Positions 1 through 64,000 of a DNA stretch of 64,000 nucleotides are shown here, piece after piece. The notes under the pieces were generated by a model, which had not been told where the DNA came from, searched no databases, and saw only the letters and a list, made by a program, of their open reading frames with translations. How positions within the stretch are numbered: the first letter of the stretch is position 1; each line of letters starts with the position of its first letter. The translations under genes and the position numbers were made by a program. The DNA is taken from assembly GCA_963786955.1 (NCBI GenBank), contig CAWBAT010000006.1, forward strand, positions 288,001-352,000, read 5' to 3'. This stretch comes from an uncultured Acidimicrobiia bacterium (GTDB taxonomy: Bacteria; Acidobacteriota; Terriglobia; Versatilivoradales; Versatilivoraceae).

Positions 1-1091
1 ACCGCTCGGTTTATCAACGAATGGGGGAAATTTTTGGGGAGACCCGCGTCTATGAACAATACCTTGGGGGAGGAAAACTTTGTGAAGACGTTGCGGTTTA
101 CTTAAGCACGGAATCCAAATTCGATTTTGCCGACAACGGAAAAGCGCCTGATGACCCCAAACTCTCCCCACGTTTACCCCACGTGGATGCAGCGCTCGGC
201 GCCGTAAGAGCTCTGATCGACCAGCACATCCCTTATGGGGTGATCACGAAAAAGAATTTAGGAAGTCTGGCCCGTTACAAGATTCTCATTCTACCCAATG
301 TCTTGATGATGGATCTCGAGGAAGTGGAGGCGATTCGCAACTACGTAAGATCCGGGGGGAGCCTTTACGCCAGCAAGTATACTTCTCTCACGACTAAAGA
401 CGGCAGGAGACAAAAAGATTTTCTCTTGGCAGACGTGTTTGGATGTTCTTTTGTCGGAGAAACAGAAGAGAGCAAAACCTTCATCTCGCCATCGCCGGGG
501 AAAGCGGCCGATTTGTTTGGTGGCTATACGTCCAAATATCCCGCCATGCTGGACGATGCCCAGCTCATTGTGAAAAGCACTGGGACGAGCCAGGTTCTCG
601 CCACGTTGGTCCTCCCTTACACCAATCCCTCGGATACTTCGAAATTCGCCTCGATTCATAGCAACCCTCCTGGTATCCCGACCCACCACCCTGCAGTCCT
701 CATGAACCAGTTCGGTAAAGGAAAAGTGATTTATGCGACAGGGGACATCGAAAACAACGAGATTGCCAGGGAAATTTTTATCCAATTACTGAAGCAGCTC
801 TTCGATCGCTTTAAAGTTGAGGCAAATGCACCGGTCTCGGTCGAGGTGACTACTTTTGATCAGCCCGACAAGAAACGCTATCTGATCAGTTTGATCAATT
901 TCCAGAAAGATTTGCCCAATATTCCGGTCGACAATATTAAACTGCGCGTCCGACTTGACGGCAAAGTGGCCAAACGCCTATTGCTTCTGCCCGAAGAGAA
1001 ACCTTTACCTTATGAGAAAAATCTCGACGTCGTGGAATTATCAGTGCCCCGATTGGAAACATTTCATATGCTTTCTCTCGAATACATGTGA
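1..1091 (+). CDS. Glycoside hydrolase C-terminal part (GH42-type beta-galactosidase trimerization / GATase-like domain), probably 5'-truncated by the window
   Basis: Pattern 'YKILILPNV...AIRNYVRSGGSLYAS' and 'NQFGKGKVIY' is typical of trimerization domains; ORF starts at the window edge. Confidence 0.65.
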   Translation, partial: RSVYQRMGEIFGETRVYEQYLGGGKLCEDVAVYLSTESKFDFADNGKAPDDPKLSPRLPHVDAALGAVRALIDQHIPYGVITKKNLGSLARYKILILPNVLMMDLEEVEAIRNYVRSGGSLYASKYTSLTTKDGRRQKDFLLADVFGCSFVGETEESKTFISPSPGKAADLFGGYTSKYPAMLDDAQLIVKSTGTSQVLATLVLPYTNPSDTSKFASIHSNPPGIPTHHPAVLMNQFGKGKVIYATGDIENNEIAREIFIQLLKQLFDRFKVEANAPVSVEVTTFDQPDKKRYLISLINFQKDLPNIPVDNIKLRVRLDGKVAKRLLLLPEEKPLPYEKNLDVVELSVPRLETFHMLSLEYM

Positions 1092-1236
1092 ACATCCCAA
1101 TACCGACCTCCACGAGCCTAAGTCCCGGAGGCACTGAAGGGAACTTACTCTACCCTGCCAAAGCACGGAACTCGTTTTGCTGCAAAAACATTCAAACATA
1201 AAGACTTGACACCTCACTCTTTGGAAAGGATCTTCA

Positions 1237-1983
1237 ATGCCAAAACCGCTTCTCACAAAAGAACAACTCAGCATCCTGCAGCAAGTGGATTCACCCACGA
1301 TTGCCAACGTGATTGAACTCTTTGACATTCGATCCCGAGTCGCAGGGTATGCAAATCAATCGATCAAAGCCGTCTATCCTGAGCTTCCGCCTGCCGTGGG
1401 TTACGCCGTCACAGCGACATTTCGCTCTGCTTACCCGGCTGAAGGGGGTGATTCCTATGGGGGCCTGCCCCAGCTCGTTGAGGACTCCATGCGAATTGCG
1501 GAACCACGAATTGTTGTTTTCCAGGATTTGGATGAACCTCCGAGTGCTGCTACCTATGGCGAGGTGATGGCCACCACCTTTCAGAGTTTCGGCTTTGCGG
1601 GACTGATTACGAGCGGAGCAGCCCGAGATATTGAACAAGTGAGAAAAATGCGCTTCCCCTGCTGGGCTTCGTCCGTCAATGTTTCCCATGGATACTGTCA
1701 TTTCCTCTCCAGCAATGTACCGGTCATCGTCGGTGGGTTGCAAATTAAACCCGGTGATCTTTTGCATGCTGACGCAAATGGGATTGTGAATATTCCGCAT
1801 TCTATAGCGGAAGTAGTTGTCGAACTCTGTCATCCTTTCATGGAAGCTGAGCAGGTCGTAATCGATTACCTCCGCTCAGGCAACGCAACCCCAAAAGGAT
1901 TTCGTCAATTAATTGATTCCATGTCTAAGAGCTTCGGCGAATTGAGGGAGAGAGCCCAGCGAGTTAAGAAAGCCACGTCGTAA
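1237..1983 (+). CDS. RraA family protein (HMG aldolase-like)
   Basis: DSPTIAN, GYAVT, GLITSGAARD and IKPGDLLHADANG motifs. Confidence 0.85.
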   Translation: MPKPLLTKEQLSILQQVDSPTIANVIELFDIRSRVAGYANQSIKAVYPELPPAVGYAVTATFRSAYPAEGGDSYGGLPQLVEDSMRIAEPRIVVFQDLDEPPSAATYGEVMATTFQSFGFAGLITSGAARDIEQVRKMRFPCWASSVNVSHGYCHFLSSNVPVIVGGLQIKPGDLLHADANGIVNIPHSIAEVVVELCHPFMEAEQVVIDYLRSGNATPKGFRQLIDSMSKSFGELRERAQRVKKATS

Positions 1984-2085
1984 GACAATCAACAGGGGAA
2001 AACTATGGGAAGTCATTTTCTATGGGGTCGTGGAAAAGGTATTCCACTACCCGGCAACCGAGATCAATGTTGACAACATAAGAGG

Positions 2086-4653
2086 TTGATTTCCCGGATG
2101 AAGAAATTTAATGGATGGCTATGTTTTGCTGCTATTATCCTTGCCACCTCGTGGACATACTTTCTTCCACTCTTGTTAAAGGCTGATTTTCGAGCCCCGG
2201 TTGTGTTTTTTTTCGTTAATAAGCTCCTCCCTTTATTATTATTTCATATCGCTGTACTCCTTTTCCTAAATCTGCTGTTAAAGGCAAAAGCCAAGGCAAG
2301 TTTCCTCTTTTGGGGATTATCCCTTGTTGCTCTACTTGCCGCAGGAGGAGCACTGCGCTTGTCTGCATTTTTGGCAGTCACGCTGCTTGCCCTGACCTTT
2401 ATTATCTTGGGGCGGGTGGTCGCGACTAAGATCCTCCCAGAAGAAGCTCAAGGATGGGGACCTTCTTTAGGAATAGGGATTCTCATCGTCTCGATTCTTT
2501 CCTCGTTCTTGGCTTCCTTTCATCTTTTCAAAGGCTGGGTCCTGGGACCCGTGTTGCTCTTATTCCTGTTATTGATTTTCGCATTTCGACTACAGCCTCT
2601 TTCCCTCGCAACTTTCCGAGCCGGATGGAAAAACCTCTCCCAAAGTTGGACTCTCGCAACGGCATTGGCCCTTGAGGGAGCATTTCTGTTGGCCTCATTC
2701 ATTTATGTAACTGCAGCAGCACCTGAAATGACTTACGACGGAATTCGATTTTACGTCGCTTATATCAACCTCCTGAAGGCAAACTCTGGTTTTTTTAGTA
2801 TTCCTGAGCAGTGGTACTACATTGTCCCTCGGGCTGGACTCAGTTATGCCGGAACATTGATGATTCTGGGTGGGCAAATGGCCGCACGTTGGTCCATGTT
2901 TCTCGCCTGGCTGGCTCTGATTGGTATCGCCTGTCGAGGGCAAGTGAATGCACTGGGAAGCAATTTGGCCTTGGTTCTGGTGATGTCCTCTTGTCCAATA
3001 TATATTTGGTTCACTTCTTCACTGATGCAAGATACCTTTGTTTGTCTTGTCGTCGTTGGGCTCGCCCTTATCTGCATTGAAGGGAAAGATCCCGGTTCCA
3101 ATGGTTTTTGGGCTGCAGTGGGGGGCTCAATGGGCCTGGCCTGGTCTACGAAATATTCCATTTTGGCTTACGCTGCTCCGCTGGGCATCATCGCCCTAGT
3201 TAGAGCCGCGAAGCGATCGCGCTTGAAGCAGATGCTCATTGGAATGTCGGTCGCCCTAGCCAGCGCTCTCCTGGTCGCCGTCCCGTGGCTTTACAATACT
3301 TTTCGTAGCAGTGGTAATCCTTTCTTCCCTTATTTGGGCAAGTATTTTTCTTCCCCGCTGTGGCCAAATGCATCGCCGGATATTCTGGGGGACTTCACCA
3401 AATACCAGTTGCCAGGGGGATCTTGGCAGTTCCTGCGCTGGCCGATTGATTTTACTTACGGAGGCGATTTTGGTGTTTACTTTGGCGGCCTTGGATTATG
3501 CCTGGTCGTTTTGCTTGTTTTCGCCATTCCTGCCTTGCAGAACAGTAGCAGCGCCACCAAGGCATTTGCAATTTCTGGAATTCTGGGAACATTGTTGATT
3601 TGGAGGGTCACGGCCTATATCCGTTATTGGATTCCCGGTCTATGGCTATTCACCATGGCTTTGGTCCCTGGAATGGAAAGGATCGCTCGAACACGCCGTG
3701 AACAAGTCGGGGTCTGCTTGGTTGCACTCTTGCTGACTATTTCTCATCTACCTTTTCGGATGATTATCGCTTGGCATGAGCCCAAAGGATTTCCTTGGGA
3801 CTTGTACACAGGAAAGATAACGGAAGCTGCTTATGTTAGCCGGGAGTACCCTGCATTTTCAAAGATTCACAAGTTGCAGGAGTTCCGGGAGGACCTACCC
3901 AGGGTCTGGTTCACAGGTTATGAAGCAACTGGCCTTCTTCCCGTTGTCCCGCTGGAAGCCAGTATCTGGGAATTTAGGATGCATGGAGTTGAAGATACCC
4001 GCTCGATCATCAACTACCTGGGTTCGGTTGGTGCAAAGTACTGGATCATTAATCATAATTGGATTGAGACCCGATGGTTCAAGGATACATTCATTCCAAA
4101 GATTTACTGGTCCGAACAGCAACTTGTTGCATCCCAAGGCCCCATTGCGATTTATCGGATGAAGACAGCCTCTGAAGCTCTTTCGGAATTTGACAAGAGA
4201 AGCTTCCCCGGAACAGACCTTTTGTTTAATACAGGATTTGAAAAGGGCACAGCCAAAGCTCTCGCCGAATGGCGAACCATGGGAACTCCTCAATGGAAAT
4301 TCGGTGTGAAGGATGCACATTCGGGAGAAGGCTATATCCAGGTCAACTTTAAATCTTTTTTCTGGCAGAGGACATCCGTCCCGGTTGGCGTAAAGAATCT
4401 TGAGCTGACCCAATGGGTGAAAGCCACACAACCCGGCATTCCAGTTCTGGTGCGGCTACATCTGAGCTGGGAAGATCAGAAATGGAGGCCACTTTCAAGT
4501 CAGATTGAAGTCGTTCCAGCAGAAGATTCTTGGACTGAATATCGAATGAAAGCTGCAGTGCCTTCAGGAGCTGCGTATGCGGTTGTCTATTTATGCAGCC
4601 ACATTTGTTGTAATGATTTGGATTTCGATGAGGTACATCTCTACTCTCGTTAG
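2086..4653 (+). CDS. Polytopic membrane protein, GT-C/ArnT-like glycosyltransferase with a C-terminal carbohydrate-binding-like domain
   Basis: Many TM helices; loop 'PEMTYDGIRFY'; 'GNPFFPY'; C-terminal NTGFE...W...AHSG jelly-roll pattern. Confidence 0.6.
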   Translation: MISRMKKFNGWLCFAAIILATSWTYFLPLLLKADFRAPVVFFFVNKLLPLLLFHIAVLLFLNLLLKAKAKASFLFWGLSLVALLAAGGALRLSAFLAVTLLALTFIILGRVVATKILPEEAQGWGPSLGIGILIVSILSSFLASFHLFKGWVLGPVLLLFLLLIFAFRLQPLSLATFRAGWKNLSQSWTLATALALEGAFLLASFIYVTAAAPEMTYDGIRFYVAYINLLKANSGFFSIPEQWYYIVPRAGLSYAGTLMILGGQMAARWSMFLAWLALIGIACRGQVNALGSNLALVLVMSSCPIYIWFTSSLMQDTFVCLVVVGLALICIEGKDPGSNGFWAAVGGSMGLAWSTKYSILAYAAPLGIIALVRAAKRSRLKQMLIGMSVALASALLVAVPWLYNTFRSSGNPFFPYLGKYFSSPLWPNASPDILGDFTKYQLPGGSWQFLRWPIDFTYGGDFGVYFGGLGLCLVVLLVFAIPALQNSSSATKAFAISGILGTLLIWRVTAYIRYWIPGLWLFTMALVPGMERIARTRREQVGVCLVALLLTISHLPFRMIIAWHEPKGFPWDLYTGKITEAAYVSREYPAFSKIHKLQEFREDLPRVWFTGYEATGLLPVVPLEASIWEFRMHGVEDTRSIINYLGSVGAKYWIINHNWIETRWFKDTFIPKIYWSEQQLVASQGPIAIYRMKTASEALSEFDKRSFPGTDLLFNTGFEKGTAKALAEWRTMGTPQWKFGVKDAHSGEGYIQVNFKSFFWQRTSVPVGVKNLELTQWVKATQPGIPVLVRLHLSWEDQKWRPLSSQIEVVPAEDSWTEYRMKAAVPSGAAYAVVYLCSHICCNDLDFDEVHLYSR

Positions 4654-4679
4654 CTGATTTGATTTCCGAATCCATAAGT

Positions 4680-5940
4680 TTAAGACTTATGGGAAATTTT
4701 CAACTCATTGGTTTTTTTGATCAATGCACGTCTGGCTTCGACCCCATTGCGGTACCCAATCTGTTCTAGTCTCTTGAGGCTCACGTGGGCGCCTTCGTTC
4801 ATCGTTCCACAACCAAACCACCAGACTCCGTCTGGCTGAAATTGGAGAATATCCTCCAAGTCATACTGCCAGCTCTGTTCTAAAGTGATGGGGAGGGGCC
4901 AGGGCATCCCCCAGGTCATCACACCGCGCGGCAGATAATAGACCTTTAATCCCTTCTTTCTTGGGCTGATCGAGACAAAAATCCATCATGGCATAACGAT
5001 GATCCCACTTTTCGTACTCGTAGGTAACTCCCGCCCAAGCGGGAAATTGCGCGTGAAATTGTTTGAGATCCACTTCCTGACCGGCTGCATAGGTTTTTCT
5101 GCCCGTCTCACAGATCATTGCCAATTCACCCCGAAATCCTTTCGCTCGGGTCGCTTCTTCAACAACTCGAAGGATTCGCAATCGAGAATAGTCGTATACT
5201 CGCGCCAAAACGAAACATCGAATGTTCTCGGATCAAAAGGATGACCCAACTGCCTAAAAGGTGGATACCCTTTTTCTTTTGCCCACGCTTCATAAAGTGG
5301 AATCCGCTGTTCGACCTCCACTCCGGCGCCTTCCAGTTCAACACAAATCCCGCCAATACCAGGAAACTGCTCGACCATTTCCTCAAACATCTGCACGATG
5401 CGCTCGAGTAGTTCTGGCGTATCTGTATCGAAGATCCCCACTTGAAACGGCAATGAAAAACCACTCATCCGAGTGATAGTGCGGTATGGTTTCGACTGGA
5501 ACTTCCTGACATCGAAATATGTCGCAACAGCCCCCAGCCAGACCTTGATGCTCCGCTTGTTTGCTTCCTCAATGACAAAGCGAACGAGTTCATTATCCGA
5601 TGCAATGTTCAGATTCTCAGGGGTCTGGTCGAGAAAATCCAAGTCGAGAGCGATAACCTGTCGTGAGCCACTTCACGAAGATCATCAGAGAATTCATCCC
5701 CGCCTGAGCCATATCGTCAAGAAGCGACAAGTAATCACTCTTCTCAAAGGCCTCCATTCCACCTGTCCCGGGCGTGGTGTAATCCCAAAAACCCAATTCC
5801 TTGAGAAAGGGTTTCCCCACGCGTTCATCCTCTCTCGTTTCAGCGGAGAGTGGGAATAGGTTGACTGCTGCACCGACTGTCGAGGCAGCAAGTAACTGGC
5901 GGCGCGTCAGACGATTCGTAGAACCCCAAAATGATGCCAC
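4680..5940 (-). CDS. Tat-exported glycoside hydrolase-like TIM-barrel protein, split by about 3 frameshifts
   Basis: Tat motif 'LTRRQLLAA'; ORFs 5617-5940, 5115-5642, 4861-5208 and 4680-4922 overlap and read as one protein. Confidence 0.55.
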
Positions 5941-5959
5941 TTAGTTCTCCTTAAAATAC

Positions 5960-6133
5960 ACGACAGGCGTGGACGCCTGTCGCCACACAAGGCAGTAGCA
6001 ACAGGCCTCCTGGCCTGTTGTCCGGGGCCAGCGGCCCCGGCTAGAACCGATCTTTACAATACTGCACGACCGGCTCTGTAGCTGGCCTCGCTGAGGCCGG
6101 CACATGTCCGGGGCCAACGGCCCCGGCTACAAC
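5960..6133. repeat. Cluster of GTAG-hairpin REP-like elements (types A, B, C)
   Basis: GTAGCAACAGGCCTCCTGGCCTGTTG, ACGACAGGCGTGGACGCCTGTCG and CCGGGGCCARCGGCCCCGGCTA; same units recur at 15548-15671 and 25567-25690. Confidence 0.85.
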
Positions 6134-6158
6134 ATAATCACTCCACAGGAGTCCACAC

Positions 6159-6828
6159 TCACCGCACCATGAAGACCAGAAAATACTGATAGGGCAGGAA
6201 GGTATGCTCCTGGACGAGGCGAAAGCCGGAAGACTCCATCTGTTGAATGAGATCTTCGCGAGCAATCTTCATATCCACCGGTGGACCTACGGGAAGTTCC
6301 CTCTTCTGAAAATCGATCATGATGATTTGCCCACCTGCTCGCAGCGCTTTTCTCAATCGCGCAAGATATTGAGGGCGATTTTCGATATGATGCCAGGTAT
6401 CGCAGATAAAGATCCGATCCACAGAGGCGTCCGGCAGGCGAGGATCGTCCGCAGCTGCTTAGGACGGTCGTCACATTCCTGGCGTTTGTTTCCTGGAACC
6501 GTCGATTCATGTAGTCGATCATGTCCTGACTCACATCTACTGCGTAGACTTTTCCAGACTCCTTTAATGCATTCGAGAAACGGATGGTAAAATAGCCCGA
6601 GCCTGCCCCGATATCCGCAACCACTTCCCCTGGCTTTAAGGCAAGAGCATCCAGTACATCGTTTGGTTTCTGATAATTTTCCCGATTGGGGTCCTCCAGC
6701 GCAGCAATGTAGGCCTTGGGATCATCATGCAGGGCATGCATCGCATGCTGGTCGGGCTTGACCGGGTTCTGTGCAAAAACCCCAAAAGGAATAAGCAATA
6801 GAAATAGGGTTTTTCGCAAAAAGTGCAT
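6159..6828 (-). CDS. Class I SAM-dependent methyltransferase with signal peptide (one frameshift near 6460)
   Basis: VADIGAGSGYF motif I; continues into the 6159-6422 ORF (DRIFICDTWHHI). Confidence 0.85.
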
Positions 6829-7036
6829 TGATCAATCTCCTTTTAAATATGATTCCTTTTATCGAATTCAACAAGTATCCGCACTCAGACCGTAAAATGA
6901 AGGAACCAATACTAATGCATTAAATTGGCGTCGCCATCTCGCTTGGGTAGCCACGCTGAGTCCGCGGCGGCGAACGAGGCGTGGGTGAGTCGTAACAATA
7001 CATCATGCGTTTGTATTAGAGTATCTTCCATCCCGG

Positions 7037-8056
7037 CTAGGCCGTCGTTCCGCCGCAACTGCTACCCGAACCAGCCGTACAACCAAAACAATGAGAGGCA
7101 AACCGGATCTTACGCTTGAGGAGAGCGTTCAAATTAAAATTAAACACCGTCATCGGTTCCCCATTGAAAACCTGCATTTCCAGCATCTGGTTGAAATCGC
7201 AATCATAGAGCTTCCCGTCATGGCCAACACTGATGAGCGAACGACACATGAGGCCCTCTGCGGCGTGAGGATTGAAGGCATTGACAAGTTTAGTCATGTA
7301 ATCATCAAATGCTCCCAACTGATCGAGTTGCGTTGCAAAGCGATTGATCGGCATATTCGTGATGGTATAAAGGTGATTAAAAAATAGCCCATAGTCCGCA
7401 TAAAGCCTCCGCTTGAAATCAGCTTCCAGGCCAGGTTGAGAGGCCGGTAAAAAAGCTCCCACCGGGTTATACACCAGGTTCAAGACACGGGAATTCCCTT
7501 CCCTGCCGTAGCCTTCGGCGTTCAAGAGCCGTATGGACTCGATACTTTTTTGGAAGACTCCGGTCCCCCGTTGTTTATCCGTGAAATACGAGTCATAGTA
7601 AGGCAATGAGGCGATGACCTCCACTTCGTTGTCCGCAAAAAACCTTGGAAGATAAGCTTTGGATTCTCCGGTCACCGGATTGCCATCCAACGAAACAGTG
7701 AGGTTATGCCTTACGATCACGTGCTTGTTCAACTTGTGCGCAGCCGCAACAAAGGAATCAAAATAGGGATTCAGTTCGGGAGCACCTCCCGTAATATCAA
7801 GGTTTTCGATCTCATCCAACTCAAGAATTCTTAAACAGCGCTCCATGACAGGCCAATTCATTTGCTCGGTTCGTTGGGGAGAGGCATCCACATGGCAATG
7901 ACGGCAGGCCTGATTGCACAGCTTCGTGATATTGGCCTGCAGAGTCCCGAGGGACAAGGGCTGGAGAGTGAGCGCGTGCTCCTGCAAAACCTGCTGGAAA
8001 CTGTATTTTCCATGATTGTCCGTCTCGAAAACCTGAAATTGGACTGAATTCTTCAT
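7037..8056 (-). CDS. arsS: Arsenosugar biosynthesis radical SAM protein (ArsS family, C-terminal DUF3641)
   Basis: CNQACRHC, DITGGAPELNP, NLVYNPVGAFLP, YDCDFNQML, C-terminal HCFGCTAGSGSSCGG. Confidence 0.9.
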   Translation of the reverse strand: MKNSVQFQVFETDNHGKYSFQQVLQEHALTLQPLSLGTLQANITKLCNQACRHCHVDASPQRTEQMNWPVMERCLRILELDEIENLDITGGAPELNPYFDSFVAAAHKLNKHVIVRHNLTVSLDGNPVTGESKAYLPRFFADNEVEVIASLPYYDSYFTDKQRGTGVFQKSIESIRLLNAEGYGREGNSRVLNLVYNPVGAFLPASQPGLEADFKRRLYADYGLFFNHLYTITNMPINRFATQLDQLGAFDDYMTKLVNAFNPHAAEGLMCRSLISVGHDGKLYDCDFNQMLEMQVFNGEPMTVFNFNLNALLKRKIRFASHCFGCTAGSGSSCGGTTA

Positions 8057-8058
8057 CC

Positions 8059-8391
8059 CTATCCGCCCAAACGCTCAAGAGTATTATGCATCTGAACACC
8101 ATGGACTAGAGTCATCCCCGCCTCCATCGCAGCAGCCACGTGAACGGCTTCCGTCATTTGTTCCGGACTAGCTCCAGATTCAAGGCATTGTATGGTATAG
8201 GCATCAATACAATAAGGGCACTGCCGCGAATGGGCGACGGCAAGAGCGATTAAAGATTTCTCTCGTCGGCTGAGGCTGCCATCTTCACCGGTCACTTTGT
8301 TGTAGTAAGAAAAGAATGCGTCCATGAGCTCTTTCCGAAACTTCCCGAATTCAGAAAATCGTTTGAGATCATCGGACTCGTAATAATGCAT
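8059..8391 (-). CDS. Arsenosugar biosynthesis-associated peroxidase-like protein (CMD/AhpD family)
   Basis: LSRREKSLIALAVAH..QCPYCIDAY; lies 2 bp upstream of arsS. Confidence 0.85.
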   Translation of the reverse strand: MHYYESDDLKRFSEFGKFRKELMDAFFSYYNKVTGEDGSLSRREKSLIALAVAHSRQCPYCIDAYTIQCLESGASPEQMTEAVHVAAAMEAGMTLVHGVQMHNTLERLGG

Positions 8392-8506
8392 GATTTCTCC
8401 TTTATTCGTTAAGTCTCGAATCTTCGACTGACCGGAAACTGAACTGGTCTGCGAAGAAAAGTCAAAAAACGATTCTCTTAATAAAACACTAGAAAACTAT
8501 GGCCTA

Positions 8507-8678
8507 CCGTAATGCGTTAGTTACGGGGGGAAATCTGTAAGGGCAAGGCCTTCGGTGACGATTTGAGATTGTCGCTTCTGTAGTGGCTGAGTGGGTAGGG
8601 ACGGACCGCCGGGCCGTCCGCGGCGCGCTCGGCGAGCGCGCCCTACCAGAAATTCCCCCGATAACTAACGCATAACGG
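8507..8678. mobile_element. MITE-like element, about 38-bp imperfect terminal inverted repeats, CCTA flanking duplication, internal GTAG hairpins
   Basis: Left CCGTAATGCGTTAGTTACGGGGGGAAATCTG; reverse complement of right end CCGTTATGCGTTAGTTATCGGGGGAATTTCTG; CCTA at 8503-8506 and 8679-8682. Confidence 0.7.
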
Positions 8679-8910
8679 CCTACCTTCAACGCTCATCTTA
8701 GCGCAGAACCCCTTCTCACCGCTAGAAGCTGTTCCCGGAGAATTAGCAATGGGCTTGACAATATCGTTCCTCGGCAGATCTTTCAATTGGATAGGATATC
8801 CTTTCATTTGTAGTTGTCCAAGACTCCCTTTCCGCCGCCGGTGCAGGAGCTAAACAAGCGCTAGACAGCGGCAATCATTCGAGACGGGAAAATGGGAATC
8901 CCTGACGCCT

Positions 8911-9018
8911 AGGGAAGGCGTGAAGAAATTGTAGCGGCGCTCTACGAGCGCCGACCAAGCCGCTGATATGAAAGAAATCCGGCGGTCACAGACCGCAGCT
9001 ACAATTATTTCACCTTTA
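8911..9018. repeat. REP doublet with AGG(Y)GTGAA terminal inverted repeats
   Basis: AGGCGTGAAGAAATTGTAGC ... GCTACAATTATTTCACCT enclosing two hairpins. Confidence 0.6.
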
Positions 9019-9261
9019 GGGCTTTGGGGGTTGTTTTCGATTGTTCATTTTCCTCAGAAGTGGTACTTATTGGGCTGCAATCCCTGGGTTATCAGTCAAC
9101 AATCGCTTCATTCCCGATTGGCAATTCTAAGCAACGACGAAACCGTTGTCGGCTGCAGCTATTGACTTTGTCTTGGAGCTGAGCGGGCCGTTGTTTCCGA
9201 AACGCTACCGGCAGCACTCAGTCAACTAACAAACCAACTCAATTCAATTAAGGAGAAATAG

Positions 9262-9888
9262 ATGAACAAATACATCATGGAATTGATCGGGACTTTTTTT
9301 CTGGTCCTTACAATCGGACTAACGGTTATTGGAGGCGGGGGTGGAGTTATCCCGCCCCTGGCGATTGGCTCGGTACTTATGGCAATGGTCTTTGCGGGTG
9401 GCCACATCTCGGGAGGCCACTACAACCCTGCTGTAACATTGGCGGTATGGATTCGTGGGAGATGTGCAACTAAAGATGTCGTGCCATACTGGGCGGTTCA
9501 AATTATTGGAGCAGCGGCCGCTGCCGGAGTCGTCAAAATGCTCAGAGCTGGAGTTGCCGTCACACCGATGAACCCCGACGTGGCCCCGGCATTGATTGCG
9601 GAGTTTATCTTTACTTTTGCTCTGGCTTTCGTCGTGGTGAGTACCGCCACTGCCAAAGGCAATGCGGGAAATTCATTCTATGGACTGGCCATTGGCTTCA
9701 TCGTGCTCGCCGGCGCTTTTTCGGTCGGCAACATATCAGGCGGGGCCTTTAATCCGGCAGTGGCGATTGGTATTATAGCCATGGGCATCGTCGGCGGGGG
9801 AAGCCTCTGGATCTATCTGGTTGCGAATCTACTCGGCGGTGCCGCTGCGGGACTCGTTTTTAAATCACTCTGCCCCGATGACAAGTAA
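9262..9888 (+). CDS. Aquaporin / MIP family channel
   Basis: SGGHYNPAVT and GGAFNPAVA motifs; about 6 TM helices; RBS AAGGAG. Confidence 0.93.
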   Translation: MNKYIMELIGTFFLVLTIGLTVIGGGGGVIPPLAIGSVLMAMVFAGGHISGGHYNPAVTLAVWIRGRCATKDVVPYWAVQIIGAAAAAGVVKMLRAGVAVTPMNPDVAPALIAEFIFTFALAFVVVSTATAKGNAGNSFYGLAIGFIVLAGAFSVGNISGGAFNPAVAIGIIAMGIVGGGSLWIYLVANLLGGAAAGLVFKSLCPDDK

Positions 9889-10021
9889 ATAATTATCCAA
9901 CGAGAGAAAACCACGGAGAACAAAGGAATAGGATTTCCGGTCTGTAATTTGCGGTCCGCGCTTCGGACCTTTGAAGGCTGGAGAGAATACTCTTGGGCTC
10001 CGTGGTTCCATGTCTTGACTC

Positions 10022-11158
10022 TCACCTCCCATGGAAGAGCATCAACAACAGCTTACCTGAAGAATCTTCAGTAGAATAACTCCCTCCATTCAAGTTCCTT
10101 TTCCGCAACAGACGAACCAGCTGCCGCGTGCGGTTGCATATCGAACAGACCGAAAGCATAACCGGTACCTCGATCAGAACTCCAACAACGGTAGCCAGAG
10201 CTGCTCCCGAGCTTGGTCCAAAGAGAGCGATTGCCGTGGCCACGGCCAGCTCAAAGAAATTGCTGGCCCCAATCAAGGCACCAGGGGCCGCCACGGAGTA
10301 CGGGACCCGCAGCAGTCGCATGAGTCCGTAAGTCAACGATGAGTTGAAATAGACCTGGATTGTAATTGGAATTGCAATCAACAGGACGTGAAGGGTCTTG
10401 CCGGTGATGTTATCCGCTTGGAAGCCGAAGATCAGAACCAACGTTGCCAGCAGAGCCAGCATGCTCACGGGTGCAAACCGGGGCAGCAGTAGCTCTTCAA
10501 ACCACCTAGCCCCGCGCCTCCGAATGAACCAGAATCTCAAGCCAGTACCGAGCGCCAGGGGAATAACGATGAAAACAGCCACCGAGTAGAGCAATACCTG
10601 AAATGGCACTTCCAGTGAGGAGGCGCCACTCACCAGGAACCGGACGATGGGTGCAAAAAGAAAAAGCATGATCAAGTCATTGACGGACACCTGCACCAAA
10701 GTATAGGCAGGATCCCCATCCGTCAGATAGCTCCACACAAACACCATGGCAGTGCAAGGTGCGGCAGCCAGGATGATCGTCCCCGCGATGTATTGATCCG
10801 CGTCAGCGGAGCCGATCCAGGAGGCAAAGACGTAACGGAAAAACAGCCAGGCGAAGAGAGCCATCGAAAAGGGCTTCACCAGCCAGTTCACAAACAGGGT
10901 GACGATTAAGCCACGAGGCCGTTTGCCCACGTTGCGGATCGAGGCAAAGTCCACCTTCATCATCATCGGGGTGATCATCAGCCAAATCAGGACGGCAATG
11001 GGTACGTTGATCTGGCTGCCCTCACCAAATTCCAGGCGTCTCATACCATCAATGAAGCCAGGAAGCAATTTGCCAAGGAGGACTCCCGCTAACATGCAGG
11101 CCCCAACCCAGAAGCTCAAATAGCGTTCAAACGTGTTCAGTCGTTTCGTTGTTTCCAT
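10022..11158 (-). CDS. acr3: ACR3 family arsenite efflux transporter (true stop probably near 10090; late frameshift)
   Basis: NWLVKPFSM, APCTAMVFVWS, GASNFFELAVA, VGVLIEVPVML. Confidence 0.95.
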   Translation of the reverse strand: METTKRLNTFERYLSFWVGACMLAGVLLGKLLPGFIDGMRRLEFGEGSQINVPIAVLIWLMITPMMMKVDFASIRNVGKRPRGLIVTLFVNWLVKPFSMALFAWLFFRYVFASWIGSADADQYIAGTIILAAAPCTAMVFVWSYLTDGDPAYTLVQVSVNDLIMLFLFAPIVRFLVSGASSLEVPFQVLLYSVAVFIVIPLALGTGLRFWFIRRRGARWFEELLLPRFAPVSMLALLATLVLIFGFQADNITGKTLHVLLIAIPITIQVYFNSSLTYGLMRLLRVPYSVAAPGALIGASNFFELAVATAIALFGPSSGAALATVVGVLIEVPVMLSVCSICNRTRQLVRLLRKRNLNGGSYSTEDSSGKLLLMLFHGR

Positions 11159-11231
11159 AGGTTCTTAGATTTGTATCGCTTCTCAATCTCTGGAAATAAT
11201 TGATCAAGACTCGTTACATGGCCGAACATTC

Positions 11232-11723
11232 TCATTTCTGACCGATTTGATCGATTTCCTTCTTGATGGCCAGCTTGCCTAGGGTAGCGAGCGGCAGGCA
11301 CAAAAAAAGATTGATTCGCCGATCCAGAATCGTGAAGGCGTCGAGAAAGGCGCGGTCGATCTGCTCCTGCGAGCCTTCGACCGCAGCGGGATCGGGGATA
11401 CCCCAGTGCGCCGTCATAGGCTGGCCGGGCCATATCGGACATACTTCCTTCGCAGCGTTGTCACAGACCGTGAATACGAAGTCTAAGTGTGGGGCTTCAG
11501 GCTTCGCGAATTCTTCCCAGCTTTTGCTGTGCAAACCGGTGGTCGGGAGCTTCGCGTTCTCAATCTGCCGAAGCGCTGCGGGATGGATTTCGCCCTTGGG
11601 ATGGCTGCCAGCGCTATAACCGGCAAAGTTCGGGGGGCCTTTCCGGTTGAGAATCGCCTCGGCCATAATAGAGCGTGCAGAGTTTCCGGTACACAGGAAC
11701 AGAACGTTATAGCGGCGTTGCAT
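11232..11723 (-). CDS. arsC: Arsenate reductase, LMW-PTP family
   Basis: LFLCTGNSARS, TVCDNAAKEVCPIWPG, HWGIPDP. Confidence 0.95.
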   Translation of the reverse strand: MQRRYNVLFLCTGNSARSIMAEAILNRKGPPNFAGYSAGSHPKGEIHPAALRQIENAKLPTTGLHSKSWEEFAKPEAPHLDFVFTVCDNAAKEVCPIWPGQPMTAHWGIPDPAAVEGSQEQIDRAFLDAFTILDRRINLFLCLPLATLGKLAIKKEIDQIGQK

Positions 11724-11742
11724 GTCAATCCCCTTTCACGGG

Positions 11743-11865
11743 AGGGAAGGTGTGAAAAGATTCCGCCGGGTCGGGGGACCCGGCCTACAACATAATGGTA
11801 AGCCCTTTGAAATAATTGTAGGCCGCGTGACCTCACGCGGCGTTTTCCAATCCTTTCACACCTCC
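11743..11865. repeat. REP doublet with AGGTGTGAAA terminal inverted repeats
   Basis: AGGGAAGGTGTGAAAAG ... CCTTTCACACCTCC enclosing two GTAG hairpins. Confidence 0.65.
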
Positions 11866-11920
11866 AGGGTGCTGGTGGTTTTCGTTTCGATTCCAAAGTC
11901 TTTCGAGCGACAGTACACTG

Positions 11921-11940
11921 CATCTGCGTAGGCGAATATA
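11921..11940 (-). promoter_or_regulatory. Putative ArsR operator upstream of arsC
   Basis: Reverse complement TATATTCGCCTACGCAGATG shares TATATTCGCCTA-GC with the palindrome in front of arsR. Confidence 0.55.
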
Positions 11941-11957
11941 TAAGAGCAAAAAAAAGC

Positions 11958-12315
11958 TTACGGCGGGCAGCACCCACCCTTTTTGCGGAGCTGTTTCACT
12001 CGCTTTTCATCGGCCGCAAGTTCGGGCACGTCCAGAAAGCAACTCTGAAGACACCGGATCAGATCCCGCTGAAACTTGGTTGGCGGCAGGGGCCAGCCGA
12101 TAGTAGTTCCAAAGACCGTTCTTCCGTGTTTGAACTAAACCGGCCTTACGAAGATAGGCGAGATGCCGCGATGCAGTCGGTTGCGGAACCTGAATCGCGG
12201 CTACAATGTCTCCCACACAAAGCTCGCCACCGAGTAAGAGACGCAGAATTCGTAAGCGCGTCCCATCTGAAAACGCCCGGAACATCAAGTTGGCTTCAGT
12301 CCCCACTCTCTTCAT
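11958..12315 (-). CDS. arsR: ArsR/SmtB metalloregulator (frameshift near 12080; corrected C-terminus ...CLQSCF...KKGGCCPP)
   Basis: FRAFSDGTRLRIL, ELCVGDI, SRHLAYLRKAGLV; alternative frame reads on to TAA at 11958. Confidence 0.9.
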
Positions 12316-12337
12316 TATATTCGCCTAAGCGATTATA
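12316..12337. promoter_or_regulatory. Imperfect palindrome, putative ArsR operator abutting the arsR start codon
   Basis: TATATTCGC-CTAA-GCGATTATA. Confidence 0.6.
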
Positions 12338-12543
12338 ATGAGATTGTGTTTCCCCAGTAAAGGGTGAATTTGAATGGACACGTTTTGGGTACGTAATACA
12401 GTCTTCAAATTATTCGGGACAGCTCTGCTCCCGACCTTATAGTCAGATTTGGAATGAAGGGGAACATCTCTCTAGTAGGGCCACTGGACTTGCACTTCTT
12501 CCGCTTCTTGCATTCTTCAGGAACTCGCGCTATTATTTTCAAG

Positions 12544-12997
12544 ATGCGCGTTCTGCGAAAACTGATTGCGACCACTGTCATGCTGGTGATGGGTCTTTCC
12601 AGCATGAGTGTGGCGATGGTCGCGCAACGACGGATGCCTCAAGCGTCTAAGCCGATGGCTCCGATGTGCCCGAAACACGCGACATATTGTTGCTGTCCCG
12701 AGCTTTGTAATCCTCCTAAAGTTTCTAAAGTTGCGCCGGGATGCCATCATTCAGATAAGAAGCCGAATAATCCTGGCTTGACACCCGCCTCACAAACCTT
12801 CTCATGCTTTCTGAAAGCGGGATGTGGGAAGAACAATGACACCAGTAGCACAATGCCCTTCTTAAAAGATTTCGTTCCAGAACCGCTCGAAGAATTTGGA
12901 GCAAGATTAACAATCGCTTCATTTGTTTCTGCACTAGAATCAACTCAGCCCCTGGAATTCCCTTCCGCGCTCTTTTCACCCTCCCAAAGCCTCCTGA
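12544..12997 (+). CDS. Secreted Cys/His-rich small protein ending FHPPKAS (DUF2946/CruR/CutF-like leader); needs a 1-nt correction in the T run near 12975
   Basis: Signal-like N-terminus; MCPKH..YCCCPELC, GCHH, SCFLKAGC; shifted frame gives LFHPPKAS* with TGA at 12995-12997. Confidence 0.6.
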
Positions 12998-13185
12998 TCG
13001 ACGACTTCTTACTCAAAACACTTAACCAACGGTTCCTCACCCGTTACTGCCTAGCGGACAGGTCTCGTTGAGAGACTGATCGGATTCTCCACAAAGAGAC
13101 GATTTTCTGAGGGCAAAGACTCACTGGCATGCCCAACAGTGTTTCTCTTGGGTCGAGCTAACCGTGTCCTAAGTGTATTTCAACC

Positions 13186-15516
13186 ATGCGAGAACACTTT
13201 CAAGTACGGAAAGGAATCTTTAATGAGAGGGAAACCAAAATCGACGCACAATCAAGAAGGCGTGCGATTATTGCCGGGCTCTCCACCCGTGGTCTTATTT
13301 TATGTCTCTTAGAGATCACTCCTGCAGTTTTGGCCCAGCAGAGAATTAATGGCAAGGTTGTCAACAAAAGTACGGCATCCCCCGTGGTGAACGTTACCGT
13401 GACTATTGAAAGTAGTTTACTCCCCACGACTAGAACGGCAACGACCGACAACAACGGATATTTCTCCTTCTCTTCTTTGAATCCGGGCCGCTACACCCTG
13501 AAAACTTCGCCAGACGGGTACTATGGAGAACAAATCACCTTGCTGCTAGCACCGCGTGCAACCCAGCAGGTTGAGTTTGAACTCAATCCCAAGGAATCCG
13601 TGCAGGAAGAAGTCACCGTCACCGCCAAGCCCAAATTACTGGATGAATCCCAAGCGGCTACCATGATTACCTTGGACCCTGACCAGTTCCTCGCATTGCC
13701 TACTGCCCGCCGAACACAGTTGACAGATATCATTACACCTTACGTTGCCAGTGCCGTGGGTAGTCACGACAATCTCGTCCATTTGCGCGGGAACGAGTTA
13801 TCACTCAATACCTTTATTAATGGGGTCTCTTTTTTCGATAATCCACACCAGTTGTTCACCCCTGGACTTTCCCCGGAAATCATCCAGTCCATGAACATTA
13901 TTACGGGGGGATTTCCCGCTGAGTTTGGCAATCGCTTTGGAGGAATACTGGACATTGTGACGCGTTCCGGCTTCGACGCCAATAACCACGGCAGCGTGTC
14001 GATAGGCGCGGGAGACTACCTGCGAAATAACCTCAGCTTCGACTATGGAGGCCATACCGAACGCTTTGGATACATCTTCTATGCCCAAGGATTTGAGAAC
14101 GACCGGTTCCTCAATACGCCGCAACCACTGCTCCTTCACGACTTCGGCACAGGCCTGCGGAGCTTTGTTCAACTCGACTACCGCTCCGGAAATAACGACT
14201 TCTTCAAGCTCGCATTGACCGGCGACGGAACGAACTTCGAATTGCCAAATACCAATGAAGATGAAGAACGTGGCCGGGACTATTTTCAGCGCAACCGTGA
14301 ACAAACAGCCATCCTATCTTGGGACCATACCTTTTCCGCCACTTCCGCTTTGGCGACTTCTGTCTATGAACGGCAGGTTAGCTCACGGCTAGTGCCGACC
14401 ACCGATCCCTATTCGATCGAAGCAGGCGGATTGCGCATTGACACCACTTTAGGCGTCAAGACTGACTATTCCCTTTATCTGGGTTCTCGCCACAACATTA
14501 AGGCGGGGATCGATTTAATGCACCTCAACTTGCGGGAGGATTTTTCTTTAGACCCGCGCGAGAATGATCTGGAAATTGAACCTATTGCCTTTCGCGGGCG
14601 GAATAGTGGCGGGGAAGCCAGCGTCTACTTTCAGGATCAAATCAAGTTGTTTAAGAATTTTACAGCGAACCTCGGCATTCGTTATGATCAATACAGTCTC
14701 GTCACGAGTGCGCACGCGCTCAGCCCTCGCGTGAACCTTGCTTATGCAATCCCAAGCAGTCACAGCGTCGTGCATTTCGCTTACAATCGATTTTTTGCTC
14801 CGCCTCCCATCGAAAATCTACTCCTCTCATCCGCTCTTGGGTTTGAGGGACGTCCGCCAGGGATCTCCTCCAGTAATCATTTCGAAACCGGCGTGACTCA
14901 TTCCATCAAAGATAAGCTTCTTTTGCGAATGACGGCGTACTGGCGAGGGGACATTAATGCCTTTGAGACTACAGAGCTCGCCAACGTGCGGATTTTCGTG
15001 CCAACCACCTATGCAAAAGGAAAAGCTTATGGCTTGGAGCTTTCAGCCCAATTACCCGAGATTAAACCGATCGGATTATCCGGCTACTTTGGCTTTACGG
15101 CCCAGCGAGCTTTCCTGACAGGTCCGGTTTCTGGTGGTTTCACGGTTGAAGAGATTGCACCGGGAGACATATCACCGGCGGCCTTTGATCAGATCTATAC
15201 GGGGGTCACAGGACTCACTTGGAGAGAACACCGCACTGGAATCTGGGTGAGTGGGGCTTTAGAGTATGGGAGTGGTACGCCGGCAGCGCTACTTACTCCT
15301 GAAGGAGAGAAGTCCGTGCGACTGGATCAACACCTGGTTGCCAATCTTTCTGTTGGCGTTGATTTACTCCAAAAAGAATCGCGTCGAGTGAGCCTTCAAT
15401 TCAATGCAGAGAACTGCACTAACCGGGTGTTTGCCATCGCTAAAGAAAGCGAGTTTACCCCCATCCAATTTTCGAACCCACGCTTCCTATCCGGGTCTGT
15501 GAAATTCTATTTTTGA
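13186..15516 (+). CDS. TonB-dependent receptor with N-terminal carboxypeptidase-regulatory-like domain
   Basis: Plug motif ITGGFPAEFGNRFGGILDI, NLGIRYD, SPRVNLAY, C-terminal aromatic KFYF. Confidence 0.92.
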   Translation: MREHFQVRKGIFNERETKIDAQSRRRAIIAGLSTRGLILCLLEITPAVLAQQRINGKVVNKSTASPVVNVTVTIESSLLPTTRTATTDNNGYFSFSSLNPGRYTLKTSPDGYYGEQITLLLAPRATQQVEFELNPKESVQEEVTVTAKPKLLDESQAATMITLDPDQFLALPTARRTQLTDIITPYVASAVGSHDNLVHLRGNELSLNTFINGVSFFDNPHQLFTPGLSPEIIQSMNIITGGFPAEFGNRFGGILDIVTRSGFDANNHGSVSIGAGDYLRNNLSFDYGGHTERFGYIFYAQGFENDRFLNTPQPLLLHDFGTGLRSFVQLDYRSGNNDFFKLALTGDGTNFELPNTNEDEERGRDYFQRNREQTAILSWDHTFSATSALATSVYERQVSSRLVPTTDPYSIEAGGLRIDTTLGVKTDYSLYLGSRHNIKAGIDLMHLNLREDFSLDPRENDLEIEPIAFRGRNSGGEASVYFQDQIKLFKNFTANLGIRYDQYSLVTSAHALSPRVNLAYAIPSSHSVVHFAYNRFFAPPPIENLLLSSALGFEGRPPGISSSNHFETGVTHSIKDKLLLRMTAYWRGDINAFETTELANVRIFVPTTYAKGKAYGLELSAQLPEIKPIGLSGYFGFTAQRAFLTGPVSGGFTVEEIAPGDISPAAFDQIYTGVTGLTWREHRTGIWVSGALEYGSGTPAALLTPEGEKSVRLDQHLVANLSVGVDLLQKESRRVSLQFNAENCTNRVFAIAKESEFTPIQFSNPRFLSGSVKFYF

Positions 15517-15547
15517 GGCCTGTACTTCGCCAGAAACGACAAGCCCA

Positions 15548-15671
15548 GTAGCAACAGGCCTCCTGGCCTGTTGTCTGGGACAAGCATTCCCAGCTTTTGA
15601 GGGTAAAACTCTGCGAGAACAAATCACAAGAGATGCCCACTCCCACGACAGGCGTGGACGCCTGTCGCTAC
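15548..15671. repeat. GTAG REP pair (types A and B)
   Basis: Units match those at 5960-6020 and 25567-25657. Confidence 0.85.
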
Positions 15672-15692
15672 ATAATACAGGGCAACCTTTTC

Positions 15693-15779
15693 AGCTCTGT
15701 AGGAGCGACCTCTTTGTAGCTCCCACCCACAAACAACGGATTTAGCTCCAGCGGAGCGACCCGTGGGCTGGTTATACAG
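15693..15779 (+). repeat. 87-bp imperfect direct repeat, copy 1 (AGCTCyGTAGGAGC family)
   Basis: Colinear with 16279-16365. Confidence 0.8.
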
Positions 15780-15973
15780 AACTGCTTTTCATTGAGCATT
15801 CGCCAATCTATTCCCCCTTAACAAAGGGGGCGCGGGAGAGGTCCCAATCGGTTTCAATGCGCGTTTATTTGCGTTCATTCGCGGCCTATTTTTCTTTGCG
15901 TCTTTGCGTCTTTTTGCGGCTATCTAGTCTTCGCCTCGTGGTCCATACTCTATGTTTTCCGCCTTGAATTTAA

Positions 15974-16204
15974 TACCAAGTTGCAATCAATTGGATACAT
16001 AAAGTCGAGCTTGTCTCTCCGGCGGAGGGGAATCGAAACAAGTCCCCTCTGTGGGAGGGGAAGAGGGCTTTAGCCCTCAGGGGTGGGTATGATTATTAGT
16101 GCGAGCTCGAGCATCCTGCCCGCTTTTTGTCACTAACAAACCCACCCCTACACCCCTCCAGCGGAGGGGAATTCAGATTGTCACCGTTTGAATGCAACTT
16201 GGTA
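15974..16204. mobile_element. MITE-like element, TIR TACCAAGTTGCAwTCAA, TAA flanking duplication
   Basis: TAA|TACCAAGTTGCAATCAA ... TTGAATGCAACTTGGTA|TAA; internal CCCCTC..GAGGGG hairpins. Confidence 0.7.
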
Positions 16205-16278
16205 TAAGGGGGACATGAGGGGGGTCCGTGACGAATTGAAAAAATTCTTATTGCGTCTGATTCAGACCGAAGTTCCAG

Positions 16279-16365
16279 AGCTCCGTAGGAGCAACCTGTT
16301 TGTAGCTCCCACCCAAAGACAAAGCATTTAGCTCCAGCGGAGCGACCCGTGGGGCGGTTACACAG
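16279..16365 (+). repeat. 87-bp imperfect direct repeat, copy 2
   Basis: Colinear with 15693-15779. Confidence 0.8.
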
Positions 16366-16574
16366 CGCTACATAGATAGGACAATGCGATTCCGCCGAAA
16401 CCGTCGCTCGTACCCAGAAAGATGTGCCGACGCAGAACACTCTGAACTTGATAAGGATTTTTGGGCTTTGTTCTTGATTCTGCATGGTTATGTTCTCTAT
16501 TAAGGTATAATGTGTTGATTTTGGCATCGCGCAATACCCTGTTTCATTCCCCCGCCACACCCATACATAAGGAG

Positions 16575-16953
16575 ATGCCCTTTGCTTCAGATCAAACCGC
16601 TTGACCCAAGCGTTCCAATCTTTCAGCAACTCAACACCGATGTCTCACCTGTGGTCTTGGTGAATGTGTTCCAAGTCGCGGAAGCAGACATTCCAGCCCT
16701 TCTTAAGGCTTGGGAAGCGGACGCAAATTGGATGAAGCAGCAGCCCGGCTATATCTCAACGCAGTTGCATCAAGGCATCGCGGGCAGCACCGTGTTCATG
16801 AACTACGCGGTGTGGGAGTCCGTCGCCCATTTTCGGGCGGCGTTCAGCCATCCAGAATTCAAGAAGGCCTTAGAGCACTACCCGCCTTCAGTCGTGGCAT
16901 CGCCCCATCTTTTCACGCGACTCACGGTTCCGAATCTGTGTGTTGGTCCATAG
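16575..16953 (+). CDS. Antibiotic biosynthesis monooxygenase (ABM) family protein
   Basis: VVLVNVF, MKQQPGYISTQLH, FMNYAVWES; RBS AAGGAG before ATG 16575 (probable 1-nt indel just after the start). Confidence 0.85.
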
Positions 16954-17000
16954 GCCGTTTGAACAGGAGAGAGGAATACCAACCTTTAGAGGTGAAGATT

Positions 17001-17210
17001 ATGAAAACGTACACGGCTGTGGTCGAGCGTTGTCCTGACACAGGAATGTACGTGGGGTATGTGCCGGGTTTTCCCGGAGCCCACACCCAGGCGGAGAGCT
17101 TGGACGAATTGAATACCAACCTTCGAGAAGTGATTGGGCTGTTGCTCGAAGACAGAGAGCCTGGTTTGGAAGCGGAATTTGTAGGCACCGAGACCGTCAT
17201 CGTGGGTTGA
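17001..17210 (+). CDS. hicB: Type II TA antitoxin, HicB family
   Basis: MKTYTAVVERCPDTGMYVGYVPGFPGAHTQAESLDELNTNLREVIGLLLE. Confidence 0.9.
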   Translation: MKTYTAVVERCPDTGMYVGYVPGFPGAHTQAESLDELNTNLREVIGLLLEDREPGLEAEFVGTETVIVG

Positions 17211-17212
17211 CG

Positions 17213-17269
17213 ATGGGAAAAAATCTCATCCTTATCGAAGAATTCCTGAAACACGGTAGGTCGGCCTAA
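17213..17269 (+). pseudogene. hicA: hicA toxin remnant with large internal deletion
   Basis: 18-aa ORF MGKNLILIEEFLKHGRSA 2 bp after hicB; ends resemble HicA termini (MGK..., IEEFLK). Confidence 0.55.
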
Positions 17270-17323
17270 CCCATTCACAGCCGTTAGCCGTGTTCTAATT
17301 CAGAGCGTTTCGAGGAAGTGCAC

Positions 17324-17707
17324 ATGTCATCAAAGAAGACACCAGCAGATAGCGACGGGCAGGACGGGATTGTTGCCGAGGCGCGGCGCTACCAGGCTCA
17401 GCGGGAGCAGACCTATCGGGAGCAAGCGCTCAAGCTCTATCCCGGCATCTGTGCACGCTGCGGCCGCGAATTCAGCGGCAAAAGACTGCGCGAGCTCACA
17501 GTCCATCACAAGGACCACAACCACGACAACAATCCACCCGACGGGAGCAACTGGGAGTTGCTGTGTCTCTACTGTCACGACAATGAGCACGAGCGGTATA
17601 AGGTTGCTGATGCGTATGGTGCGGCGACACCGGGCGGGGAGCGAGAGCCCCCTTCTACCTACAGGCCGTTCGCCGATCTCGATGCCTTATTGAAGCGCAA
17701 GAAGTAG
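17324..17707 (+). CDS. yajD: YajD family HNH nuclease
   Basis: YREQALKLYP.ICARCGREF...LTVHHKDHNHDNNPPDGSNWELLCLYCHDNEH. Confidence 0.9.
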   Translation: MSSKKTPADSDGQDGIVAEARRYQAQREQTYREQALKLYPGICARCGREFSGKRLRELTVHHKDHNHDNNPPDGSNWELLCLYCHDNEHERYKVADAYGAATPGGEREPPSTYRPFADLDALLKRKK

Positions 17708-17890
17708 CCGTCCCAGTGCACTATCGACAAAAACGCATGATCGAGAGCTGGGTGGGAAAGAAAAGGAGCCAGAAACCGTTTGCCCAGGCAGCCTGCACGG
17801 GGGGGCTCCCTAGAAACTTCTTCCAGGAACGGACAGTTAGGCAACCTAAAAATATTTGGCAGTACCTTTCTATTGCACGGCCATGAAACG

Positions 17891-17945
17891 GCATAACTAG
17901 CCAGAGGCGAAGGCCTCCAGCCGGGCCTGATGCACGACGTTGGGC
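17891..17945 (+). mobile_element. Degenerate integron attC site
   Basis: GCATAAC ... GTTGGGC, 55 bp, internal hairpin but poor L boxes. Confidence 0.4.
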
Positions 17946-17954
17946 AAACTTTCT

Positions 17955-18503
17955 ATGGAAAATAATCGAATCCAAATGATACTTGTCTCCGCTGCGGCTC
18001 TGTCGTTTTGCTGCCTCAGCTATTCGGAACCTCAACTCAACAACAAGAAAGAAACCACGATGGAACCTAGGATTAGTGTCATTACATTAGGCGTATCCGA
18101 TCTGGAAAGGTCTTTTGCCTTTTATAAGAAAGGCCTTGGATTCCCAACCAAAATGACGCCTGACGGAGGGATTGTAGTTTTTGCTACTTCAGGAACACGG
18201 TTGACTTTGTATTCTTATAAGAAATTGGCAGAAGACGCTGAGCTGACGGCGCCGACAATTGAGAAGGAAAAGAATAAGTTTCCTGGATTTACGTTAGGCC
18301 ATTGTGCTCGAAAAAAAGAAGATGTTGATGCGATATTGTTGCAAGCGGAGAAGGCGGGAGGCAAGATTGTGAAATCCGCTAGAGATGTCTTCTGGGGAGG
18401 ATACAGCGGGTATTTTTCTGATCCAGATGGATACTTGTGGGAGGTTGCCTATTCAGACCAATGGAAATTTAACCCGGATGGTAGCATAGTCATGGAAGAA
18501 TAG
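17955..18503 (+). CDS. VOC/glyoxalase family protein, apparently an integron gene cassette (alternative start 18060)
   Basis: ISVITLGVSDLERSFAFYKKGLG, DVFWGGYSGYFSDPDGYLWEVAY. Confidence 0.9.
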   Translation: MENNRIQMILVSAAALSFCCLSYSEPQLNNKKETTMEPRISVITLGVSDLERSFAFYKKGLGFPTKMTPDGGIVVFATSGTRLTLYSYKKLAEDAELTAPTIEKEKNKFPGFTLGHCARKKEDVDAILLQAEKAGGKIVKSARDVFWGGYSGYFSDPDGYLWEVAYSDQWKFNPDGSIVMEE

Positions 18504-18511
18504 CAGTGAAA

Positions 18512-18572
18512 GCCCAACCAATCGCTGGAGGAACGGCGGACAAGCCGCCGTCCCTCAGCTCTAACGTTTGGC
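18512..18572 (+). mobile_element. Integron attC site (59-base element)
   Basis: R'' GCCCAAC, L'' GCTG[G]AGG, stem ACGGCGG-ACAAG-CCGCCGT, L' CCTCAGC, R' GTTTGGC; R'' is the exact complement of GTTGGGC at 17939. Confidence 0.78.
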
Positions 18573-18603
18573 GCCTGCACCACCCACCGATCCGCTGCAT
18601 GAC

Positions 18604-18669
18604 GCGATAAGGGATTCCATGGCAATGACGAACGGCAAGAACACTCTCGGCCGCGTGTACGAGTACTTC
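18604..18669 (+). pseudogene. hsdM: Short type I R-M methyltransferase (hsdM)-like remnant
   Basis: KNTLGRVYEYF resembles the conserved KDxLGRVYEYF segment preceding the GxFYTP motif of HsdM. Confidence 0.5.
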
Positions 18670-18717
18670 GTCGCGGCCAGTGGCGGTCCCGGCGCACGGA
18701 CCACAACGCGCGGATCC

Positions 18718-18969
18718 AGCAGCACACCGGCAGCGCTTTTCACTCTTGAAGGAGAGAAGATGATCCTGCTGGAACAACACCTAGTTGCCAAACTTTCTGT
18801 TGGCGTCGATCTTTTCCAGAAGGAATCCCATCAGGTGAATCAGCAATTTTATGCAGAAAACATCACTAACCGTGAGTTTGCCATCGCTAAAGAGAGCGAG
18901 TTTACCCCCGTCCAGTTTTCGTCCCTATGCTTCCTATCCGGGTTCGGGAAATTTTATTTTTGAGGCCTG
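18718..18969 (+). pseudogene. Diverged duplicate of the last 82 codons of the TonB-dependent receptor
   Basis: Ungapped match to 15271-15522, about 80% nt identity by manual count, including TGAGGCCTG at the stop. Confidence 0.9.
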
Positions 18970-19000
18970 CCTCGCTAGTGGTGACAGGTTAGACAGAGAG

Positions 19001-19031
19001 AGGGGGAGCAGATGAGGCTCTTCCTCCCCCT
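19001..19031. terminator. Hairpin between convergent genes
   Basis: AGGGGGAG ... CTCCCCCT. Confidence 0.35.
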
Positions 19032-19146
19032 ATCAATCTCTTAGTGCATGCATTCGCCGCATTTAGGGTAACCGCTTTCTTTCAGGCCTCTCCACATCTC
19101 TCTTTTGGATGACCGCATTATCACCATAACATTTCGAAAAGATTCG

Positions 19147-20796
19147 CTAACGGTAAAGTGAGGCTGCAGAGCGAGCAACCCTATTCAAACTAGACCGAAC
19201 TTCATAAAGCAGATCATCCCCAGGTATACTTGGGTCCTGTTGAAGCACGTGATGCCCAAGTGCCATCGCATACTCACTAAATGCAATCTCAAAACACAAC
19301 CGGCGAAAAGCAACGTCTTCAGGTCCACTCGTTTCTAGTGCAGCCTTAACAACAGGGTGATCAAGATTAATTAATATTGTTAGTATAGCCGGATCGTATC
19401 TGGAACGGTCTTCTGTAGAACCCAAGTGCTGATGCTTTACTCGAAAACCGCCCCGCGGCATGCTCTGTTTTGATGATCCCGAGCCAGCACGGTCGACGGT
19501 CCTGTTGCCTTTATCATCTCTTGTAGCAGGTCTGACAAGGCGTGGATCGCTGCGCCCCCCTGAATTGCCAACAACTTTTAACTTATTCCTATTGTCAAAA
19601 CGGCCTGGTTCAGTTCCGCCTTCTATCCACGATTCCTCGCTACCCCCTCCAACCTGAGCACGGCCAGATCGTTGTGCTGCTGCACCCGGCGCAATGGCTG
19701 TCGCCCTTATGTCGGTCAACCGGTCCAGAAGACTTGTAAAATCTTCGTTGAGAACCTCCGCGATTCGGTTAGCCTCAGCGTCAAGCCTTCTGGCCTCCTC
19801 GGTTTTGCGAGCCTCTTTGGCACGCCGAACCAAATCGCTCCTAACCAGTTCTAATTTTGAACCGATGAACCCCAGCAGAACAGCTGCAACAGGATGCTGG
19901 GGATTCAACTGTAGTGACCTAGTAGGATCGAAAGGCTGCAATGGACTGTCAGATCTCTCTAACTCTGGAACGTCTATTTCTCCGAAGAGGTAAGTTCCAA
20001 ACTCTTTGTTCTCGACACCTGCACGCTCTACGGACAAGAGATTTCCGCCACCCGCTGTGATCGTAATACCTTGGTCCGCCTCCCTCAGTGGGGCACGTGC
20101 CACTTTGATAAGCAGCTCAACATCACCGATTACTCGAGCTTGAGATTCGGTTGGCCGGAAAGAGTGGATTGTGTCAATCTCGGGTTCCCGGTAACAGCAA
20201 ACATGGTTATTTACTGCTACCTCCGGCATTAATGCACGGAAAACTTGAAGATGACGCTCGATGTACTCAACGATTGGTTGTGTCCTTATGCGTTCCAGAG
20301 CTATGTCTTCTATAGAGATCATCGTTCCATTAGGTGTACCTACTCTCTCGTTTCGAATTTCCCATACGAGCGGGATGTCCTCTCCATTGGAATTTTCTAT
20401 TTTTTCACGCGTGAGGATAATGACGTTCCTTAGCCCCTTCCGAACTGTGTCGACTCTCAAACATCGAGCGATCCCGAAGGCAGCTGACTTCCCAGTACCG
20501 AACTTGCCTCTTCCTGGTCGACCCCGAAGACGATCAAGGTTCTCGGCATGCATTTTGAAGAAATGTTCCAGGTCCGGTTCATCCATACCGCGACCATTAT
20601 CACTTATTCTAATTATTCGTTGCTGGGGTAAAACGTCCACGACGACTCGAGGGGCAACGTTCCTGTCTACGAATTGAAGACTGTTAACTACGTACTCCCA
20701 CACAGCAGCAGCTTCAGTTTTAAAAGAAGTAGCCGACGCAAGTAGATCGCGACCGACGTGGGATGTGACTTTGATTTCTGCCAAACGCTTTTTCAT
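19147..20796 (-). CDS. GHKL (MORC/HATPase_c_3-like) ATPase
   Basis: EYVVNS (N-box), ISDNGRGM (G1), GKFGTGK (G2), NGT (G3), C-terminal INLDHP. Confidence 0.85.
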   Translation of the reverse strand: MKKRLAEIKVTSHVGRDLLASATSFKTEAAAVWEYVVNSLQFVDRNVAPRVVVDVLPQQRIIRISDNGRGMDEPDLEHFFKMHAENLDRLRGRPGRGKFGTGKSAAFGIARCLRVDTVRKGLRNVIILTREKIENSNGEDIPLVWEIRNERVGTPNGTMISIEDIALERIRTQPIVEYIERHLQVFRALMPEVAVNNHVCCYREPEIDTIHSFRPTESQARVIGDVELLIKVARAPLREADQGITITAGGGNLLSVERAGVENKEFGTYLFGEIDVPELERSDSPLQPFDPTRSLQLNPQHPVAAVLLGFIGSKLELVRSDLVRRAKEARKTEEARRLDAEANRIAEVLNEDFTSLLDRLTDIRATAIAPGAAAQRSGRAQVGGGSEESWIEGGTEPGRFDNRNKLKVVGNSGGRSDPRLVRPATRDDKGNRTVDRAGSGSSKQSMPRGGFRVKHQHLGSTEDRSRYDPAILTILINLDHPVVKAALETSGPEDVAFRRLCFEIAFSEYAMALGHHVLQQDPSIPGDDLLYEVRSSLNRVARSAASLYR

Positions 20797-21407
20797 TTCT
20801 GTCCCTCATTCACACCAAGAAATTTCGCAGCAACATCAAGAAACTCTGCAATGTCAGGATCCTCAATAAATAATCCATGCAACCTTGTGACCTTTGATTG
20901 CCGCAGTGTCTCGTCTGAATAGCTGTCTACGCGGAACAATTCGCGTGCCTCTGCAGGCGTTATCCTCCTGTTGCCAGAAGTCCAGCGTGCCCATGCTGAG
21001 GATGCAAGCAACCTTTCTCTCTCGCGGGTTCTCCTAGTTGAGTCGATTGATTTGAGCATTGACTCCGATCTATGCCTGTCAATCTGAAGGTTTGGCATCT
21101 TGGCCTTCATTGATGTAGCCCATTTCAGCCCCCGAACTGTGAGAGACCAGCCCGTTCGGCCCGAACCAGATATCAAAGCTCCCTTCATCGGCTTTTTTGC
21201 ATCCGAGAGAAATACTCGTACGAGTTCAAGATTGATCTGGTCCGGATACTTTCTCCAAACAAACCGCCCAGGGGCTAGTTCATGTGCTTTAACCGCTATA
21301 TCCTCGGTATCTAGCCGATGCTGGTCCCCACCCAAGACATAAACTGCCCACACTACAGCATCTCTCTGCGATATACTTGTCAAGGATTTTTTCTTGTTTT
21401 TTTTCAT
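20793..21407 (-). CDS. Hypothetical protein, probable winged-helix DNA-binding domain
   Basis: DTEDIAVKAHEL...VRVFLSDAKK...GWSLTVRG resembles a wHTH wing; ATGA overlap with the ATPase. Confidence 0.6.
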   Translation of the reverse strand: MKKNKKKSLTSISQRDAVVWAVYVLGGDQHRLDTEDIAVKAHELAPGRFVWRKYPDQINLELVRVFLSDAKKPMKGALISGSGRTGWSLTVRGLKWATSMKAKMPNLQIDRHRSESMLKSIDSTRRTRERERLLASSAWARWTSGNRRITPAEARELFRVDSYSDETLRQSKVTRLHGLFIEDPDIAEFLDVAAKFLGVNEGQK

Positions 21408-21417
21408 TGACCGAGTA

Positions 21418-21446
21418 ATATTAATGACGGATTAACCGATAGTCAA
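21418..21446 (-). promoter_or_regulatory. Putative sigma70 promoter giving a near-leaderless transcript
   Basis: TTGACT-17 bp-TAATAT, ending 10 nt before the ATG at 21407. Confidence 0.5.
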
Positions 21447-21459
21447 GGAATTTTTGTAT

Positions 21460-23606
21460 ATGAAAGGTATTGCTCAATGGGGCTTTCGACCAACGCCCCT
21501 TCTCCCAGAGATCCTTAGAGATCGCTGGACAGGAGAACTGCCAAAATGGGTCATATCCGAGCTCAACCTGTTACCTGGATCGTCATTCGGTTCATTAGGA
21601 TCCGGTGTCTGGAAGAATTTTTCTGAAGCCGGAGTATCTGGAAGGATCCGCTCATTTCTGATTAGCGCCATAAGGAACCGCCTTGCGGAAGTAAGCGATC
21701 TCTGCCTCATAAATGAAGTATGGCCGAAGAGTTTGCTGCCCCGAGATGTTCCTTGGTCGGCACGTACAAGGAACTGCTTAGAAAAAGAAGGACTTCTCGA
21801 CGACCCAGCGAGACTCGTGAAGCTTAGGGTAAAAGACCTCTTGCGAATTCATGCTTTTGGGGCAGCATCCGTTTTGGATTTGTCTTGCGTAGCTGAAGCG
21901 GTTCTAACAGCAGGGCGGTCTCGTCCTCCTGAGCCTTCTAATGTGGTGGCCGATATTCTCTATTTGATTGAGCATGATTGGGCTGAACAGATCAGTTCTG
22001 ATGACCCGAGATTTGCAGACATAATTCCGGTTGGAAGTGGGAACTCTATGAACGGGTCGATCGGCTGACTGTTGAACCCCAGGATCCGCCATTGGAGGAG
22101 AATGAGCTTGCTGAGGCAATTCCTGCAATTATTAACCGAATTGATCAGATAAGCTCTTTGAGATTGGAAATCGCTATCATTGAATTAGTAAAAAGCATCT
22201 CACATCTTGAAGGCAAGCGCCTCCATGCGCTGGCAAGACGGCTTGGTGTCGATGGGAAGCCACCCGCAACACTTGAGCACGCGGCAAGTTCAATTGGGTT
22301 AACAAGAGAGAGGATGCGCCAGTTGCAGCAAAAATTTGAAGAGCGGCTCCCGAGACACAATCTTTTTCTGCCTCAACTTGACAAAGCAATAAAGCTCATA
22401 GAAGAAAAAGCTCCTTGTTCAAAGAAACATGTTGAAGAGGTAATACAATCGGTAGGGATAACCAATATCAAGTTTGACGTCGAAAGTATTATTGCTGCTG
22501 CTGAATTAATGAAGAGGCCCATTGCATTCGAGCTGGATGGTTCCCTCAGTCGTGTAAGACGACGAGATTCAGCTAAACTAGAACAATCTATTCGATACGT
22601 TTCTCATCGTCAGGCAAGCGCTTCCGGAGTGAGTAATGCCCATGAAGTTGTTGCTGAAATTGAATCATTAGGACTCTCTGTTACTGAGGCAGACGTCCAC
22701 GAATTCCTTCAGTCGTCACATGAGTTCGAATTTCTCGACTCAAACTGGTACTGGTATCCACCAGCCCCGCCTGATAGAAATAGGCTAAGAAACGTATCCA
22801 GGAAAATGCTCTCCGTTTCAGCTGTGATTCCTTTACCCGATCTCAGAGAAGGAATTAGGCGCCATTATCGAGTACGCACCTCTAGAGGACTTGGGACGTG
22901 GCCTCTCATAGTACCTCCGAAGGCTGTTTTGTTGAATTTCTATAAGTCTCATCCAGAGTTCTCTGTTGACTCTGAGGAGACTGTATCTTCTATTGTACCT
23001 TTGGACTATCGCAGGGAACTTAATTCTACTGAACAAATTCTTGTTGATGCTATTCGATCAACTCCAAGCCAGGTCTTAGACAGGGAAAATCTTGCGAGAC
23101 AATGCATTAACCAGCACGGGATGAACGGAAATACTTTCTCGCAATATTTGTACTCAAGCCCTGTGATAAATCATCTCGGCACGGACCTTTGGTCTTTGCG
23201 TGGTATTCGGATAGATCCGGCTTCTGTGGAAGCAGTTCGTCAAGCTAACGCTCTCAGAACCAGAGAAAAACGCATTGTCGACCACGGCTGGACGGAGGAA
23301 GGTGATCTTTGGATTGTCGCGAGGATTCCCCATGAACCGGCCAGGTTCGTACTTGGAATACCTGCACCAATTCGACATATTCTCGGAGAACAAGAATTCG
23401 TTGCAGTTGAGAACACAGGAGTCCCTTCGGGAATTATTCGGACAAACTCCGAAGGAGTTTCTTATGGATATGGGACCTTCCTAATACGTAGGGGCGCTGA
23501 TGAGAATGACTTACTTCTCGCAAAGTTTCGGCTCTCGCAAAAACAGGTCGAGCTTCAGCTTATCGATGACGATGAATTAGAAGAGATGAGTCCAACTCCC
23601 GACTAA
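21460..23606 (+). CDS. About 715-aa protein with an RNAP alpha-CTD-like domain and a sigma70 region-4 HTH (1-nt frameshift near 22040)
   Basis: WSARTRNCLEKEG...DLLRIHAFGAASVLDL (alpha-CTD); RLGVDGKPPATLEHAASSIGLTRERMRQLQ (sigma-4); downstream frame stays open back to the G run at 22039-22041. Confidence 0.8.
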
Positions 23607-23731
23607 CATTTAGTGGCCAAAATATATAGACGACCAGTCCTCCAGGAACGATCATCCTGGCCAACTAGGGCAGTGGCCACCTAACCATTACAACCGTGGC
23701 CGCAGTCTATAGTTACGTTTCCAACGTGACC

Positions 23732-23850
23732 GATCTATTCTAGATCGTGATCGTACGAGACATGTGGCTCACGGGCTTTGACGCGCCGAGCTTGTACACG
23801 ATTTACGCGGAAAAGCCGATGCGCGAACACTGGTTGATGCAATCTGTTGG
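23732..23850 (+). pseudogene. hsdR: Type I restriction endonuclease subunit R remnant
   Basis: [36 protein letters not shown] corresponds to HsdR helicase motifs V-VI, with an in-frame stop. Confidence 0.85.
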
Positions 23851-24101
23851 CATTGTAAATGATCAAGTCGTTACTTGCCTCCGCCTTGATAAAGTGAAAA
23901 TCAGCCCCAGCGCAGGGAACATACTCAGCGACCCAGCCGCCACCTCGATGCTCAAGCTCGTACAAACGCATTATGTATTGTTACGAATTACCCACGCCTC
24001 GCTTTGCTCAGCGTGGCTACCCAAGCGGGATTGTAACGCCAATTTAATGCGTTTGTTTTAGTTCATCGGGCAATCCAACGAAACAGCAAAGGAGAATCTT
24101 C

Positions 24102-25286
24102 ATGCAATCCCACCACACCAACCGTTACAGGGCCGGTCTTATCGCAGCTCTGACATTGCTGTTCTCCTCCCCGGCTATGGCCGCCGATGGCAAGACGGAA
24201 GGGGGCAACGCTGCGGTGGACCCCTTCGTCGGCCTCCAGCCGGGTCTGGGCAGCTTGCCGCTCCTCGGCCGGGGACGCACCCGGTCGATCTCGGCCGAGA
24301 ACCCGACCGGCGAGAAAGGGAAAGGGCGGCATGGCAATCCCCAATCCGACCGAGCCCAAGCCGGCGGCGAGCGCCCGGGCTGCGGACGACCTCGGCCAGG
24401 GTTGGAAAGTCCGGCCTTTCATCCGAGTCAACGCCGGGAAACGGCGGTACTCATGGATGTGGCCGGCCCGGGGATCATCCAGCACATCTGGATGGTCGAA
24501 GGATCTAAACCGCGGCCTTGTCATCCGGTTCTACTGGGATGGCGAAGAGACTCCATCGGTGGAGTCGCCCGTCCCGGACTTCTTCGCCGTGGGCCACGGC
24601 CGGTTCGCGCCGGTGAATTCCCTGGCGGTCGTGGTCAACCCCGCCAACGCCCTGAATTGTTTCTGGCCGATGCCGTTTCGGACGCGCGCCCGGATCACTC
24701 TGACCAATGAAACCGACGAGGATGTTAGTTGGTGGCCTACCAGATCACCTACGTGGAGACCGAGGTCCCTGCCGCGGCTGGCACCTTCCACGCCCAATAT
24801 CGCCGGGCAACGACGGGAGAGCAGAATCCGTACATAATCCTCGATGGCGTGAAGGGACGGGGTCGCTACGTCGGCACATTCCTGGCCTGGACCCAGATGG
24901 AGAAGGGCTGGTTCGGCGAGGGAGAGATCAAGTTCTACATGGACGGTGACGACCGGTTCCCGACGATCTGTGGCACCGGAACCGAGGATTATTCCTGGGC
25001 AGCTACGGCTTCCCCAACCGTTTACGACGGCCTACTCCGGGACGGTCCTGCCAGCTAACGAGAACAACCCACCGCCCAACTTCTGGAGCCTTTACCGTTG
25101 GCACATTCAGGATCCGATCAATTCGAGCAGGATTTGCGGGTAACGATTCAGGCTCTGGGATGGGGCGGACCCCAATACCGAAAGCTCGGGAAAGACGACA
25201 TCTCCTCGGTCGCTTACTGGTACCAGGTTGAGCCCCATGCACCCTTCCCGAAACTCCCAGCTCTCGCCGAGCGGCTCAGGCCATGA
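24102..25286 (+). CDS. DUF2961 / GH172 family glycoside hydrolase, several frameshifts
   Basis: RSISAENPTGEKG, GPGIIQHIWM, RFYWDGEETPSVE, WFGEGEIKFYMDGD, GTGTEDY, SVAYWYQ. Confidence 0.85.
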
Positions 25287-25450
25287 TTGGCGGGGGAAAT
25301 GAGTCGCCTCCCCCCATCGGGAGAGCGTTTCACCGAATCCGAAGACTCCGAGGCGGGGGGATTTCACGCCTGTGAATAGGACATCCCCCGCAGCCTTGCA
25401 TGAAGGCTTCTCAAGCCTTCATCCCCCTTCCAAGGGGGACTTTTTCAATT

Positions 25451-25690
25451 CCCCAGGGCGGCGCGCTCAAGCGCTGGCCCTGGGCTACAATCGGTGGCCC
25501 TTACAGGGCCGAAAAGTGGCTCAGCGTCAGGCGTTCTGGTAACCCCTGTGTCATCCACACAAGACAGTAGCAACAGGCCTCCTGGCCTGTTGTCCGGGGC
25601 CAACGGCCCCGGCTACAACAGCAAAACCCCACGACAGGCGTGGACGCCTGTCGCTACAAAAGACTTTCCGGGGCCAGCGGCCCCGGCTAC
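25451..25690. repeat. REP-like hairpin cluster (types A, C, B, C plus others)
   Basis: Same units as 5960-6133; lies between convergent genes. Confidence 0.85.
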
Positions 25691-25705
25691 AAAAAGCGGT
25701 TGTCG

Positions 25706-26986
25706 CTACTTCAGTAAGAGTCCAGCCTGCTTGCGAAGGTTGAGCTGGTTCTTTTCTTCTTCCAATTTAACATCCAAATATTGTAACCAACGACCGCTCT
25801 CTTCCCGCCGTACTTCTTCCAGCTTGGCAAGTGGAATTTTCCCTTCATCGTAACTGGCTTGGGCAACCTGCAAATTTTCACGAGCAAGCTGAGCCTCCAG
25901 AGCCGCAACCTCTGCTCTGGCTTTAAGAACCTGCAGATTTGCCAATTCGCTTTGCGTCTCCATTCGAATCTGATCGGAGCGTAATTTGATCTTTAGTCTT
26001 GCTTCATCCTGAAGGGCTTGAAGCCGGCGTTTCTCAGGATTCAAGGTCGGGTTAATCAAAGGTACTTGAATCGAGAATCCAATAGTGACGTTATTTCGTT
26101 GAAAGTTGTTAAAGTACTTGTCGTAATTATTAAACGTGCTAAAGAGATCATAGCGTCCGACCAAGTTCACAACCGGACGGAACCAGCCGTTCAAGCCTTC
26201 CTCCGCAACTTGAGACGATTTCTCTTGAAGGCGCAATTGCATGAGGGCTGGATCTCTGTCCAAGGCCGCCAACAGCAATGTCTCTTCTGACCATTCCGCG
26301 GCACTCCCCCCTGGATCCTCCGCTTTCAAGTGTTAAGGAGACGCCCGGCGCCACGCCAGTCGCTTGCCTGAGTTGCTCTTCCAGAAGTTGCAGATTCTTT
26401 TCATTGGTTGTGAGAGTCACTTTAGTCTTTGCCAATTCCAGCTTTGCCCTGGTCAGCTCGCGAGGCTGTGCAACGCCTGCCTCAACCCGGGCTGCGATGA
26501 TTTCGCGCGTTTTTCCAAGGCTTTCCAGTTGAGTTTGGTAATACTGGTGCCGCTCTCGCTGATTCCGTAAATCCAGGAAGATCCGACCGGCTTCCAGCGC
26601 TGCTTTCTGTTGCACGGATTCCACTTCAGCCTGAGAACCTTCTTCCTGAAGTTCAGCAGCATCTGCTTGTTTACGCTGATTACGATCGTAAAGCGTTTGA
26701 ATGTAATTCACATTAAACAAAGAAGGGGCCGCCCCTTCAATACTCAAGGGGAATCCGTAAGTCCCTGCGATACCCGTTCCTACGCTCAAATGGGGACCAA
26801 AAGGCGCTTTTTCCAGATCCCTTCCGGGCAGCGGCAGTCTCATGTGCCTGTTTTGGCTATTTGAACCTGCTGACTCAATTCAGAAGCACGCTCGAGAGTC
26901 CCTTCCAGAGTGAGATTCAAGGACTCAGCTAAACCCAGGCTGGGCAAACTTATCACCATCAACATGAAACCAATGTTCCTATTCAT
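25706..26986 (-). CDS. TolC family outer membrane efflux protein (frameshifted)
   Basis: Helical OEP repeats across ORFs 26148-26843 and 25706-26329; signal peptide from ATG 26986. Confidence 0.8.
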
Positions 26987-28190
26987 ATCTGAGAGCCTCC
27001 ACGGGATTCAGTCGTGAAGCCCGAACCGCAGGCACCATCCCAAAAGTTAATCCCACCCCAAGGGTGACCCCCAAGCCGAGCACAATTGCCAAAGCGGGAA
27101 TCTCGATCCTAACACTGGGGGCAAAAAGTCTTACCAAGTGGGGGACTGTAATTCCCAAAAGGATCCCCACGAGACCTCCACCACCACTCAGAATCAAGGC
27201 TTCAACCAGGAACTCAATGAGCAATACCCTCCGCCTGGCTCCCGCTGCCATTTTGATTCCAATCTCCCTGGTTCTTTCTGTCACCGTAATCAGCATCACG
27301 TTCATGATCCCAATCCCACTCGCCAAGAGAGAGATGCAGGCAATGACTAAGAGAACGAGAGACAGCCCAAGGCTAATCTTATTGGCTGCTTTCAAAATTT
27401 CCGTCAAATTGTCGACTTTGTAAGAAGATTGTTTTCGGTGGCGGAGAGTGAGGAGTTGACGGATTTCCGTGGTTAAAGGGGGCACCCATTCGAGACTTTC
27501 TGCCGAGACATAGATTGCATCCACCGTATCGTTTTGTTTGAAATAGCGGATGACCGACACAGGAATAATCACACTGTGATCTGAAACTTCAGATTCCCCA
27601 AAGGTACTGACCCGCTCACGGAAAACGCCAATGATTGAAAAATTGATTCCATGCAGGGTCAGCGAGCCCTTATAAAAAGGGTCGAGCTGCAATTTGCGAA
27701 AAAGCTGTTCCGTAGCCAGACAGACTTTGCTTCGAGACCGCTCATCCTCCGAATCGATAAATCGACCTTCAAGAACTTGAATACTGCGGACTATCTGGTA
27801 ATCGGGCGTGGTTCCGATCAAGGTAATCATGCGAGGGTTCCCTTTGATTATGACTGAATCATAATCCAGGACCACCGGCGCAGCCTTCCGAACTCCCTCA
27901 TGAATGCCCTGAATGGCCCGGACATCCTCAAAGTTCAGTTTGTCGGAAAGTGTCGTGATGCCGCTCGCCGCTTCAGAAGCCTCATAATAGACATAGATGA
28001 GGTTGGATCCAATGCCTCGAATTTGATCCAGCGTATACTCCCTGCCACTTATCCCGGCGACCACAACCAGAACGAGGGAGGCCGTTCCCATGACCATACT
28101 CAAAGAGGTTAAGGCTGCTCGCCCCCAGTTGCGGCCCAATGCATTAACAGCCGATCGCAGGATTTCAAGAATTGAGAATTTGGGAGTCAC
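26979..28190 (-). CDS. MacB/FtsX-type ABC transporter permease
   Basis: GIGIMNVMLITVTERTREIGIKMAAGA, ASRLNPVEALRYE. Confidence 0.92.
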   Translation of the reverse strand: MTPKFSILEILRSAVNALGRNWGRAALTSLSMVMGTASLVLVVVAGISGREYTLDQIRGIGSNLIYVYYEASEAASGITTLSDKLNFEDVRAIQGIHEGVRKAAPVVLDYDSVIIKGNPRMITLIGTTPDYQIVRSIQVLEGRFIDSEDERSRSKVCLATEQLFRKLQLDPFYKGSLTLHGINFSIIGVFRERVSTFGESEVSDHSVIIPVSVIRYFKQNDTVDAIYVSAESLEWVPPLTTEIRQLLTLRHRKQSSYKVDNLTEILKAANKISLGLSLVLLVIACISLLASGIGIMNVMLITVTERTREIGIKMAAGARRRVLLIEFLVEALILSGGGGLVGILLGITVPHLVRLFAPSVRIEIPALAIVLGLGVTLGVGLTFGMVPAVRASRLNPVEALRYE

Positions 28191-28192
28191 CG

Positions 28193-29196
28193 TTACTTCC
28201 TTTGATTTTTCATTTGTTGCCTGGCTTCCGCCAAGCCTTTTTGCGAAGGAGAATGGGCAGCGAAAAGGTTGAGAGACTTTTCGAATTTGCCGATCGCTTC
28301 CGCCGGTTGATTGAGCTTAAGATAAAGCTCCCCCAGCCAATAGTAAGCCTCAAACGGATAGGGATTTCCCGAAGAATATAATTTCAGGAAAGCCTCCATC
28401 TCACGGCGTCCGCTCTCCAGATTTCCGCCCGACTCGATTTCAAAACGACCGAATTCAAAGTGAGCGACAGCCGATTCTGGAAATACTTGCACGGCTTTTA
28501 ACCATATTTCCCGCGCCCGGTTTACGTTTTTCTTGTCCTGATAGAACTCAGCCAACGCCAATAATCCTGCGCTGCACGGGGGGGTCAGTGCTGCAGCCTT
28601 TTGAAGCGTTGTCTCCGCCTGTTCGAAGGACTTCTCCTGTTCGCGGATCTGGGCCAATTGCACAAGGTAGTAGCAAGGATGCCGATCCTTGATCTCGTCG
28701 ACGAGGGCTGCGGCCTTCTCTTTTCCTCCACCCAGAAATCCGGGGGCTTCTAGATAATAACTGAGGAGGTCGTCACGGGCATCCAGGTCGTTTGGGTCAA
28801 GATCAACGGCAGTCCGGAAGGCATTGTGCGCCTGTCTCGCCAGAAAGGGCGCCCTAAAGGGGATCGCCTGCTCTGCTTTCCTGCCGAGTGCGCGTCCCAG
28901 CCAGAGGAAATACTGGGAGCTGTCCGGCTTGCCTTTCGAAGCTTTTTCCAGCAAATCTGCAGCCTTGTCGATCTCTCCCGACAAATAAGCGAGCTTGCCT
29001 AATAAAAACCACCCTTCAATTCCCTGCCCGTCAGCCGAAAGAGGTTCTAACAAGCGCGGGCCCGGTTAAAGTCGCCATGATTGAACAACGCCTTGGCCTC
29101 ATCAATGCGGTCGGGCAGTGACAAAGTCGTGGCAAGAGCCGGGAATATCAACAGAACTATGCTCAAGGTGAGCACCGCAGTCTTTGGGCTGTTCAT
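28193..29196 (-). CDS. Exported tetratricopeptide repeat protein (frameshift near 29060)
   Basis: TPR-like repeats; YYLEAPGFLGGG. Confidence 0.8.
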
Positions 29197-30402
29197 GGGG
29201 CAGGCATTTCTCCGGGGTTGATCACGATGCGGTTGCCTTCTTCCAATCCCTGCAGAATCTCGACTTCCTGCGGAGTGACCATCCCGAGGACGACACGTTT
29301 CAAGACGGTATGGCCCCCAACATCCAGCGACACCGTTGATTGACCCTCGTGGTTAAAGACGGCAGCCCGCGGCACGACAAGCGCACCCGGTTTCCTGCTC
29401 GTCACAATCTGGAGCTTAAGATTGATGTTGGGGATGAGTTCCACCGGGTTGCCTTCCACAGAGCAGAAAACATATCCGACCGATCGATTTCCCAAAGGGA
29501 GCACCTGCTGGGCCGGTTGCTCCACTTTGCCCGGCCAGCGCTTATCGGGCAGGCCGTCCCACTCAATTTCGATCGGCTGCCCCTTCGCTATTCTTCCCAA
29601 GTCTGGCTCGTCAACATAGGCCTTCACGCGAATGTGACCTGGCTCGTAAATCTGAGCTAACAGTTGCCCCTTGCTGACATAGGCCCCCGTGCGGATGTTG
29701 AGACCATAAATCCGCCCGCTCCGGGGGGAAAGAACTGACCCTGACGCCATCTGCATGGTGAGAAGCTCTACTTCTTCACGCAACTCCTTGACTTTGTTTC
29801 CTTCCCATTCCTTTTCCTCGGGAGAGAAGCGGTTTATAAGATGTTGTTTTTTTGCCTGAGAGCCTCAAGGCGAACTTCCAGCAGATTGACCTGGCCGCGA
29901 AGATTCTCGACATCGACACGGGTCGTGGCATCCCGCTTCAGCAGATTTTCTTCCCGCTGAAGATCTTGCCTCTTCTTCCTCAATTCCCACTCCGTCTCTG
30001 AAACAGCCGATTCGATTCCTGCCATTTCATCCTTCGGCGGACCCGCTAAGACGGGCTGAGCCTGGCGTTGCGCCTGCAGCAGAGCGGCCTTTGCGCTGGC
30101 CAGTGACATTGCCAATTGGTCTGATTCCACCTGCAGGAGTCGCTCGCCTTTCACGACAAGATCGCCTTCCTGATGGGACAAAAGCCTGACAATGCCGTCA
30201 AAAGGCGCCAGCACATCGGATCTTTCGATTGGCTCGACTACCCCATTGGTGCTGATGACCGATTTGAGTTCGCGCCGGCTCACGTTGGCTGTCATCAAAT
30301 TCGAGTCGCTCCCATTTCTCCTATAAAAATGAATACCCTCCCCAAAGGGAAAGAAGAATGAGCGCGAGCAAGCCAACGAAGAAGAATTTTCTTACGTGTC
30401 AT
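29193..30402 (-). CDS. Efflux RND/MacA-type periplasmic adaptor subunit (frameshifted)
   Basis: Lipoyl-like halves (APFDGIV..EGDLV; SPRSGRI), coiled coil, ALVVPRAAV, GLEEG. Confidence 0.85.
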
Positions 30403-30600
30403 GAGTTATGAAAAGTCCGAGTCATCCTGCAAGTCAAAGGCGACTGTCTAAAATTCCAACTCGTCATAGGAACGCTCAAGAGATGGTAATTATCCCGACT
30501 CGAGCGCGAGACAATCTCAGGCTGAAGCTTTTTGAGCAATGAATTTCTGCATCCGATTTCATTGGGAAAAGGATGCGGAAGAGAGATCACAGGATCGTTA

Positions 30601-32420
30601 TCACGGGACATTCGTGAAGACAAACTTACCCCCACTGGAAGCGAAAACGGTGAGATTTCCAAGGAACTGCTCCAGCCGGGGGCGCGATGTTGCGGGGGCC
30701 ACGAGATAGAGTCGTTGTGGCCCCTTCCACAATTGAGCCAACTCAGGATCCTCAATAAATACAGGAGGGGCGAGCGGCGCCGCAGATCCATAGACGAGAT
30801 TATCAGCCCTTCCATTGAGAAGCAAGGCTGGAAGACCCGTATAAAAACCTACGGAAGACGCCGGATAATAATGCCCCTCGAGAATCAGCTTCCCTTCCGG
30901 GCCAGAAGTAATGGCTTCCGCCAGCGGGCGCGAAGACAGATAGGGGTCAAATACCGCCATCGCCCATCTGGCTGCATGAAAAAAAAGAATCATCATCGCC
31001 GCCAGGCACAACGGCCCCAACCAATGGCGCCGAGAAAACCAGGCGCCTAGAGTGCCGCCTACGAATGCGAGAGCGGCCAGCAGGAGTGGACCGCGCAGAT
31101 AGGCAAAAGAAGCAATGGTCAAATCGTGCAGATGTCCCATTGACAAAGTGTAAGTTTCGGGATGTTGGGTGAGAGCCGTCGAAATATCGCCTACCACAAC
31201 GACTCCACGGCTCATCGAATAGGAGGATACAGGACACCACTCCGAAAAGGACTCCGACAAAGACCAGTACTCCGTAGCCGATCGGAACCCATCGGTTGGC
31301 TCCGATGGCCAGTGCCGCCCCGACGAGAATGGCAAAGGCCGGATAACAGGGCATGCTGTAATACTCTTGGGTTGTCGAAAAACTCAGAAAGGTGAGCAAA
31401 AACACAATCCAGACGATCACGAGCAGTCGAAGGCTTTTTGTACGGACAGTCCTTTCATCTCGGGAAGAAAATAAGGCCGCTGGCAGAAATACACTCCATG
31501 GAAAGATCCACACCAAGTGCAAGAGCAGGAAAGCAAGCCGCGGAACGGTATTGTAGTCTCGCGGATAGCGCAAATTCAGGAATCGTAAGATATGTTCGTT
31601 GATGAAATAAAACCATAGGAACCCGTGGTACACACCCGGTTCGCTCCGGAATGTGAAATCAAAAATCGGAGGGTTTCGCCAGGCCGCCAGGATCACCCAT
31701 GGCAAGTAGATCGCCAGCATGAGTCCGATTCCCGATACTGGACGGAGCAGAGCCCAAGTCCGGCGAATGAAGAATCTTCTCTGGATGAGAAGAAATACCG
31801 TTGCGGTGGCCACCGGGACGAGCACCGCCAGCAATCCCTTGAGCAACAAACCCGCCCCCAGGGATACCCAGAATCCATAGGCCCAAGCTTTCTTTTCATC
31901 GATGACGGTTCGAAGGAAACAATACAACGCAACGGTGATCGCCAGGGTGAGCAGTACGTCCGGGATCATGAATCGCGTGAACAGAGAATAATCCCACACT
32001 GGTTCCCATCACTAAGCCTGAATAGAATCCTGCCCGAGGCCCGTAGGCCCAAGCTCCCATGATCGCGGTAACCCACATCAAGGCAGTCGCACCGAGCGCG
32101 ATCGGTAATCGCGCCGCCCAGTCATGCACGCCGAAAACGGCGTAACAGACTGCCGTTAACCAGTAGCCCAACGGAGATTTTTCAAGGTAGAGAACGCCAT
32201 TGATTCGGGCCGTCACCCAATCGCCGGATTCCAGCATCGTTCGGGCAATCTGCGCATTGACGGCATCTACATCGTCCATCAGCGAAGGAGGGGAAAGAAT
32301 CGTCCCGACATAAATCGCTATCCCGACGACGAGAAGGATTAAAGTGTGGGTGAGGTTTCTTGAACGGCCATGGAACGAGCTAGCGGTTCCATTTGTTGGA
32401 AGGGGGATTGAATTTGCCAT
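30601..32420 (-). CDS. ArnT/GT83-like lipid-carrier glycosyltransferase (2 frameshifts)
   Basis: DDVDA...MLESGDWVT.RINGV.YLEKSPL.YW, WAARLP, LKGL, YYSMP. Confidence 0.88.
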
Positions 32421-34270
32421 TTTTCCATCCACAACAGAAGGATCAGTATCCCCCAGAGGTGAAAGCCCATGTTCACCCGCCCCTCCGAATGCGCCTGCAA
32501 CCAATCGTCCAATACCTCAGACCGAAAAATCCCGGTCTTTGAAAGCGCTGAAGGGCGGGTGACCTCGAGGAGAAGAGGTTTCAGTTCACGGCGCAACCAA
32601 TCGTGAGCCGGAATATCAAACCCCATTTTTGCGCGTGTCAAAACCTGCTTGGGGAGTTTATCGCGCATTAACCGTTTCAATAGATATTTTTGGCGTGTCC
32701 CACGAATCTTGAATTTTTGGGGGAGCCGGGCTGCAAACTCAACGATTTCGTGATCCAGAAAGGGAGGCCGAACCTCCAGAGAATGGGCCATGCTCATACG
32801 ATCCACTTTCGCCAAGATATCGTCGGGCAAATAGTATTTCTGATCAAACTGGAGAAGCTGATTCAGCTTGTCTGGGGAATTCATTCCATTCATTAAATTC
32901 TCGGCCGTCCAAGGGCTCTTTCGTTCGTAGGCGCAGAGCCGATTCTTTTGTTCCTCAGAAAATGTGCCATTCCAATAACAGTGAGCGTCGGAAGCAGGAA
33001 GAAAGGAGCCTTCCAGAAACCGTTTTGCCATGTATTCAAGACCAATTTTTTCATCCGAAACTGGCCAATACCGTTTCATTAAATCTAACGCCGAACGCCT
33101 TAGAAATTGTGGGGTCACACGCATGAGGCTGGCGAGCCGATCTGCCTGATAGGTGAGATAGCCTCCAAATAATTCATCCGCACCTTCTCCAGAAAGAGCC
33201 ACGGTGACGTGCTGGCGGCTCAGTTGTGAAACATACCAGACGGGCAGCGAAGACGAATCGCCACAAGGTTCGTCGGCGTATTCAGCAAACTGACGGATGG
33301 TACTCTCAAGGTCCAGGTCACGCGAAAGATTAAATTCGTGATGTTCGGTATCGTACTGTTCCGCTACCGTGCGTGCATAATGACTCTCATCAAAGCGACG
33401 CCCCTCGAAAGAGATCGAGAAGGTCTTTAATTGTCTGCCAGATTCTGTAGCGGCGTAATGAACAATCGTGCTCGAGTCTACCCCTCCGCTGAGCAAGATT
33501 CCCAGGGGCACATCCGAAATCAAATGTTCCCGGATCGAACGCCGCATGAGTTCGTCCAGTTCCTCAAGTGCGTCGGCTTCTTTTAGATCCATCACGGGCT
33601 GAAACTCTAGACCCCAATAAGGCAGGATTCCGAATTCCCCTCCAGTCCATTCCAAGTAATGGCCGGGCGGGAGTTTCTCGATGCCTTCGACCAAGGTCCG
33701 AGGGCCAGGAACGTAGTTCAGGGATAGGTATTGGTCGAGCGCAATTAAATCGATCGTTCGGGGTATCTGAGGATGGGCAAACAGGACCTTCATTTCCGAT
33801 CCAAAATAAATCTCTCCTCGTCGGTTCGTAAAATAGAGGGGCTTAATCCCCATTCGGTCTCGCGCCAGAATCAGGCGGCCTTCGGGCACCTGCCACAGGG
33901 CAATGGCAAACATTCCTTTAAGCTTCTCGAAGCAACCGGTATCCCATTCGAGGAACGCATGCAAAACCACTTCGGTATCCGAGTTGGAACTGAAGCGGTG
34001 TCCACGCCCAATCAAAATCTGACGAATTTCCTTGTAGTTGTAAATCTCACCGTTGTAAACCAGTATTGTCTGCCCGTCCTCGCTCTGCATGGGTTGCTGT
34101 CCACCCTCCAGATCGATGATCTTCAGGCGAACGGCTCCCATGGAAACTTGATCCGACAGATACGTCCCATCCTGATCCGGCCCACGGTGGCGGATCATCC
34201 GGATAATTCGACGTATCAGTGTCTGATCAAGCGGCCGAGTTGAGTGAGTGTAACCGGCTATTCCACACAC
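32339..34270 (-). CDS. asnB: Asparagine synthase-like glutamine amidotransferase
   Basis: GTG-CGIAG N-terminus, HRGPD, NGEIYN, LSGGVDSS, SGEGADELFGGY, DRMSMAHSLEVR. Confidence 0.93.
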   Translation of the reverse strand: MCGIAGYTHSTRPLDQTLIRRIIRMIRHRGPDQDGTYLSDQVSMGAVRLKIIDLEGGQQPMQSEDGQTILVYNGEIYNYKEIRQILIGRGHRFSSNSDTEVVLHAFLEWDTGCFEKLKGMFAIALWQVPEGRLILARDRMGIKPLYFTNRRGEIYFGSEMKVLFAHPQIPRTIDLIALDQYLSLNYVPGPRTLVEGIEKLPPGHYLEWTGGEFGILPYWGLEFQPVMDLKEADALEELDELMRRSIREHLISDVPLGILLSGGVDSSTIVHYAATESGRQLKTFSISFEGRRFDESHYARTVAEQYDTEHHEFNLSRDLDLESTIRQFAEYADEPCGDSSSLPVWYVSQLSRQHVTVALSGEGADELFGGYLTYQADRLASLMRVTPQFLRRSALDLMKRYWPVSDEKIGLEYMAKRFLEGSFLPASDAHCYWNGTFSEEQKNRLCAYERKSPWTAENLMNGMNSPDKLNQLLQFDQKYYLPDDILAKVDRMSMAHSLEVRPPFLDHEIVEFAARLPQKFKIRGTRQKYLLKRLMRDKLPKQVLTRAKMGFDIPAHDWLRRELKPLLLEVTRPSALSKTGIFRSEVLDDWLQAHSEGRVNMGFHLWGILILLLWMEKWQIQSPFQQMEPLARSMAVQETSPTL

Positions 34271-34363
34271 GGTGTTCGAGAGTCCATGGAAAGAGGGATG
34301 CAAAAGACAGACATGAAAGGAGACCTTCTTGGGTCAGTTGGAGATCGACAACGCCCGCAACGA

Positions 34364-35798
34364 TCAGGGCGCAGCCTGAGCGCGGACGAATCGTTTTCTC
34401 CGAGCACGCAGTTGCAGGTATTCTTTGGCTTCTTTATATAATCGGCGCCGGTCATTGTTATTAAACATGGCACGCCGGAGGATTCGATAAACGATTCGGG
34501 GACGAAAATAGTACCGGTCATAGAAGTACTCAACCGCTTCGACAATCTCTTTGCGACTCAGCCCCGGGTACTCGATATTTGGCAATTGATGGCCCAGCTC
34601 GTCGGTCATCGCGTCGTCGGTGTAGTAGTTGTTCTTCTTGAGATAGGAATCGAATTCAGTACCGGGATAAGCATGGGCAATCGAAACTTGAATGGTTTCA
34701 CAATCCAGCTGTTCCGCATAGCGGATCGACCGCTGGATGGACTCCTTGGTTTCTCCCGGCAAGTCCCACAATGAAATCTCCATGAACCGCTAGCCCCAAG
34801 CGTTTGCAATTCTTCATGAATTCCACTCCCTGCTCAGCAGTGGCGCCTTTCTTGATATTATCCAAGACCATCTGATCTCCCGATTCGAAGCCGACAATCA
34901 TCAATCGGCAACCCGCCTCCTTCATGGCTTTCAGAGTCTCGTAATCGGTATGCACTCGGGAAGTACAGGACCAGGTGAATTTCAGTGGTTTCAGTTTCTG
35001 ACAAATATCCAGCACCCGGTTCTTCCCCCAGGCAAAGGTGTCATCATCAAAGAAGATTTCCTTGATGTTGGGAAATAATTCGAGTGCCCGCTTCACTTCT
35101 GCCGCCACGTTTTCGCTGCTCCGAATCCTCCAGGCATGCCCGCTGATCGTTTGCGGCCATAAACAAAACGTGCACAGGGCCGGGCAACCCCGAGAGGTGT
35201 AGAAAGCAACATAGGGGTTCAGCAGAAACGGCACATTATAGCGGGTAATGTCCAAATCTCTTTTGTATACATCAACAGCAAAGGGGAGACTATCTAGATC
35301 TTCAATCCGCGGACGGTCAGGATTGTGTACAATGCCTCCATTCTGTCTGAAACTAATCCCCTGGATATCCTCCAACTTCTTCCCCGAGGCAAATTCTGCG
35401 ACCGAGTAGTCAAATTCTTTCCGAGCAACAAAATCAATTACCGAGGAGACCTGCAGACTCTTCTCCGGTTCCACCGTAACCGGAGGTCCTACCAAGGCAA
35501 TTTTGAGAGTCGGGTTGACCTCTTTCATCATTTCCGCCAGCCGGATTTCATTCTTGAACCCAGGAGTGCTCGTGAAAATGACGAGTAAATTCATAATCCT
35601 TGGCAATCTCAACCGTCTCCTCAGGAGTGACACCGTGAGAAGGCGCATCCAGCAACCGGCTGTTTGGATCAAGCCTGCCGGGTAAGCCAGCCACACGGGG
35701 TACCAAAAGGAGGCAATTTCCCGAGTCGCAGGCCAGCGGGAGCTGGCGCCGCCATCAAAGTTGGGGAAGGAAGGGGGGTTCAGCAAAAGAGTTTTCAT
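34364..35798 (-). CDS. hpnJ: Hopanoid-associated radical SAM protein HpnJ (frameshifted)
   Basis: FDGGASSRWPATREI.SFWYPVWLAYP, RGCPALCTFCLWPQT, TIQVSIAHAYPGTE. Confidence 0.92.
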
Positions 35799-36012
35799 CA
35801 AGCCTCCGGTTGTGTTATTGATTGGCCGGCCACGAATGCGACTCAAGGGCCGACTTTGCTGGAATCCATTTAAGACACAGACAATGCCATTGGGCCAAAT
35901 GGCAACAAACTCAGGTGTTTACAATAGGGCGTGCGGGCAGAACTGTCAAGTCTCATGAAGGATATTCGACCACGCCGAATGTTGAAATAAGCAGAGCTGC
36001 TCTCTTCGCTTT

Positions 36013-37202
36013 ATGCACAACCTCATCCTTGTCGTTCTGAAGTTTTGCTTTGGGCACCTGCGATCGGAGGAATCGCCTATTTCCTGCTGGCCATTTTGGC
36101 AGTCCAAAGACTCAGAGCGAAAGCATGCCATAGCGAATGTGAGCCAGGACTACTTCCCGCCAGTCAGCCTACTCAAGCCGCTTTGCGGTATAGACCCGGA
36201 ATTGGGGAAAAACCTCGAAACTTTCTTCCGGCAGGATTACCGTTATTTTGAAATTCTATTTGCCGTCCGGGACGAGTCGGATCCTTCAGTGGCTCTGGTT
36301 CAGAACTCATGAAGCGCTTCGCGAATATCCCTTGCACACTCATTGTGACCGGGGAACTCTCCTTACCCCAATGCCAAAGTATTTAGTCTCGAAAAGATGG
36401 CCATAGGTTGCCAGCCATGGTCTCTTGGTCATAACTGATAGCGATGTCTCTGTCGCTCCCAATTATCTCAAAACGATTGCCCGCTCATTCGAGGCAAAAG
36501 AAGTGGGACTCGTCACCAATCTTTATCGGGGCGTCGGAGGACAAGATCTTTGGTCAAAGCTCGAGGCTCTCGGGATGAGCACAGAATTTATGGCAGGAGT
36601 TATCGTTGCCGAATTTCTCGAAGGGATGAAGTTCAGTTTGGGTCCTTCGATGGCCATCAGCACAACTTGTCTTCGGGCAATTGGGGGGTTCGGTTCTTTG
36701 GCTGATTACCTGGCTGACGATTTCATCTTGGGCGAAAAAGTCTTTCTCCAGGGATTTAGAGTCGTTCTGTCAGCCGATGTGATCAATCATCATGCTTATT
36801 CTACAGGGTTCCAAAACAGCTTCAAACATCGTCTCCGTTGGAATCGCAGTAGTCGTTTTTCTCGCCCTGCCGGATATTTCGGCCAGGGGTTCACATACGG
36901 CCTTCCGTGGGCCACTCATCCTCTTCCTCTTCACCCCGACGGGGTGGAGTGCCACTTTGCTTCTCGGTTCAGCCATACTGCGAGGATGGTTGGCCTATGC
37001 CATGGGGAAACAGCTTCTCGGAGATTCGTCCGTAATACGTCGCCTCTGGCTTGTGCCATTACAGGACGTTTTGAGCTTCGCGACCTGGGTGGGAGGATTT
37101 TTCGGTACGGAAGTGGTTTGGCGAGGAGAGCGCTACCGAATCCAGAGGGGTGGCCGTTTTACTAGGATCCCAGATCCCCTCGCTCCGCCCGAGAAAATGT
37201 AG
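36013..37202 (+). CDS. hpnI: HpnI-type (ceramide glucosyltransferase family) glycosyltransferase, frameshifted
   Basis: [37 protein letters not shown]. Confidence 0.85.
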
Positions 37203-37242
37203 AGATCTTTCACCGGGACCCGAAAGCCGGGGAAAAGCGACA

Positions 37243-38823
37243 TTACAGTTCACCCGGTCTCAGGACCAATCCCGTGGTGAATCGTATTCCCCCGGAGTAA
37301 TTGCCCTGCATGAATTCGCGCAGGTTTGTCCTGACGTACTGGACGTTACCAAGCCGAATCGCAAGTCCACGCTTAATTTTCAAATCGACACCCCCGCCGA
37401 TAGCACTCGCAAAAACATTCGCTTCAGCCGCTCTTGCGATCTCTTTGTAGTGGTGATAAAGGGGAAGGTTCAACCATTCGTCCGGGGTATCCAGGAAATG
37501 ACTGAGTGGATAAATCCTATCCAGATTTATAGCGTTTCCTCCCACAAGCAAGTCAAGGTAAATGTTCCATCGGTCTGTGGGATGGTATGAAAAGCGAGGT
37601 CCGAAGAGGTAGGTCAAAGAATCGCCACTGATGTTGGGTGTATCGATTGCGATCTTGCAACCACTCACGTCAGCAACAGCCCCCAGCCAACGATTTATTG
37701 GAATCACACCGGTAGCGCCACCGCCACTGCAACCTCCTGAATTGATTCCTCTGTGAGAGTACTGGGAATAAGCATAATAGGCAGAAAATTCAAATGCGCG
37801 AAATCCGGTGGAGTTCCCCTCGCTCCCTTGTTTGCCAGAGTGAGAGCTGGGAAGAAACGATTTGCTGCCCGAAACATCCGATCCTGATGGGGACTTTCTT
37901 GTGGAAGCTATTGACCAAAGATTCGGATCGTATTCATTGACGCCTGGCCTGGTATAGCGCTCCCAAGGGCGTTTGAACGCTACCACATTGGCGTAACTGC
38001 GGGCTGGATTGAGCAGCGATCTTGCCATGGCTCTCGCAAATCGATTTCGGGTATGCCCTTCAATGCGTTTGACTATATATTTGTCGATCGAGTCTTCCGC
38101 CATCATCCACCCCAACCCTAATACTGGGGTCCACACATGGTCCACAAACCCGACTTCTGGATACTCCTGCTGCACGTTTCCAAGAGAAGCTTCGCTAATC
38201 GGCCCAATCTCAAATAAGGTGCTGTAGACCCATGAGAAAGCGGTTGCCCGTAGCCGACTTTTCCAGTACATGGAATTCATTCCAAACTCGGTGCGGCGAT
38301 ATTTCGGGTCATTCTGCACCCAAATGAAGCCCGTAACAGCCCCTTGAAAAGGGTGCGCTATGAAGTTGGCTTTAACCCCACCTCCGTCGGACCACCCATG
38401 GAGATTCCCAGCACTTGCAAAGTAATCACGCAAAAAGGGCCCCTTTAGTTCGGCTCTGGTTTTTTCCTCAGTCGCCAGACGGAACCCATTTTGGAGCACC
38501 AGGGTAAACAAGGACTCCCCAATCAAGGACTTCCATTGAACCGAGGGCTCTTTCTTCGATTCGTCAACTTCTTCCGCTTCCCCCAAAACAGGCCTGACTG
38601 CGAATCCAAGTGAAAATATCAGGACAAAGAAACAGAGGAGAAAAGCTTTGGCTACTTTCCTCAAGGGCAAGCCAACTAGACAAGCCCACGAGAAGGAAGC
38701 CGGAACGCATATGGCAGGATTGGGACACTCCATCGCGCGGAATATATCGTCAACTCGAACCATTTTATCTATTTTTGCTTTCACCGGCATAAACTGAAGT
38801 CGAATTAAATTGAATCCAAACAT
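37243..38823 (-). CDS. Hypothetical envelope protein: helical N-domain plus C-terminal OMP beta-barrel
   Basis: NFIAHPFQGA/FEIGPISEAS domain followed by amphipathic strands (TYLFGPRFSY, GGGVDLKI). Confidence 0.6.
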   Translation of the reverse strand: MFGFNLIRLQFMPVKAKIDKMVRVDDIFRAMECPNPAICVPASFSWACLVGLPLRKVAKAFLLCFFVLIFSLGFAVRPVLGEAEEVDESKKEPSVQWKSLIGESLFTLVLQNGFRLATEEKTRAELKGPFLRDYFASAGNLHGWSDGGGVKANFIAHPFQGAVTGFIWVQNDPKYRRTEFGMNSMYWKSRLRATAFSWVYSTLFEIGPISEASLGNVQQEYPEVGFVDHVWTPVLGLGWMMAEDSIDKYIVKRIEGHTRNRFARAMARSLLNPARSYANVVAFKRPWERYTRPGVNEYDPNLWSIASTRKSPSGSDVSGSKSFLPSSHSGKQGSEGNSTGFRAFEFSAYYAYSQYSHRGINSGGCSGGGATGVIPINRWLGAVADVSGCKIAIDTPNISGDSLTYLFGPRFSYHPTDRWNIYLDLLVGGNAINLDRIYPLSHFLDTPDEWLNLPLYHHYKEIARAAEANVFASAIGGGVDLKIKRGLAIRLGNVQYVRTNLREFMQGNYSGGIRFTTGLVLRPGEL

Positions 38824-38914
38824 TTCACAAAAATTCGGCCAGCCACCCTACTGGAGCCGCATAGTATAGCATCACTTATCCTGAATTCCGAAATTAGGGT
38901 TAATTGGGAACTGG

Positions 38915-39043
38915 GTAGGGAACGGACGCTGTTCCGTTCCTGGTTGAATAGCTAAGGGATTTAGATTCAACGCTTCGTAGGATACGGGAACGCTACGGCG
39001 AGCGTTCCCTACAAGAAATGCGGAATTTTTTTACACCTTCCCT
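38915..39043. repeat. GTAG REP doublet with one AGGGAAGGTGTAAA-type end
   Basis: GTAGGGAACGG..CCGTTCC and GGAACGCT..AGCGTTCCCTAC. Confidence 0.55.
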
Positions 39044-39117
39044 TCACAGGTAGGAATGGCAGAGCTGGGGGATCGCTGCCCCTCAAAATCGACATATTGT
39101 CACATTGCCTCTTCTGC

Positions 39118-39181
39118 TCAACTCTCCCGATACAGCATCAGGATGACGCCGACCAAGACAAGGCAGACCGGCCAGATCTTA
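39118..39181 (-). repeat. Exact 64-bp copy of the copD 3' end
   Basis: Identical to 44630-44693. Confidence 0.95.
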
Positions 39182-39249
39182 AGCTGATTCCGACGCTGCT
39201 TGCTGCGGGTCTTTTCAACACTTCACAGGCCCAACGCTCTCCATTTGAA

Positions 39250-40485
39250 TTACGGAAGAAGAGAACCCACGCACGGACAGGAAATCAGATCTTTCGATGG
39301 GAACCTGCTCAACATCCTGACGCCATCTTTCGTTACGACAAACTGTTCCTCGATTCGCGCCCCTTCGTTTCCTTCGCCGCAGTAAGTCTCGAATGCCATG
39401 ACCATACCTTCTTCGTAGGTCTCGGGATGGTCGAACGAAAAGAATCGACTGGTGACCGGTTTTCCCCAGTGAGTGATGCCGATGCCGTGCCCGACTTGCA
39501 GCGCGAAGGCTTCGGCCTCGTTTGAAAGGCCCAAATCCTTCGCCCCCGGCCAAACCCCCGCCACATCAGCGGTGCTGACGCCAGGCTTTACCATATTGAT
39601 GGCATCAAACAGCCAGTCATAGCACCGCTTGTACACATCCAATTGTTTTTGCGAGGGCTTGCCGATGCAAAAGGTTTGATAATAGCAGGTTTTGTACCCG
39701 TTGAAGACGCTCACCACATCGATAAAGAGCATGTCTCCCATGCGGAGCATCCGATCGGAGAAATCGTGAGGATGAGGGTGAGATCGGTTCCCGGAAATCA
39801 CATTGATGTTTTGCATTTCCTCGGCGCCATAACGATACATGACTTCGCGCATCATGCCGGCGATATCGAGTTCGCGAACACCTGGTTTGGACGTGTTCAC
39901 GACTTCCCAAAATGCGGCTTCCACGATGGCTATGGACGTCTCGATCAGCTCTACCTCTTCCGCGGTTTTGATCTTGGAAGCATTCAAGAGGGTCTGTTGA
40001 CCGTCGACCACGGTGATGCCCTCGGATTCGAGCGCTCTGAGAATCGGAATTTCAGCGATATCCAGACCGATTGGCTCGTTTGCCACGCCCAATTCCCGCA
40101 GATGGCTCTTGATCATGACGGCGAATTTCTTCGCATTCTCCATCACGACATTCGTCGGGAATGCGCCGCGCCACGTCCCTATCGAGGGATACATTCGCTC
40201 CGCAATCCAGGGGCAAAGCACCTTCTTGGCCGCTATGGCGCTCCCCAGTTCGTAGAGAATCGGTTCCTTGTCCACGGTGACTAGGGCGCTGCGAAGCAGC
40301 TTATTATTCGCCCAATCGTTGACTTTGGTGCTTGTGATATACCGTATCCAGTCCTGGTCGAAGCAGAGCAGCGTCGCGATCCCGTCTTTCTTCATCTGCT
40401 CTTTCGTTTTTCGCAGCCGGTCCTTTCGCAACTTGTCGTAGTCAATGCGAATCTCACAGTCCTTCGCCATTAAGCCTAGTGTCAT
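39250..40485 (-). CDS. M24 family (Xaa-Pro peptidase-like) protein
   Basis: IKTAEE, GHGIG, FETY, ARIEE. Confidence 0.88.
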   Translation of the reverse strand: MTLGLMAKDCEIRIDYDKLRKDRLRKTKEQMKKDGIATLLCFDQDWIRYITSTKVNDWANNKLLRSALVTVDKEPILYELGSAIAAKKVLCPWIAERMYPSIGTWRGAFPTNVVMENAKKFAVMIKSHLRELGVANEPIGLDIAEIPILRALESEGITVVDGQQTLLNASKIKTAEEVELIETSIAIVEAAFWEVVNTSKPGVRELDIAGMMREVMYRYGAEEMQNINVISGNRSHPHPHDFSDRMLRMGDMLFIDVVSVFNGYKTCYYQTFCIGKPSQKQLDVYKRCYDWLFDAINMVKPGVSTADVAGVWPGAKDLGLSNEAEAFALQVGHGIGITHWGKPVTSRFFSFDHPETYEEGMVMAFETYCGEGNEGARIEEQFVVTKDGVRMLSRFPSKDLISCPCVGSLLP

Positions 40486-40541
40486 TCATCACCTCCATCG
40501 GAGTATCTTTCGCATAGAAGAACTTAGGGTCTCAACGTATT

Positions 40542-41342
40542 TCACGCGAAGTAAAGACCCCCGTTAATATTGATGAGTTGTCCCGTGACGTACGATCCCG
40601 ATTCGGACGCCAGCCAGAGGATGGCACCCGCCGAGTCACGCCCTTCGCCATATCGCCCGAGGGGTATCGTTTTCAGTTCCTCTTGCTGGAGTTCTTCAAA
40701 GGTGATTCCACGATCTTGGGATTCAGCTTTCATGAAGCTCCAATGCATCTCACTGGCCGCCAAACCGGGGCAAATGGCATTGACGTTGACGTTGTAGGGG
40801 GCCATTTCACGAGCCAGCGCGGTCGTAAAAGTATGGACAGCACCCTTCGACGCGCAGTAGGCCGAATACCCGGGAAAGCCCACTTTGCCGCCGTAGGATC
40901 CAAGGTTAATGATGCTGCCGCTCTTTTGTTTCATCATCTGCCGAGCCGCGTACTTGCATCCGAAGAATTCCCCGTAAAAGTTCACCGCGAAGAGCTTGTC
41001 GACCGTTTCCTTCGGCATGTCGGCGACCAGGCCTTCGTGCAAATGCATTCCCGCATTGTTCACCATGATGTCCAGACGTCCCAGCTTTTTCACTGCGCCC
41101 TCTACGAGCTGCTTCACCTGGCTTTCATCGGACACATCCGTGATCTCGGCGTATCCCTTGTTGTCGGGATGTTTCTCTTTGATGCCTGCAAACGTCTCTT
41201 TAACTTGCGGGAGAACATCAGACACCACAACGTGGACCCCCGCAGCGGCCAAAGCTTCCGCAGTTCCCTTACCCAAACCACGACCAGCGCCGGTAACGAT
41301 CGCTACCTTTCCGGCTACCTCACGCAGAGGTTCAAGATTCAT
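40542..41342 (-). CDS. Short-chain dehydrogenase/reductase
   Basis: TGAGRGLG, NNAG, YCASK. Confidence 0.93.
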   Translation of the reverse strand: MNLEPLREVAGKVAIVTGAGRGLGKGTAEALAAAGVHVVVSDVLPQVKETFAGIKEKHPDNKGYAEITDVSDESQVKQLVEGAVKKLGRLDIMVNNAGMHLHEGLVADMPKETVDKLFAVNFYGEFFGCKYAARQMMKQKSGSIINLGSYGGKVGFPGYSAYCASKGAVHTFTTALAREMAPYNVNVNAICPGLAASEMHWSFMKAESQDRGITFEELQQEELKTIPLGRYGEGRDSAGAILWLASESGSYVTGQLININGGLYFA

Positions 41343-41394
41343 TGTCTTACCTCCTCCATTTGCTTAGCTTGCATCACAGGCTCCGAGGCCAATA

Positions 41395-42408
41395 TCAGTC
41401 AATCAGTTTCAGCACCGCCTGCTTGATATTTTCTCGATTGGGACGATAATAGCTCTCCATCTGCGGAGAAAAAGGGACGGGAATGTCGGGCGAAGCAACG
41501 CGAACAACCGGTGCGCTCAAATAGTCGCTCATCTTCGAGCCCAGCGAAGCTGCAATTTCCGCGCTCCACCCGCCCGTTTTGGGACCTTCTTCAACAATGA
41601 CCACTCGCGTCGTCTTCATGACGGACTCTTCGACAAGGTCCCAATCGAACGGGCTGAGAGAACGAGGATCAATGACTTCCACGCTTACGCCCTCCGCCGC
41701 CAATTCCTCGGCGGCGTTCATTGCCACGTGCATCATCAAGAGTGTGGCCACGATCGTCACGTGGGAACCTTGCCGGCGAACAATCCCCTTGCCAATGGGG
41801 ATTGTGTAATCTTCCGCCGGAATGGCATCCGAGGCATCTACCGCACCCGTCGCCTGGCCCAGTCCTTTGGATCCGTACAGTAGTTTGTGCTCAAACATCA
41901 TCACCGGGTTGTCATCGCGGATCGCCGACTTCAAAAGCCCCTTGGCATCGTAGGCTGTAGCAGGACAAACGACCTTCAGACCAGGCACTCCCACGAAGAA
42001 CCGTTCAAGATTCTGGGCGTGTTGAGCTCCGCGTCCGGTGGCCCCCACTGGGGCACGGATGACGAGGGGTACTTTCGTTTTCCCACCGGACATGTAACGC
42101 ATTTTGGCAGCCTGATTAATGATCTGGTCCATGGCCAAGAAAAGAAAATCGCCGTATTGAACGTCGATCACTGGACGCATACCCATGATCGCCGCGCCCA
42201 CAGCCACGCCGAAATATCCGAGTTCCGAAATGGGCGTGTCCAGGAGTTGGCTGCGGTATTCTTCCTCCAGCCCCAAAGTGACGGTAAACACCCCTCCCCA
42301 GCCGCCAGGGATGCTGATATCCTCGCCCATGCAGAACACGTTCGGATCCCTCGACATCTCTTCAGCCAGACCTTCCCGTAAGGCCTGCGAAATGGATAGC
42401 CTCTTCAA
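41395..42408 (-). CDS. 2-oxoacid/acetoin dehydrogenase E1 beta subunit
   Basis: DTPISE, DQIINQAAKMRYMSGG, GAQH, EVIDPRSL. Confidence 0.93.
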   Translation of the reverse strand: MKRLSISQALREGLAEEMSRDPNVFCMGEDISIPGGWGGVFTVTLGLEEEYRSQLLDTPISELGYFGVAVGAAIMGMRPVIDVQYGDFLFLAMDQIINQAAKMRYMSGGKTKVPLVIRAPVGATGRGAQHAQNLERFFVGVPGLKVVCPATAYDAKGLLKSAIRDDNPVMMFEHKLLYGSKGLGQATGAVDASDAIPAEDYTIPIGKGIVRRQGSHVTIVATLLMMHVAMNAAEELAAEGVSVEVIDPRSLSPFDWDLVEESVMKTTRVVIVEEGPKTGGWSAEIAASLGSKMSDYLSAPVVRVASPDIPVPFSPQMESYYRPNRENIKQAVLKLID

Positions 42409-42420
42409 CAGTTGTTCCTC

Positions 42421-43398
42421 TCAAGCATAGACATCCTTTAATGCATCCTCTGGAAGTGGATCATCCGCGGCTGTGGCCTTTTGAACGGATTGCTCCACGA
42501 GTGCTTCGATTTCAGCCTTCGTCTCCAGGATGTCTGCTGGGCTGAGGTGATCCTGGGAAACGAGGCAATCCTCGAAGCGTTTGATGGGGTCATTTGCCGC
42601 GGCTTGCTCCCGCTCCGCTTTCGGCATGTAATCGCATGGGTCGCGCCGGTTGTGCCCCGTAAGCCGATAGGTCATCGCCTCCAGAATCGTTGGGCCGCCG
42701 CCGCCACGGGCACGGTCGATTGCCCCAGTCGCGGTTTCATATACTTTCAAAATGTCGTTCCCATCAATGGAAACGCCAGGAATCCCGTAGGCAGCCGCCA
42801 GATCGGACAGGTGTTCCAATTTTGAGTTTTTGGAATAGTGTGTCGAGGCTGCATATCGGTTGTTTTCGATGACATAAATCACGGGCAGGTTCCATACAGC
42901 GGCAATATTTACCGCTTCATGAAATGCGCCTTCAGCAACACCTCCATCACCCGTGAAGCACACAGCGACTCGAGGTTCCTTTTTCAGCTTGAATGAGAGA
43001 CCGGCGCCAGTACCCACTGGAATATTCGCTCCGATGATTGCAATGGATGGAATCATGCCCACGGAAAGATCGCCGATGTGCATGGAGCCGCCTTTGCCGC
43101 CGCAGCATCCACCGGTCTTGCCAAAGAGCTCCAACATAAAGGCGGTAAGATCCACGCCTTTCGCGATGGCATGGCCGTGCGGTCGATGGCCGCTGGTAAT
43201 GACATCATCCTTGTTCAAGGCGGAGCACACCCCGACTGCCACCGCTTCCTGACCCAAAGACTGATGAAGGGTTCCCGAGATGACGCCTTCCAGGAAAAGG
43301 TATCCAATCCGCTCCTCCATGATGCGAATGAGAAGCATGTCTCGATAGAATCCGAGCAATGTCGCTTTTGAATACGCTCTATTCAAACTCATATTCAC
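42421..43398 (-). CDS. ThDP-dependent dehydrogenase E1 alpha subunit
   Basis: GQEA, GKGGSMH, GDG...ENN ThDP motif. Confidence 0.93.
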   Translation of the reverse strand: MNMSLNRAYSKATLLGFYRDMLLIRIMEERIGYLFLEGVISGTLHQSLGQEAVAVGVCSALNKDDVITSGHRPHGHAIAKGVDLTAFMLELFGKTGGCCGGKGGSMHIGDLSVGMIPSIAIIGANIPVGTGAGLSFKLKKEPRVAVCFTGDGGVAEGAFHEAVNIAAVWNLPVIYVIENNRYAASTHYSKNSKLEHLSDLAAAYGIPGVSIDGNDILKVYETATGAIDRARGGGGPTILEAMTYRLTGHNRRDPCDYMPKAEREQAAANDPIKRFEDCLVSQDHLSPADILETKAEIEALVEQSVQKATAADDPLPEDALKDVYA

Positions 43399-43443
43399 CC
43401 TATTACTGCCACTTTCGTAAGCTCGGTTTTTGGATAGACGGAG

Positions 43444-43911
43444 TTAACGATCGGCGTCGAGCCTCTCGGCCGCAGCAACGATGTCTTGCCTGGTGACGGT
43501 TCCGTCGTTTCCCGTGCCAACCACTTGGTCAATGTCCACGCCTTTTTGCCTGGCAAAATTCCGGAGCATGGGAGGAATGCGAGGTTTTGAAATCTCGCGG
43601 GGCGGTGCTGTTCCGAGACCTGCCTTGGCGATTTGGATTTCAGGCTCGAGCTCCGAGGTTTCTGGGATGGCATCGGCCGGATTTCCTATGTATGCAATGA
43701 CGTCGCCAACGGAAACAGCCTCGCCTTCCACAGCTTTCTTCCTTAGCAACACGCCTGTTGCAAACGACTCCAGCGCGATCACAGCTTTATCGGTTTCAAT
43801 CTCAGCTATTTTCTGCCCTCTGATGATTTCGGCGCCCTCTTCAACGAGCCACCGTACAAGGGTCACCGTGTCGACAGCGGCCCCGAGGTCGGGAATCTTG
43901 ATTGGTGCCAC
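43444..43911 (-). CDS. Stand-alone lipoyl domain plus E3/E1-binding domain protein (no acyltransferase domain)
   Basis: EIETDKAV; PMLRNFARQKGVDI..V.GTG.DG.VTRQDI; RBS GGAGG before GTG 43911. Confidence 0.85.
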   Translation of the reverse strand: MAPIKIPDLGAAVDTVTLVRWLVEEGAEIIRGQKIAEIETDKAVIALESFATGVLLRKKAVEGEAVSVGDVIAYIGNPADAIPETSELEPEIQIAKAGLGTAPPREISKPRIPPMLRNFARQKGVDIDQVVGTGNDGTVTRQDIVAAAERLDADR

Positions 43912-43951
43912 TTGGGCCCTCCCTGACAATTGCAGCTTTTCGCGGCGGCAT

Positions 43952-44473
43952 TCAACGCCCGGGATATACGTAGTCGGGTTGTCCGTAGACTTCAGGCATA
44001 TCAAGAAGCTCCAAGAGGATCCCATATTGCCTGTCTGCTTCAAAATAGTCAAACCGACCCTGGCGATCGTTTCCATAGATGGGGCCGCCCTGAATCTGAC
44101 GGTAGCCAAGCTTCTCCAGATACTGATAGGCGCCGTCATATTCGCTGGGGGTCATGTACGTTCCCAGATGATGGAGCCCGCCTTCTGGTTGTTTTTCCAG
44201 ATACTCGGTATAGATGTTTTTCCCACCTCGCACCGGGACGATGATTTCTACCGTCCAACTGCCCATTTCCGCCATGGCGACTTTGAGCGCATAATCGGCG
44301 GGCGCACCGCGGTAATTGACGCCTTGCATATTGCGAGTATCCATTGAATAGACTTGGAAAGGCCCGATGCCGACCGCCGCGAGTCGATCCATCATGACGT
44401 TCACATCCTTGGCAACAAAGCCAAGTTGACACCAGTTTCCCAATGACTTTATTTCAGGATTTAGCGTGATCAT
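43952..44473 (-). CDS. VOC family protein (methylmalonyl-CoA epimerase-like)
   Basis: QLGFVAKD, VEIIVP, GGLHHLG, LLELL. Confidence 0.8.
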   Translation of the reverse strand: MITLNPEIKSLGNWCQLGFVAKDVNVMMDRLAAVGIGPFQVYSMDTRNMQGVNYRGAPADYALKVAMAEMGSWTVEIIVPVRGGKNIYTEYLEKQPEGGLHHLGTYMTPSEYDGAYQYLEKLGYRQIQGGPIYGNDRQGRFDYFEADRQYGILLELLDMPEVYGQPDYVYPGR

Positions 44474-44629
44474 TTCTCGATCATCCCTTGTCAGTGATGC
44501 ACATTGAGTGCGCACAACCTCACGTTTTTTGTCCTCGATGGAAACACGGAAACCAACACACGGGCATGAGACCTCGAAAACTCTCCATTGGAACAAGCTG
44601 TCTTGCAATGCTTCCGCAGATTGTTCTGT

Positions 44630-46270
44630 TCAACTCTCCCGATACAGCATCAGGATGACGCCGACCAAGACAAGGCAGACCGGCCAGATCTTAGCAGGAA
44701 TACGTCTATTCTTGTCGGGTAGCCGCAACTCAATCCAGCGGGTCCAGCCGGCCACTACCGCCGCCAGTCCTAATGGGATGTGGCTCAGTTCCGCCAGCAG
44801 TTCTTCCTTAATGTTACCCAACGAATGGGTATGCGCCAGCAGCAGAACTCCCCCGAGTGCACAGACCATCGGAAACACCATCGCCGCTTTCCGGGAACTC
44901 AGACGCCCGGTCTGGATTCCCCATTCGAACACCGCAAATAACACGATCAGGACTACGAAAATTCGATGTTGGAGAACCTCCGCCGCCAGAAAACTCTCCC
45001 AAAAGCCTCTCGGACCGAGTGGCCAATTCTCAGCGTCAGCACGCAAAAACAGAAAAACAGCAAGACCGATAAATGCGAGGGGCCAATGCCGTGTCCAACG
45101 CCATTTGCTAAAACTCGCCCCCACGGCAAGCAAGCCCGCTGCAAGTACCACCATTCCCGCCCAGTGATGATTGTATTCTGACCAGGCGATGTCAGCGGGT
45201 GTATTGGGAGAATAGGATTGACCGGGAACAAAAGACTGAAGCTTCTGAAATCCGGGAGTAGCGGCTTCTTCAGCCGAAAGGGGCGTTGCCGGAGACAATT
45301 CGCTCACAGCTGGACTACTCATGCGAGGCCAACGAGGGGTCATTCGCTCAACGATTTGGCTGGCCGTCACTCGATCTGCGACAAGGTCTGCCGCTGGGGG
45401 CTGAGAGGTAAGGGACGCAGCCGCCAGGATCACGGTAAATCCAATTCCCACCTCGACTTCAGCAAAACGCCGGAGCCGCAGTAGCAAGCCGGGCGTATCC
45501 ATTTCCAGGCCTCGAACTGCAAAGAAATTCATCGCGCCAAGGATGAGCAGCATCCCGAACAGGATGATCTTAGAAACCACCATGACGCCGTAAGAGGTTC
45601 CGTACAATGCCTCCGGCGTGCGGACATAAAAAATGGAGAGACCGAGCCCAGCCGCTACAATCAACGATACACTCACCAGCGCCAACCGCGAAAACCTCCT
45701 GGAAATCATTTTTGCCGGCTCAATCGTACACCGGCTCAGAGTCATGACGAGGTAAGGAAGCCCCCCAATCCAGGCTCCCGTGGCCCCTTGGTGTACCAAA
45801 GTGAAAAATGCCAGGACGAGCCGACTCTCCATGCGAGCCGATGCGTGGCTCGTCATCAAAGAAGCGCTGAGGATCACGAGAGCCGGAAGACCAACAGCAC
45901 CTACCGACAATTTCTCTTTATAAAGAACCATGCAAGCAATGAATAAGCCCGCAATGGCGGATGCTGCTCCCGCCAGGAAAAAATTGGCTCCAACGACTTC
46001 ACGCCATCGCAACTCCGCCGTTTGCATCAGGATAGCTGAATCAATCAGGACGTAAATCAATTGAGTCACTGCCAGCGCCAAAGCAGAGCTCCCCATAAGC
46101 CATCGGCATAATTTTGGGGCGGTTTCTAAGTGGTGAGGGAGACTGCGAAACACAGGGCCTAAAACAAGCAGGTTGAAAACCATGCCGCCAATCACAAGCG
46201 ATTGGAATAGCAATATGAGGCCACGAAGAAGTACGGAGAGAAATCCAAAGACGTCGAGGAGTTGTGCCAC
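44630..46270 (-). CDS. copD: CopD family copper resistance protein with a C-terminal His-rich membrane extension
   Basis: TSHA, H..ATGAWIGGL, RRFS, T.YG..L..K; follows copC. Confidence 0.85.
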   Translation of the reverse strand: MAQLLDVFGFLSVLLRGLILLFQSLVIGGMVFNLLVLGPVFRSLPHHLETAPKLCRWLMGSSALALAVTQLIYVLIDSAILMQTAELRWREVVGANFFLAGAASAIAGLFIACMVLYKEKLSVGAVGLPALVILSASLMTSHASARMESRLVLAFFTLVHQGATGAWIGGLPYLVMTLSRCTIEPAKMISRRFSRLALVSVSLIVAAGLGLSIFYVRTPEALYGTSYGVMVVSKIILFGMLLILGAMNFFAVRGLEMDTPGLLLRLRRFAEVEVGIGFTVILAAASLTSQPPAADLVADRVTASQIVERMTPRWPRMSSPAVSELSPATPLSAEEAATPGFQKLQSFVPGQSYSPNTPADIAWSEYNHHWAGMVVLAAGLLAVGASFSKWRWTRHWPLAFIGLAVFLFLRADAENWPLGPRGFWESFLAAEVLQHRIFVVLIVLFAVFEWGIQTGRLSSRKAAMVFPMVCALGGVLLLAHTHSLGNIKEELLAELSHIPLGLAAVVAGWTRWIELRLPDKNRRIPAKIWPVCLVLVGVILMLYRES

Positions 46271-46285
46271 GGCATCCTTTTGGGA

Positions 46286-46666
46286 CTATTTTATTTTGAA
46301 CGGAATTTCACCGCGGGAGATGTGTCCATCAGCGGCGAGGACTTGCCAGCGCAGCAAATAGGCGCCCGCTGCAAGCCCGGTCACTCTTGCCTTAAGCTGG
46401 TCCGGGGAGTCTTGTTTATCGAGATTCACAGAATGAGACGACTTGTCCGGCTGAACCAGAATCAGTCGCGACCGCGTGCCGTCAATGCGAGAGTTGAATT
46501 TCAAAACGATCTGGAAGTCGGGCCCGGAGATCGTCGCATTCGGGGCAGGAATCGCTTCGAGTATGATGGCATGAGCGAAAGACGGCAGAGACAAACATAA
46601 AACCATGATCAGTGCGTAGAAAGCCCTCATGAACAAATGAGTATTCCTAGATTTCATCGACGCCAC
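46286..46666 (-). CDS. copC: CopC copper-binding protein
   Basis: Signal peptide then AHA; WQVLAADGH. Confidence 0.9.
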   Translation of the reverse strand: MASMKSRNTHLFMRAFYALIMVLCLSLPSFAHAIILEAIPAPNATISGPDFQIVLKFNSRIDGTRSRLILVQPDKSSHSVNLDKQDSPDQLKARVTGLAAGAYLLRWQVLAADGHISRGEIPFKIK

Positions 46667-46672
46667 CCCCCC

Positions 46673-48204
46673 CTATAGCTCCCCAGCCCTCAAAACAAAG
46701 CCGGTTGTGAACCGAAACATTGAGGAATAGGGGAGGTCATGGAATTCGTTCATGAGTTGTCCTCACAAATTGCACGTTTCCGAGTCGTATGGCCATTCCT
46801 CGTCTTATTTTCAAGTCGACACCACCCCCAATGGCCATTGCGAACCCATTGGCTTCTGTCGATTCGGCGATCAGACCATGTCGTACCCAGGCATCCAGTT
46901 TGTTCCACTCGGTCAAATCGCCGGTTGGAATCCTCTCCGGAAAGACCCGGTCTTGTGTCAGCTTAGCTCCTCCGAAGAGAAGATCCGCGTGGAAGGTCCA
47001 GCGATCGCCCTGTCGGAACGAGAATCGAGGCCCAAACAAATACGTAAATGAATCACCGGTGATATTAGGATCGCTCGAAGAAAGCTTGCACCCGCTAACA
47101 TCAGCCATCGCTCCCAGCCAGCGATTCAGCTGAAATACCCCGCTGGCTCCGCCTCCACTGCAATTTCCTGAGCTTATTCCCCCGTGAGAATAGTGCGAAA
47201 AATCATCGTAGGCGGTGAATTCAAATTGGGGAATTCGCGGGGAGCCCCCCTCCATAACTTGTTGACTAGAATGTGAACTGGGAAGAAAGGAATTCGCTGC
47301 CGAAGGCTCCGGAACTGCTGGTGGTCTTTCTCTTTGAGGCAATCGCCCAAAGATTGGGATCGTATTCACTAATGCCAGGTCGGGTATCCCGATCCCAGGG
47401 GCGCTGGAATTCCATGAGATTAGCGAAACTCCGCGAGGGATTCAAAAAAGTACGCGCTGCAAAACGTGCCACACGATTGCGCGTATATCCTTCGATACGC
47501 TTGATGAGATATTTGTCCAAAGCATCTTCCCCTGCCATCCAGACCAACCCCATTGCCGGTGTAATCACAACGTCCACATACCCTTGGGCGGGATAGTAGC
47601 TTTGAATATGCCCAATCGTGGCTTCGCTCATCGGTCCAATCTCAAACATCAGGCTAAGGGCCCATGCCCAAGCCGTAGCGCGCAGGCGACTTTTCCAGTA
47701 AGTTTCGCTTAGCCCAAATTCCGCCCGCCGATATCGCGGGTCGTTATGGACAAACATAAACCCCGCCACGGCGCCTTCCATCGGATGGCCGATATAATTG
47801 ACGAGGAAGGGGTCCCCATCGGACCAGCCGTGCAGATTCCCCACGGCGTTAAGGTAATTAGGGAAGAAAGGTCCTTTAAGTCCGTCCCGCGTGCCCTGCT
47901 CCGTCGCGAGGCGAAACCCATTCGCAACCCCGAGAAAAAACAGTGAATGCAGTAGCAATGGCTTCCACTGGACTGACGTTTCCTTCTTTGACTCCTCGAA
48001 CCGCTTCAGCTTCAGCCAAAATGGGCTTGATTAGGAAGGCAAATGTAATTGCGTGAGAAGAACGGACGCAGGCAAAAAGAGCTTGACTTCATTCCTCTCA
48101 GTGCCGACTCAAGGGAACGAGCTTTTAATACTTAAACGGGGGATGGAGATATTTGCCGGAACAAACGGCCTGAAGGAAAAATTGTTGATTGATGCTCTCT
48201 TCAC
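46673..48204 (-). CDS. Paralogue of the 37243-38823 envelope protein (frameshifted)
   Basis: NYIGHPMEGA, YWKSRLRA, TYLFGPRFS; corrected end RFTTGFVLRAGEL*. Confidence 0.7.
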
Positions 48205-48483
48205 ATTTCTCTCCAGCACAGTGATTTGTCATGCAACCCCATTGATCGTTCAGCCTTCTCGAAGATCTCCGGCCGGCTGCCAAACTTGGACAAAAAGTAT
48301 AGCATCCATTAATCCAATATCTCTACCAGAGTTTCCGGAAAATTTTCTGAGGAATATATTCCCGTGACCATCAAACAGGAAGGGAAAATGTCAAACAGAA
48401 ATCTGGTGCAATGATTTGATGACGGTTTGACGGAACGCCGGAAGCTATTTCTTCAGCTCAGAGGTGGGATCATACAGGGCAAA

Positions 48484-49158
48484 TTAATCAACAAATTCCA
48501 CCAGCTTCCTGGTACAGCAAGCCAACTGGCGCCCCAATTTCCATAACCCCCAGATGCAAGAGGGGTGCATTAAAGCGGAAATGATAATCTTACGATCATC
48601 AAGGGTTCCATCGGGTAGGCAAAACCGATTGAAATCCAGTGGCAAGTCTTCGCTCAAGACATCACTGATGCAGCGAACAATGACATAAGGGATGCCACTT
48701 TCTTGGCAGATGCGGGCAACGGCCCAAGACTCCATGTCCACGCAACCCACACTGTCAACACCCATTGAAACGGCAAGTTGACGCTTCACTTCAGCGGTAC
48801 AAGCCATTTGATTCTGGGTAATGAGTGTTCCCAGATGAATATCGGATCCATTGGATGCGTATGCTGCGCTGCTTTGGCGAGGGCTGCCGGAGGAACAATC
48901 AGCGACGGGCCTCTGATCTCTTGCCCAACAACCAAATCCCCAATCTCCAAGTGATGGTGATAGCGCTCCCGCCAGTCCTACTCCCAGGACCGCAGACACG
49001 GGTTGTTCACGGATAAGGGTCCGAAGCCCCCTGTCCGCATTTTCGCAACCCATTCCTGTTTGTAGAAAAACCAGATTTGGGCGACAGAGTTTCTGAAGGG
49101 GAACGACTTCCCGCCGAAGGGCGCCCACGACAACCCAGGGGAAAACGCTAGGGTTCAT
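48484..49158 (-). CDS. hpnG: Hopanoid-associated nucleoside phosphorylase
   Basis: TGMG, GLAGAL, VDMES, VRCISD; ATGA overlap with hpnA. Confidence 0.8.
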   Translation of the reverse strand: MNPSVFPWVVVGALRREVVPLQKLCRPNLVFLQTGMGCENADRGLRTLIREQPVSAVLGVGLAGALSPSLGDWGFGCWARDQRPVADCSSGSPRQSSAAYASNGSDIHLGTLITQNQMACTAEVKRQLAVSMGVDSVGCVDMESWAVARICQESGIPYVIVRCISDVLSEDLPLDFNRFCLPDGTLDDRKIIISALMHPSCIWGLWKLGRQLACCTRKLVEFVD

Positions 49159-50152
49159 GACAGATTGGCGTACCCCTTTTCGCGAAACCATCTGACAGCT
49201 CTCTCCAGGGCCTTCTCAATAGGGCTTTGCGGAAGACCTAATTCCTGGACTGCTTTTGAAGAATCAAACCACATTTTGGATTGAGACATTTTGACGCCCT
49301 CTAGTGGCGCAGTAGGTTCCCGATGGAGAATCTTCCCACTCCAGAAATTCTCCCCCTTCGCGTAGAGTAGAGCGATCCAAAGAGGGATTCGCCAATTCGG
49401 CGGTGAAATATTGGCGATTACTTCGCTAAACGATCAAAAATATCTTTAAGTGTTAAATTAACGTTTCCCAGGATATATTTTTGCCCGGGACTTCCTCTCT
49501 GGGCGGCCAGCCAGTGCCCTTCCGCTACATCTCGAACATCGATCAGATTCATCCCAGAATCGACATATCCAAACATTTTTCCGCGTAGAAAATCGACGAT
49601 CATTTTGCCGGTAGGGGTGGGCTTGAGGTCCATCTCCCCTACCGGTGTGCTCGGGTTAACGATCACAACTGGCAGCCCACGACTGGCCCAGCCTAGAACA
49701 TTTTCTTGGGCAAGAAACTTGCTCTTCTTGTAGGGACTTAACATATCCGCCAGTCGAGCTGGGGTATTTTCATCGGCCAGGACACCCTTGGAATACTTTC
49801 CCAGGCATCCAACCGTACTGGTGTACACGACCCGTTCAACAACTTCATCAAAGCAACCCGCATGAGATTATCGGTTCCGGTAACATTGATCCCGTGAACA
49901 TCACCTCGGGATTGGGACACCACAAGCGGTAGTCTGCCGCACAATGGTAAACGATACGACAGCCTTTCACCGCCTCCCGGATTGAATTGAGGTCCGTTAA
50001 GTCTCCTTGCCGCAGCGTGATGGGGAGAGATTTCAGATTATCCAGCCGACTTGTGGGACGAACCAGACAATCACGTCATTCTCGTGACGAACGAGACAAC
50101 GAACGAGATGCGAACCGACAAACCCGGTTCCACCGGTGACAAGGACTTTCAT
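49155..50152 (-). CDS. hpnA: Hopanoid-associated sugar epimerase / NAD-dependent reductase (frameshifted)
   Basis: VTGGTGFVG, HCAADYRLW, YKKSK, VNPSTPVG..D.KPTPTG. Confidence 0.88.
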
Positions 50153-50183
50153 TTTCATGAATCGGAAGGAATTCTTAGCAGGC

Positions 50184-51192
50184 CTATCCGCGGAAATTCC
50201 AGGCCGCCATCCGCAGCATGTCGCGCGGGCTCTTTTTGAGTTCGAGAACCGCAGAGGTTTCAAAACCGCTGTGCATGAGGCAATTTTGACAAAGACGATC
50301 CTGCCGGGATTCCCAATAATCCCAGTCGACCCCCGTCCAGAACTGTTGCCAGGTTTCGTGATACTCTTTGCCAATGAGATAACAGGGGCCTTTCCAACCG
50401 CGCGGCGTGAAGGTGACGGTACTCCATGGGGAACAGTTATATTGGCGCAAACCCGCCGCAAACTCGAGATACATTGGGGTCGAACTGAGCCGGTAGCGTT
50501 TTGAAAGTTCAAGAACACGTTTAAATTTGTGGTGGATTTCCTGTCTAACGGGAAAGATGTCGCGCTCTACTGATTCGTAGTGATACCCAGGGGCAATCAG
50601 CATCCCGTCAACATCCAATTGACTGACTGTCGCACATAGCCCTTCAATCTCCTGGATCTCGGTATCCTTGAATACGGTCGTATTCGTGGTCAGGTGATAA
50701 CCGAGTCGCTTCCCTTCCTTGATCATCGAGATGGCCTTGTCAAATACTCCCTGACGGTCGCAAACCGTGATCATGGGTGTGGCGAAGGCCATCCAGGTGA
50801 ACGTTAATTGTCAACCGTTTGTGAGGAGCGATCTTTCCGTAAACCTTGGTGTCGAGCAGAAGAGCATTCGTACAAAGATAAATGTGTCGCTTGCGTTCGA
50901 TGATCCCTTCAATCAGCGCTTTGAGTTCCGGATAAAGGGTCGGCTCTCCCCCACAAATCGAAACGATCGGAGCCCCGCAGGCTTCAGCGGCTTCGAAACA
51001 TTGGGCTACAGGGAGACGATCTTCCACTTTTCCAGTATGCCTCTCGGTCGAACACCCAAGACAAGCCAAATTGCAGGCATACAGAGGTTCAAGCATCAAA
51101 ACCATGGGAAAACGACGATTCCCGCGGATCGCGTTTCGAACCTGATGCTTAATGGAATCTAGCGTGAGGTGTAAAGGGAATCTCATTCTCAT
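50184..51192 (-). CDS. hpnH: Adenosylhopane-forming radical SAM protein (frameshift near 50770)
   Basis: LMLEPLYACNLACLGC, GGEP, YLCTNA, CQNCLMHSGFE. Confidence 0.9.
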
Positions 51193-51202
51193 CAAATCAT
51201 CA

Positions 51203-53137
51203 TCATTGAATAGAGTCTAGGAAACGCCCCAGCGCGAGCAATGGAAAATACGTTGCATACAAATGATAACGCAGATAGAAGACCTTGGGAAATCCCGTTC
51301 CTGTCCAATAATTGTCTTGCCAGGATCCATCGCTGCGTTGGGTCCGGATTAGATAATCGATTCCTCGTCGAACACTCGCGCTCTGAAAATCGCCCAACGT
51401 CATCAAGGCTAAAAGAGCCCAGGCAGTCTGCGAAGGTGTGGTTGGCCCCTGACCTTTGAGACTCGGGTCTTCGTAGCTGCGAGGCAATTCCCCCCACCCA
51501 CCATCAAAATTCTGAACAGATCGCAACCAGCGAGCAGCTGCTTGCCAGCGTTCTTTCGTCATGTCTTCCCCAATGCAGCGTAACCCCCAAAGGGCCAACC
51601 AGGTTCCGTAAATGTAGTTACATCCCCAACGTCCATACCATGTTCCGTCATGTTCTTGAAGATTACACAAAAACTTTTGGCTTTCACGAGCCCGGGATGG
51701 TCTTTCTTAAAGCCAACCTCTGCCAGAGTTTCCAGCCCTCTGGCGGTAATGTCACCCGTGCTTGGGTCAATCATGGCATTGTGATCCGCGAAAGGAATCT
51801 TCGTTAGGAATTCCTTGTTACATCCCTTGTCAAATGAACCCCACCCACCATCTTTGTTTTGCATTGTGAGGGCCCATTTCAGTGCCCGCTGCATGGCTTC
51901 GCGCTTTTCTCTCTCTTTTGACTCTTGGCTGAATTGCACCTTGGAAAGAGCCGTGATCACCTGAAACGTGTCATCGACATCAGGGTAAAATTCGTTGGCA
52001 TACTCGAAGTACCATCCTCCTGGCTCACCCTCGGGATTCTTTATTTTCCAGTCGCCAATACTCTTTTACTTCCTTCCTGAGTAACCAATCGCTTGCTTTC
52101 TGTAATGCCTCGTGCTCGGCCGAAATTCCTGATTCCGCCAGGGCAACGATGGCAATGGCTGTATCCCAAACCGGTGAAAAACAAGGCGCCACACGCAGCG
52201 TATCCCTCTCTTCGATCTCGAGCCGTTCCAGTGCCCGGATTTGGGACTGCAATTGCGGATGATCACATTCGTATCCCAAGACAGCGCAGCGCAATAATGG
52301 AGTTGATGATCGGCGGGAATATGGCCCCAACCCCGTCACTTTTTTGAAAATGTTCTTAGCAACCACATTTCACAGGCTTTTAATGCTTTCCGCCGGAACG
52401 GTAGAAAATGATGGCGCTCTAAAAACTTGGAGAGAACATCCGCGGATTTGAAGAACATCGGCCAAAACCCTCGTTGTGTTTGTCGGGACAACCACAGAAT
52501 CTACCCGGATGTCGTCGAGGTTGGCGTGTGCAGGTACGGAGCAGAATGGCTTAAATGCCCAGATGATTGATAGCGGGACGATGATGCATCGCGACCAGGA
52601 TGACAATGCATAGAGATTAATCGGGCACCAAGAGGGAAACAGGATAACCTCAGGAGGGACAGCAGGGCAGTCTTCCCAGGGAACCTGCCCGAACATGGCA
52701 AGATAAATCCGGGTAAAACTATTGGTGGCCGCCACGCCGCCAAGATCGCGAGATGACCTGGCGTGATTTTGCCATATAAGGAGCGTGCAAATCATGCCCG
52801 AGCAATTTGAGCACGAAATACGCCTTCGTTGAAACGCTGACATCCGGAGGACCTCCGGGATAGGCTGGCCACCCCCCTTCGGGCAGAACTTTTCCACCAG
52901 ATAATTTCCGGCTTTCCCGACTCGGGCTCTCCTGACCTCCCGATAAAGTGCATGGTCAGGATATATTCTGATTCCAGAATCGTATCCCCTTCTAGTTCCC
53001 CGCGCCAATGCCCGTCCTCGTGTTGAACCCCCAAAAGATAATTCTGTGTTTTTGCAATGGCGCGTTCTAAGGAAACTCCATTCCCATTTCCCTGAGAGAA
53101 CTTCCCTTACAACCGGTTGGGGGATAACTGATTTCAT
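51203..53137 (-). CDS. shc: Squalene-hopene cyclase (multiple frameshifts)
   Basis: QW repeats, SPVWDT, YPDVDDT near 51970, PFADH, WYGRWG.NYIYGT, TGTGFP.VFYLRY. Confidence 0.95.
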
Positions 53138-53438
53138 TTCGGTAGGCTATAGAGTGCTTAAAGCGAGATATTAAAGGAGTAAGAAATCTGAATACAAAAT
53201 CTTAGGACGCTAACCAATCCCACCAGCCAACGACGAACGAATTCTAACTGGATGATTCTATAAAGCCAAGAATTTTCTGGGCTTGTAACTCTATTGTGCG
53301 AAATGCCAGCAGGTCTGAAGCATTCGGCTCATTGCCTCCTCACAGCTATTCTTCCTTTTTCATGTTCTTTTCTATATTCTTAGACTCGTTTGCGCCATTG
53401 TTCCGGTAGCGATTGGTTCACATTCAACATCCATATTC

Positions 53439-54325
53439 ATGAGAAGTCTGATAATCAATGCCGATGACTTCGGGCTGACCGAAAGGATAAATGATGCAAT
53501 CATTGAGGGTCACCGAAAAGGAATCGTCACGAGTACGACATTGATGGCAAATGGCCCGGCGTTTGACAACGCTGCGGAACGGGCAAAAACGGAGCAGAAA
53601 CTAGGAATTGGGATCCATCTGAACCTGTCAGAAGGGACGCCTATGACCGACCCATCCCAGTTAAGCTGTCTGATCAATGAAACAGGGCGGTTTTATCTTT
53701 CGCCCGTTCAAATGCTGCGAAAATTGATGGTTTCGAGGCATGAGTCTCGGTAAAGTGGAGATGGAGCTGCGTGCCCAGATCGAGAAAGTTCTCAATGCGG
53801 GAATTGAAGTAACCCATCTGGATGGACACAAACACTTCCACTTTATTCCTCAATTTCTCCACATAGCCTCCGCCTCGCCCAGGAATACAAGATCCCGGCA
53901 ATTCGCTGTGCGAGAGAGGGGACCACTCGTTTATTGCGTCTTGCCGGCAGAAACTGGCGTTCTTCACCAACCGATCTGAAACAATATTTCACCGGAAAAG
54001 CCCTTTCTATCCTCGCGAAGACAATGAAAGCGCGAATCGAATCTGCCGGATTGAAAGCCCCCGACTACCTCCTAGGAATTGCTTCGACCGGGTTCCTGGG
54101 ATTCCCACTACTTGATAAACTTGATTGCTCGATTGCCTGACGGAACAAGTGAATTGGTATGCCATCCTGGTTATGTGGACAAGCAATTAATGGATATCTC
54201 CCACTCGTTTGCTTCAACAACGCGAAACGGAAATTACCGCGTTGGTTTCCCCCGAGGTGAAAGAATGGCTTAATCGGCGCGGGGTACAACTCGTTAATTA
54301 CAGGAATCTATGCGGAGGGGCATAA
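53439..54325 (+). CDS. YdjC/ChbG/HpnK family deacetylase (frameshifted)
   Basis: [31 protein letters not shown]. Confidence 0.88.
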
Positions 54326-55359
54326 ATAAACATGAAAACGTTGGCGAACCTTTCAAATATTCAATTGTTGTCCCTTTTTACAATGAATGTGACAACATCC
54401 GCCCCCTATACGACAAGCTCGTAAAGGTGATGGACCAAGTCGGGAGCTCCTTTGAATTGGTTTTTGTGGATGATGGGAGCAGCGACACCAGCTTCAGGAC
54501 TCTCCAGGAGATTTTTGATCACGACCCGCGTGTGAATCTCCTGCGCCTGCGAAGAAACTTCGGACAGACCGCCGCTTTGAAGGCCGGATTCGATTTTGCC
54601 TCTGGGGAAATCATCATCTCGATGGATGGCGATCTTCAACATGACCCGGAAGAGATTCCACAATTCATCTCGAAAATTGATGAGGGGTATGATGTCGTCA
54701 GCGGTTGGCGATTCGAGAGGACTGACAACTGGCTTACACGTCAGCTACCAAGCCGGATTGCCAATTGGCTGATGTCGAAGATTGCTCGTGTGGAAATTCA
54801 CGACTTCGGCACAACCTTTAAAGCTTACCGCCACGAAATCATCAAGAACATTCAACTTTATGGCGAACTGCATCGGTTCATTCCCGCTCTTGCCAGCGGT
54901 TTGGGTGCCAACGATCGTTGAGATCCCAATCAGAAACAGCCCTCGACTGAAAGGAAAGTCAAAGTATGGCCTCTCCCGTACTTTCGGAGTGTTACTGGAT
55001 CTCATCAGCATTAAGTTCTTCCTTGATTATTCCACGCGGCCTCTTCAGTTTTTTGGGCGGTTGGGTTTAATCACGACAGGCTTGGGCGCAGGTCTCGGAT
55101 TTTTTCTTTTTTCAAGAAAGTGGTTCTCGGTCAGGCCATCATGCTCCAGCATGGACCCTTGATTTTCCTCTCAATGCTTTTATTGTTGGGAGGGGTTCAG
55201 TTTCTGACCATTGGTTTGGTCGGCGAGATGCTTTCGCGAACTTATTACGAATCGCAAAACAAGCCCATTTACAATGTGTCCGAAGTCAAGAGCTGGCGCC
55301 AAGCAAGAGAGGGAGGACAAATTTCCAATGGGGGAGCCACACAAAGTCCGCTGAGATGA
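54310..55359 (+). CDS. GT2 polyprenyl-phosphate glycosyltransferase, ArnC-like (frameshifted)
   Basis: VPFYNE, VDDGSSD, RNFGQTAA, MDGDLQHDP, ELHRFIP, two C-terminal TMs. Confidence 0.9.
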
Positions 55360-56287
55360 ACAGACCACTGAGAAATGTGGCACTCCTCTGCGGATTTGCA
55401 AGTGCTATCGGTCCTTCATCAAGAAGCTCTTCGCTTGAAGATGCAGAGTCTTACTGCAGAAAATTGGCCGGATCCCACTATGAAAACTTCCTTGTCGCCT
55501 CAGTCTTTTTGCCATGCTCATCTGAGACAACATTATTACAACATCTATGCTTACTGCCGCATCAGTGACGATCTTGGCGACGAGACAAGCAGTCCGACCC
55601 TATCTTTAGAACTCTTAAACCGTTGGGAGGAAGGACTTCAGTCCTGCTTTGATGGGCATCCTCACCACCCGGTATTTATCGCACTGAGAGAAACTAGTGG
55701 AACAATTTCAGATACCCATGACTCCTTTTCAAATCTTCTCGAGGCCTTTAAAAGGGACCAAATAAAAAACCGTTATGCCACTTATGACGAATTGCTCGAC
55801 TATTGCCGATATTCTGCCAATCCTGTTGGCCATCTCGTACTTTATCTCATTGGCTATCGGGACGCAGAACGACGCGAACTCTCCGATAAGACCTGTACGG
55901 CACTTCAACTTGCAAATCATTGGCAAGATATTGGAAGGGACCTGGTTCGTCTCAACAGGATCTACATTCCTTTGGAGGATATGCATCCATTTTGGATACA
56001 CTGAAGCAGATTTGGTGGCCCAGACTTGCAATGATCGTTTCGTTGAGCTCATGCGCTTGGAAATTGGCCGAGCCAGATCCCTGTTCCAGGAAGGGCAGAA
56101 ATTGCGTGATTGGGTTAGGCCTTCTCATGCCATGGATATTGAGTTGTTCAGCCGCTGTGGTTTGGAAATCCTGCGTCAAATTGAGTTAGCCCATTACGAC
56201 GTCTTTCGTCACCGTCCAACACTTACGAAATGGAACAGCCTTAGAATACTGACCCAAAGTTGGTGGTCCCATCAGATGAGGAAATAG
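55356..56287 (+). CDS. hpnC: Squalene synthase HpnC (frameshifted)
   Basis: HYENF.VAS, IYAYCRISDDLGDE, YCRYSANPVG, LQLANHWQD. Confidence 0.9.
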
Positions 56288-57162
56288 ACCTCGTGAGCCC
56301 TGTGGAGTCGACTAGCGAAACCCACGATTTAAAAGACTGTTACGCCCAATGCCAACACATCGCACGGGCGAGCAACTTCTACAATGGGCTTCGATTGCTG
56401 CCCTCGAAGAAACGTCTCGCGCTGGCGGCAGTCTATGCGTTCATGCGCCAGTGTGACGATATCAGCGACAATGACGGCAATCTCGATGACAAGCGAGAAC
56501 ACTTTTTGCAGACTCGCGAGGCGCTCGATAATGCGCTGAACCTCGGTCAGACAAACAGTTCTATTCTGTGGGCGCTTCGCGACACCATCCATAACTATAA
56601 GATCCCTCACGAGTATTTTCACAGGGTGATTGACGGCACAGAGATGGATCTGGTTACTTCAAACTACCAGACCTTTGAAGATCTTTACCAATATTGCTAC
56701 TTGGTCGCTTCAGTTGTGGGTCTGATCTGCATCGAGATCTTCGGCTACCAGGATGTCCAAGCCAAAAAGCATGCCATTGCCTGCGGGATTGCCTTTCAGC
56801 TGACCAACATTTTAAGAGATCTTAGCGAAGATCTGGAAAGAGACAGAGTCTATCTTCCCCTTGAGGACCTCTCTCGTTTCAATTATGCCAAAACCGACAT
56901 CCGGAACGGGATCATGGATAAGCGCTTTCAGTCCCTCATGGCTTTTGAAGTCCAGCGAACAAAGAAATTTTATGACGAGGCCAACCCCTTGGTTGGATTG
57001 CTGGATCGTGACAGCCGGCCTGCTTTTTCGGCGATGTTGGAAAGCTACAAGACAATCCTGCGAAACATCGAAAATCGCGGGTACGATGTTTTCACGGAAC
57101 GAGTAAGGCTGCAGTCGAAAGACAAGTGGCGTATCGCTCTGAAGTCTTTAGCCCATTGGTGA
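56260..57162 (+). CDS. hpnD: Presqualene diphosphate synthase HpnD
   Basis: YAFMRQCDDISD, VASVVG, FQLTNILRD, RVYLP. Confidence 0.9.
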   Translation: MVVPSDEEIDLVSPVESTSETHDLKDCYAQCQHIARASNFYNGLRLLPSKKRLALAAVYAFMRQCDDISDNDGNLDDKREHFLQTREALDNALNLGQTNSSILWALRDTIHNYKIPHEYFHRVIDGTEMDLVTSNYQTFEDLYQYCYLVASVVGLICIEIFGYQDVQAKKHAIACGIAFQLTNILRDLSEDLERDRVYLPLEDLSRFNYAKTDIRNGIMDKRFQSLMAFEVQRTKKFYDEANPLVGLLDRDSRPAFSAMLESYKTILRNIENRGYDVFTERVRLQSKDKWRIALKSLAHW

Positions 57163-57169
57163 CCGCTCA

Positions 57170-58695
57170 ATGCCACGAAAGAAAGAGGTGATTATCCTGG
57201 GAGGCGGTCTGGCCGGGTTGGCAGCAGCGGTGGTCCTTGCAGATGAGGGATTCCAGGTTACGGTAGTTGAACGCCGACCTTTCCTTGGAGGAAGAGCCTC
57301 CTCCTACCCTGTTCCCAATTCACAGCGACTGAATTCACAACCAACTCGCAAATCAGGAAATTCGATTCCGGATCAAAGCGATGAAGCTGACTGAAAATTC
57401 ATCCGGTCTCGGCGCAAGAAACCACTAACGATGCCTATATTGATAACTGCCAGCATATCCTGATGAAGTGTTGCACGAACTTGCTGGATTTTTATCGCCG
57501 TCTGTCGGTTGACCATCTGATTACTTTTTTTGATCGGTTTACGTTCCTGGACCAGCATGGACGGTTAGCAATCCTCAAAGGGGCGAATCTGCCTGCCCCC
57601 TTCCATCTCATTCCCATCCTTTCTGCAATTCCATCCTCTCCGTTGGAGCGATAAGCTGGCCGTCGCCTACGGTTTGTGGTGCATGATGCGCGAACGAGAC
57701 CAACTGCAAGAACTGGATCGGACCACAATGTTGGACTGGCTCCGGAAACATCGACAGTCACGGGGGGCAATTGATGTCTTCTGGCGCCCCGTTCTTGTTA
57801 GTGCCTTAAATGAGCAAATTGAACTGGCTTCCGCCCGTTACGGTGTAAAAGTATTTCTCGACGGGTTCTTGAATCATCCGAAATCCTTTCATATGGGCGT
57901 ACCCAAGGTTCCTCTCGGTAAGCTTTATACGGAGCCGTGCCTGGAGTATTTGGAAGGCTAGGGGGGGACAAGTTCATTTACGCCGATCGGCCGCTGGGAT
58001 AGAAACGAATAATTCTAGGGTGGGCGGCATCCTCCTGAGCGATGGAACCCGGATCGTGGGGGACTATTACTTGAGTAGTGTGCCTCCTGAGGTCCTTCTA
58101 AAGTGATTCCCGGCATCACTCGTCGAAAATTCCAGCTACTTCAACAATCTCAAACAATTCCAATCCTCTCCGATCACTTCCATTTACCTATGGTTTAACA
58201 AGCCGGTCACCGACCTCGAAAACTGTGCAATCCTGGGGCACGAAATCCAATGGCTATTTAGAAGAAATGACGAACGGAGAGGAGTGGACCAAAAAAATCA
58301 TGAATATCTGGCTTTGGTGGTGAGTGCCTCCCGGAGACTCGTTCCTCTTGCTGGCTAAAGATATTATCCGCCTCGCACTGGATGATTTGCGAGCCATTTT
58401 ACCCCGTAGCGATCAAGCCAAATTACTGCACAGTGTGGTGCTCAAAGAGCCCTTTGCAACTTTTTCTTGTCGGGCAGGATGCGACGAGTATCGACTTGAA
58501 CAAAAGACTCCACTTGAAAATTTCTTTGTGGCCGGCGACTGGACCAAAACCGATTGGCCGCCAACCATGGAAGGCGCAGTACGAAGCAGTTATCGTTGTG
58601 CGGAATTGATCTTGGAAGCAGAGGGAAGATCCAGGAAGTTAACACAACCGGACTTGCCGACCAGAGGCCTACTCCGCTGGATGCCACTCATTTAG
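57170..58695 (+). CDS. hpnE: Hydroxysqualene dehydroxylase HpnE (multiple frameshifts)
   Basis: GGGLAGL, LGGRASS, IDNCQH, SALNE, AGDWT.T.WP.TMEGAVRS. Confidence 0.88.
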
Positions 58696-58798
58696 TGAGT
58701 ATCCAAGGCCCCATTTCGTGGAACAATGGGTGTCTTCACAATAACACCGTCCGCCGCTGAGCTTGACGGGTGCGCCTTTCCTTGAAGTTGAAACATTT

Positions 58799-58852
58799 GT
58801 GCAGGCCAGAGGCCCGCACCACAATCTTGTGGTGCAGGCGTCCCGCCTGCAT
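58799..58852. repeat. REP-like hairpins (GTGCAGGCGTCCCGCCTGCA type)
   Basis: Palindromes between convergent hpnE and ispH. Confidence 0.5.
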
Positions 58853-58921
58853 ACCGGACAAGAGAGGACCCATGGCCTGTTCAATGGCCGAAGGCACAAA
58901 TTCGCACCGCTCGATCCTCGA

Positions 58922-59858
58922 TCAACTGGAGAGTCGCACCAATTCCGGCGGCAAAGCAAAATGGACATGCTCGTCTTCGGGCTCAATCCCTTCGACTATC
59001 GTAGCACCTAAAGAATTCAGATACTCAATCACACTGAACACAAAAGCTTCAGGCGCCGAAGCACCGGCTGTGACTCCCACAACTTCGGCACTTTCGAGCC
59101 ATTCCGGCCTAATTTCATTCTCATCATTGATGAGATAGGCAGGGACTTCCGTCGCAAGAGAAACCTCACGCAATCGTTTGGAGTTGGAGCTGTTTTGTGA
59201 ACCGATCACCAGGAGCACATCGATTTTGTCTGCAATCTCTTTTACGGCATTTTGCCGATTTTGCGTGGCGTAACAGATGTCATCTTTGGGCGGGGAATGC
59301 ATCTTAGGGATATTTTCGGCGCAACGCTTCAACAATCTCGGCCGTATCATCCAGACTTAGGGTGGTCTGAGTCAGATAAATGACCTTATCCGGATTGGGA
59401 ACCTCAAGGTTTTCCACATCGGCAACGGACCCTACTAATTGCATGGGAGCTTCGCCCATTGTTCCCTCAACTTCTTCATGATCTGGATGTCCAATCAGTA
59501 CCAACGAATATCCTTCCCGGGTAAAGCGAATGGCCTCGAGGTGGACTTTGGTGACAAGAGGACAGGTGGCATCGATTACCCGTAATCGGCGGGACGTTGC
59601 CAAATCACGAACCTGCGGCGAAACTCCGTGCGCACTAAACACGCAAACAGCCCCTTCCGGCACTGCATCAAGGCCATTCACAAATATGACTTCTCTTTTG
59701 CTCAGGTCTTCAACAACATGTTTGTTATGCACAATTTCATGAAAAACATAAATAGGTGGGGCAAATAGCTCCAAAGCTCGCTCAACAATTTCAACAGCTC
59801 GCACCACACCTGCGCAAAATCCTCTGGGATTCGCCAACATCACCTTCTTTATGGCCAT
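58922..59858 (-). CDS. ispH: 4-hydroxy-3-methylbut-2-enyl diphosphate reductase (one frameshift)
   Basis: [42 protein letters not shown]. Confidence 0.95.
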
Positions 59859-60040
59859 TGACTCTCCTTATCTGAGAAACATGAAACTTCCGGTCAATGG
59901 TTTACACAAGCATGAATCATTACCGGGAATTCTTCTCTGGAGCCGACTTCCTGCTGTCTTTGAACCTCAGCTCGCTTAAACTTAACACGCCGAAGCCAGG
60001 CAGGCAAATCTGAATCCACGCAAGTTTTCGGATTGCCCTC

Positions 60041-61232
60041 TCAAGGGATTTTTCCGCGATTCCATTTTGCACTATAGCGGTTCTTCCCAGAAGAAGTGAT
60101 GACCCCGCCCTGTTGAAGCTCGAACACTTCTCCACGCCACTCTACCTTGTGGCCAAACATACTGATCAGCCAGAGCAAAAACCCAAGTAGGTCTCTCAGC
60201 GGGAAAAGCCAAAAATGTGTTCTCACAATCGGGTCCTTCAACCAAAGCCCGCCAATAACCAGTCCAGCAAACAAGCGAAGAACCAAGGCCCCCCCAGCAA
60301 AACCAGGCTGGAGGCCGAGAAACCCAGGATACGCTGTACCCTAAGGAGAGAACCGTCCCATACGTAAAGATCAAGCCGAGGTATCCCCATGGACGGCAGG
60401 CTCTGATTCCGCGTGCAAGTCGGACCTGATGCTTGAGCATGACTGAGAATGAAATAGCCGGTTGAAGAGTCTCGACGACATAGGACGCAAGATAAATTTC
60501 GTATCCTGCTTTGGCCAAGAGATGCCCCAACATGTAGTCATCCGCCAGATGGTTGGCAATCGCCTGAAACCCTCCAATCATCTGTAACCGAGTTCGGGTA
60601 GTCGCCATGGTCGCTCCGAGCGCAAACCGGACTCCTTCAATCAAGCGACTCACGAGCACTCCCGGCATCAATTCGGCTGAAATTCCCAGAGCTTCGAGGC
60701 GGGAGACCAAGTTTGGAGTTCTCGAAGAACGATAGAGGCATGTTACTAATCCGACGTGTGGGTCTGCGAGTGGAGAAACGATAGTACGCAAATAATCTTT
60801 CGCAACCCGAATATCACTGTCGAGGATGACCAGGTGTTCATGTTTCGCCTGGGCCAGCATGTTCTCTAAATTACTGACTTTCAAATTGCTCCCAATGACT
60901 TCTTTAGAAATGACGAGCTGAATGTCACGCTCCGGGAATCGAGCTTCCAACTGCCTGATCACCGGAATGACCGGGTCATCGAAATCACGCACGCCAAAAA
61001 CAATCTGATAATCTTGGTAATCTTGACTGCAAAGCGAGCAAAAACTCTCAAAGGCTTCAACGTCCTCCCCACAGAGAGGAACCATCAGAGTTAACGGAGG
61101 GAGGAGCGTGCTCTTTTCTTCTAGATGCGTAAGGAAAAAAGCACCCGCCGCAATGAGAGAGAGCAGGTAATACACCAGGCCCATCACAGACGCAATCAGC
61201 AAAGTGTATTGGATGATCGACAGGATGAGCAT
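60041..61232 (-). CDS. hpnI: Second HpnI-type glycosyltransferase (late frameshift)
   Basis: PLCG, QDY, GSNLKVSNL, ILDSD, ADDYMLG, HQVR. Confidence 0.85.
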
Positions 61233-61234
61233 GC

Positions 61235-61603
61235 TCAGGGAAAAGAGATCAGGGCTACGCCGAGGCAGACGAATGCCGTTCCAACCCACCGAAGCGAACT
61301 GATTGTTTCTTTTAAGTAAAACTTCGCGCCAAGCGTAGTGATCACATAACTAATCGAGGTGGCTGGCACCACGAGACTCACATCGGCCCAGGAAAGCACG
61401 ATCATAAAGGCAATGAAGCTTGCAGTCATAAAGAACGCCCCCGCAACAAAACGGATGTTCGAAATCAGTTTCTTCCCATATGAAATGAGATCCCTTGGTT
61501 TCCAACTCGTGATCTCTCCCAGGTGACGCAGGCCGCTGGCTATGAGCACGTCACCCAATGAGGTGGTAACCACTATAATCATGATTAACATTGCGGTACT
61601 CAA
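61235..61603 (-). CDS. Small EamA/SMR-like membrane protein
   Basis: Four TMs; LSWADVSLVVP, LKETIS..RW.G. Confidence 0.8.
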   Translation of the reverse strand: MSTAMLIMIIVVTTSLGDVLIASGLRHLGEITSWKPRDLISYGKKLISNIRFVAGAFFMTASFIAFMIVLSWADVSLVVPATSISYVITTLGAKFYLKETISSLRWVGTAFVCLGVALISFP

Positions 61604-62034
61604 TGTGAAGATCCCTCCCCTGTTAGCTTGTCACGGTCCCATCCTCCCCCTGAACGTGAACCGGTCATCGAGACCATAATGACCCCGGCAAAAATCACGG
61701 CTGTCCCACACCATCGGGCCATAGACACAGACTCCAACAAGAAATAATGTGCCAGAGCCACATTGAGAACATATCCAAAGGATGACGCAGGAAGGACAAA
61801 ACTCAAGTCCGCCCACGACAGCAGAGCCGTGAACAGACAGAAAAAAACAATCAATAACAAGGCCCCGGCCCATACATACGGGCTTCCGACAACTCGAGAA
61901 GCAATCCAAAGCAAGGAAGAGGTCTCGGGTAGAGAACCCAAAAAAATTTGTTTCATCCCCTTACTCAGCAAGATATTCCCTGCAACTTGCGCGAGCATGG
62001 ACAAAATCAAAACCAGAGGTGTTCTTATTTGCAC
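61600..62034 (-). CDS. Small EamA/SMR-like membrane protein
   Basis: GNILLSKGM, LSWADLSFVLP, LLESVS.ARW.G; GTG start at 62034. Confidence 0.75.
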   Translation of the reverse strand: MQIRTPLVLILSMLAQVAGNILLSKGMKQIFLGSLPETSSLLWIASRVVGSPYVWAGALLLIVFFCLFTALLSWADLSFVLPASSFGYVLNVALAHYFLLESVSMARWCGTAVIFAGVIMVSMTGSRSGGGWDRDKLTGEGSSH

Positions 62035-62922
62035 GAATCCAATCCGAAGTAGTTGATCAATTGAATGCTGGACGAATCTGAGAAACTCGATGACTTTAGG
62101 GTCCATGAGGGCCTTGTATTCTGCGAGGTGACTTTGTTCCGACAATGAAAGCGACGTTGTCTTGTAGAGCGCCGGGTGACAATGGATTTCATTGCTTGCT
62201 GCTCTAAGCTGACGCAGCAGGTAAAGGAGGTATTCGGTATTCATATTGCCAGTTTGAAGAGTCCCGTAAACCTTCTCGACAAAAGAAAACTGTTTTACCC
62301 TAAGATTCTTTTTCATCGCGCGGGCTAACCAATAGAAGACAAACCAGTAAATCGTCTTCCGAAGAACCTGTTCGGGCTTAAAGCGTAAAGCCCATCCCAG
62401 CTCTTCTTCTGGCACACGCATCCGCCTGACCCCATGGTGCTCCCCCAACTTCAGCGCGGCACTGAAAACAACCGGATGTGTGTGCATATGGAGGTGACCA
62501 TCAATATGGGAAAATGGCAATCCTGTTGATTCAAACTTTTCAAATTGGGCCGCTATTTCTCTTTGCAATTCCTCTTGTGCCTGCCTTGAACAATAATACT
62601 TAAATCCAGCGGCAAGTGGATCATTTCGAAATTCTCCCTTTTCATTGACAAGGGTCGGAATTTCACTTTGGGGGAGAACGGAACGTCCCATGACGACGAC
62701 CAAATGCAGCCCAACTGCCAATTGAGGGTTCTGGATCGCCAACTGAACCGCATTTTCAAAAGCTTTGCCCGTAACCATTAAGCTGCAACTAGTAAGCACA
62801 CCTTTCCGATGCGCTTGGATGACTGCTTCATTCACTTCCTCGGACTCTCCAAAATCATCTGCGTTTATGATGAGCCGAATCGGTTTCAAGTTGAGAGACC
62901 CCGCCTGGAACATATTCTTCAA
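62025..62922 (-). CDS. hpnK: Hopanoid biosynthesis-associated deacetylase HpnK
   Basis: INADDFG, GLHLV, HIDGHLHMHTHP, EIHCHP; corrected end IQLINYFGLDSCK*. Confidence 0.85.
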
Positions 62923-63113
62923 TCTGAAAACTCCGGCGCGATTGTACCAGAGACGTAGCCATCAGAGAAAGGAAACTGAAAAACACAACTTGCGGCCATT
63001 CCAGAGAATTAACGTCAAAACAATCTCAGCTGAGTGGTCTCGCATTTTCTCTTTGAGCTCTATATAATTCACTTTTCCGGAAACCGAAATCACTATTGAT
63101 CCAGGAGGCTCCC

Positions 63114-64000
63114 ATGAAAAAGCTGCTCATCATCGCCATCGTCCTTTGTGCCGCTGCCGGAATATTCTCCATGCCAGAGGAGAAGAACACGGGGTTCAAC
63201 GGGCTCGACTTGAATTTGGGAAATTTGTCGCGGCTTTCCCGGGCAAGGACTCGTTCCATTAGCCCGGAGAATTTTAGCGGAGAAAAAGGGATGGCTGGGA
63301 TGGCCACCGAAGGGACTGGCGCTCAGGCAGCGCGTGATCTCGGCCGAGGTTGGAAAATCTCTCCCTCTATCGAAATTCAACCTAAGCAAAACTATATTTT
63401 GGCTGACGTTCAGGGACCCGGAGCGATCCAGCATATCTGGATGACGCCCTCAGGTCATTGGCGCCATTTGATCCTTCGCATTTATTGGGACGGGGAGAGC
63501 AGCCCTTCAGTCGAGGCTCCGGTGGGAGATTTCTTTGCATGCGGTCTCGGGCAATATGCCCAGATTTCTTCCCTGCCGATTTGCGTCAATCCTGGGAGCG
63601 GCTTAAATTCTTATTGGCAGATGCCTTTCCGCAAATCTTGCAAAATTGCTTTTGAAAACATAAGCGGAGAAAAGATGACGCTCTACTATCAAATTGATTA
63701 TACCCTTACCGATGTGCCCGACGACGCGGCGTACTTTCATGCTCAATTTCGCCGCTCCAATCCCGTACCGGACAAGTCCGATCATGTCATTTTGGATGGG
63801 GTTAAGGGTTGGGGACAGTATGTGGGCACATCCATGATTTGGGGAAGCCACAACAACGGCTGGTGGGGTGAGGGAGAGATTAAATTTTTCCTGGATGATG
63901 ATTCTCAGTTCCCTACGATTTGCGGAACTGGAACGGAGGACTATTTTTGCGGCTCTTATGGGTTTGAGATCCCTGGAACGAATCGCTATCAGGAATTCAC
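63114..64000 (+). CDS. DUF2961 / GH172 family protein, runs off the window end
   Basis: RBS AGGAGG; signal peptide; RSISPENFSGEKG, GAIQHIWMT, WWGEGEIKFF, GTGTEDYF. Confidence 0.9.
   Translation, partial: MKKLLIIAIVLCAAAGIFSMPEEKNTGFNGLDLNLGNLSRLSRARTRSISPENFSGEKGMAGMATEGTGAQAARDLGRGWKISPSIEIQPKQNYILADVQGPGAIQHIWMTPSGHWRHLILRIYWDGESSPSVEAPVGDFFACGLGQYAQISSLPICVNPGSGLNSYWQMPFRKSCKIAFENISGEKMTLYYQIDYTLTDVPDDAAYFHAQFRRSNPVPDKSDHVILDGVKGWGQYVGTSMIWGSHNNGWWGEGEIKFFLDDDSQFPTICGTGTEDYFCGSYGFEIPGTNRYQEF

Follow-up and report, generated by a model that had tools for sequence, protein, structure and literature searches.

A conserved three-gene cassette with a GHKL ATPase, a winged-helix protein and a large protein carrying RNA-polymerase-derived domains: a candidate conflict system

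What could be the role of a GHKL ATPase whose gene is coupled to that of a small winged-helix protein and faces, across a short divergent region, a gene for a large protein with domains derived from RNA polymerase? We addressed this question at one such locus of the window (the whole stretch of DNA analysed, 64,000 nucleotides), looking at the genes themselves, their products, their conservation in other genomes and their likeness to known systems.

Gene layout and a frame-shifted large gene

The placement of the genes in the initial annotation, a coupled pair of winged-helix-like and ATPase genes with the large gene divergent across about 50 bp, was correct. The ATPase gene (19147..20796, minus strand; ORF and PF13589 match) is intact and encodes 549 aa, while the small partner gene (20793..21407, minus strand) encodes 204 aa, with an N-terminal winged helix and a C-terminal helical domain. 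The stop of the small gene and the start of the ATPase gene overlap by 4 nt in an ATGA read directly at 20793..20796 (minus strand), with GAGGGA upstream, and an overlap or abutment of 1-4 nt between the two is common to many homologous loci. On the plus strand, the large gene is represented by ORFs at 21454-22068 (204 aa) and 22092-23606 (504 aa), and the gap separating it from the small gene is 46 bp (TTG at 21454) or 52 bp (ATG at 21460). This divergent region (21408..21459) contains, as a sequence pattern, a candidate sigma-70-like promoter for the small gene/ATPase operon (TTGACT, 17 nt, TAATAT; minus strand 21446-21418), and a TTG...TAnnnT-like pattern was seen by eye in the divergent regions of homologous loci; counted region-wide, promoter-like patterns were not above shuffled sequence. 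Of 43 dereplicated loci in which both anchors were present, 37 have them 47-61 nt apart.

The large gene had been described as encoding a 715-aa protein, and no such open frame exists. Its coding sequence is instead divided between two frames (stop-to-stop 21436-22068 and 22005-23606), which overlap over 22005-22068. The 5' piece (21460..22044, plus strand, frame 1), with a conserved N-terminal region and the alpha-CTD-like domain, matches positions 11-208 of the full-length family profile (E 1.1e-53) and is 29% identical to the 746-aa protein of the gammaproteobacterial chromosome L001. The 3' piece (22041..23606, plus strand, frame 0) matches positions 208-726 (E 3.8e-208) and is 57% identical to the 716-aa homologue P0121. 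The two profile matches abut at position 208, and this junction places a one-base frame shift at 22041..22044 (plus strand). Complete homologues are encoded by a single ORF of about 700-785 aa; the large gene of locus L029, cut at 322 aa, is an exception. Therefore, the window copy is either inactive or mis-assembled. We give an even chance, for this copy only, to an assembly error, that is no real mutation and a locus functional in the organism. There is just one shift, neither piece holds another stop, both profile matches remain strong, and at least three other genes of the 64 kb (DUF2961, OEP and a PMT_2 glycosyltransferase) are also split across frames. On the other hand, no long homopolymer is found at the shift, none of the contigs aligned to the window spanned 21988-22291, and the trio sits among true remnants (the HsdR fragment and a TonB-dependent receptor paralogue), which makes decay plausible.

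The surroundings of the trio agreed in part with the first description. The block is AT-richer than its right flank (GC 0.46-0.50 over 19-24 kb versus 0.62 at 24-25 kb), and the restriction-modification remnant is a type I HsdR fragment at 23747-24061 (T1R_D3-like, E 2.1e-8). What had been called a toxin-antitoxin gene is a HicB-like 69-aa ORF, whose score falls below Pfam cut-offs (25.7 versus 27.3 bits). The TonB-dependent receptor remnant, the last 81 aa of the paralogue, also lies near the trio. Elsewhere, the split OEP outer-membrane protein gene adjoins an intact permease gene.

Domains of the three proteins

Both RNA-polymerase-derived domains proposed for the large protein proved real at profile level. 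The alpha-CTD-like (HhH)2 domain (21757..21879, plus strand; PF03118 and PDB profile matches) reaches only E 0.014 against PF03118 when the window copy is taken by itself, and longer relatives give E 2.8e-64 (3 copies), 3.5e-26 and 7e-14. The family profile finds RNA polymerase alpha in the PDB (E 6.4e-6 for 8syi_A, 5.1e-5 for 1z3e_B), with R102 and G134 invariant in the family. The sigma-70 region 4 helix-turn-helix (22188..22352, plus strand) is recovered by NCBIfam (RpoS, E 2.5e-9 in the window), by the family profile against the PDB (RpoS region 4, E 3.6e-12), by PF04545 in 37 of 39 members and by VIA (S. aureus sigmaA domain 4, Z 8.2, rmsd 2.9, 62/62 aligned, 32% identity). Its -35 recognition helix is intact, the family's tRERvRQiq aligning with TRERVRQIQ of RpoS.

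Further domains were mapped from P0121. A tandem winged-helix array (22563..23225, plus strand, approximate as mapped by offset from residues 370-590) matches the SelB winged-helix pair with VIA (Z 8.8, rmsd 3.4, 115 aligned) and the winged-helix arrays of UFL1/DDRGK1 and SelB with Foldseek (E 2.4e-3 to 8.9e-3); residues 517-590 match single winged helices (VIA, Z 7.6-6.4). The C-terminal domain (23283..23603, plus strand; residues 610-716) resembles a B3/EcoRII-N-like pseudobarrel. VIA matches were At1g16640 (Z 7.5, rmsd 3.5, 92 aligned), the LlaJI.R1 N-domain (Z 7.5, rmsd 3.5, 97 aligned) and the EcoRII N-domain (Z 6.6, rmsd 3.7, 103 aligned, 21% identity), while Foldseek gave plant B3 domains with probability 0.99-1.00 but E 0.006-0.09. 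These Z values are middling, so the call is made at fold level only. The libraries and models searched revealed no enzyme domain in the large protein, which is predicted to be a chain of DNA-binding modules, namely one to three alpha-CTDs, sigma-70 region 4, several winged helices and the B3/EcoRII-N-like end.

Phage takeover proteins such as AsiA, ORF67 and Alt/ModA target the alpha-CTD and sigma-4 surfaces of RNA polymerase. The two domains could then be copies of these surfaces rather than DNA readers, acting as a guard or decoy whose binding or modification by a phage factor activates the small protein and the ATPase. The recognition helix is indeed near-identical to those of primary and RpoS sigma factors, the best structural match of sigma-4 comes from a phage-protein complex (4g6d, Z 8.2), the invariant R102 falls, in the alignment, on the arginine through which alpha-CTD contacts DNA, and relatives differ in how many alpha-CTD copies they carry (1 to 3). 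The same conserved residues are, however, equally needed for DNA binding, and the at least four other DNA-binding domains would be superfluous in a decoy; moreover, a literature search on decoy, sigma region 4 and anti-phage gave nothing relevant. We consider this explanation unlikely.

As for the small protein, its first ~108 residues were modelled as a winged helix (pLDDT 88.6), and VIA matched residues 1-108 to winged-helix proteins at Z 9.2-7.6 (best match Z 9.2, rmsd 2.4, 76 aligned), the matches listed being mostly winged-helix DNA binders. This bears out the winged-helix-like identity suggested for the gene, and searches of Pfam, PADLOC and NCBIfam returned no match to the protein.

The ATPase belongs to the GHKL group, and HATPase_c_3 (PF13589, E 1.1e-14) fits it better than HATPase_c (2.7e-5). 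Homologues number 1483 at E<=1e-3 among 8000 scored, and the 120 listed are nearly all 546-556 aa long and 57-70% identical. In 25 aligned homologues E34, N38, D66, G68, G70, G95-K103 and N156-G157-T158 are invariant, residues that we take to be Bergerat motifs I-IV. The N-terminal GHKL module (residues 10-196; 20209..20769, minus strand; NCBIfam and PDB profile matches) has as its top NCBIfam match the BbrUII/HgiDII restriction enzyme family (positions 9-199/659, E 2.1e-10), at 39.8 bits versus a cut-off of 550, followed by MutL (3.2e-5 and 1.2e-4) and MzaB (3.8e-5); the best PDB profile match given is HtpG (E 8.6e-4). The last 110 aa form a conserved C-terminal domain (19150..19479, minus strand) with a mean column identity of 67% over 32 aligned sequences, G10, G11, F12, N38, R60, E64, E69, D82 and D89 invariant and D40 and H41 kept in at least 90%. 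This domain had zero matches in the PDB at E<=10 and no named family in the ESM Atlas.

In MutL, a long flexible linker joins the N-terminal GHKL ATPase to a conserved C-terminal domain. The ATPase of the trio appears to share this layout, in that a putative ATP-gated N-terminal domain is followed by a coiled coil, then by a long low-complexity linker and the conserved C-terminal domain, in line with its weak MutL matches; it differs in having no match to the transducer or the C-terminal endonuclease domain in the libraries searched. Of the MORC-like label that it had first received, the GHKL domain stood, whereas the S5 family, a transducer domain expected of MutL/MORC-type clamps, was seen by sequence search in 0 of 25 members.

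Alternatively, the GHKL protein could be an anti-sigma-factor-type protein kinase, with one of the two DNA-binding proteins, small or large, as its substrate, and so switch other transcription. The sigma-like partner invites this analogy, and there is a precedent in CapK acting on CapS, where, in the accessible part of PMC13373217, a GHKL-fold kinase with a DNA-binding substrate can regulate immune operons. We regard it as very unlikely, since HATPase_c_3 outscores HATPase_c, the nearest families are of the restriction-enzyme, MutL, MzaB and HtpG types, the protein is 549 aa long with a long C-terminal extension, its small partner is a winged helix and not a STAS domain, and no downstream operon is fixed.

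Complex prediction for the small protein and the ATPase gave an ipSAE of 0.42 (runs 0.44, 0.42, 0.41) against 0.00 for the best of 3 controls, with at least 75% contact agreement between runs and partner pLDDT of at least 78. In calibration, 58 of 80 solved complexes passed the mark, as did 2 of 110 mismatched pairs; passes at or below 0.60 include only 7 of the 80 but both of the mismatches. In the band of the score obtained here, a pass is oftener wrong than right unless the pairing is likely beforehand. The tool rates the prediction as weak support for a pairing of the two proteins.

Conservation of the trio and its neighbourhood

Among 80 metagenome loci, the best of 533 relatives and forming 62 clusters at 95% nucleotide identity, the three families occurred together almost without exception, in agreement with their proposed association. 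The small gene was present in all 62 loci with more than 650 nt upstream; where more than 3000 nt was available upstream (39 loci), 37 had the large gene with both its halves. L001 carries the genes in this order and orientation, too. Over 25 loci, the distance matrices of the three families correlated pairwise at r 0.85-0.89 (0/2000 permutations as high), values inflated by relatedness among the loci. No fourth gene recurs, the largest family of 612 flanking ORFs being found in just 3 loci. The trio was found in 2/401 genomes of the window's phylum and 1/401 of that of L001, the seed included in each count. Searches found no copy in 72,556 plasmids (E<=1e-20), in 50,697 phage records (E<=1e-10) or among IMG/VR viral contigs. 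The trio is a fixed, conserved unit, patchily and horizontally spread.

The flanks vary, and a subset carries integrases, transposases, methylases, GmrSD, PIN and OLD-like ATPases. The 149 flank proteins match 116 different Pfam families, among them Phage_integrase (3), rve (3), N6_N4_Mtase (3), GmrSD_N (2), Mu transposase (2) and NYN (2), and PADLOC assigned 3 of these proteins to MTase_II models and 6 to mad2. In 10 long loci, 20 genes directly adjoin the cassette. Six of them encode integrase, transposase, PIN, RHS or AAA_21 proteins, 10 gave nothing in Pfam, and 4 belong to ordinary or unspecific families (amino-acid permease, formyl transferase, LTXXQ, TPR); the defence-island signal is therefore modest.

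A more distant variant, G362, was found at one locus. Its operon, with intergenic gaps of at most 36 nt, encodes a 343-aa protein, a 1516-aa SNF2 protein (RapA-like, E 1.7e-36), homologues of the trio and a 988-aa DUF1156 methylase. The small-protein homologue is 43% identical, the GHKL homologue 41-43%, and the 812-aa large-protein homologue 28% over 640 aa (E 2e-48).

These data bear on whether the cassette serves immunity at all or instead belongs to a mobile element or to the host as a module for controlling or silencing transcription, for example an ATPase-driven repressor complex that occludes promoters. Every part other than the ATPase is a transcription-type DNA-binding domain, the trio has no killing domain, the divergent promoter region is tight and conserved in length, as would suit autoregulation, and integrases or transposases adjoin some copies. 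However, no consistent operon or element travels with the cassette, the genes downstream of it are found about equally often on the two strands (by eye, from the flank list), the plasmid and phage collections searched contain no copy, and G362 is wired to a DNA methylase and a SNF2 helicase. We hold such a module to be rather unlikely.

Known systems and the proposed role

The initial annotation recognised no named system, and PADLOC-DB 2.0.0 likewise gives no system match; NCBIfam 20.0 yields domain-level matches only, far under cut-offs, and none of PADLOC, NCBIfam and Pfam has a model of the trio as a system. As also noted at first, no nuclease or methylase family was found by library searches in any of the three proteins. 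The literature searched contains no experiment on the cassette. Aravind and Iyer (Cell Cycle, 2012) reportedly described bacterial proteins joining RNA-polymerase alpha/sigma features with HARE-HTH, and this architecture, in restriction-type contexts, may already cover the large protein's kind; HARE-HTH was not among the Pfam matches of the 39 large-protein members (E<=0.01).

One of the closest parallels is MZA, a presumed defence locus with a large protein carrying sigma-70 region 4 and a GHKL ATPase (NF041931, NF041932). The window has weak matches to both the sigma-70-family MzaA (E 2.2e-4) and the GHKL ATPase MzaB (E 3.8e-5), but they score 20.2 and 22.2 bits where the cut-offs are 800 and 850. 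Moreover, sigma-4 lies at 642-696/726 of the MzaA model versus ~240-310/716 in the cassette, which matches no PADLOC MZA model and has no further conserved genes. With BbrUII/HgiDII (NF050001), the best family match of the N-terminal 190 residues of the ATPase, only that part is shared, and the nuclease part is absent.

For the prokaryotic MORC/paraMORC proteins of restriction-modification systems, Iyer, Abhiman and Aravind (2008, PMC2292703) give as the main theme their linkage with superfamily II helicases and methylases. The cassette resembles them in its intact ATP motifs, family-specific C-terminal extension and patchy, laterally mobile occurrence, and G362 in that very linkage; it differs in that the trio has no helicase, nuclease or methylase and no S5 by sequence, and sigma is mentioned 0 times in the text of that paper. 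Hma, according to PMC11232893, comprises the Snf2 helicase HmaA, the DUF1156 methylase HmaB and the DUF499 ATPase HmaC. G362 recalls Hma and class 1 DISARM by joining a SNF2 helicase and a DUF1156 methylase with the trio families, but the ATPase there is of GHKL type and comes with its two partner proteins, and no long ORF lies within ~10 kb on either side (largest 619 and 521 aa). The window cassette has neither helicase nor methylase.

Taken together, we favour, with somewhat better than even confidence, the trio as a self-contained, horizontally mobile conflict cassette, most likely anti-phage or anti-plasmid. Such a role fits the rare and patchy occurrence of the cassette, its variable flanks with mobile or conflict genes in a subset, the apparent kinship of the ATPase with the N-terminal GHKL part of BbrUII/HgiDII, and G362 within its SNF2-helicase and DUF1156-methylase operon. 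Counted against it are the lack of any nuclease, toxin, methylase or helicase domain in the trio, the modest defence-island signal, the occurrence of the SNF2/methylase variant at just one locus, the S5 domain that sequence search did not find, the frame shift of the window copy and the lack of a plasmid, phage or IMG/VR copy, which leaves the transfer vehicle unseen.

As a defence cassette, the trio might form a complex that acts by DNA clamping or silencing triggered by a sensor, as had been proposed. The large protein would be the DNA reader that chooses where the system acts, and its working part would be the small winged-helix protein together with the ATPase, both expressed from one coupled operon. 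The ATPase may close on or compact the DNA marked by the reader, and this closure would block transcription or replication of the incoming DNA or recruit other factors.

Gene layout and the split large gene

The GHKL ATPase gene (549 aa, 19147-20796) and the gene for the small protein (204 aa, 20793-21407) are both encoded on the minus strand, while the large gene runs on the plus strand and is read as two ORFs (21454-22068 and 22092-23606) that are pieces of one gene. The stop codon of the small gene and the start codon of the ATPase gene overlap as ATGA, with GAGGGA just upstream, and the divergent gap measures 46-52 bp depending on the choice of start codon. GC content is 0.46-0.50 over the trio block, 0.62 in the next kilobase rightward and typically ~0.51 in the window. 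Measurements therefore agree with the initial annotation, which had described a winged-helix-like gene translationally coupled to the ATPase, a divergent spacing of about 50 bp and a block richer in AT than its right flank. The gap also contains a TTGACT-17-TAATAT match oriented toward the small gene; promoter and terminator scans gave counts not above those of shuffled sequences. A search for repeats flanking the trio, or for duplicated target sites, returned just short two-copy matches at chance level.

Remnants of restriction-modification genes had been proposed in the vicinity, and one is indeed present as a type I HsdR domain 3 fragment of 37 residues (23747-24061, profile positions 104-140); its neighbourhood contains no partner genes. 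On the other side of the trio, the ORF at 18568-18963 ends in a copy, 73% identical, of the final 81 residues of a TonB-dependent receptor encoded 3 kb upstream (13186-15516). Genes for an ABM monooxygenase, an HNH protein and a glyoxalase-family protein lie in between, together with a HicB-like ORF. The copy is what is left of a paralogue or of an insertion event.

From stop to stop, the two pieces of the large gene span 21436-22068 and 22005-23606 in different frames. Aligned to a profile of the full-length family, the first piece covers positions 11-208 (E 1.1e-53) and the second covers 208-726 (E 3.8e-208), with the junction at 22041-22044 of the window. The 715-aa protein that had been annotated thus exists only once a one-base shift is corrected. 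Homologous loci with a complete large gene carry it as a single ORF of ~700-785 aa, a few being called longer, and in one locus (L029) it is cut at 322 aa. By profile search, the same genome holds no second intact large gene, and three further matches span only the positions of sigma region 4 (249-314).

The frame shift is either an assembly error or real decay. It may be an assembly error, as it is the sole defect in the large gene and three other genes of the window, for a DUF2961 protein, an OEP outer-membrane protein and PMT_2 (a glycosyltransferase), are split between frames as well; with four genes affected within 64 kb, one may ask whether the assembly contains indel errors. On the other hand, the trio sits among true remnants, namely the HsdR piece and the 81-residue end of the receptor paralogue, which point to real decay. 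Public sequencing runs had at most 0.18 of words in common, none of those listed being an RNA run, and the contigs of four runs did not contain 21988-22291. Concerning the other split genes, the DUF2961 gene (24102-25286) is spread over two or more frames (profile positions 2-74 and 76-167) inside the kilobase with a GC content of 0.62 and is probably a decayed foreign gene, and the OEP (TolC-like) gene (25706-26843) and the PMT_2 glycosyltransferase gene (30947-32504) are each split into two overlapping frames.

Domain composition of the three proteins

We modelled the large protein on its closest intact relative (P0121, 716 aa, 57% identical; pLDDT 88.7). The initial annotation had recognized RNA-polymerase-derived domains in it, and family profiles back both of them. 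In the N-terminal region, which includes an alpha-CTD, the family profile matched alpha subunits in the PDB with E 6.4e-6, and PF03118 was found in longer relatives with E 2.8e-64 (three copies), 3.5e-26 (two copies) and 7e-14. In these longer members (P0129, P0223, P0186 and P0182, 868-941 aa), two or three copies of the alpha-CTD are very clear; the alpha-CTD number therefore varies within the family. NCBIfam rpoA matches were limited to model positions 243-297, and the N-terminal dimerisation and assembly domain of RNA polymerase alpha was not found, only the CTD family. The large protein thus has the CTD alone, whereas in the alpha subunit an N-terminal domain precedes it.

The second module is sigma-70 region 4, whose profile matched RpoS with E 3.6e-12, the recognition helix being nearly identical letter for letter. 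PF04545 (Sigma70_r4) was detected in 37 of the 39 members, and the unit aligned with sigmaA domain 4 over all 62 residues (structural alignment by VIA, Z 8.2). No other sigma region, region 2 included, reached E≤0.01 in the 39 members; sigma-70 factors pair region 2, for core binding and -10 recognition, with region 4, whereas the large protein has region 4 only. It also contains a run of winged helices (Z 8.8 against the SelB pair) and ends in a putative B3/EcoRII-N-like barrel, for which the full-chain model gave middling VIA Z values of 7.5-6.4 with 90-103 residues aligned and Foldseek gave E 0.006-0.09. Pfam has no family for the parts not derived from RNA polymerase. From the sequence, no nuclease or methylase motif had been seen, and no catalytic family was found in the large protein among the 39 members.

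The small protein had no match in Pfam, PADLOC or NCBIfam; its profile reached E 1.4 at best against the PDB, and Foldseek gave a best E of 0.16, with weak MukF rows that we do not rely on. The predicted model (pLDDT 88.6) consists of an N-terminal winged helix, with helices at residues 14-24, 34-44 and 60-71 and strands at 79-82 and 86-89, followed by a helical C-terminal half, and residues 1-108 aligned with winged-helix proteins with VIA Z of 9.2-7.6. According to this model, the small protein is a winged helix-turn-helix protein, with a three-helix bundle and a beta-hairpin wing.

The ATPase belongs to the GHKL (Bergerat-fold) ATPases. PF13589 was found in the window protein (E 1.1e-14) and in all 25 relatives, and E34, N38, D66, G68, G70, G95-K103 and N156-T158 do not vary among 25 sequences; we take these residues to be the ATP-binding motifs I-IV (N box, G1, G2 and G3). 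The nearest NCBIfam families match only the N-terminal ~190 residues and stay far under their cut-offs, the best being that of the BbrUII/HgiDII restriction enzymes (E 2.1e-10), and weaker relatives include MutL, MzaB and topoisomerase VI-B in NCBIfam and HtpG in the PDB. Beyond the GHKL domain, the chain continues with a middle part that is conserved, then a charged helical segment and a long segment rich in Gly, Arg and Ser, and it ends in a domain of 110 residues with 67% mean column identity. This last domain had no PDB match and no named ESM Atlas family, and Pfam has no family for the tail. The ATPase had been called MORC-like, and the GHKL fold bears this out in part; past the fold the label is unproven, because sequence searches at E≤0.5 detected no S5 transducer family (Morc6_S5 or DNA_mis_repair) in any of 25 members. 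ESM Atlas gave leads only: 27% of the proteins in one neighbouring cluster and 20% of those in another have Morc6_S5, and the C-terminal part had a score of 0.80.

We also predicted the complex of the small protein with the ATPase. Results gave weak support, with an ipSAE of 0.42 (best of 3 controls 0.00) on a scale where values of 0.60 or less are more often wrong than right absent a strong prior; the ipSAE mark is reached by 58 of 80 solved complexes and by 2 of 110 mismatches. At least 75% of the contacts agreed between runs, and partner pLDDT was at least 78.

Conservation of the trio and its surroundings

The trio is a unit. A scan of genome contigs with a single protein returned one locus only. 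In metagenome contigs, 533 ATPase relatives were found, from which the best 80 were kept, corresponding to 62 clusters at 95% nucleotide identity. Among these best 80 of 533, the small gene lies directly before the ATPase gene in all 62 loci with more than 650 nt upstream, and of the 39 loci whose upstream sequence exceeds 3000 nt, 37 have both halves of the large gene on the opposite strand, so that the co-occurrence of the three families proposed initially is confirmed in this set. The exceptions are L061 and L081, and in L081 only the N-terminal part was undetected. Both anchors were present in 43 dereplicated loci, and in 37 of these the start regions are 47-61 nt apart; a few loci (L068, L071 and L074) have ~550 nt extra between the start regions, through much of which the large ORF extends in L068 and L071. 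Moreover, distance matrices of the three proteins from 25 loci are correlated (r 0.85-0.89, reached by 0 of 2000 permutations), in a test that shared ancestry inflates. A gammaproteobacterial chromosome locus (L001) has the three genes arranged identically, with sequence identities of 53%, 43% and 29-35%.

Two loci with ATPase genes at least 95% identical differ in content: L062 has the full trio, and L061 lacks the large gene, its small gene matching from residue 45 only and a 488-aa ORF standing upstream. L061 is a natural disruption of the cassette.

In sampled genomes the ATPase was found in 2 of 401 from the phylum of the window and in 1 of 401 from that of L001, the seed being included in both cases. 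None was detected in 72,556 plasmids or 50,697 phage records at the thresholds used, and 35 pattern matches in IMG/VR viral contigs included no relative. At the protein level, 1483 of 8000 scored candidates were homologues of the ATPase and the large protein had 1756 representatives at 50% identity; named laboratory organisms were absent from the listed sources of the family.

No fourth gene belongs to the cassette. The largest family among 612 flanking ORFs spans 3 dereplicated loci, and 149 of the 154 longer flank proteins match 116 Pfam families. Mobile and conflict genes are present but not fixed, with Pfam counts of three each for phage-type integrase, rve and N6_N4 methylase and two each for GmrSD_N, Mu transposase and NYN, and 3 flank proteins match type II methylase models of PADLOC. 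In the 62 dereplicated loci the cassette does not usually adjoin a cytosine methylase. Of the 20 genes directly adjoining the trio in ten long loci, 10 have no match and 4 belong to ordinary or non-specific families; the remaining 6 encode PIN and RHS proteins, an integrase, a transposase or an AAA_21 ATPase. We rejected the trio as regulator of a fixed adjacent operon, because the flanks have no family in common. The L001 cassette lies between the genes for a P4-type tyrosine integrase and a 1293-aa PIN-TPR-GreABC protein (2363-3613 and 9002-12880), surroundings that look like a genomic island with another conflict system.

A distant variant was found in G362, the other genome of the window's phylum with the trio families (locus L084, G362:C4:17000-33000; 2508-15816, minus strand). 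There, an operon of six genes, which all share one strand and are separated by no more than 36 nt, encodes a 343-aa protein without family assignment, a 1516-aa SNF2 ATPase (closest to RapA, E 1.7e-36; named 'superfamily II helicase' by one source), homologues of the small protein (43% identical) and of the ATPase (41-43% identical), an 812-aa homologue of the large protein (E 2e-48) with two alpha-CTD-like stretches, and a 988-aa DUF1156 protein given in sources as an adenine DNA methylase. According to PMC11232893, Hma is composed of a Snf2 helicase, a DUF1156 methylase and an ATPase. Helicase and methylase are common to Hma and G362, and the trio occupies the place of the ATPase, a DUF499 protein in Hma; the operon looks like an Hma-like system in which the GHKL trio replaces this DUF499 protein. 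There are hints that the 343-aa protein and the methylase co-occur elsewhere, since several of their homologues agree in the length of the longest contig (67039, 334533, 20342 and 14446). This variant, a single locus, ties the trio module to modification-based immunity.

Relation to known systems and proposed action

GHKL ATPases recur in bacterial defence, where their mode of action is poorly understood. The trio had not been recognized as a named system, and this is upheld by PADLOC-DB 2.0.0, which returned no system and one weak domain match (REase_II, E 0.007), the other proteins having none, and by NCBIfam 20.0, which gave sub-threshold domain matches only, MzaA and MzaB included. Against MZA (MzaA/MzaB), the window proteins scored 20.2 bits for a cut-off of 800 and 22.2 bits for one of 850, with no PADLOC match, and, unlike that five-gene system, the trio has no further conserved genes, no family occurring in more than 3 dereplicated loci. 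The Snf2 helicase and DUF1156 methylase of Hma and class 1 DISARM are absent from the scanned ORFs of the window (16582-26843). MORC and paraMORC operons are linked to a superfamily II helicase, an endonuclease or a methylase, whereas none of these is a recurrent neighbour of the trio and such an operon link was seen only in the single G362 variant. The text of Iyer et al. 2008 (PMC2292703), on prokaryotic MORCs, contains no mention of sigma.

We also considered whether the GHKL protein is a kinase of the CapK type. CapK/CapS, as presented in PMC13373217, pairs a small anti-sigma-type kinase with a STAS-domain DNA-binding substrate. The partner in the trio is a winged helix and not a STAS protein, and the ATPase has 549 aa and is of the HATPase_c_3 type, differences that make such a kinase highly improbable.

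Literature searches yielded no description of a cassette joining a GHKL ATPase and an alpha-CTD/sigma-4 protein. The architecture of the large protein may already be in print; Aravind and Iyer are said to have described alpha/sigma/HARE-HTH fusion proteins in 2012. Taken as a whole, we rate the cassette as a candidate GHKL-based, restriction-type conflict system with a sigma-like partner.

We moderately favour a defence or conflict cassette in which the large protein reads DNA and the ATPase serves as clamp. The large protein would read DNA because it retains the sigma -35 recognition helix as well as an arginine and a glycine aligned with residues by which the alpha-CTD of RNA polymerase binds DNA. 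The small protein and the ATPase would work jointly, as suggested by the translational coupling and the weakly supportive complex test, and the ATPase may, by analogy with MutL and MORC proteins, form a dimer that clamps DNA under the control of ATP. It seems rather unlikely that the cassette is a transcription or silencing module with no immune role.

The same promoter-recognition modules admit another reading, namely that the large protein is an integrated decoy of sigma region 4 and of one to three alpha-CTDs of RNA polymerase, which we regard as distinctly unlikely. A phage takeover factor binding or modifying these surfaces would then trip the winged-helix/GHKL pair, and the result, if true, would be nuclease-free immunity that guards the host transcription machinery instead of reading foreign DNA.

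Under the favoured reading of a defence or conflict cassette, the problem of GHKL-based defence is reduced to three proteins without nuclease, methylase or helicase, one of which is a reader assembled from the promoter-recognition parts of RNA polymerase. If the cassette protects, it would represent either a new way of stopping foreign DNA without a nuclease or a system that guards the transcription machinery, and the MzaA-type sigma-like proteins of other systems would also be explained.

Follow-up and report, generated by a model that had tools for sequence, protein, structure and literature searches.

The locus that we analyzed holds three genes within a 64,000-nucleotide stretch of DNA, hereafter the window, from an uncultured bacterium of the Acidobacteriota. 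The minus strand carries a gene for a GHKL ATPase of 549 aa (19147..20796; Pfam HATPase_c_3 at 1.1e-14) and a gene for a small partner of 204 aa, p204 (20793..21407), whose stop-side end overlaps the start of the ATPase gene by 4 nt. Divergent from both, and separated from p204 by an intergenic region of 46 nt (21408..21453), lies a gene of about 715 codons on the plus strand encoding a protein that we call the reader.

Alignment with relatives indicates that one missing base at about 22041 splits the reader gene into ORF1, its N-terminal 204 codons (21454..22068, plus strand), and ORF2, its C-terminal 504 codons (22092..23606, plus strand), whose frame is open from 22005. ORF1 spans an N-domain and an alpha-CTD-like domain, and its last ~9 codons are out of frame. 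The 1-nt break (22039..22043, plus strand) sits beside a GGG run: the frame switches between 'GSG' (frame 1, GGG at 22039-22041) and 'ELYERVDRL' (frame 3, GAA at 22041-22043), so that one base is missing. Full-length relatives measure 715-723 aa, with ORF1 aligning to their N-terminal part and ORF2 to the remainder. A tblastn search with ORF1 matches the 5′ part of a single reader gene in 38 loci, and of the 38 metagenome loci holding both the N and the C part, 37 have them in one frame. The proposal of the first-pass annotation that an alpha-CTD and a sigma-4 domain stand on one chain after a 1-nt correction is thereby borne out.

From the sequence, the frame break looks like an assembly error. 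We consider it unlikely that the break is real and that the window copy is a pseudogene or two separate genes. The break is present in the assembly as given and in one other locus, L139, the N and C parts also fall in different frames, but at least seven further genes of the window are frame-broken too, including those for squalene-hopene cyclase, squalene/phytoene synthase, LytB, an outer-membrane efflux protein and HlyD. Moreover, G000 differs from its congener G002 by 21 indel events over ~6.9 kb of flanking, mostly coding DNA, 14 of them bases absent from G000, and the GHKL and p204 genes are intact in the window, which also argues against a real break. The matter concerns the window copy only, not the family; this copy may be inactive if the break is real. 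Among the 22 sequencing runs listed as containing window DNA, shares reach at most 0.18 and none is an RNA run; the contigs of X1-X4 leave 22026-22333, and with it the break, uncovered.

The alpha-CTD-like helix-hairpin-helix domain (21742..21924, plus strand; ORF1 residues ~97-157) was delimited by Pfam, NCBIfam, hhalign and conserved columns. Residues 102-142 of ORF1 match PF03118, the family of the RNA polymerase alpha C-terminal domain, at E 0.014 and 15.6 bits, under the 23.8-bit Pfam cut-off; relatives score 42, 50-60, 91 and 213 bits, placing them in the same domain family by Pfam, and many carry two or three copies. Across the reader family of 58 members, 11 match PF03118 at E<=0.01, a number that rises to 32 when E<=1 is allowed. 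The family also aligns with the alpha-CTD of the host RpoA (hhalign probability 44%, E 2.4e-4), more weakly than the sigma-4 domain does with its own host counterpart, and the invariant or near-invariant reader residues R, T, N, C, L ... G, S fall on 'svRsyNCL ... fGrkS' of host RpoA. Counts of conservation among the 58 members are 58 for R102, 57 for T103, 57 for N105, 51 for C106, 58 for L107, 57 for G134 and 56 for S137, and the residues aligned with R265, N268, C269, G296 and S299 (E. coli numbering) are among these columns, each kept in 51 to 58 members.

According to the accessible part of PMC9178005, the '265 determinant' (R265, K298) of the alpha-CTD binds UP elements; the reader family differs from the polymerase subunit in that its K298-equivalent column is not conserved (n=58). 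The NCBIfam rpoA models match the reader over model positions ~243-297 only, and neither Pfam nor NCBIfam places the N-terminal dimerization/assembly domain of RpoA in it. Since the reader lacks the alpha N-terminal domain, it is not a polymerase subunit. A second weak PF03118 match in the genome (L163) proved unrelated to the reader family by hhalign (0.2%).

The sigma-70 region 4-like HTH (22164..22373, plus strand; ORF2 residues ~25-94) was mapped from P0002, a 61%-identical relative, with an offset of 211 residues; all reader structures discussed here are those of the predicted model of P0002, folded as a whole protein (pLDDT 91.4). Residues 33-87 of ORF2 match the NCBIfam RpoS model at 2.5e-9, and PF04545 is matched by 55 of 58 family members at E<=0.01 and by all 58 at E<=1. 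Against the PDB, the reader family profile finds sigma-70 region 4 at E 1e-10, with only profile positions 235-309 aligned, and against the host RpoD the hhalign probability is 95%. The P0002 model superposes on sigmaA domain 4 of S. aureus (4g6d_A; Z 7.9, rmsd 3.0, 62/62 aligned, 31% identity), and its sigma-4 part matches 7kuf_B at a Foldseek probability of 1.00. The reader is thus homologous to group 1/2 sigma factors (RpoD, RpoS) across regions 4.1-4.2, and its recognition helix 'VTRERmRQ' is nearly identical to 'VTRERIRQ' of host RpoD, with T282 kept in 54, R283 in 57, E284 in 57, R285 in 58, R287 in 57 and Q288 in 58 of the 58 members. Pfam and NCBIfam (family n=58) and the PDB profile detect no sigma region 2, region 4 alone matching, as the first-pass annotation had held in calling the protein no sigma factor. 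Unlike sigma-70 factors, the reader shows neither region 2 nor region 3 and carries its region 4 in the middle of a 715-aa chain; in consequence it can neither open promoters nor serve as a sigma factor. A contig profile search with the full-length reader alignment was set aside, since its 80 kept loci match residues ~190-337 only and the titled records among them appear to be ordinary genomes matched through their own sigma factors.

Downstream of region 4, the model contains three tandem winged-helix domains (22563..23213, plus strand, mapped from P0002 residues 369-440, 441-514 and 519-585) and a C-terminal B3/EcoRII-N-like DNA-binding pseudobarrel (23274..23603, plus strand; P0002 residues ~606-715). 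The winged helices resemble the SelB tandem (2v9v_A, Z 8.8, 117 aligned), 2od5_A (Z 8.6), 9j89_D (Z 8.0), forkhead/Zur-type domains (Z 7.2-7.4) and, by Foldseek, 1lva (probability 0.98). For the barrel, Foldseek returns 1yel (probability 1.00, TMt 0.64, rmsd 3.3), TEM1 B3-DNA (7et6_D, 1.00) and the LlaJI.R1 N-domain (6c5d_B, 0.99), with TMt of 0.47-0.64. In VIA the barrel matches 1yel (Z 7.3), 6c5d_A (Z 7.0) and EcoRII 1na6_B and 3hqf_A (both Z 6.8, 103-104 aligned), middling values (6.8-7.3 over 92-104 aligned) in a range, under 8, where Z may reflect a common arrangement only. The B3-like domains of EcoRII and LlaJI.R1 as well as plant B3 factors superpose on the C-terminal ~110 residues of the model; in contrast to the two restriction enzymes, the reader barrel has no attached nuclease. 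Sequence similarity to these domains was not detected, none of the 58 members matching a B3 family in Pfam. HARE-HTH (PF05066) is likewise matched by 0/58 members at E<=1 in Pfam, and an ESM Atlas cluster with HARE-HTH that scored 0.75 serves as a lead only. Comparing nine reader segments, p204 halves and GHKL parts by hhalign revealed no internal repeats (best probability 10%).

As modeled, the order along the reader is N-domain, alpha-CTD-like HhH, helical linker, sigma-70 region 4 HTH, three winged helices and B3/EcoRII-N-like barrel, which gives substance to the helical segments and beta-rich C-terminal domain seen in the first-pass annotation. The reader consists almost wholly of DNA-binding modules and has no recognizable enzyme domain; one family member is fused to GmrSD_N, and helicase-associated domains are fused in members too. 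Support from profiles and structure, on which the two named domains had been staked, is stronger for sigma-4 (55/58 members; Z 7.9) than for the alpha-CTD (11/58), whose fold is absent among the best 50 structural rows for the P0002 model, these being filled by winged helices.

What the first-pass annotation made of this protein, a sensor of phage takeover factors or a recognizer of strong phage promoters, holds in part: the single chain, the two polymerase-like modules and the exclusion of a sigma factor stand. Reading of promoter-like DNA is plausible because between 51 and 58 of the 58 members retain the residues that align with the DNA-binding determinant of the alpha-CTD and with the sigma-4.2 recognition helix ('TRERxRQ'), and because the remainder of the reader consists of further DNA-binding folds. 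The same conservation bears on the decoy idea, in which the two modules would imitate polymerase surfaces bound or modified by phage takeover proteins of the AsiA, Alt or ModA type, and the capture of such a protein would switch on the ATPase. Polymerase-like surfaces almost unchanged in 58 members fit a target that needs to stay polymerase-like, and the context is of a defense type. However, the conserved residues are the DNA-contact ones, and DNA is suggested as the ligand by four more DNA-binding folds along the chain and by the MORC-like ATPase that invariably accompanies the reader. The multiple alpha-CTD copies of many relatives also suit multivalent DNA binding better than mimicry, and we regard a decoy as improbable.

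The AF2 model of the GHKL ATPase (pLDDT 76.8) comprises a MORC/MutL-like ATPase and transducer (residues 12-327), a 67-residue helix (302-368), a linker modeled at low confidence (369-448) and a conserved C-terminal domain (450-549). The GHKL motifs E34/N38, D66-N67-G68-x-G70, G95-R-G-K-F-G-T-G-K103 and G108 show no variation, or conservation of 90% or more, across 47 sequences, and the GHKL domain is followed in the model by an S5-fold transducer domain. Residues 12-327 match the N-terminal modules of Morc3, MORC2, SMCHD1 and MutL (Z 17.2-19.9, 269-289 aligned), led in VIA by Morc3 (5ix1_A, Z 19.9, rmsd 3.2, 280 aligned) and MORC2 (5of9_A, Z 19.9), with MutL 9n2k_B at Z 17.3; Foldseek finds MORC2-DNA (9cdh_A) at E 5.8e-13. 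By sequence, the PDB yields HtpG only (0.007). The C-terminal domain has weak zincin/YbeY-like fold matches (1oz9_A best at Z 8.2; YbeY Z 6.6-6.8), and residues 450-549 contain neither HExxH nor H-x3-H-x5-H, H480 being the sole invariant His.

The partner p204 has no match in Pfam, PADLOC or NCBIfam, none in the PDB by sequence at E<=5, and only unannotated clusters in the ESM Atlas, while its mean column identity over 15 aligned loci is 59%. The three families form a fixed cassette: when ORFs of at least 90 aa are compared between the window and 22 loci no shorter than 7 kb, they alone recur, near-duplicate contigs and shadow ORFs inside the trio aside. Where reader loci reach far enough, p204 is found in 29 of 33 and the GHKL gene in 24 of 25. 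Over 13 loci, the pairwise identities within each of the three protein families are correlated between families (r 0.93-0.95), a level that none of 2000 permutations reached. Membership of the reader gene in such a cassette was absent from the first-pass annotation.

The intergenic region contains a sigma-70-type promoter-like site for the p204-GHKL operon on the minus strand, TTGACT (from 21446), a 17-nt spacer and TAATAT (to 21418), which is a consensus match only (9/12); the predicted transcript start of this candidate promoter falls within a few bases of the p204 start codon. In most loci the reader-p204 intergenic length is 41-55 nt. -35-like TTGnnn hexamers lie at each end of the region, and a T-rich tract lies upstream, within the Lys-rich start of p204. 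These features, along with NCBIfam naming the analogous MzaA a sigma-70 family factor, would suit a reader that binds this short divergent promoter region and regulates the transcription of its own cassette or of a mobile element. Against such a regulator, 715 aa with at least seven nucleic-acid-binding modules exceed an autoregulator's needs, the reader, the ATPase and p204 diverge together as one unit, fusions to GmrSD_N or helicase-associated domains occur in the family, and the promoter matches are to a consensus only. We therefore give this reading little credence.

Among environmental bacteria the cassette is common. In a set of 1.84 billion representatives, 1051 clusters at 50% identity are recovered with the reader profile (E<=1e-30), and the GHKL query recovers 1483 clusters at 90% identity; source labels of cassette clusters are 'hypothetical' or 'ATP-binding protein' only. 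Its distribution is sporadic: none of 60 relatives has the trio, and among 400 more genomes from the phylum a single one does. In the congener G002 the slot of the trio holds a Schlafen-type helicase and an S24 peptidase instead, and in the window an HsdR relic lies directly downstream of the trio. At 11 of 16 independent loci, neighbors within 10 kb include integrase, transposase, toxin-antitoxin, Abi, Thoeris-ThsA, AIPR or Schlafen families, with AIPR near one of the 16. The trio of G414 lies inside an Hma operon and runs in the same direction as its genes, with HmaA (1e-190) on one side and HmaB/HmaC (4e-131, 3e-125) on the other. A defense setting of the trio is thus supported by context. 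We found no convincing flanking direct repeats at the island borders and no tRNA in 10000-30000.

Several observations weigh against the defense reading. The other 5 of the 16 independent loci have housekeeping neighbors only; searches of PLSDB plasmids, INPHARED phages and IMG/VR with the GHKL ATPase gave no match; neither a nuclease nor any other clear effector was detected among the three proteins; and the 85 flank ORFs scanned include no DNA methylase, which leaves self/non-self discrimination unexplained. Restriction specificity subunits diversify, whereas the DNA-contact residues of the reader are near-invariant, and a reader of generic promoter features should bind host promoters too. 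Some of this would fit a DNA-maintenance or chromosome-organizing module, performing MutL- or MORC-like repair or compaction with no role in defense: MutL and topoisomerase ATPase modules are further structural matches of the GHKL protein (Z 16-17), and a maintenance role would go with housekeeping neighbors and with a trio in which no effector was found. The sporadic distribution, the variable slot adjoining the HsdR relic, the nesting in Hma in G414 and the mobile or defense neighbors at most independent loci speak against it, and we hold a pure maintenance role to be quite unlikely.

PADLOC gives no meaningful match for the three proteins (strays to REase_II at 0.007 and MzaA at 0.028) and none for the G414 trio. 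A close analog is the anti-phage system MZA, which shows the same pairing of a large sigma-4-bearing protein (MzaA, NF041931) with a MutL-like GHKL ATPase (MzaB, NF041932); in the accessible part of PMC9523054, mzaA is called a sigma factor of the mzaABCDE system. In NCBIfam the reader weakly matches MzaA at 2.2e-4 to 2.3e-6 (20-27 bits, cut-off 800) and the GHKL ATPase matches MzaB at 3.8e-5 (22 bits, cut-off 850). In contrast to the reader, MzaA has its sigma-4 at the C-terminal end (model positions 619-701 of 726), and the cassette has no Z1 or AIPR partner genes, with no Z1 family among the flanks of 16 loci.

The prokaryotic MORC/paraMORC ATPases of restriction-modification operons, as far as the accessible text of PMC2292703 describes them, share with the trio a GHKL domain with an S5-type transducer and a sporadic, mobile distribution, and in G414 the trio likewise has an SF2 helicase-nuclease and a methylase beside it. 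At the 16 metagenome loci, however, helicase, nuclease and DNA methylase are not linked to the trio. The accessible text of that study (Iyer, Abhiman, Aravind 2008) contains no occurrence of 'sigma'. A defense role of prokaryotic MORC-like ATPases is so far a proposal. For Hma (helicase-methylase-ATPase), Payne et al. (bioRxiv 10.1101/2024.01.29.577857) report in the accessible text that embedded genes were protective in 7 of 9 tested cases, and the G414 trio is nested as in the arrangement they used to find new defenses; still, the trio does not belong to Hma itself, and most of its loci lack Hma. In the accessible main text of that preprint, supplementary lists apart, the terms GHKL, HATPase, MutL and sigma have 0 occurrences. 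Our literature search found no description of a protein combining alpha-CTD and sigma-4 or of such a trio, and Aravind and Iyer 2012 (HARE-HTH, PMC3272235) may cover related architectures.

On balance, we favor by a modest degree the explanation that the reader is the DNA-recognition subunit of a self-contained, horizontally mobile three-gene MORC-like candidate defense cassette, most likely directed against invading DNA. The reader would bind duplex DNA via its RNA polymerase-derived heads. Its putative target sequence would be an A/T-rich minor groove, read by the alpha-CTD-like head, next to a -35-like hexamer, read by the sigma-4-like head, with the winged helices and the barrel supplying extra DNA contacts. 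In a complex of the three proteins, the reader would position or license the GHKL ATPase, possibly via p204. With ATP bound, the ATPase would then form a dimer and clamp, loop or compact the DNA to which the reader is attached. The target would be phage or other mobile elements, and the cassette could act alone or with helicase/nuclease/methylase systems such as Hma.

A more specific and rather doubtful version of this mechanism is nuclease-free xenogeneic silencing, in which the reader, its alpha-CTD head reading UP-like A/T tracts and its sigma-4 head -35 hexamers, would rival the host polymerase at strong promoters of incoming DNA and load a MORC-like clamp that compacts or blocks this DNA. 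If true, the cassette would parallel in bacteria the silencing of transposons by MORC proteins in eukaryotes, and would be a defense recognizing the 'promoter grammar' of invaders rather than their modification state. The trio joins two questions, namely the role of prokaryotic MORC-like ATPases and the way in which such ATPases are aimed at DNA, and the frozen DNA-contact residues on parts devoted to promoter recognition make for a concrete, testable hypothesis. If the trio defends its hosts, it would represent a new type of system; if it silences without cutting, it would represent a new mode of bacterial immunity.

The reader, a gene of about 715 aa carrying alpha-CTD-like and sigma-4-like modules, is presented by the assembly in two pieces. 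In the table-11 ORF listing these are ORF1 (21454..22068, + strand, 204 aa) and ORF2 (22092..23606, + strand, 504 aa), the latter in a different frame that is open from 22005. Searching with ORF2 returned 92 clusters, most of them 700-735 aa in one chain and annotated 'hypothetical protein', and alignment with eleven relatives assigns the N-terminal ~200 residues to ORF1 and the remainder to ORF2. The family motif 'GSG-T/E-LYERIDRL' falls at the frame switch: the codons read V-G-S-G in frame 1 to 22041 and E-L-Y-E-R-V-D-R-L in frame 3 from 22041 onward, which puts the loss of one base next to a GGG run. Among 68 metagenome loci, 37 of the 38 holding both the N and C parts keep them in one frame. 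The claim of the first-pass annotation that a 1-nt correction yields one chain is thus borne out by the full-length relatives and by this shared frame.

An assembly error is the favored cause of the break, given the other broken genes of the window and the indels relative to the congener G002; a genuine break, which would make the window copy a pseudogene, is unlikely. At least seven further genes are frame-broken, those for DUF2961, an outer-membrane efflux protein (OEP), HlyD, squalene/phytoene synthase (split at profile position 178), a radical-SAM/DUF3463 (HpnH-like) protein, squalene-hopene cyclase and LytB (24102-25302, 25706-26843, 29193-30376, 50187-53137, 55375-56287, 59304-59858). 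Across ~6.9 kb of mostly coding flank, 91-94% identical, the source assembly and G002 differ by 21 indel events; bases are absent from the source assembly in 14 of the 21, and only 3 lie in homopolymers of >=3. The pattern suggests single-base deletion errors in the source assembly. For public runs, the best share of sampled words was 0.18 and their contigs do not span 22026-22333.

Both modules on this chain are recovered by Pfam, NCBIfam and hhalign matches, and sigma-4 by the PDB profile too, which confirms the overall observation of two domains in one gene. Support for sigma-4 is stronger from the family than from the window's own sequence. The window's protein matches Pfam at E 0.075, below the cut-off, and NCBIfam gives an RpoS match (2.5e-9) over ORF2 residues 33-87; PF04545 is found in 55 of 58 full-length members at E<=0.01 and in all 58 at E<=1. 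The family profile retrieves RpoS/RpoD region 4 from the PDB at 1e-10, and hhalign aligns the family with host RpoD region 4 at 95% (E 3.5e-8), pairing 'TLEEAg..lGVTRERmRQlq' with 'TLEEVGQNFAVTRERIRQIE'. For the alpha-CTD, the window's own protein matches Pfam at E 0.014, again below the cut-off, and 11 of the 58 members match at E<=0.01 and 32 at E<=1; hhalign against host RpoA gives just 44% (E 2.4e-4), and distant members carry one to three alpha-CTD copies (42, 50-60, 91, 213 bits). The reader resembles sigma factors in region 4, but region 2 is absent from all Pfam, NCBIfam and PDB profile matches of the family, so, as the first-pass annotation held, it is not a sigma factor. Likewise it has an alpha-CTD-like domain but no N-domain of the RNA polymerase alpha subunit, and is therefore not an alpha subunit.

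Columns aligned to the alpha-CTD DNA-binding determinant and the sigma-4.2 recognition helix are almost frozen across the 58 members: R102 is kept in 58, T103 in 57, N105 in 57, C106 in 51, L107 in 58, G134 in 57 and S137 in 56 for the former, and T282 in 54, R283 in 57, E284 in 57, R285 in 58, R287 in 57 and Q288 in 58 for the latter. Presumably the reader columns match the E. coli residue numbers exactly. PMC9178005 gives the E. coli contact positions as R265 and K298 in the alpha-CTD and E585, R586, R588 and Q589 in sigma-4.

The fold of the chain was addressed with an AlphaFold2 model of the family member P0002 (715 aa, 61% identical to ORF2), built from a 58-sequence alignment (mean pLDDT 91.4, pTM 0.61). 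Foldseek with the whole P0002 chain returned nothing at E<=0.001; local matches were of high probability, to sigmaA region 4 (7kuf_B, probability 1.00, 34% identity), SelB tandem winged helices (1lva, 0.98), the B3 domain 1yel (1.00, TMt 0.64) and, also B3-type, TEM1-DNA 7et6 and the LlaJI.R1 N-domain 6c5d (0.99). A second, Foldseek-independent search found the sigma-4 fold at residues 237-300 (4g6d_A, Z 7.9, 62/62 aligned), three winged helices at 369-440, 441-514 and 519-585 (Z 7.2-8.8) and a B3/EcoRII-N-like barrel at ~610-715 (1yel Z 7.3; 6c5d Z 7.0; EcoRII 1na6/3hqf Z 6.8, 103-104 aligned), values that are middling on the tool's own scale. Winged helices filled the structural match list, so the fold evidence concerns the sigma-4, winged-helix and barrel domains and not the alpha-CTD-like part or the N-domain. 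The helical segments and beta-rich C-terminal domain noted earlier are accordingly predicted by the model to be three winged helices and a B3-like barrel.

Divergent from the reader lie the 204-aa protein p204 (20793..21407), across a 46-nt gap, and a 549-aa GHKL ATPase (19147..20796) that overlaps p204 by 4 nt. A tblastn comparison of four window ORFs with the 68 metagenome loci found the same layout wherever the contig extends far enough, with p204 in 29 of 33 and GHKL in 24 of 25 such loci; those that differ are a deletion variant (L093), two loci whose upstream part is unrecognisable (L115, L125) and a fragment (L141). When ORFs of >=90 aa from 22 loci of >=7 kb plus the window were clustered all-versus-all, only these three families, shadow ORFs inside them aside, recurred beyond near-duplicate contigs. 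Their pairwise-identity matrices correlate at r 0.93-0.95 over 13 non-redundant loci (nine were left out as duplicate or truncated), a value reached in 0 of 2000 permutations; mean pairwise identity is 0.62 for GHKL, 0.55 for p204 and 0.50 for the reader. Such correlation shows co-inheritance of the three proteins, not binding.

The ATPase keeps every ATP-binding motif. Residues 12-327 of its model (pLDDT 76.8) superpose on Morc3 and MORC2 (Z 19.9), SMCHD1 (18.1) and MutL (17.2-17.3), also on Hsp90 and Topo VI-B, and Foldseek finds MORC2 with DNA at 5.8e-13; the protein groups structurally with the MORC/MutL module. Iyer et al. (PMC2292703) link that module to restriction-modification operons, a role still 'proposed' in a 2026 preprint. 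After the GHKL/transducer module the chain continues as a 67-residue helix and a disordered linker and ends in a conserved C-terminal domain (window 19147-19500, residues ~450-549), whose zincin/YbeY-like fold matches are weak (best Z 8.2). This domain lacks an HExxH motif, has a single invariant histidine, H480, and invariant E503, E508, D521 and D528, and may act either in interactions or as a so far unrecognised active site. p204 matches nothing in Pfam, NCBIfam, PADLOC or PDB sequences, and its look-alike clusters in Atlas are all unannotated.

The divergent intergenic region (within window 21380-21460) spans ~41-55 nt in most of loci L084-L144. Conserved TTGnnn (-35-like) hexamers adjoin both start codons, a T-rich tract sits within the Lys-rich start of p204, and the p204-GHKL transcript looks nearly leaderless. 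Because this short control region holds both the hexamers and the T-rich tract, binding of the reader to its own promoter is a cheaper, though less probable, alternative.

The cassette is widespread and unnamed: the reader profile matches 1051 clusters at 50% identity (E<=1e-30) and the ATPase search 1483 clusters at 90% identity. The reader profile matches 0 of 60 relatives and one of 400 more genomes of the phylum, G414; searching PLSDB, INPHARED and IMG/VR with the GHKL protein gave nothing. G002 has syntenic flanks, with the 5.4-kb stretch of the trio (18643..24041) swapped for 3.2 kb that code for an S24 peptidase and a Schlafen-group-3-type helicase broken up into three ORFs (L160, G002 contig C15, 3719-5247), which marks the slot between the glyoxalase and DUF2961 genes as a variable hotspot. 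Directly downstream of the reader, a 36-residue type I HsdR relic (23750-23857, + strand; EcoR124I residues 654-689, helicase region, E 3.7e-4) looks like what is left of a former defence gene at this site. About 2 kb from the hotspot, the ORF at 16710-17210 (+ strand) matches UPF0150 (HicB-like antitoxin). Short stretches at ~15970-16209 and ~25453-25620 are repeated in G002 at dozens of places (80-93% identity) and are probably a small REP- or MITE-like dispersed repeat.

In a flank scan of 85 of 102 ORFs from 16 independent loci, 11 loci had, within 10 kb, one or more genes of the integrase, transposase, terminase, toxin-antitoxin, Abi, AIPR, ThsA-Macro or Schlafen families, 5 had housekeeping neighbours only, and none of the 85 ORFs was a DNA methylase. 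Some family members (P0350, P0341, P0220, P0294) carry GmrSD_N or helicase-associated (HA) fusions or two to three alpha-CTD copies (91, 213 bits), the long P0350 being fused to a GmrSD_N/DUF262 domain and the long P0341 to four HA domains. The G414 reader is distant yet full-length (hhalign 100%, 625 columns) and lies among seven co-directional genes (L161, G414 contig C4, 2005-17769) in the order HmaA, p193, GHKL, reader (812 aa, one additional alpha-CTD copy at 42 bits), HmaB, PIN protein and HmaC, the trio being nested in an Hma system; the helicase-methylase-ATPase (Hma) scores are 1.1e-190, 4.3e-131 and 2.6e-125 for HmaA, HmaB and HmaC, and HmaA bears DUF1822 and NOV_C. For genes embedded in Hma, Payne et al. 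(bioRxiv 10.1101/2024.01.29.577857) reported protection in 7/9 tested cases.

The nearest tested system is the anti-phage mzaABCDE, in which MzaA is sigma-like and MzaB a GHKL protein; the reader and the GHKL ATPase match the MzaA and MzaB models far below cut-off, and the other Mza genes are absent from the recurring ORFs of 22 loci and the flanks of 16. A literature search covering main texts found no description of an alpha-CTD plus sigma-4 protein or of the trio; the HARE-HTH paper of Aravind and Iyer (2012) may treat related architectures.

These results show a non-enzymatic, multi-headed nucleic-acid-binding protein genetically locked to two partners, a MORC-like ATPase and a small protein, and a trio that is a mobile cassette among defence genes. 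The earlier suggestion that the protein senses phage takeover factors or recognises strong phage promoters is partly supported: promoter-type modules on a non-sigma chain and defence-type neighbours make the promoter-reading half plausible, and the takeover-factor (decoy) half is unlikely. The frozen contact residues argue for a constant target and not strain-specific sites; such a target fits both a 'promoter grammar' and the decoy idea, and raises the problem of how host promoters are spared. The reader is most likely the DNA-reading subunit of a MORC-like cassette: it would bind DNA, its two polymerase-like heads (alpha-CTD-like and sigma-4-like) recognising an A/T tract beside a -35-like hexamer, and would aim the ATPase, which would dimerise on ATP and clamp or loop DNA. 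Invading DNA would then be restricted, either by the cassette alone or through helicase-nuclease systems that it feeds, as in G414.
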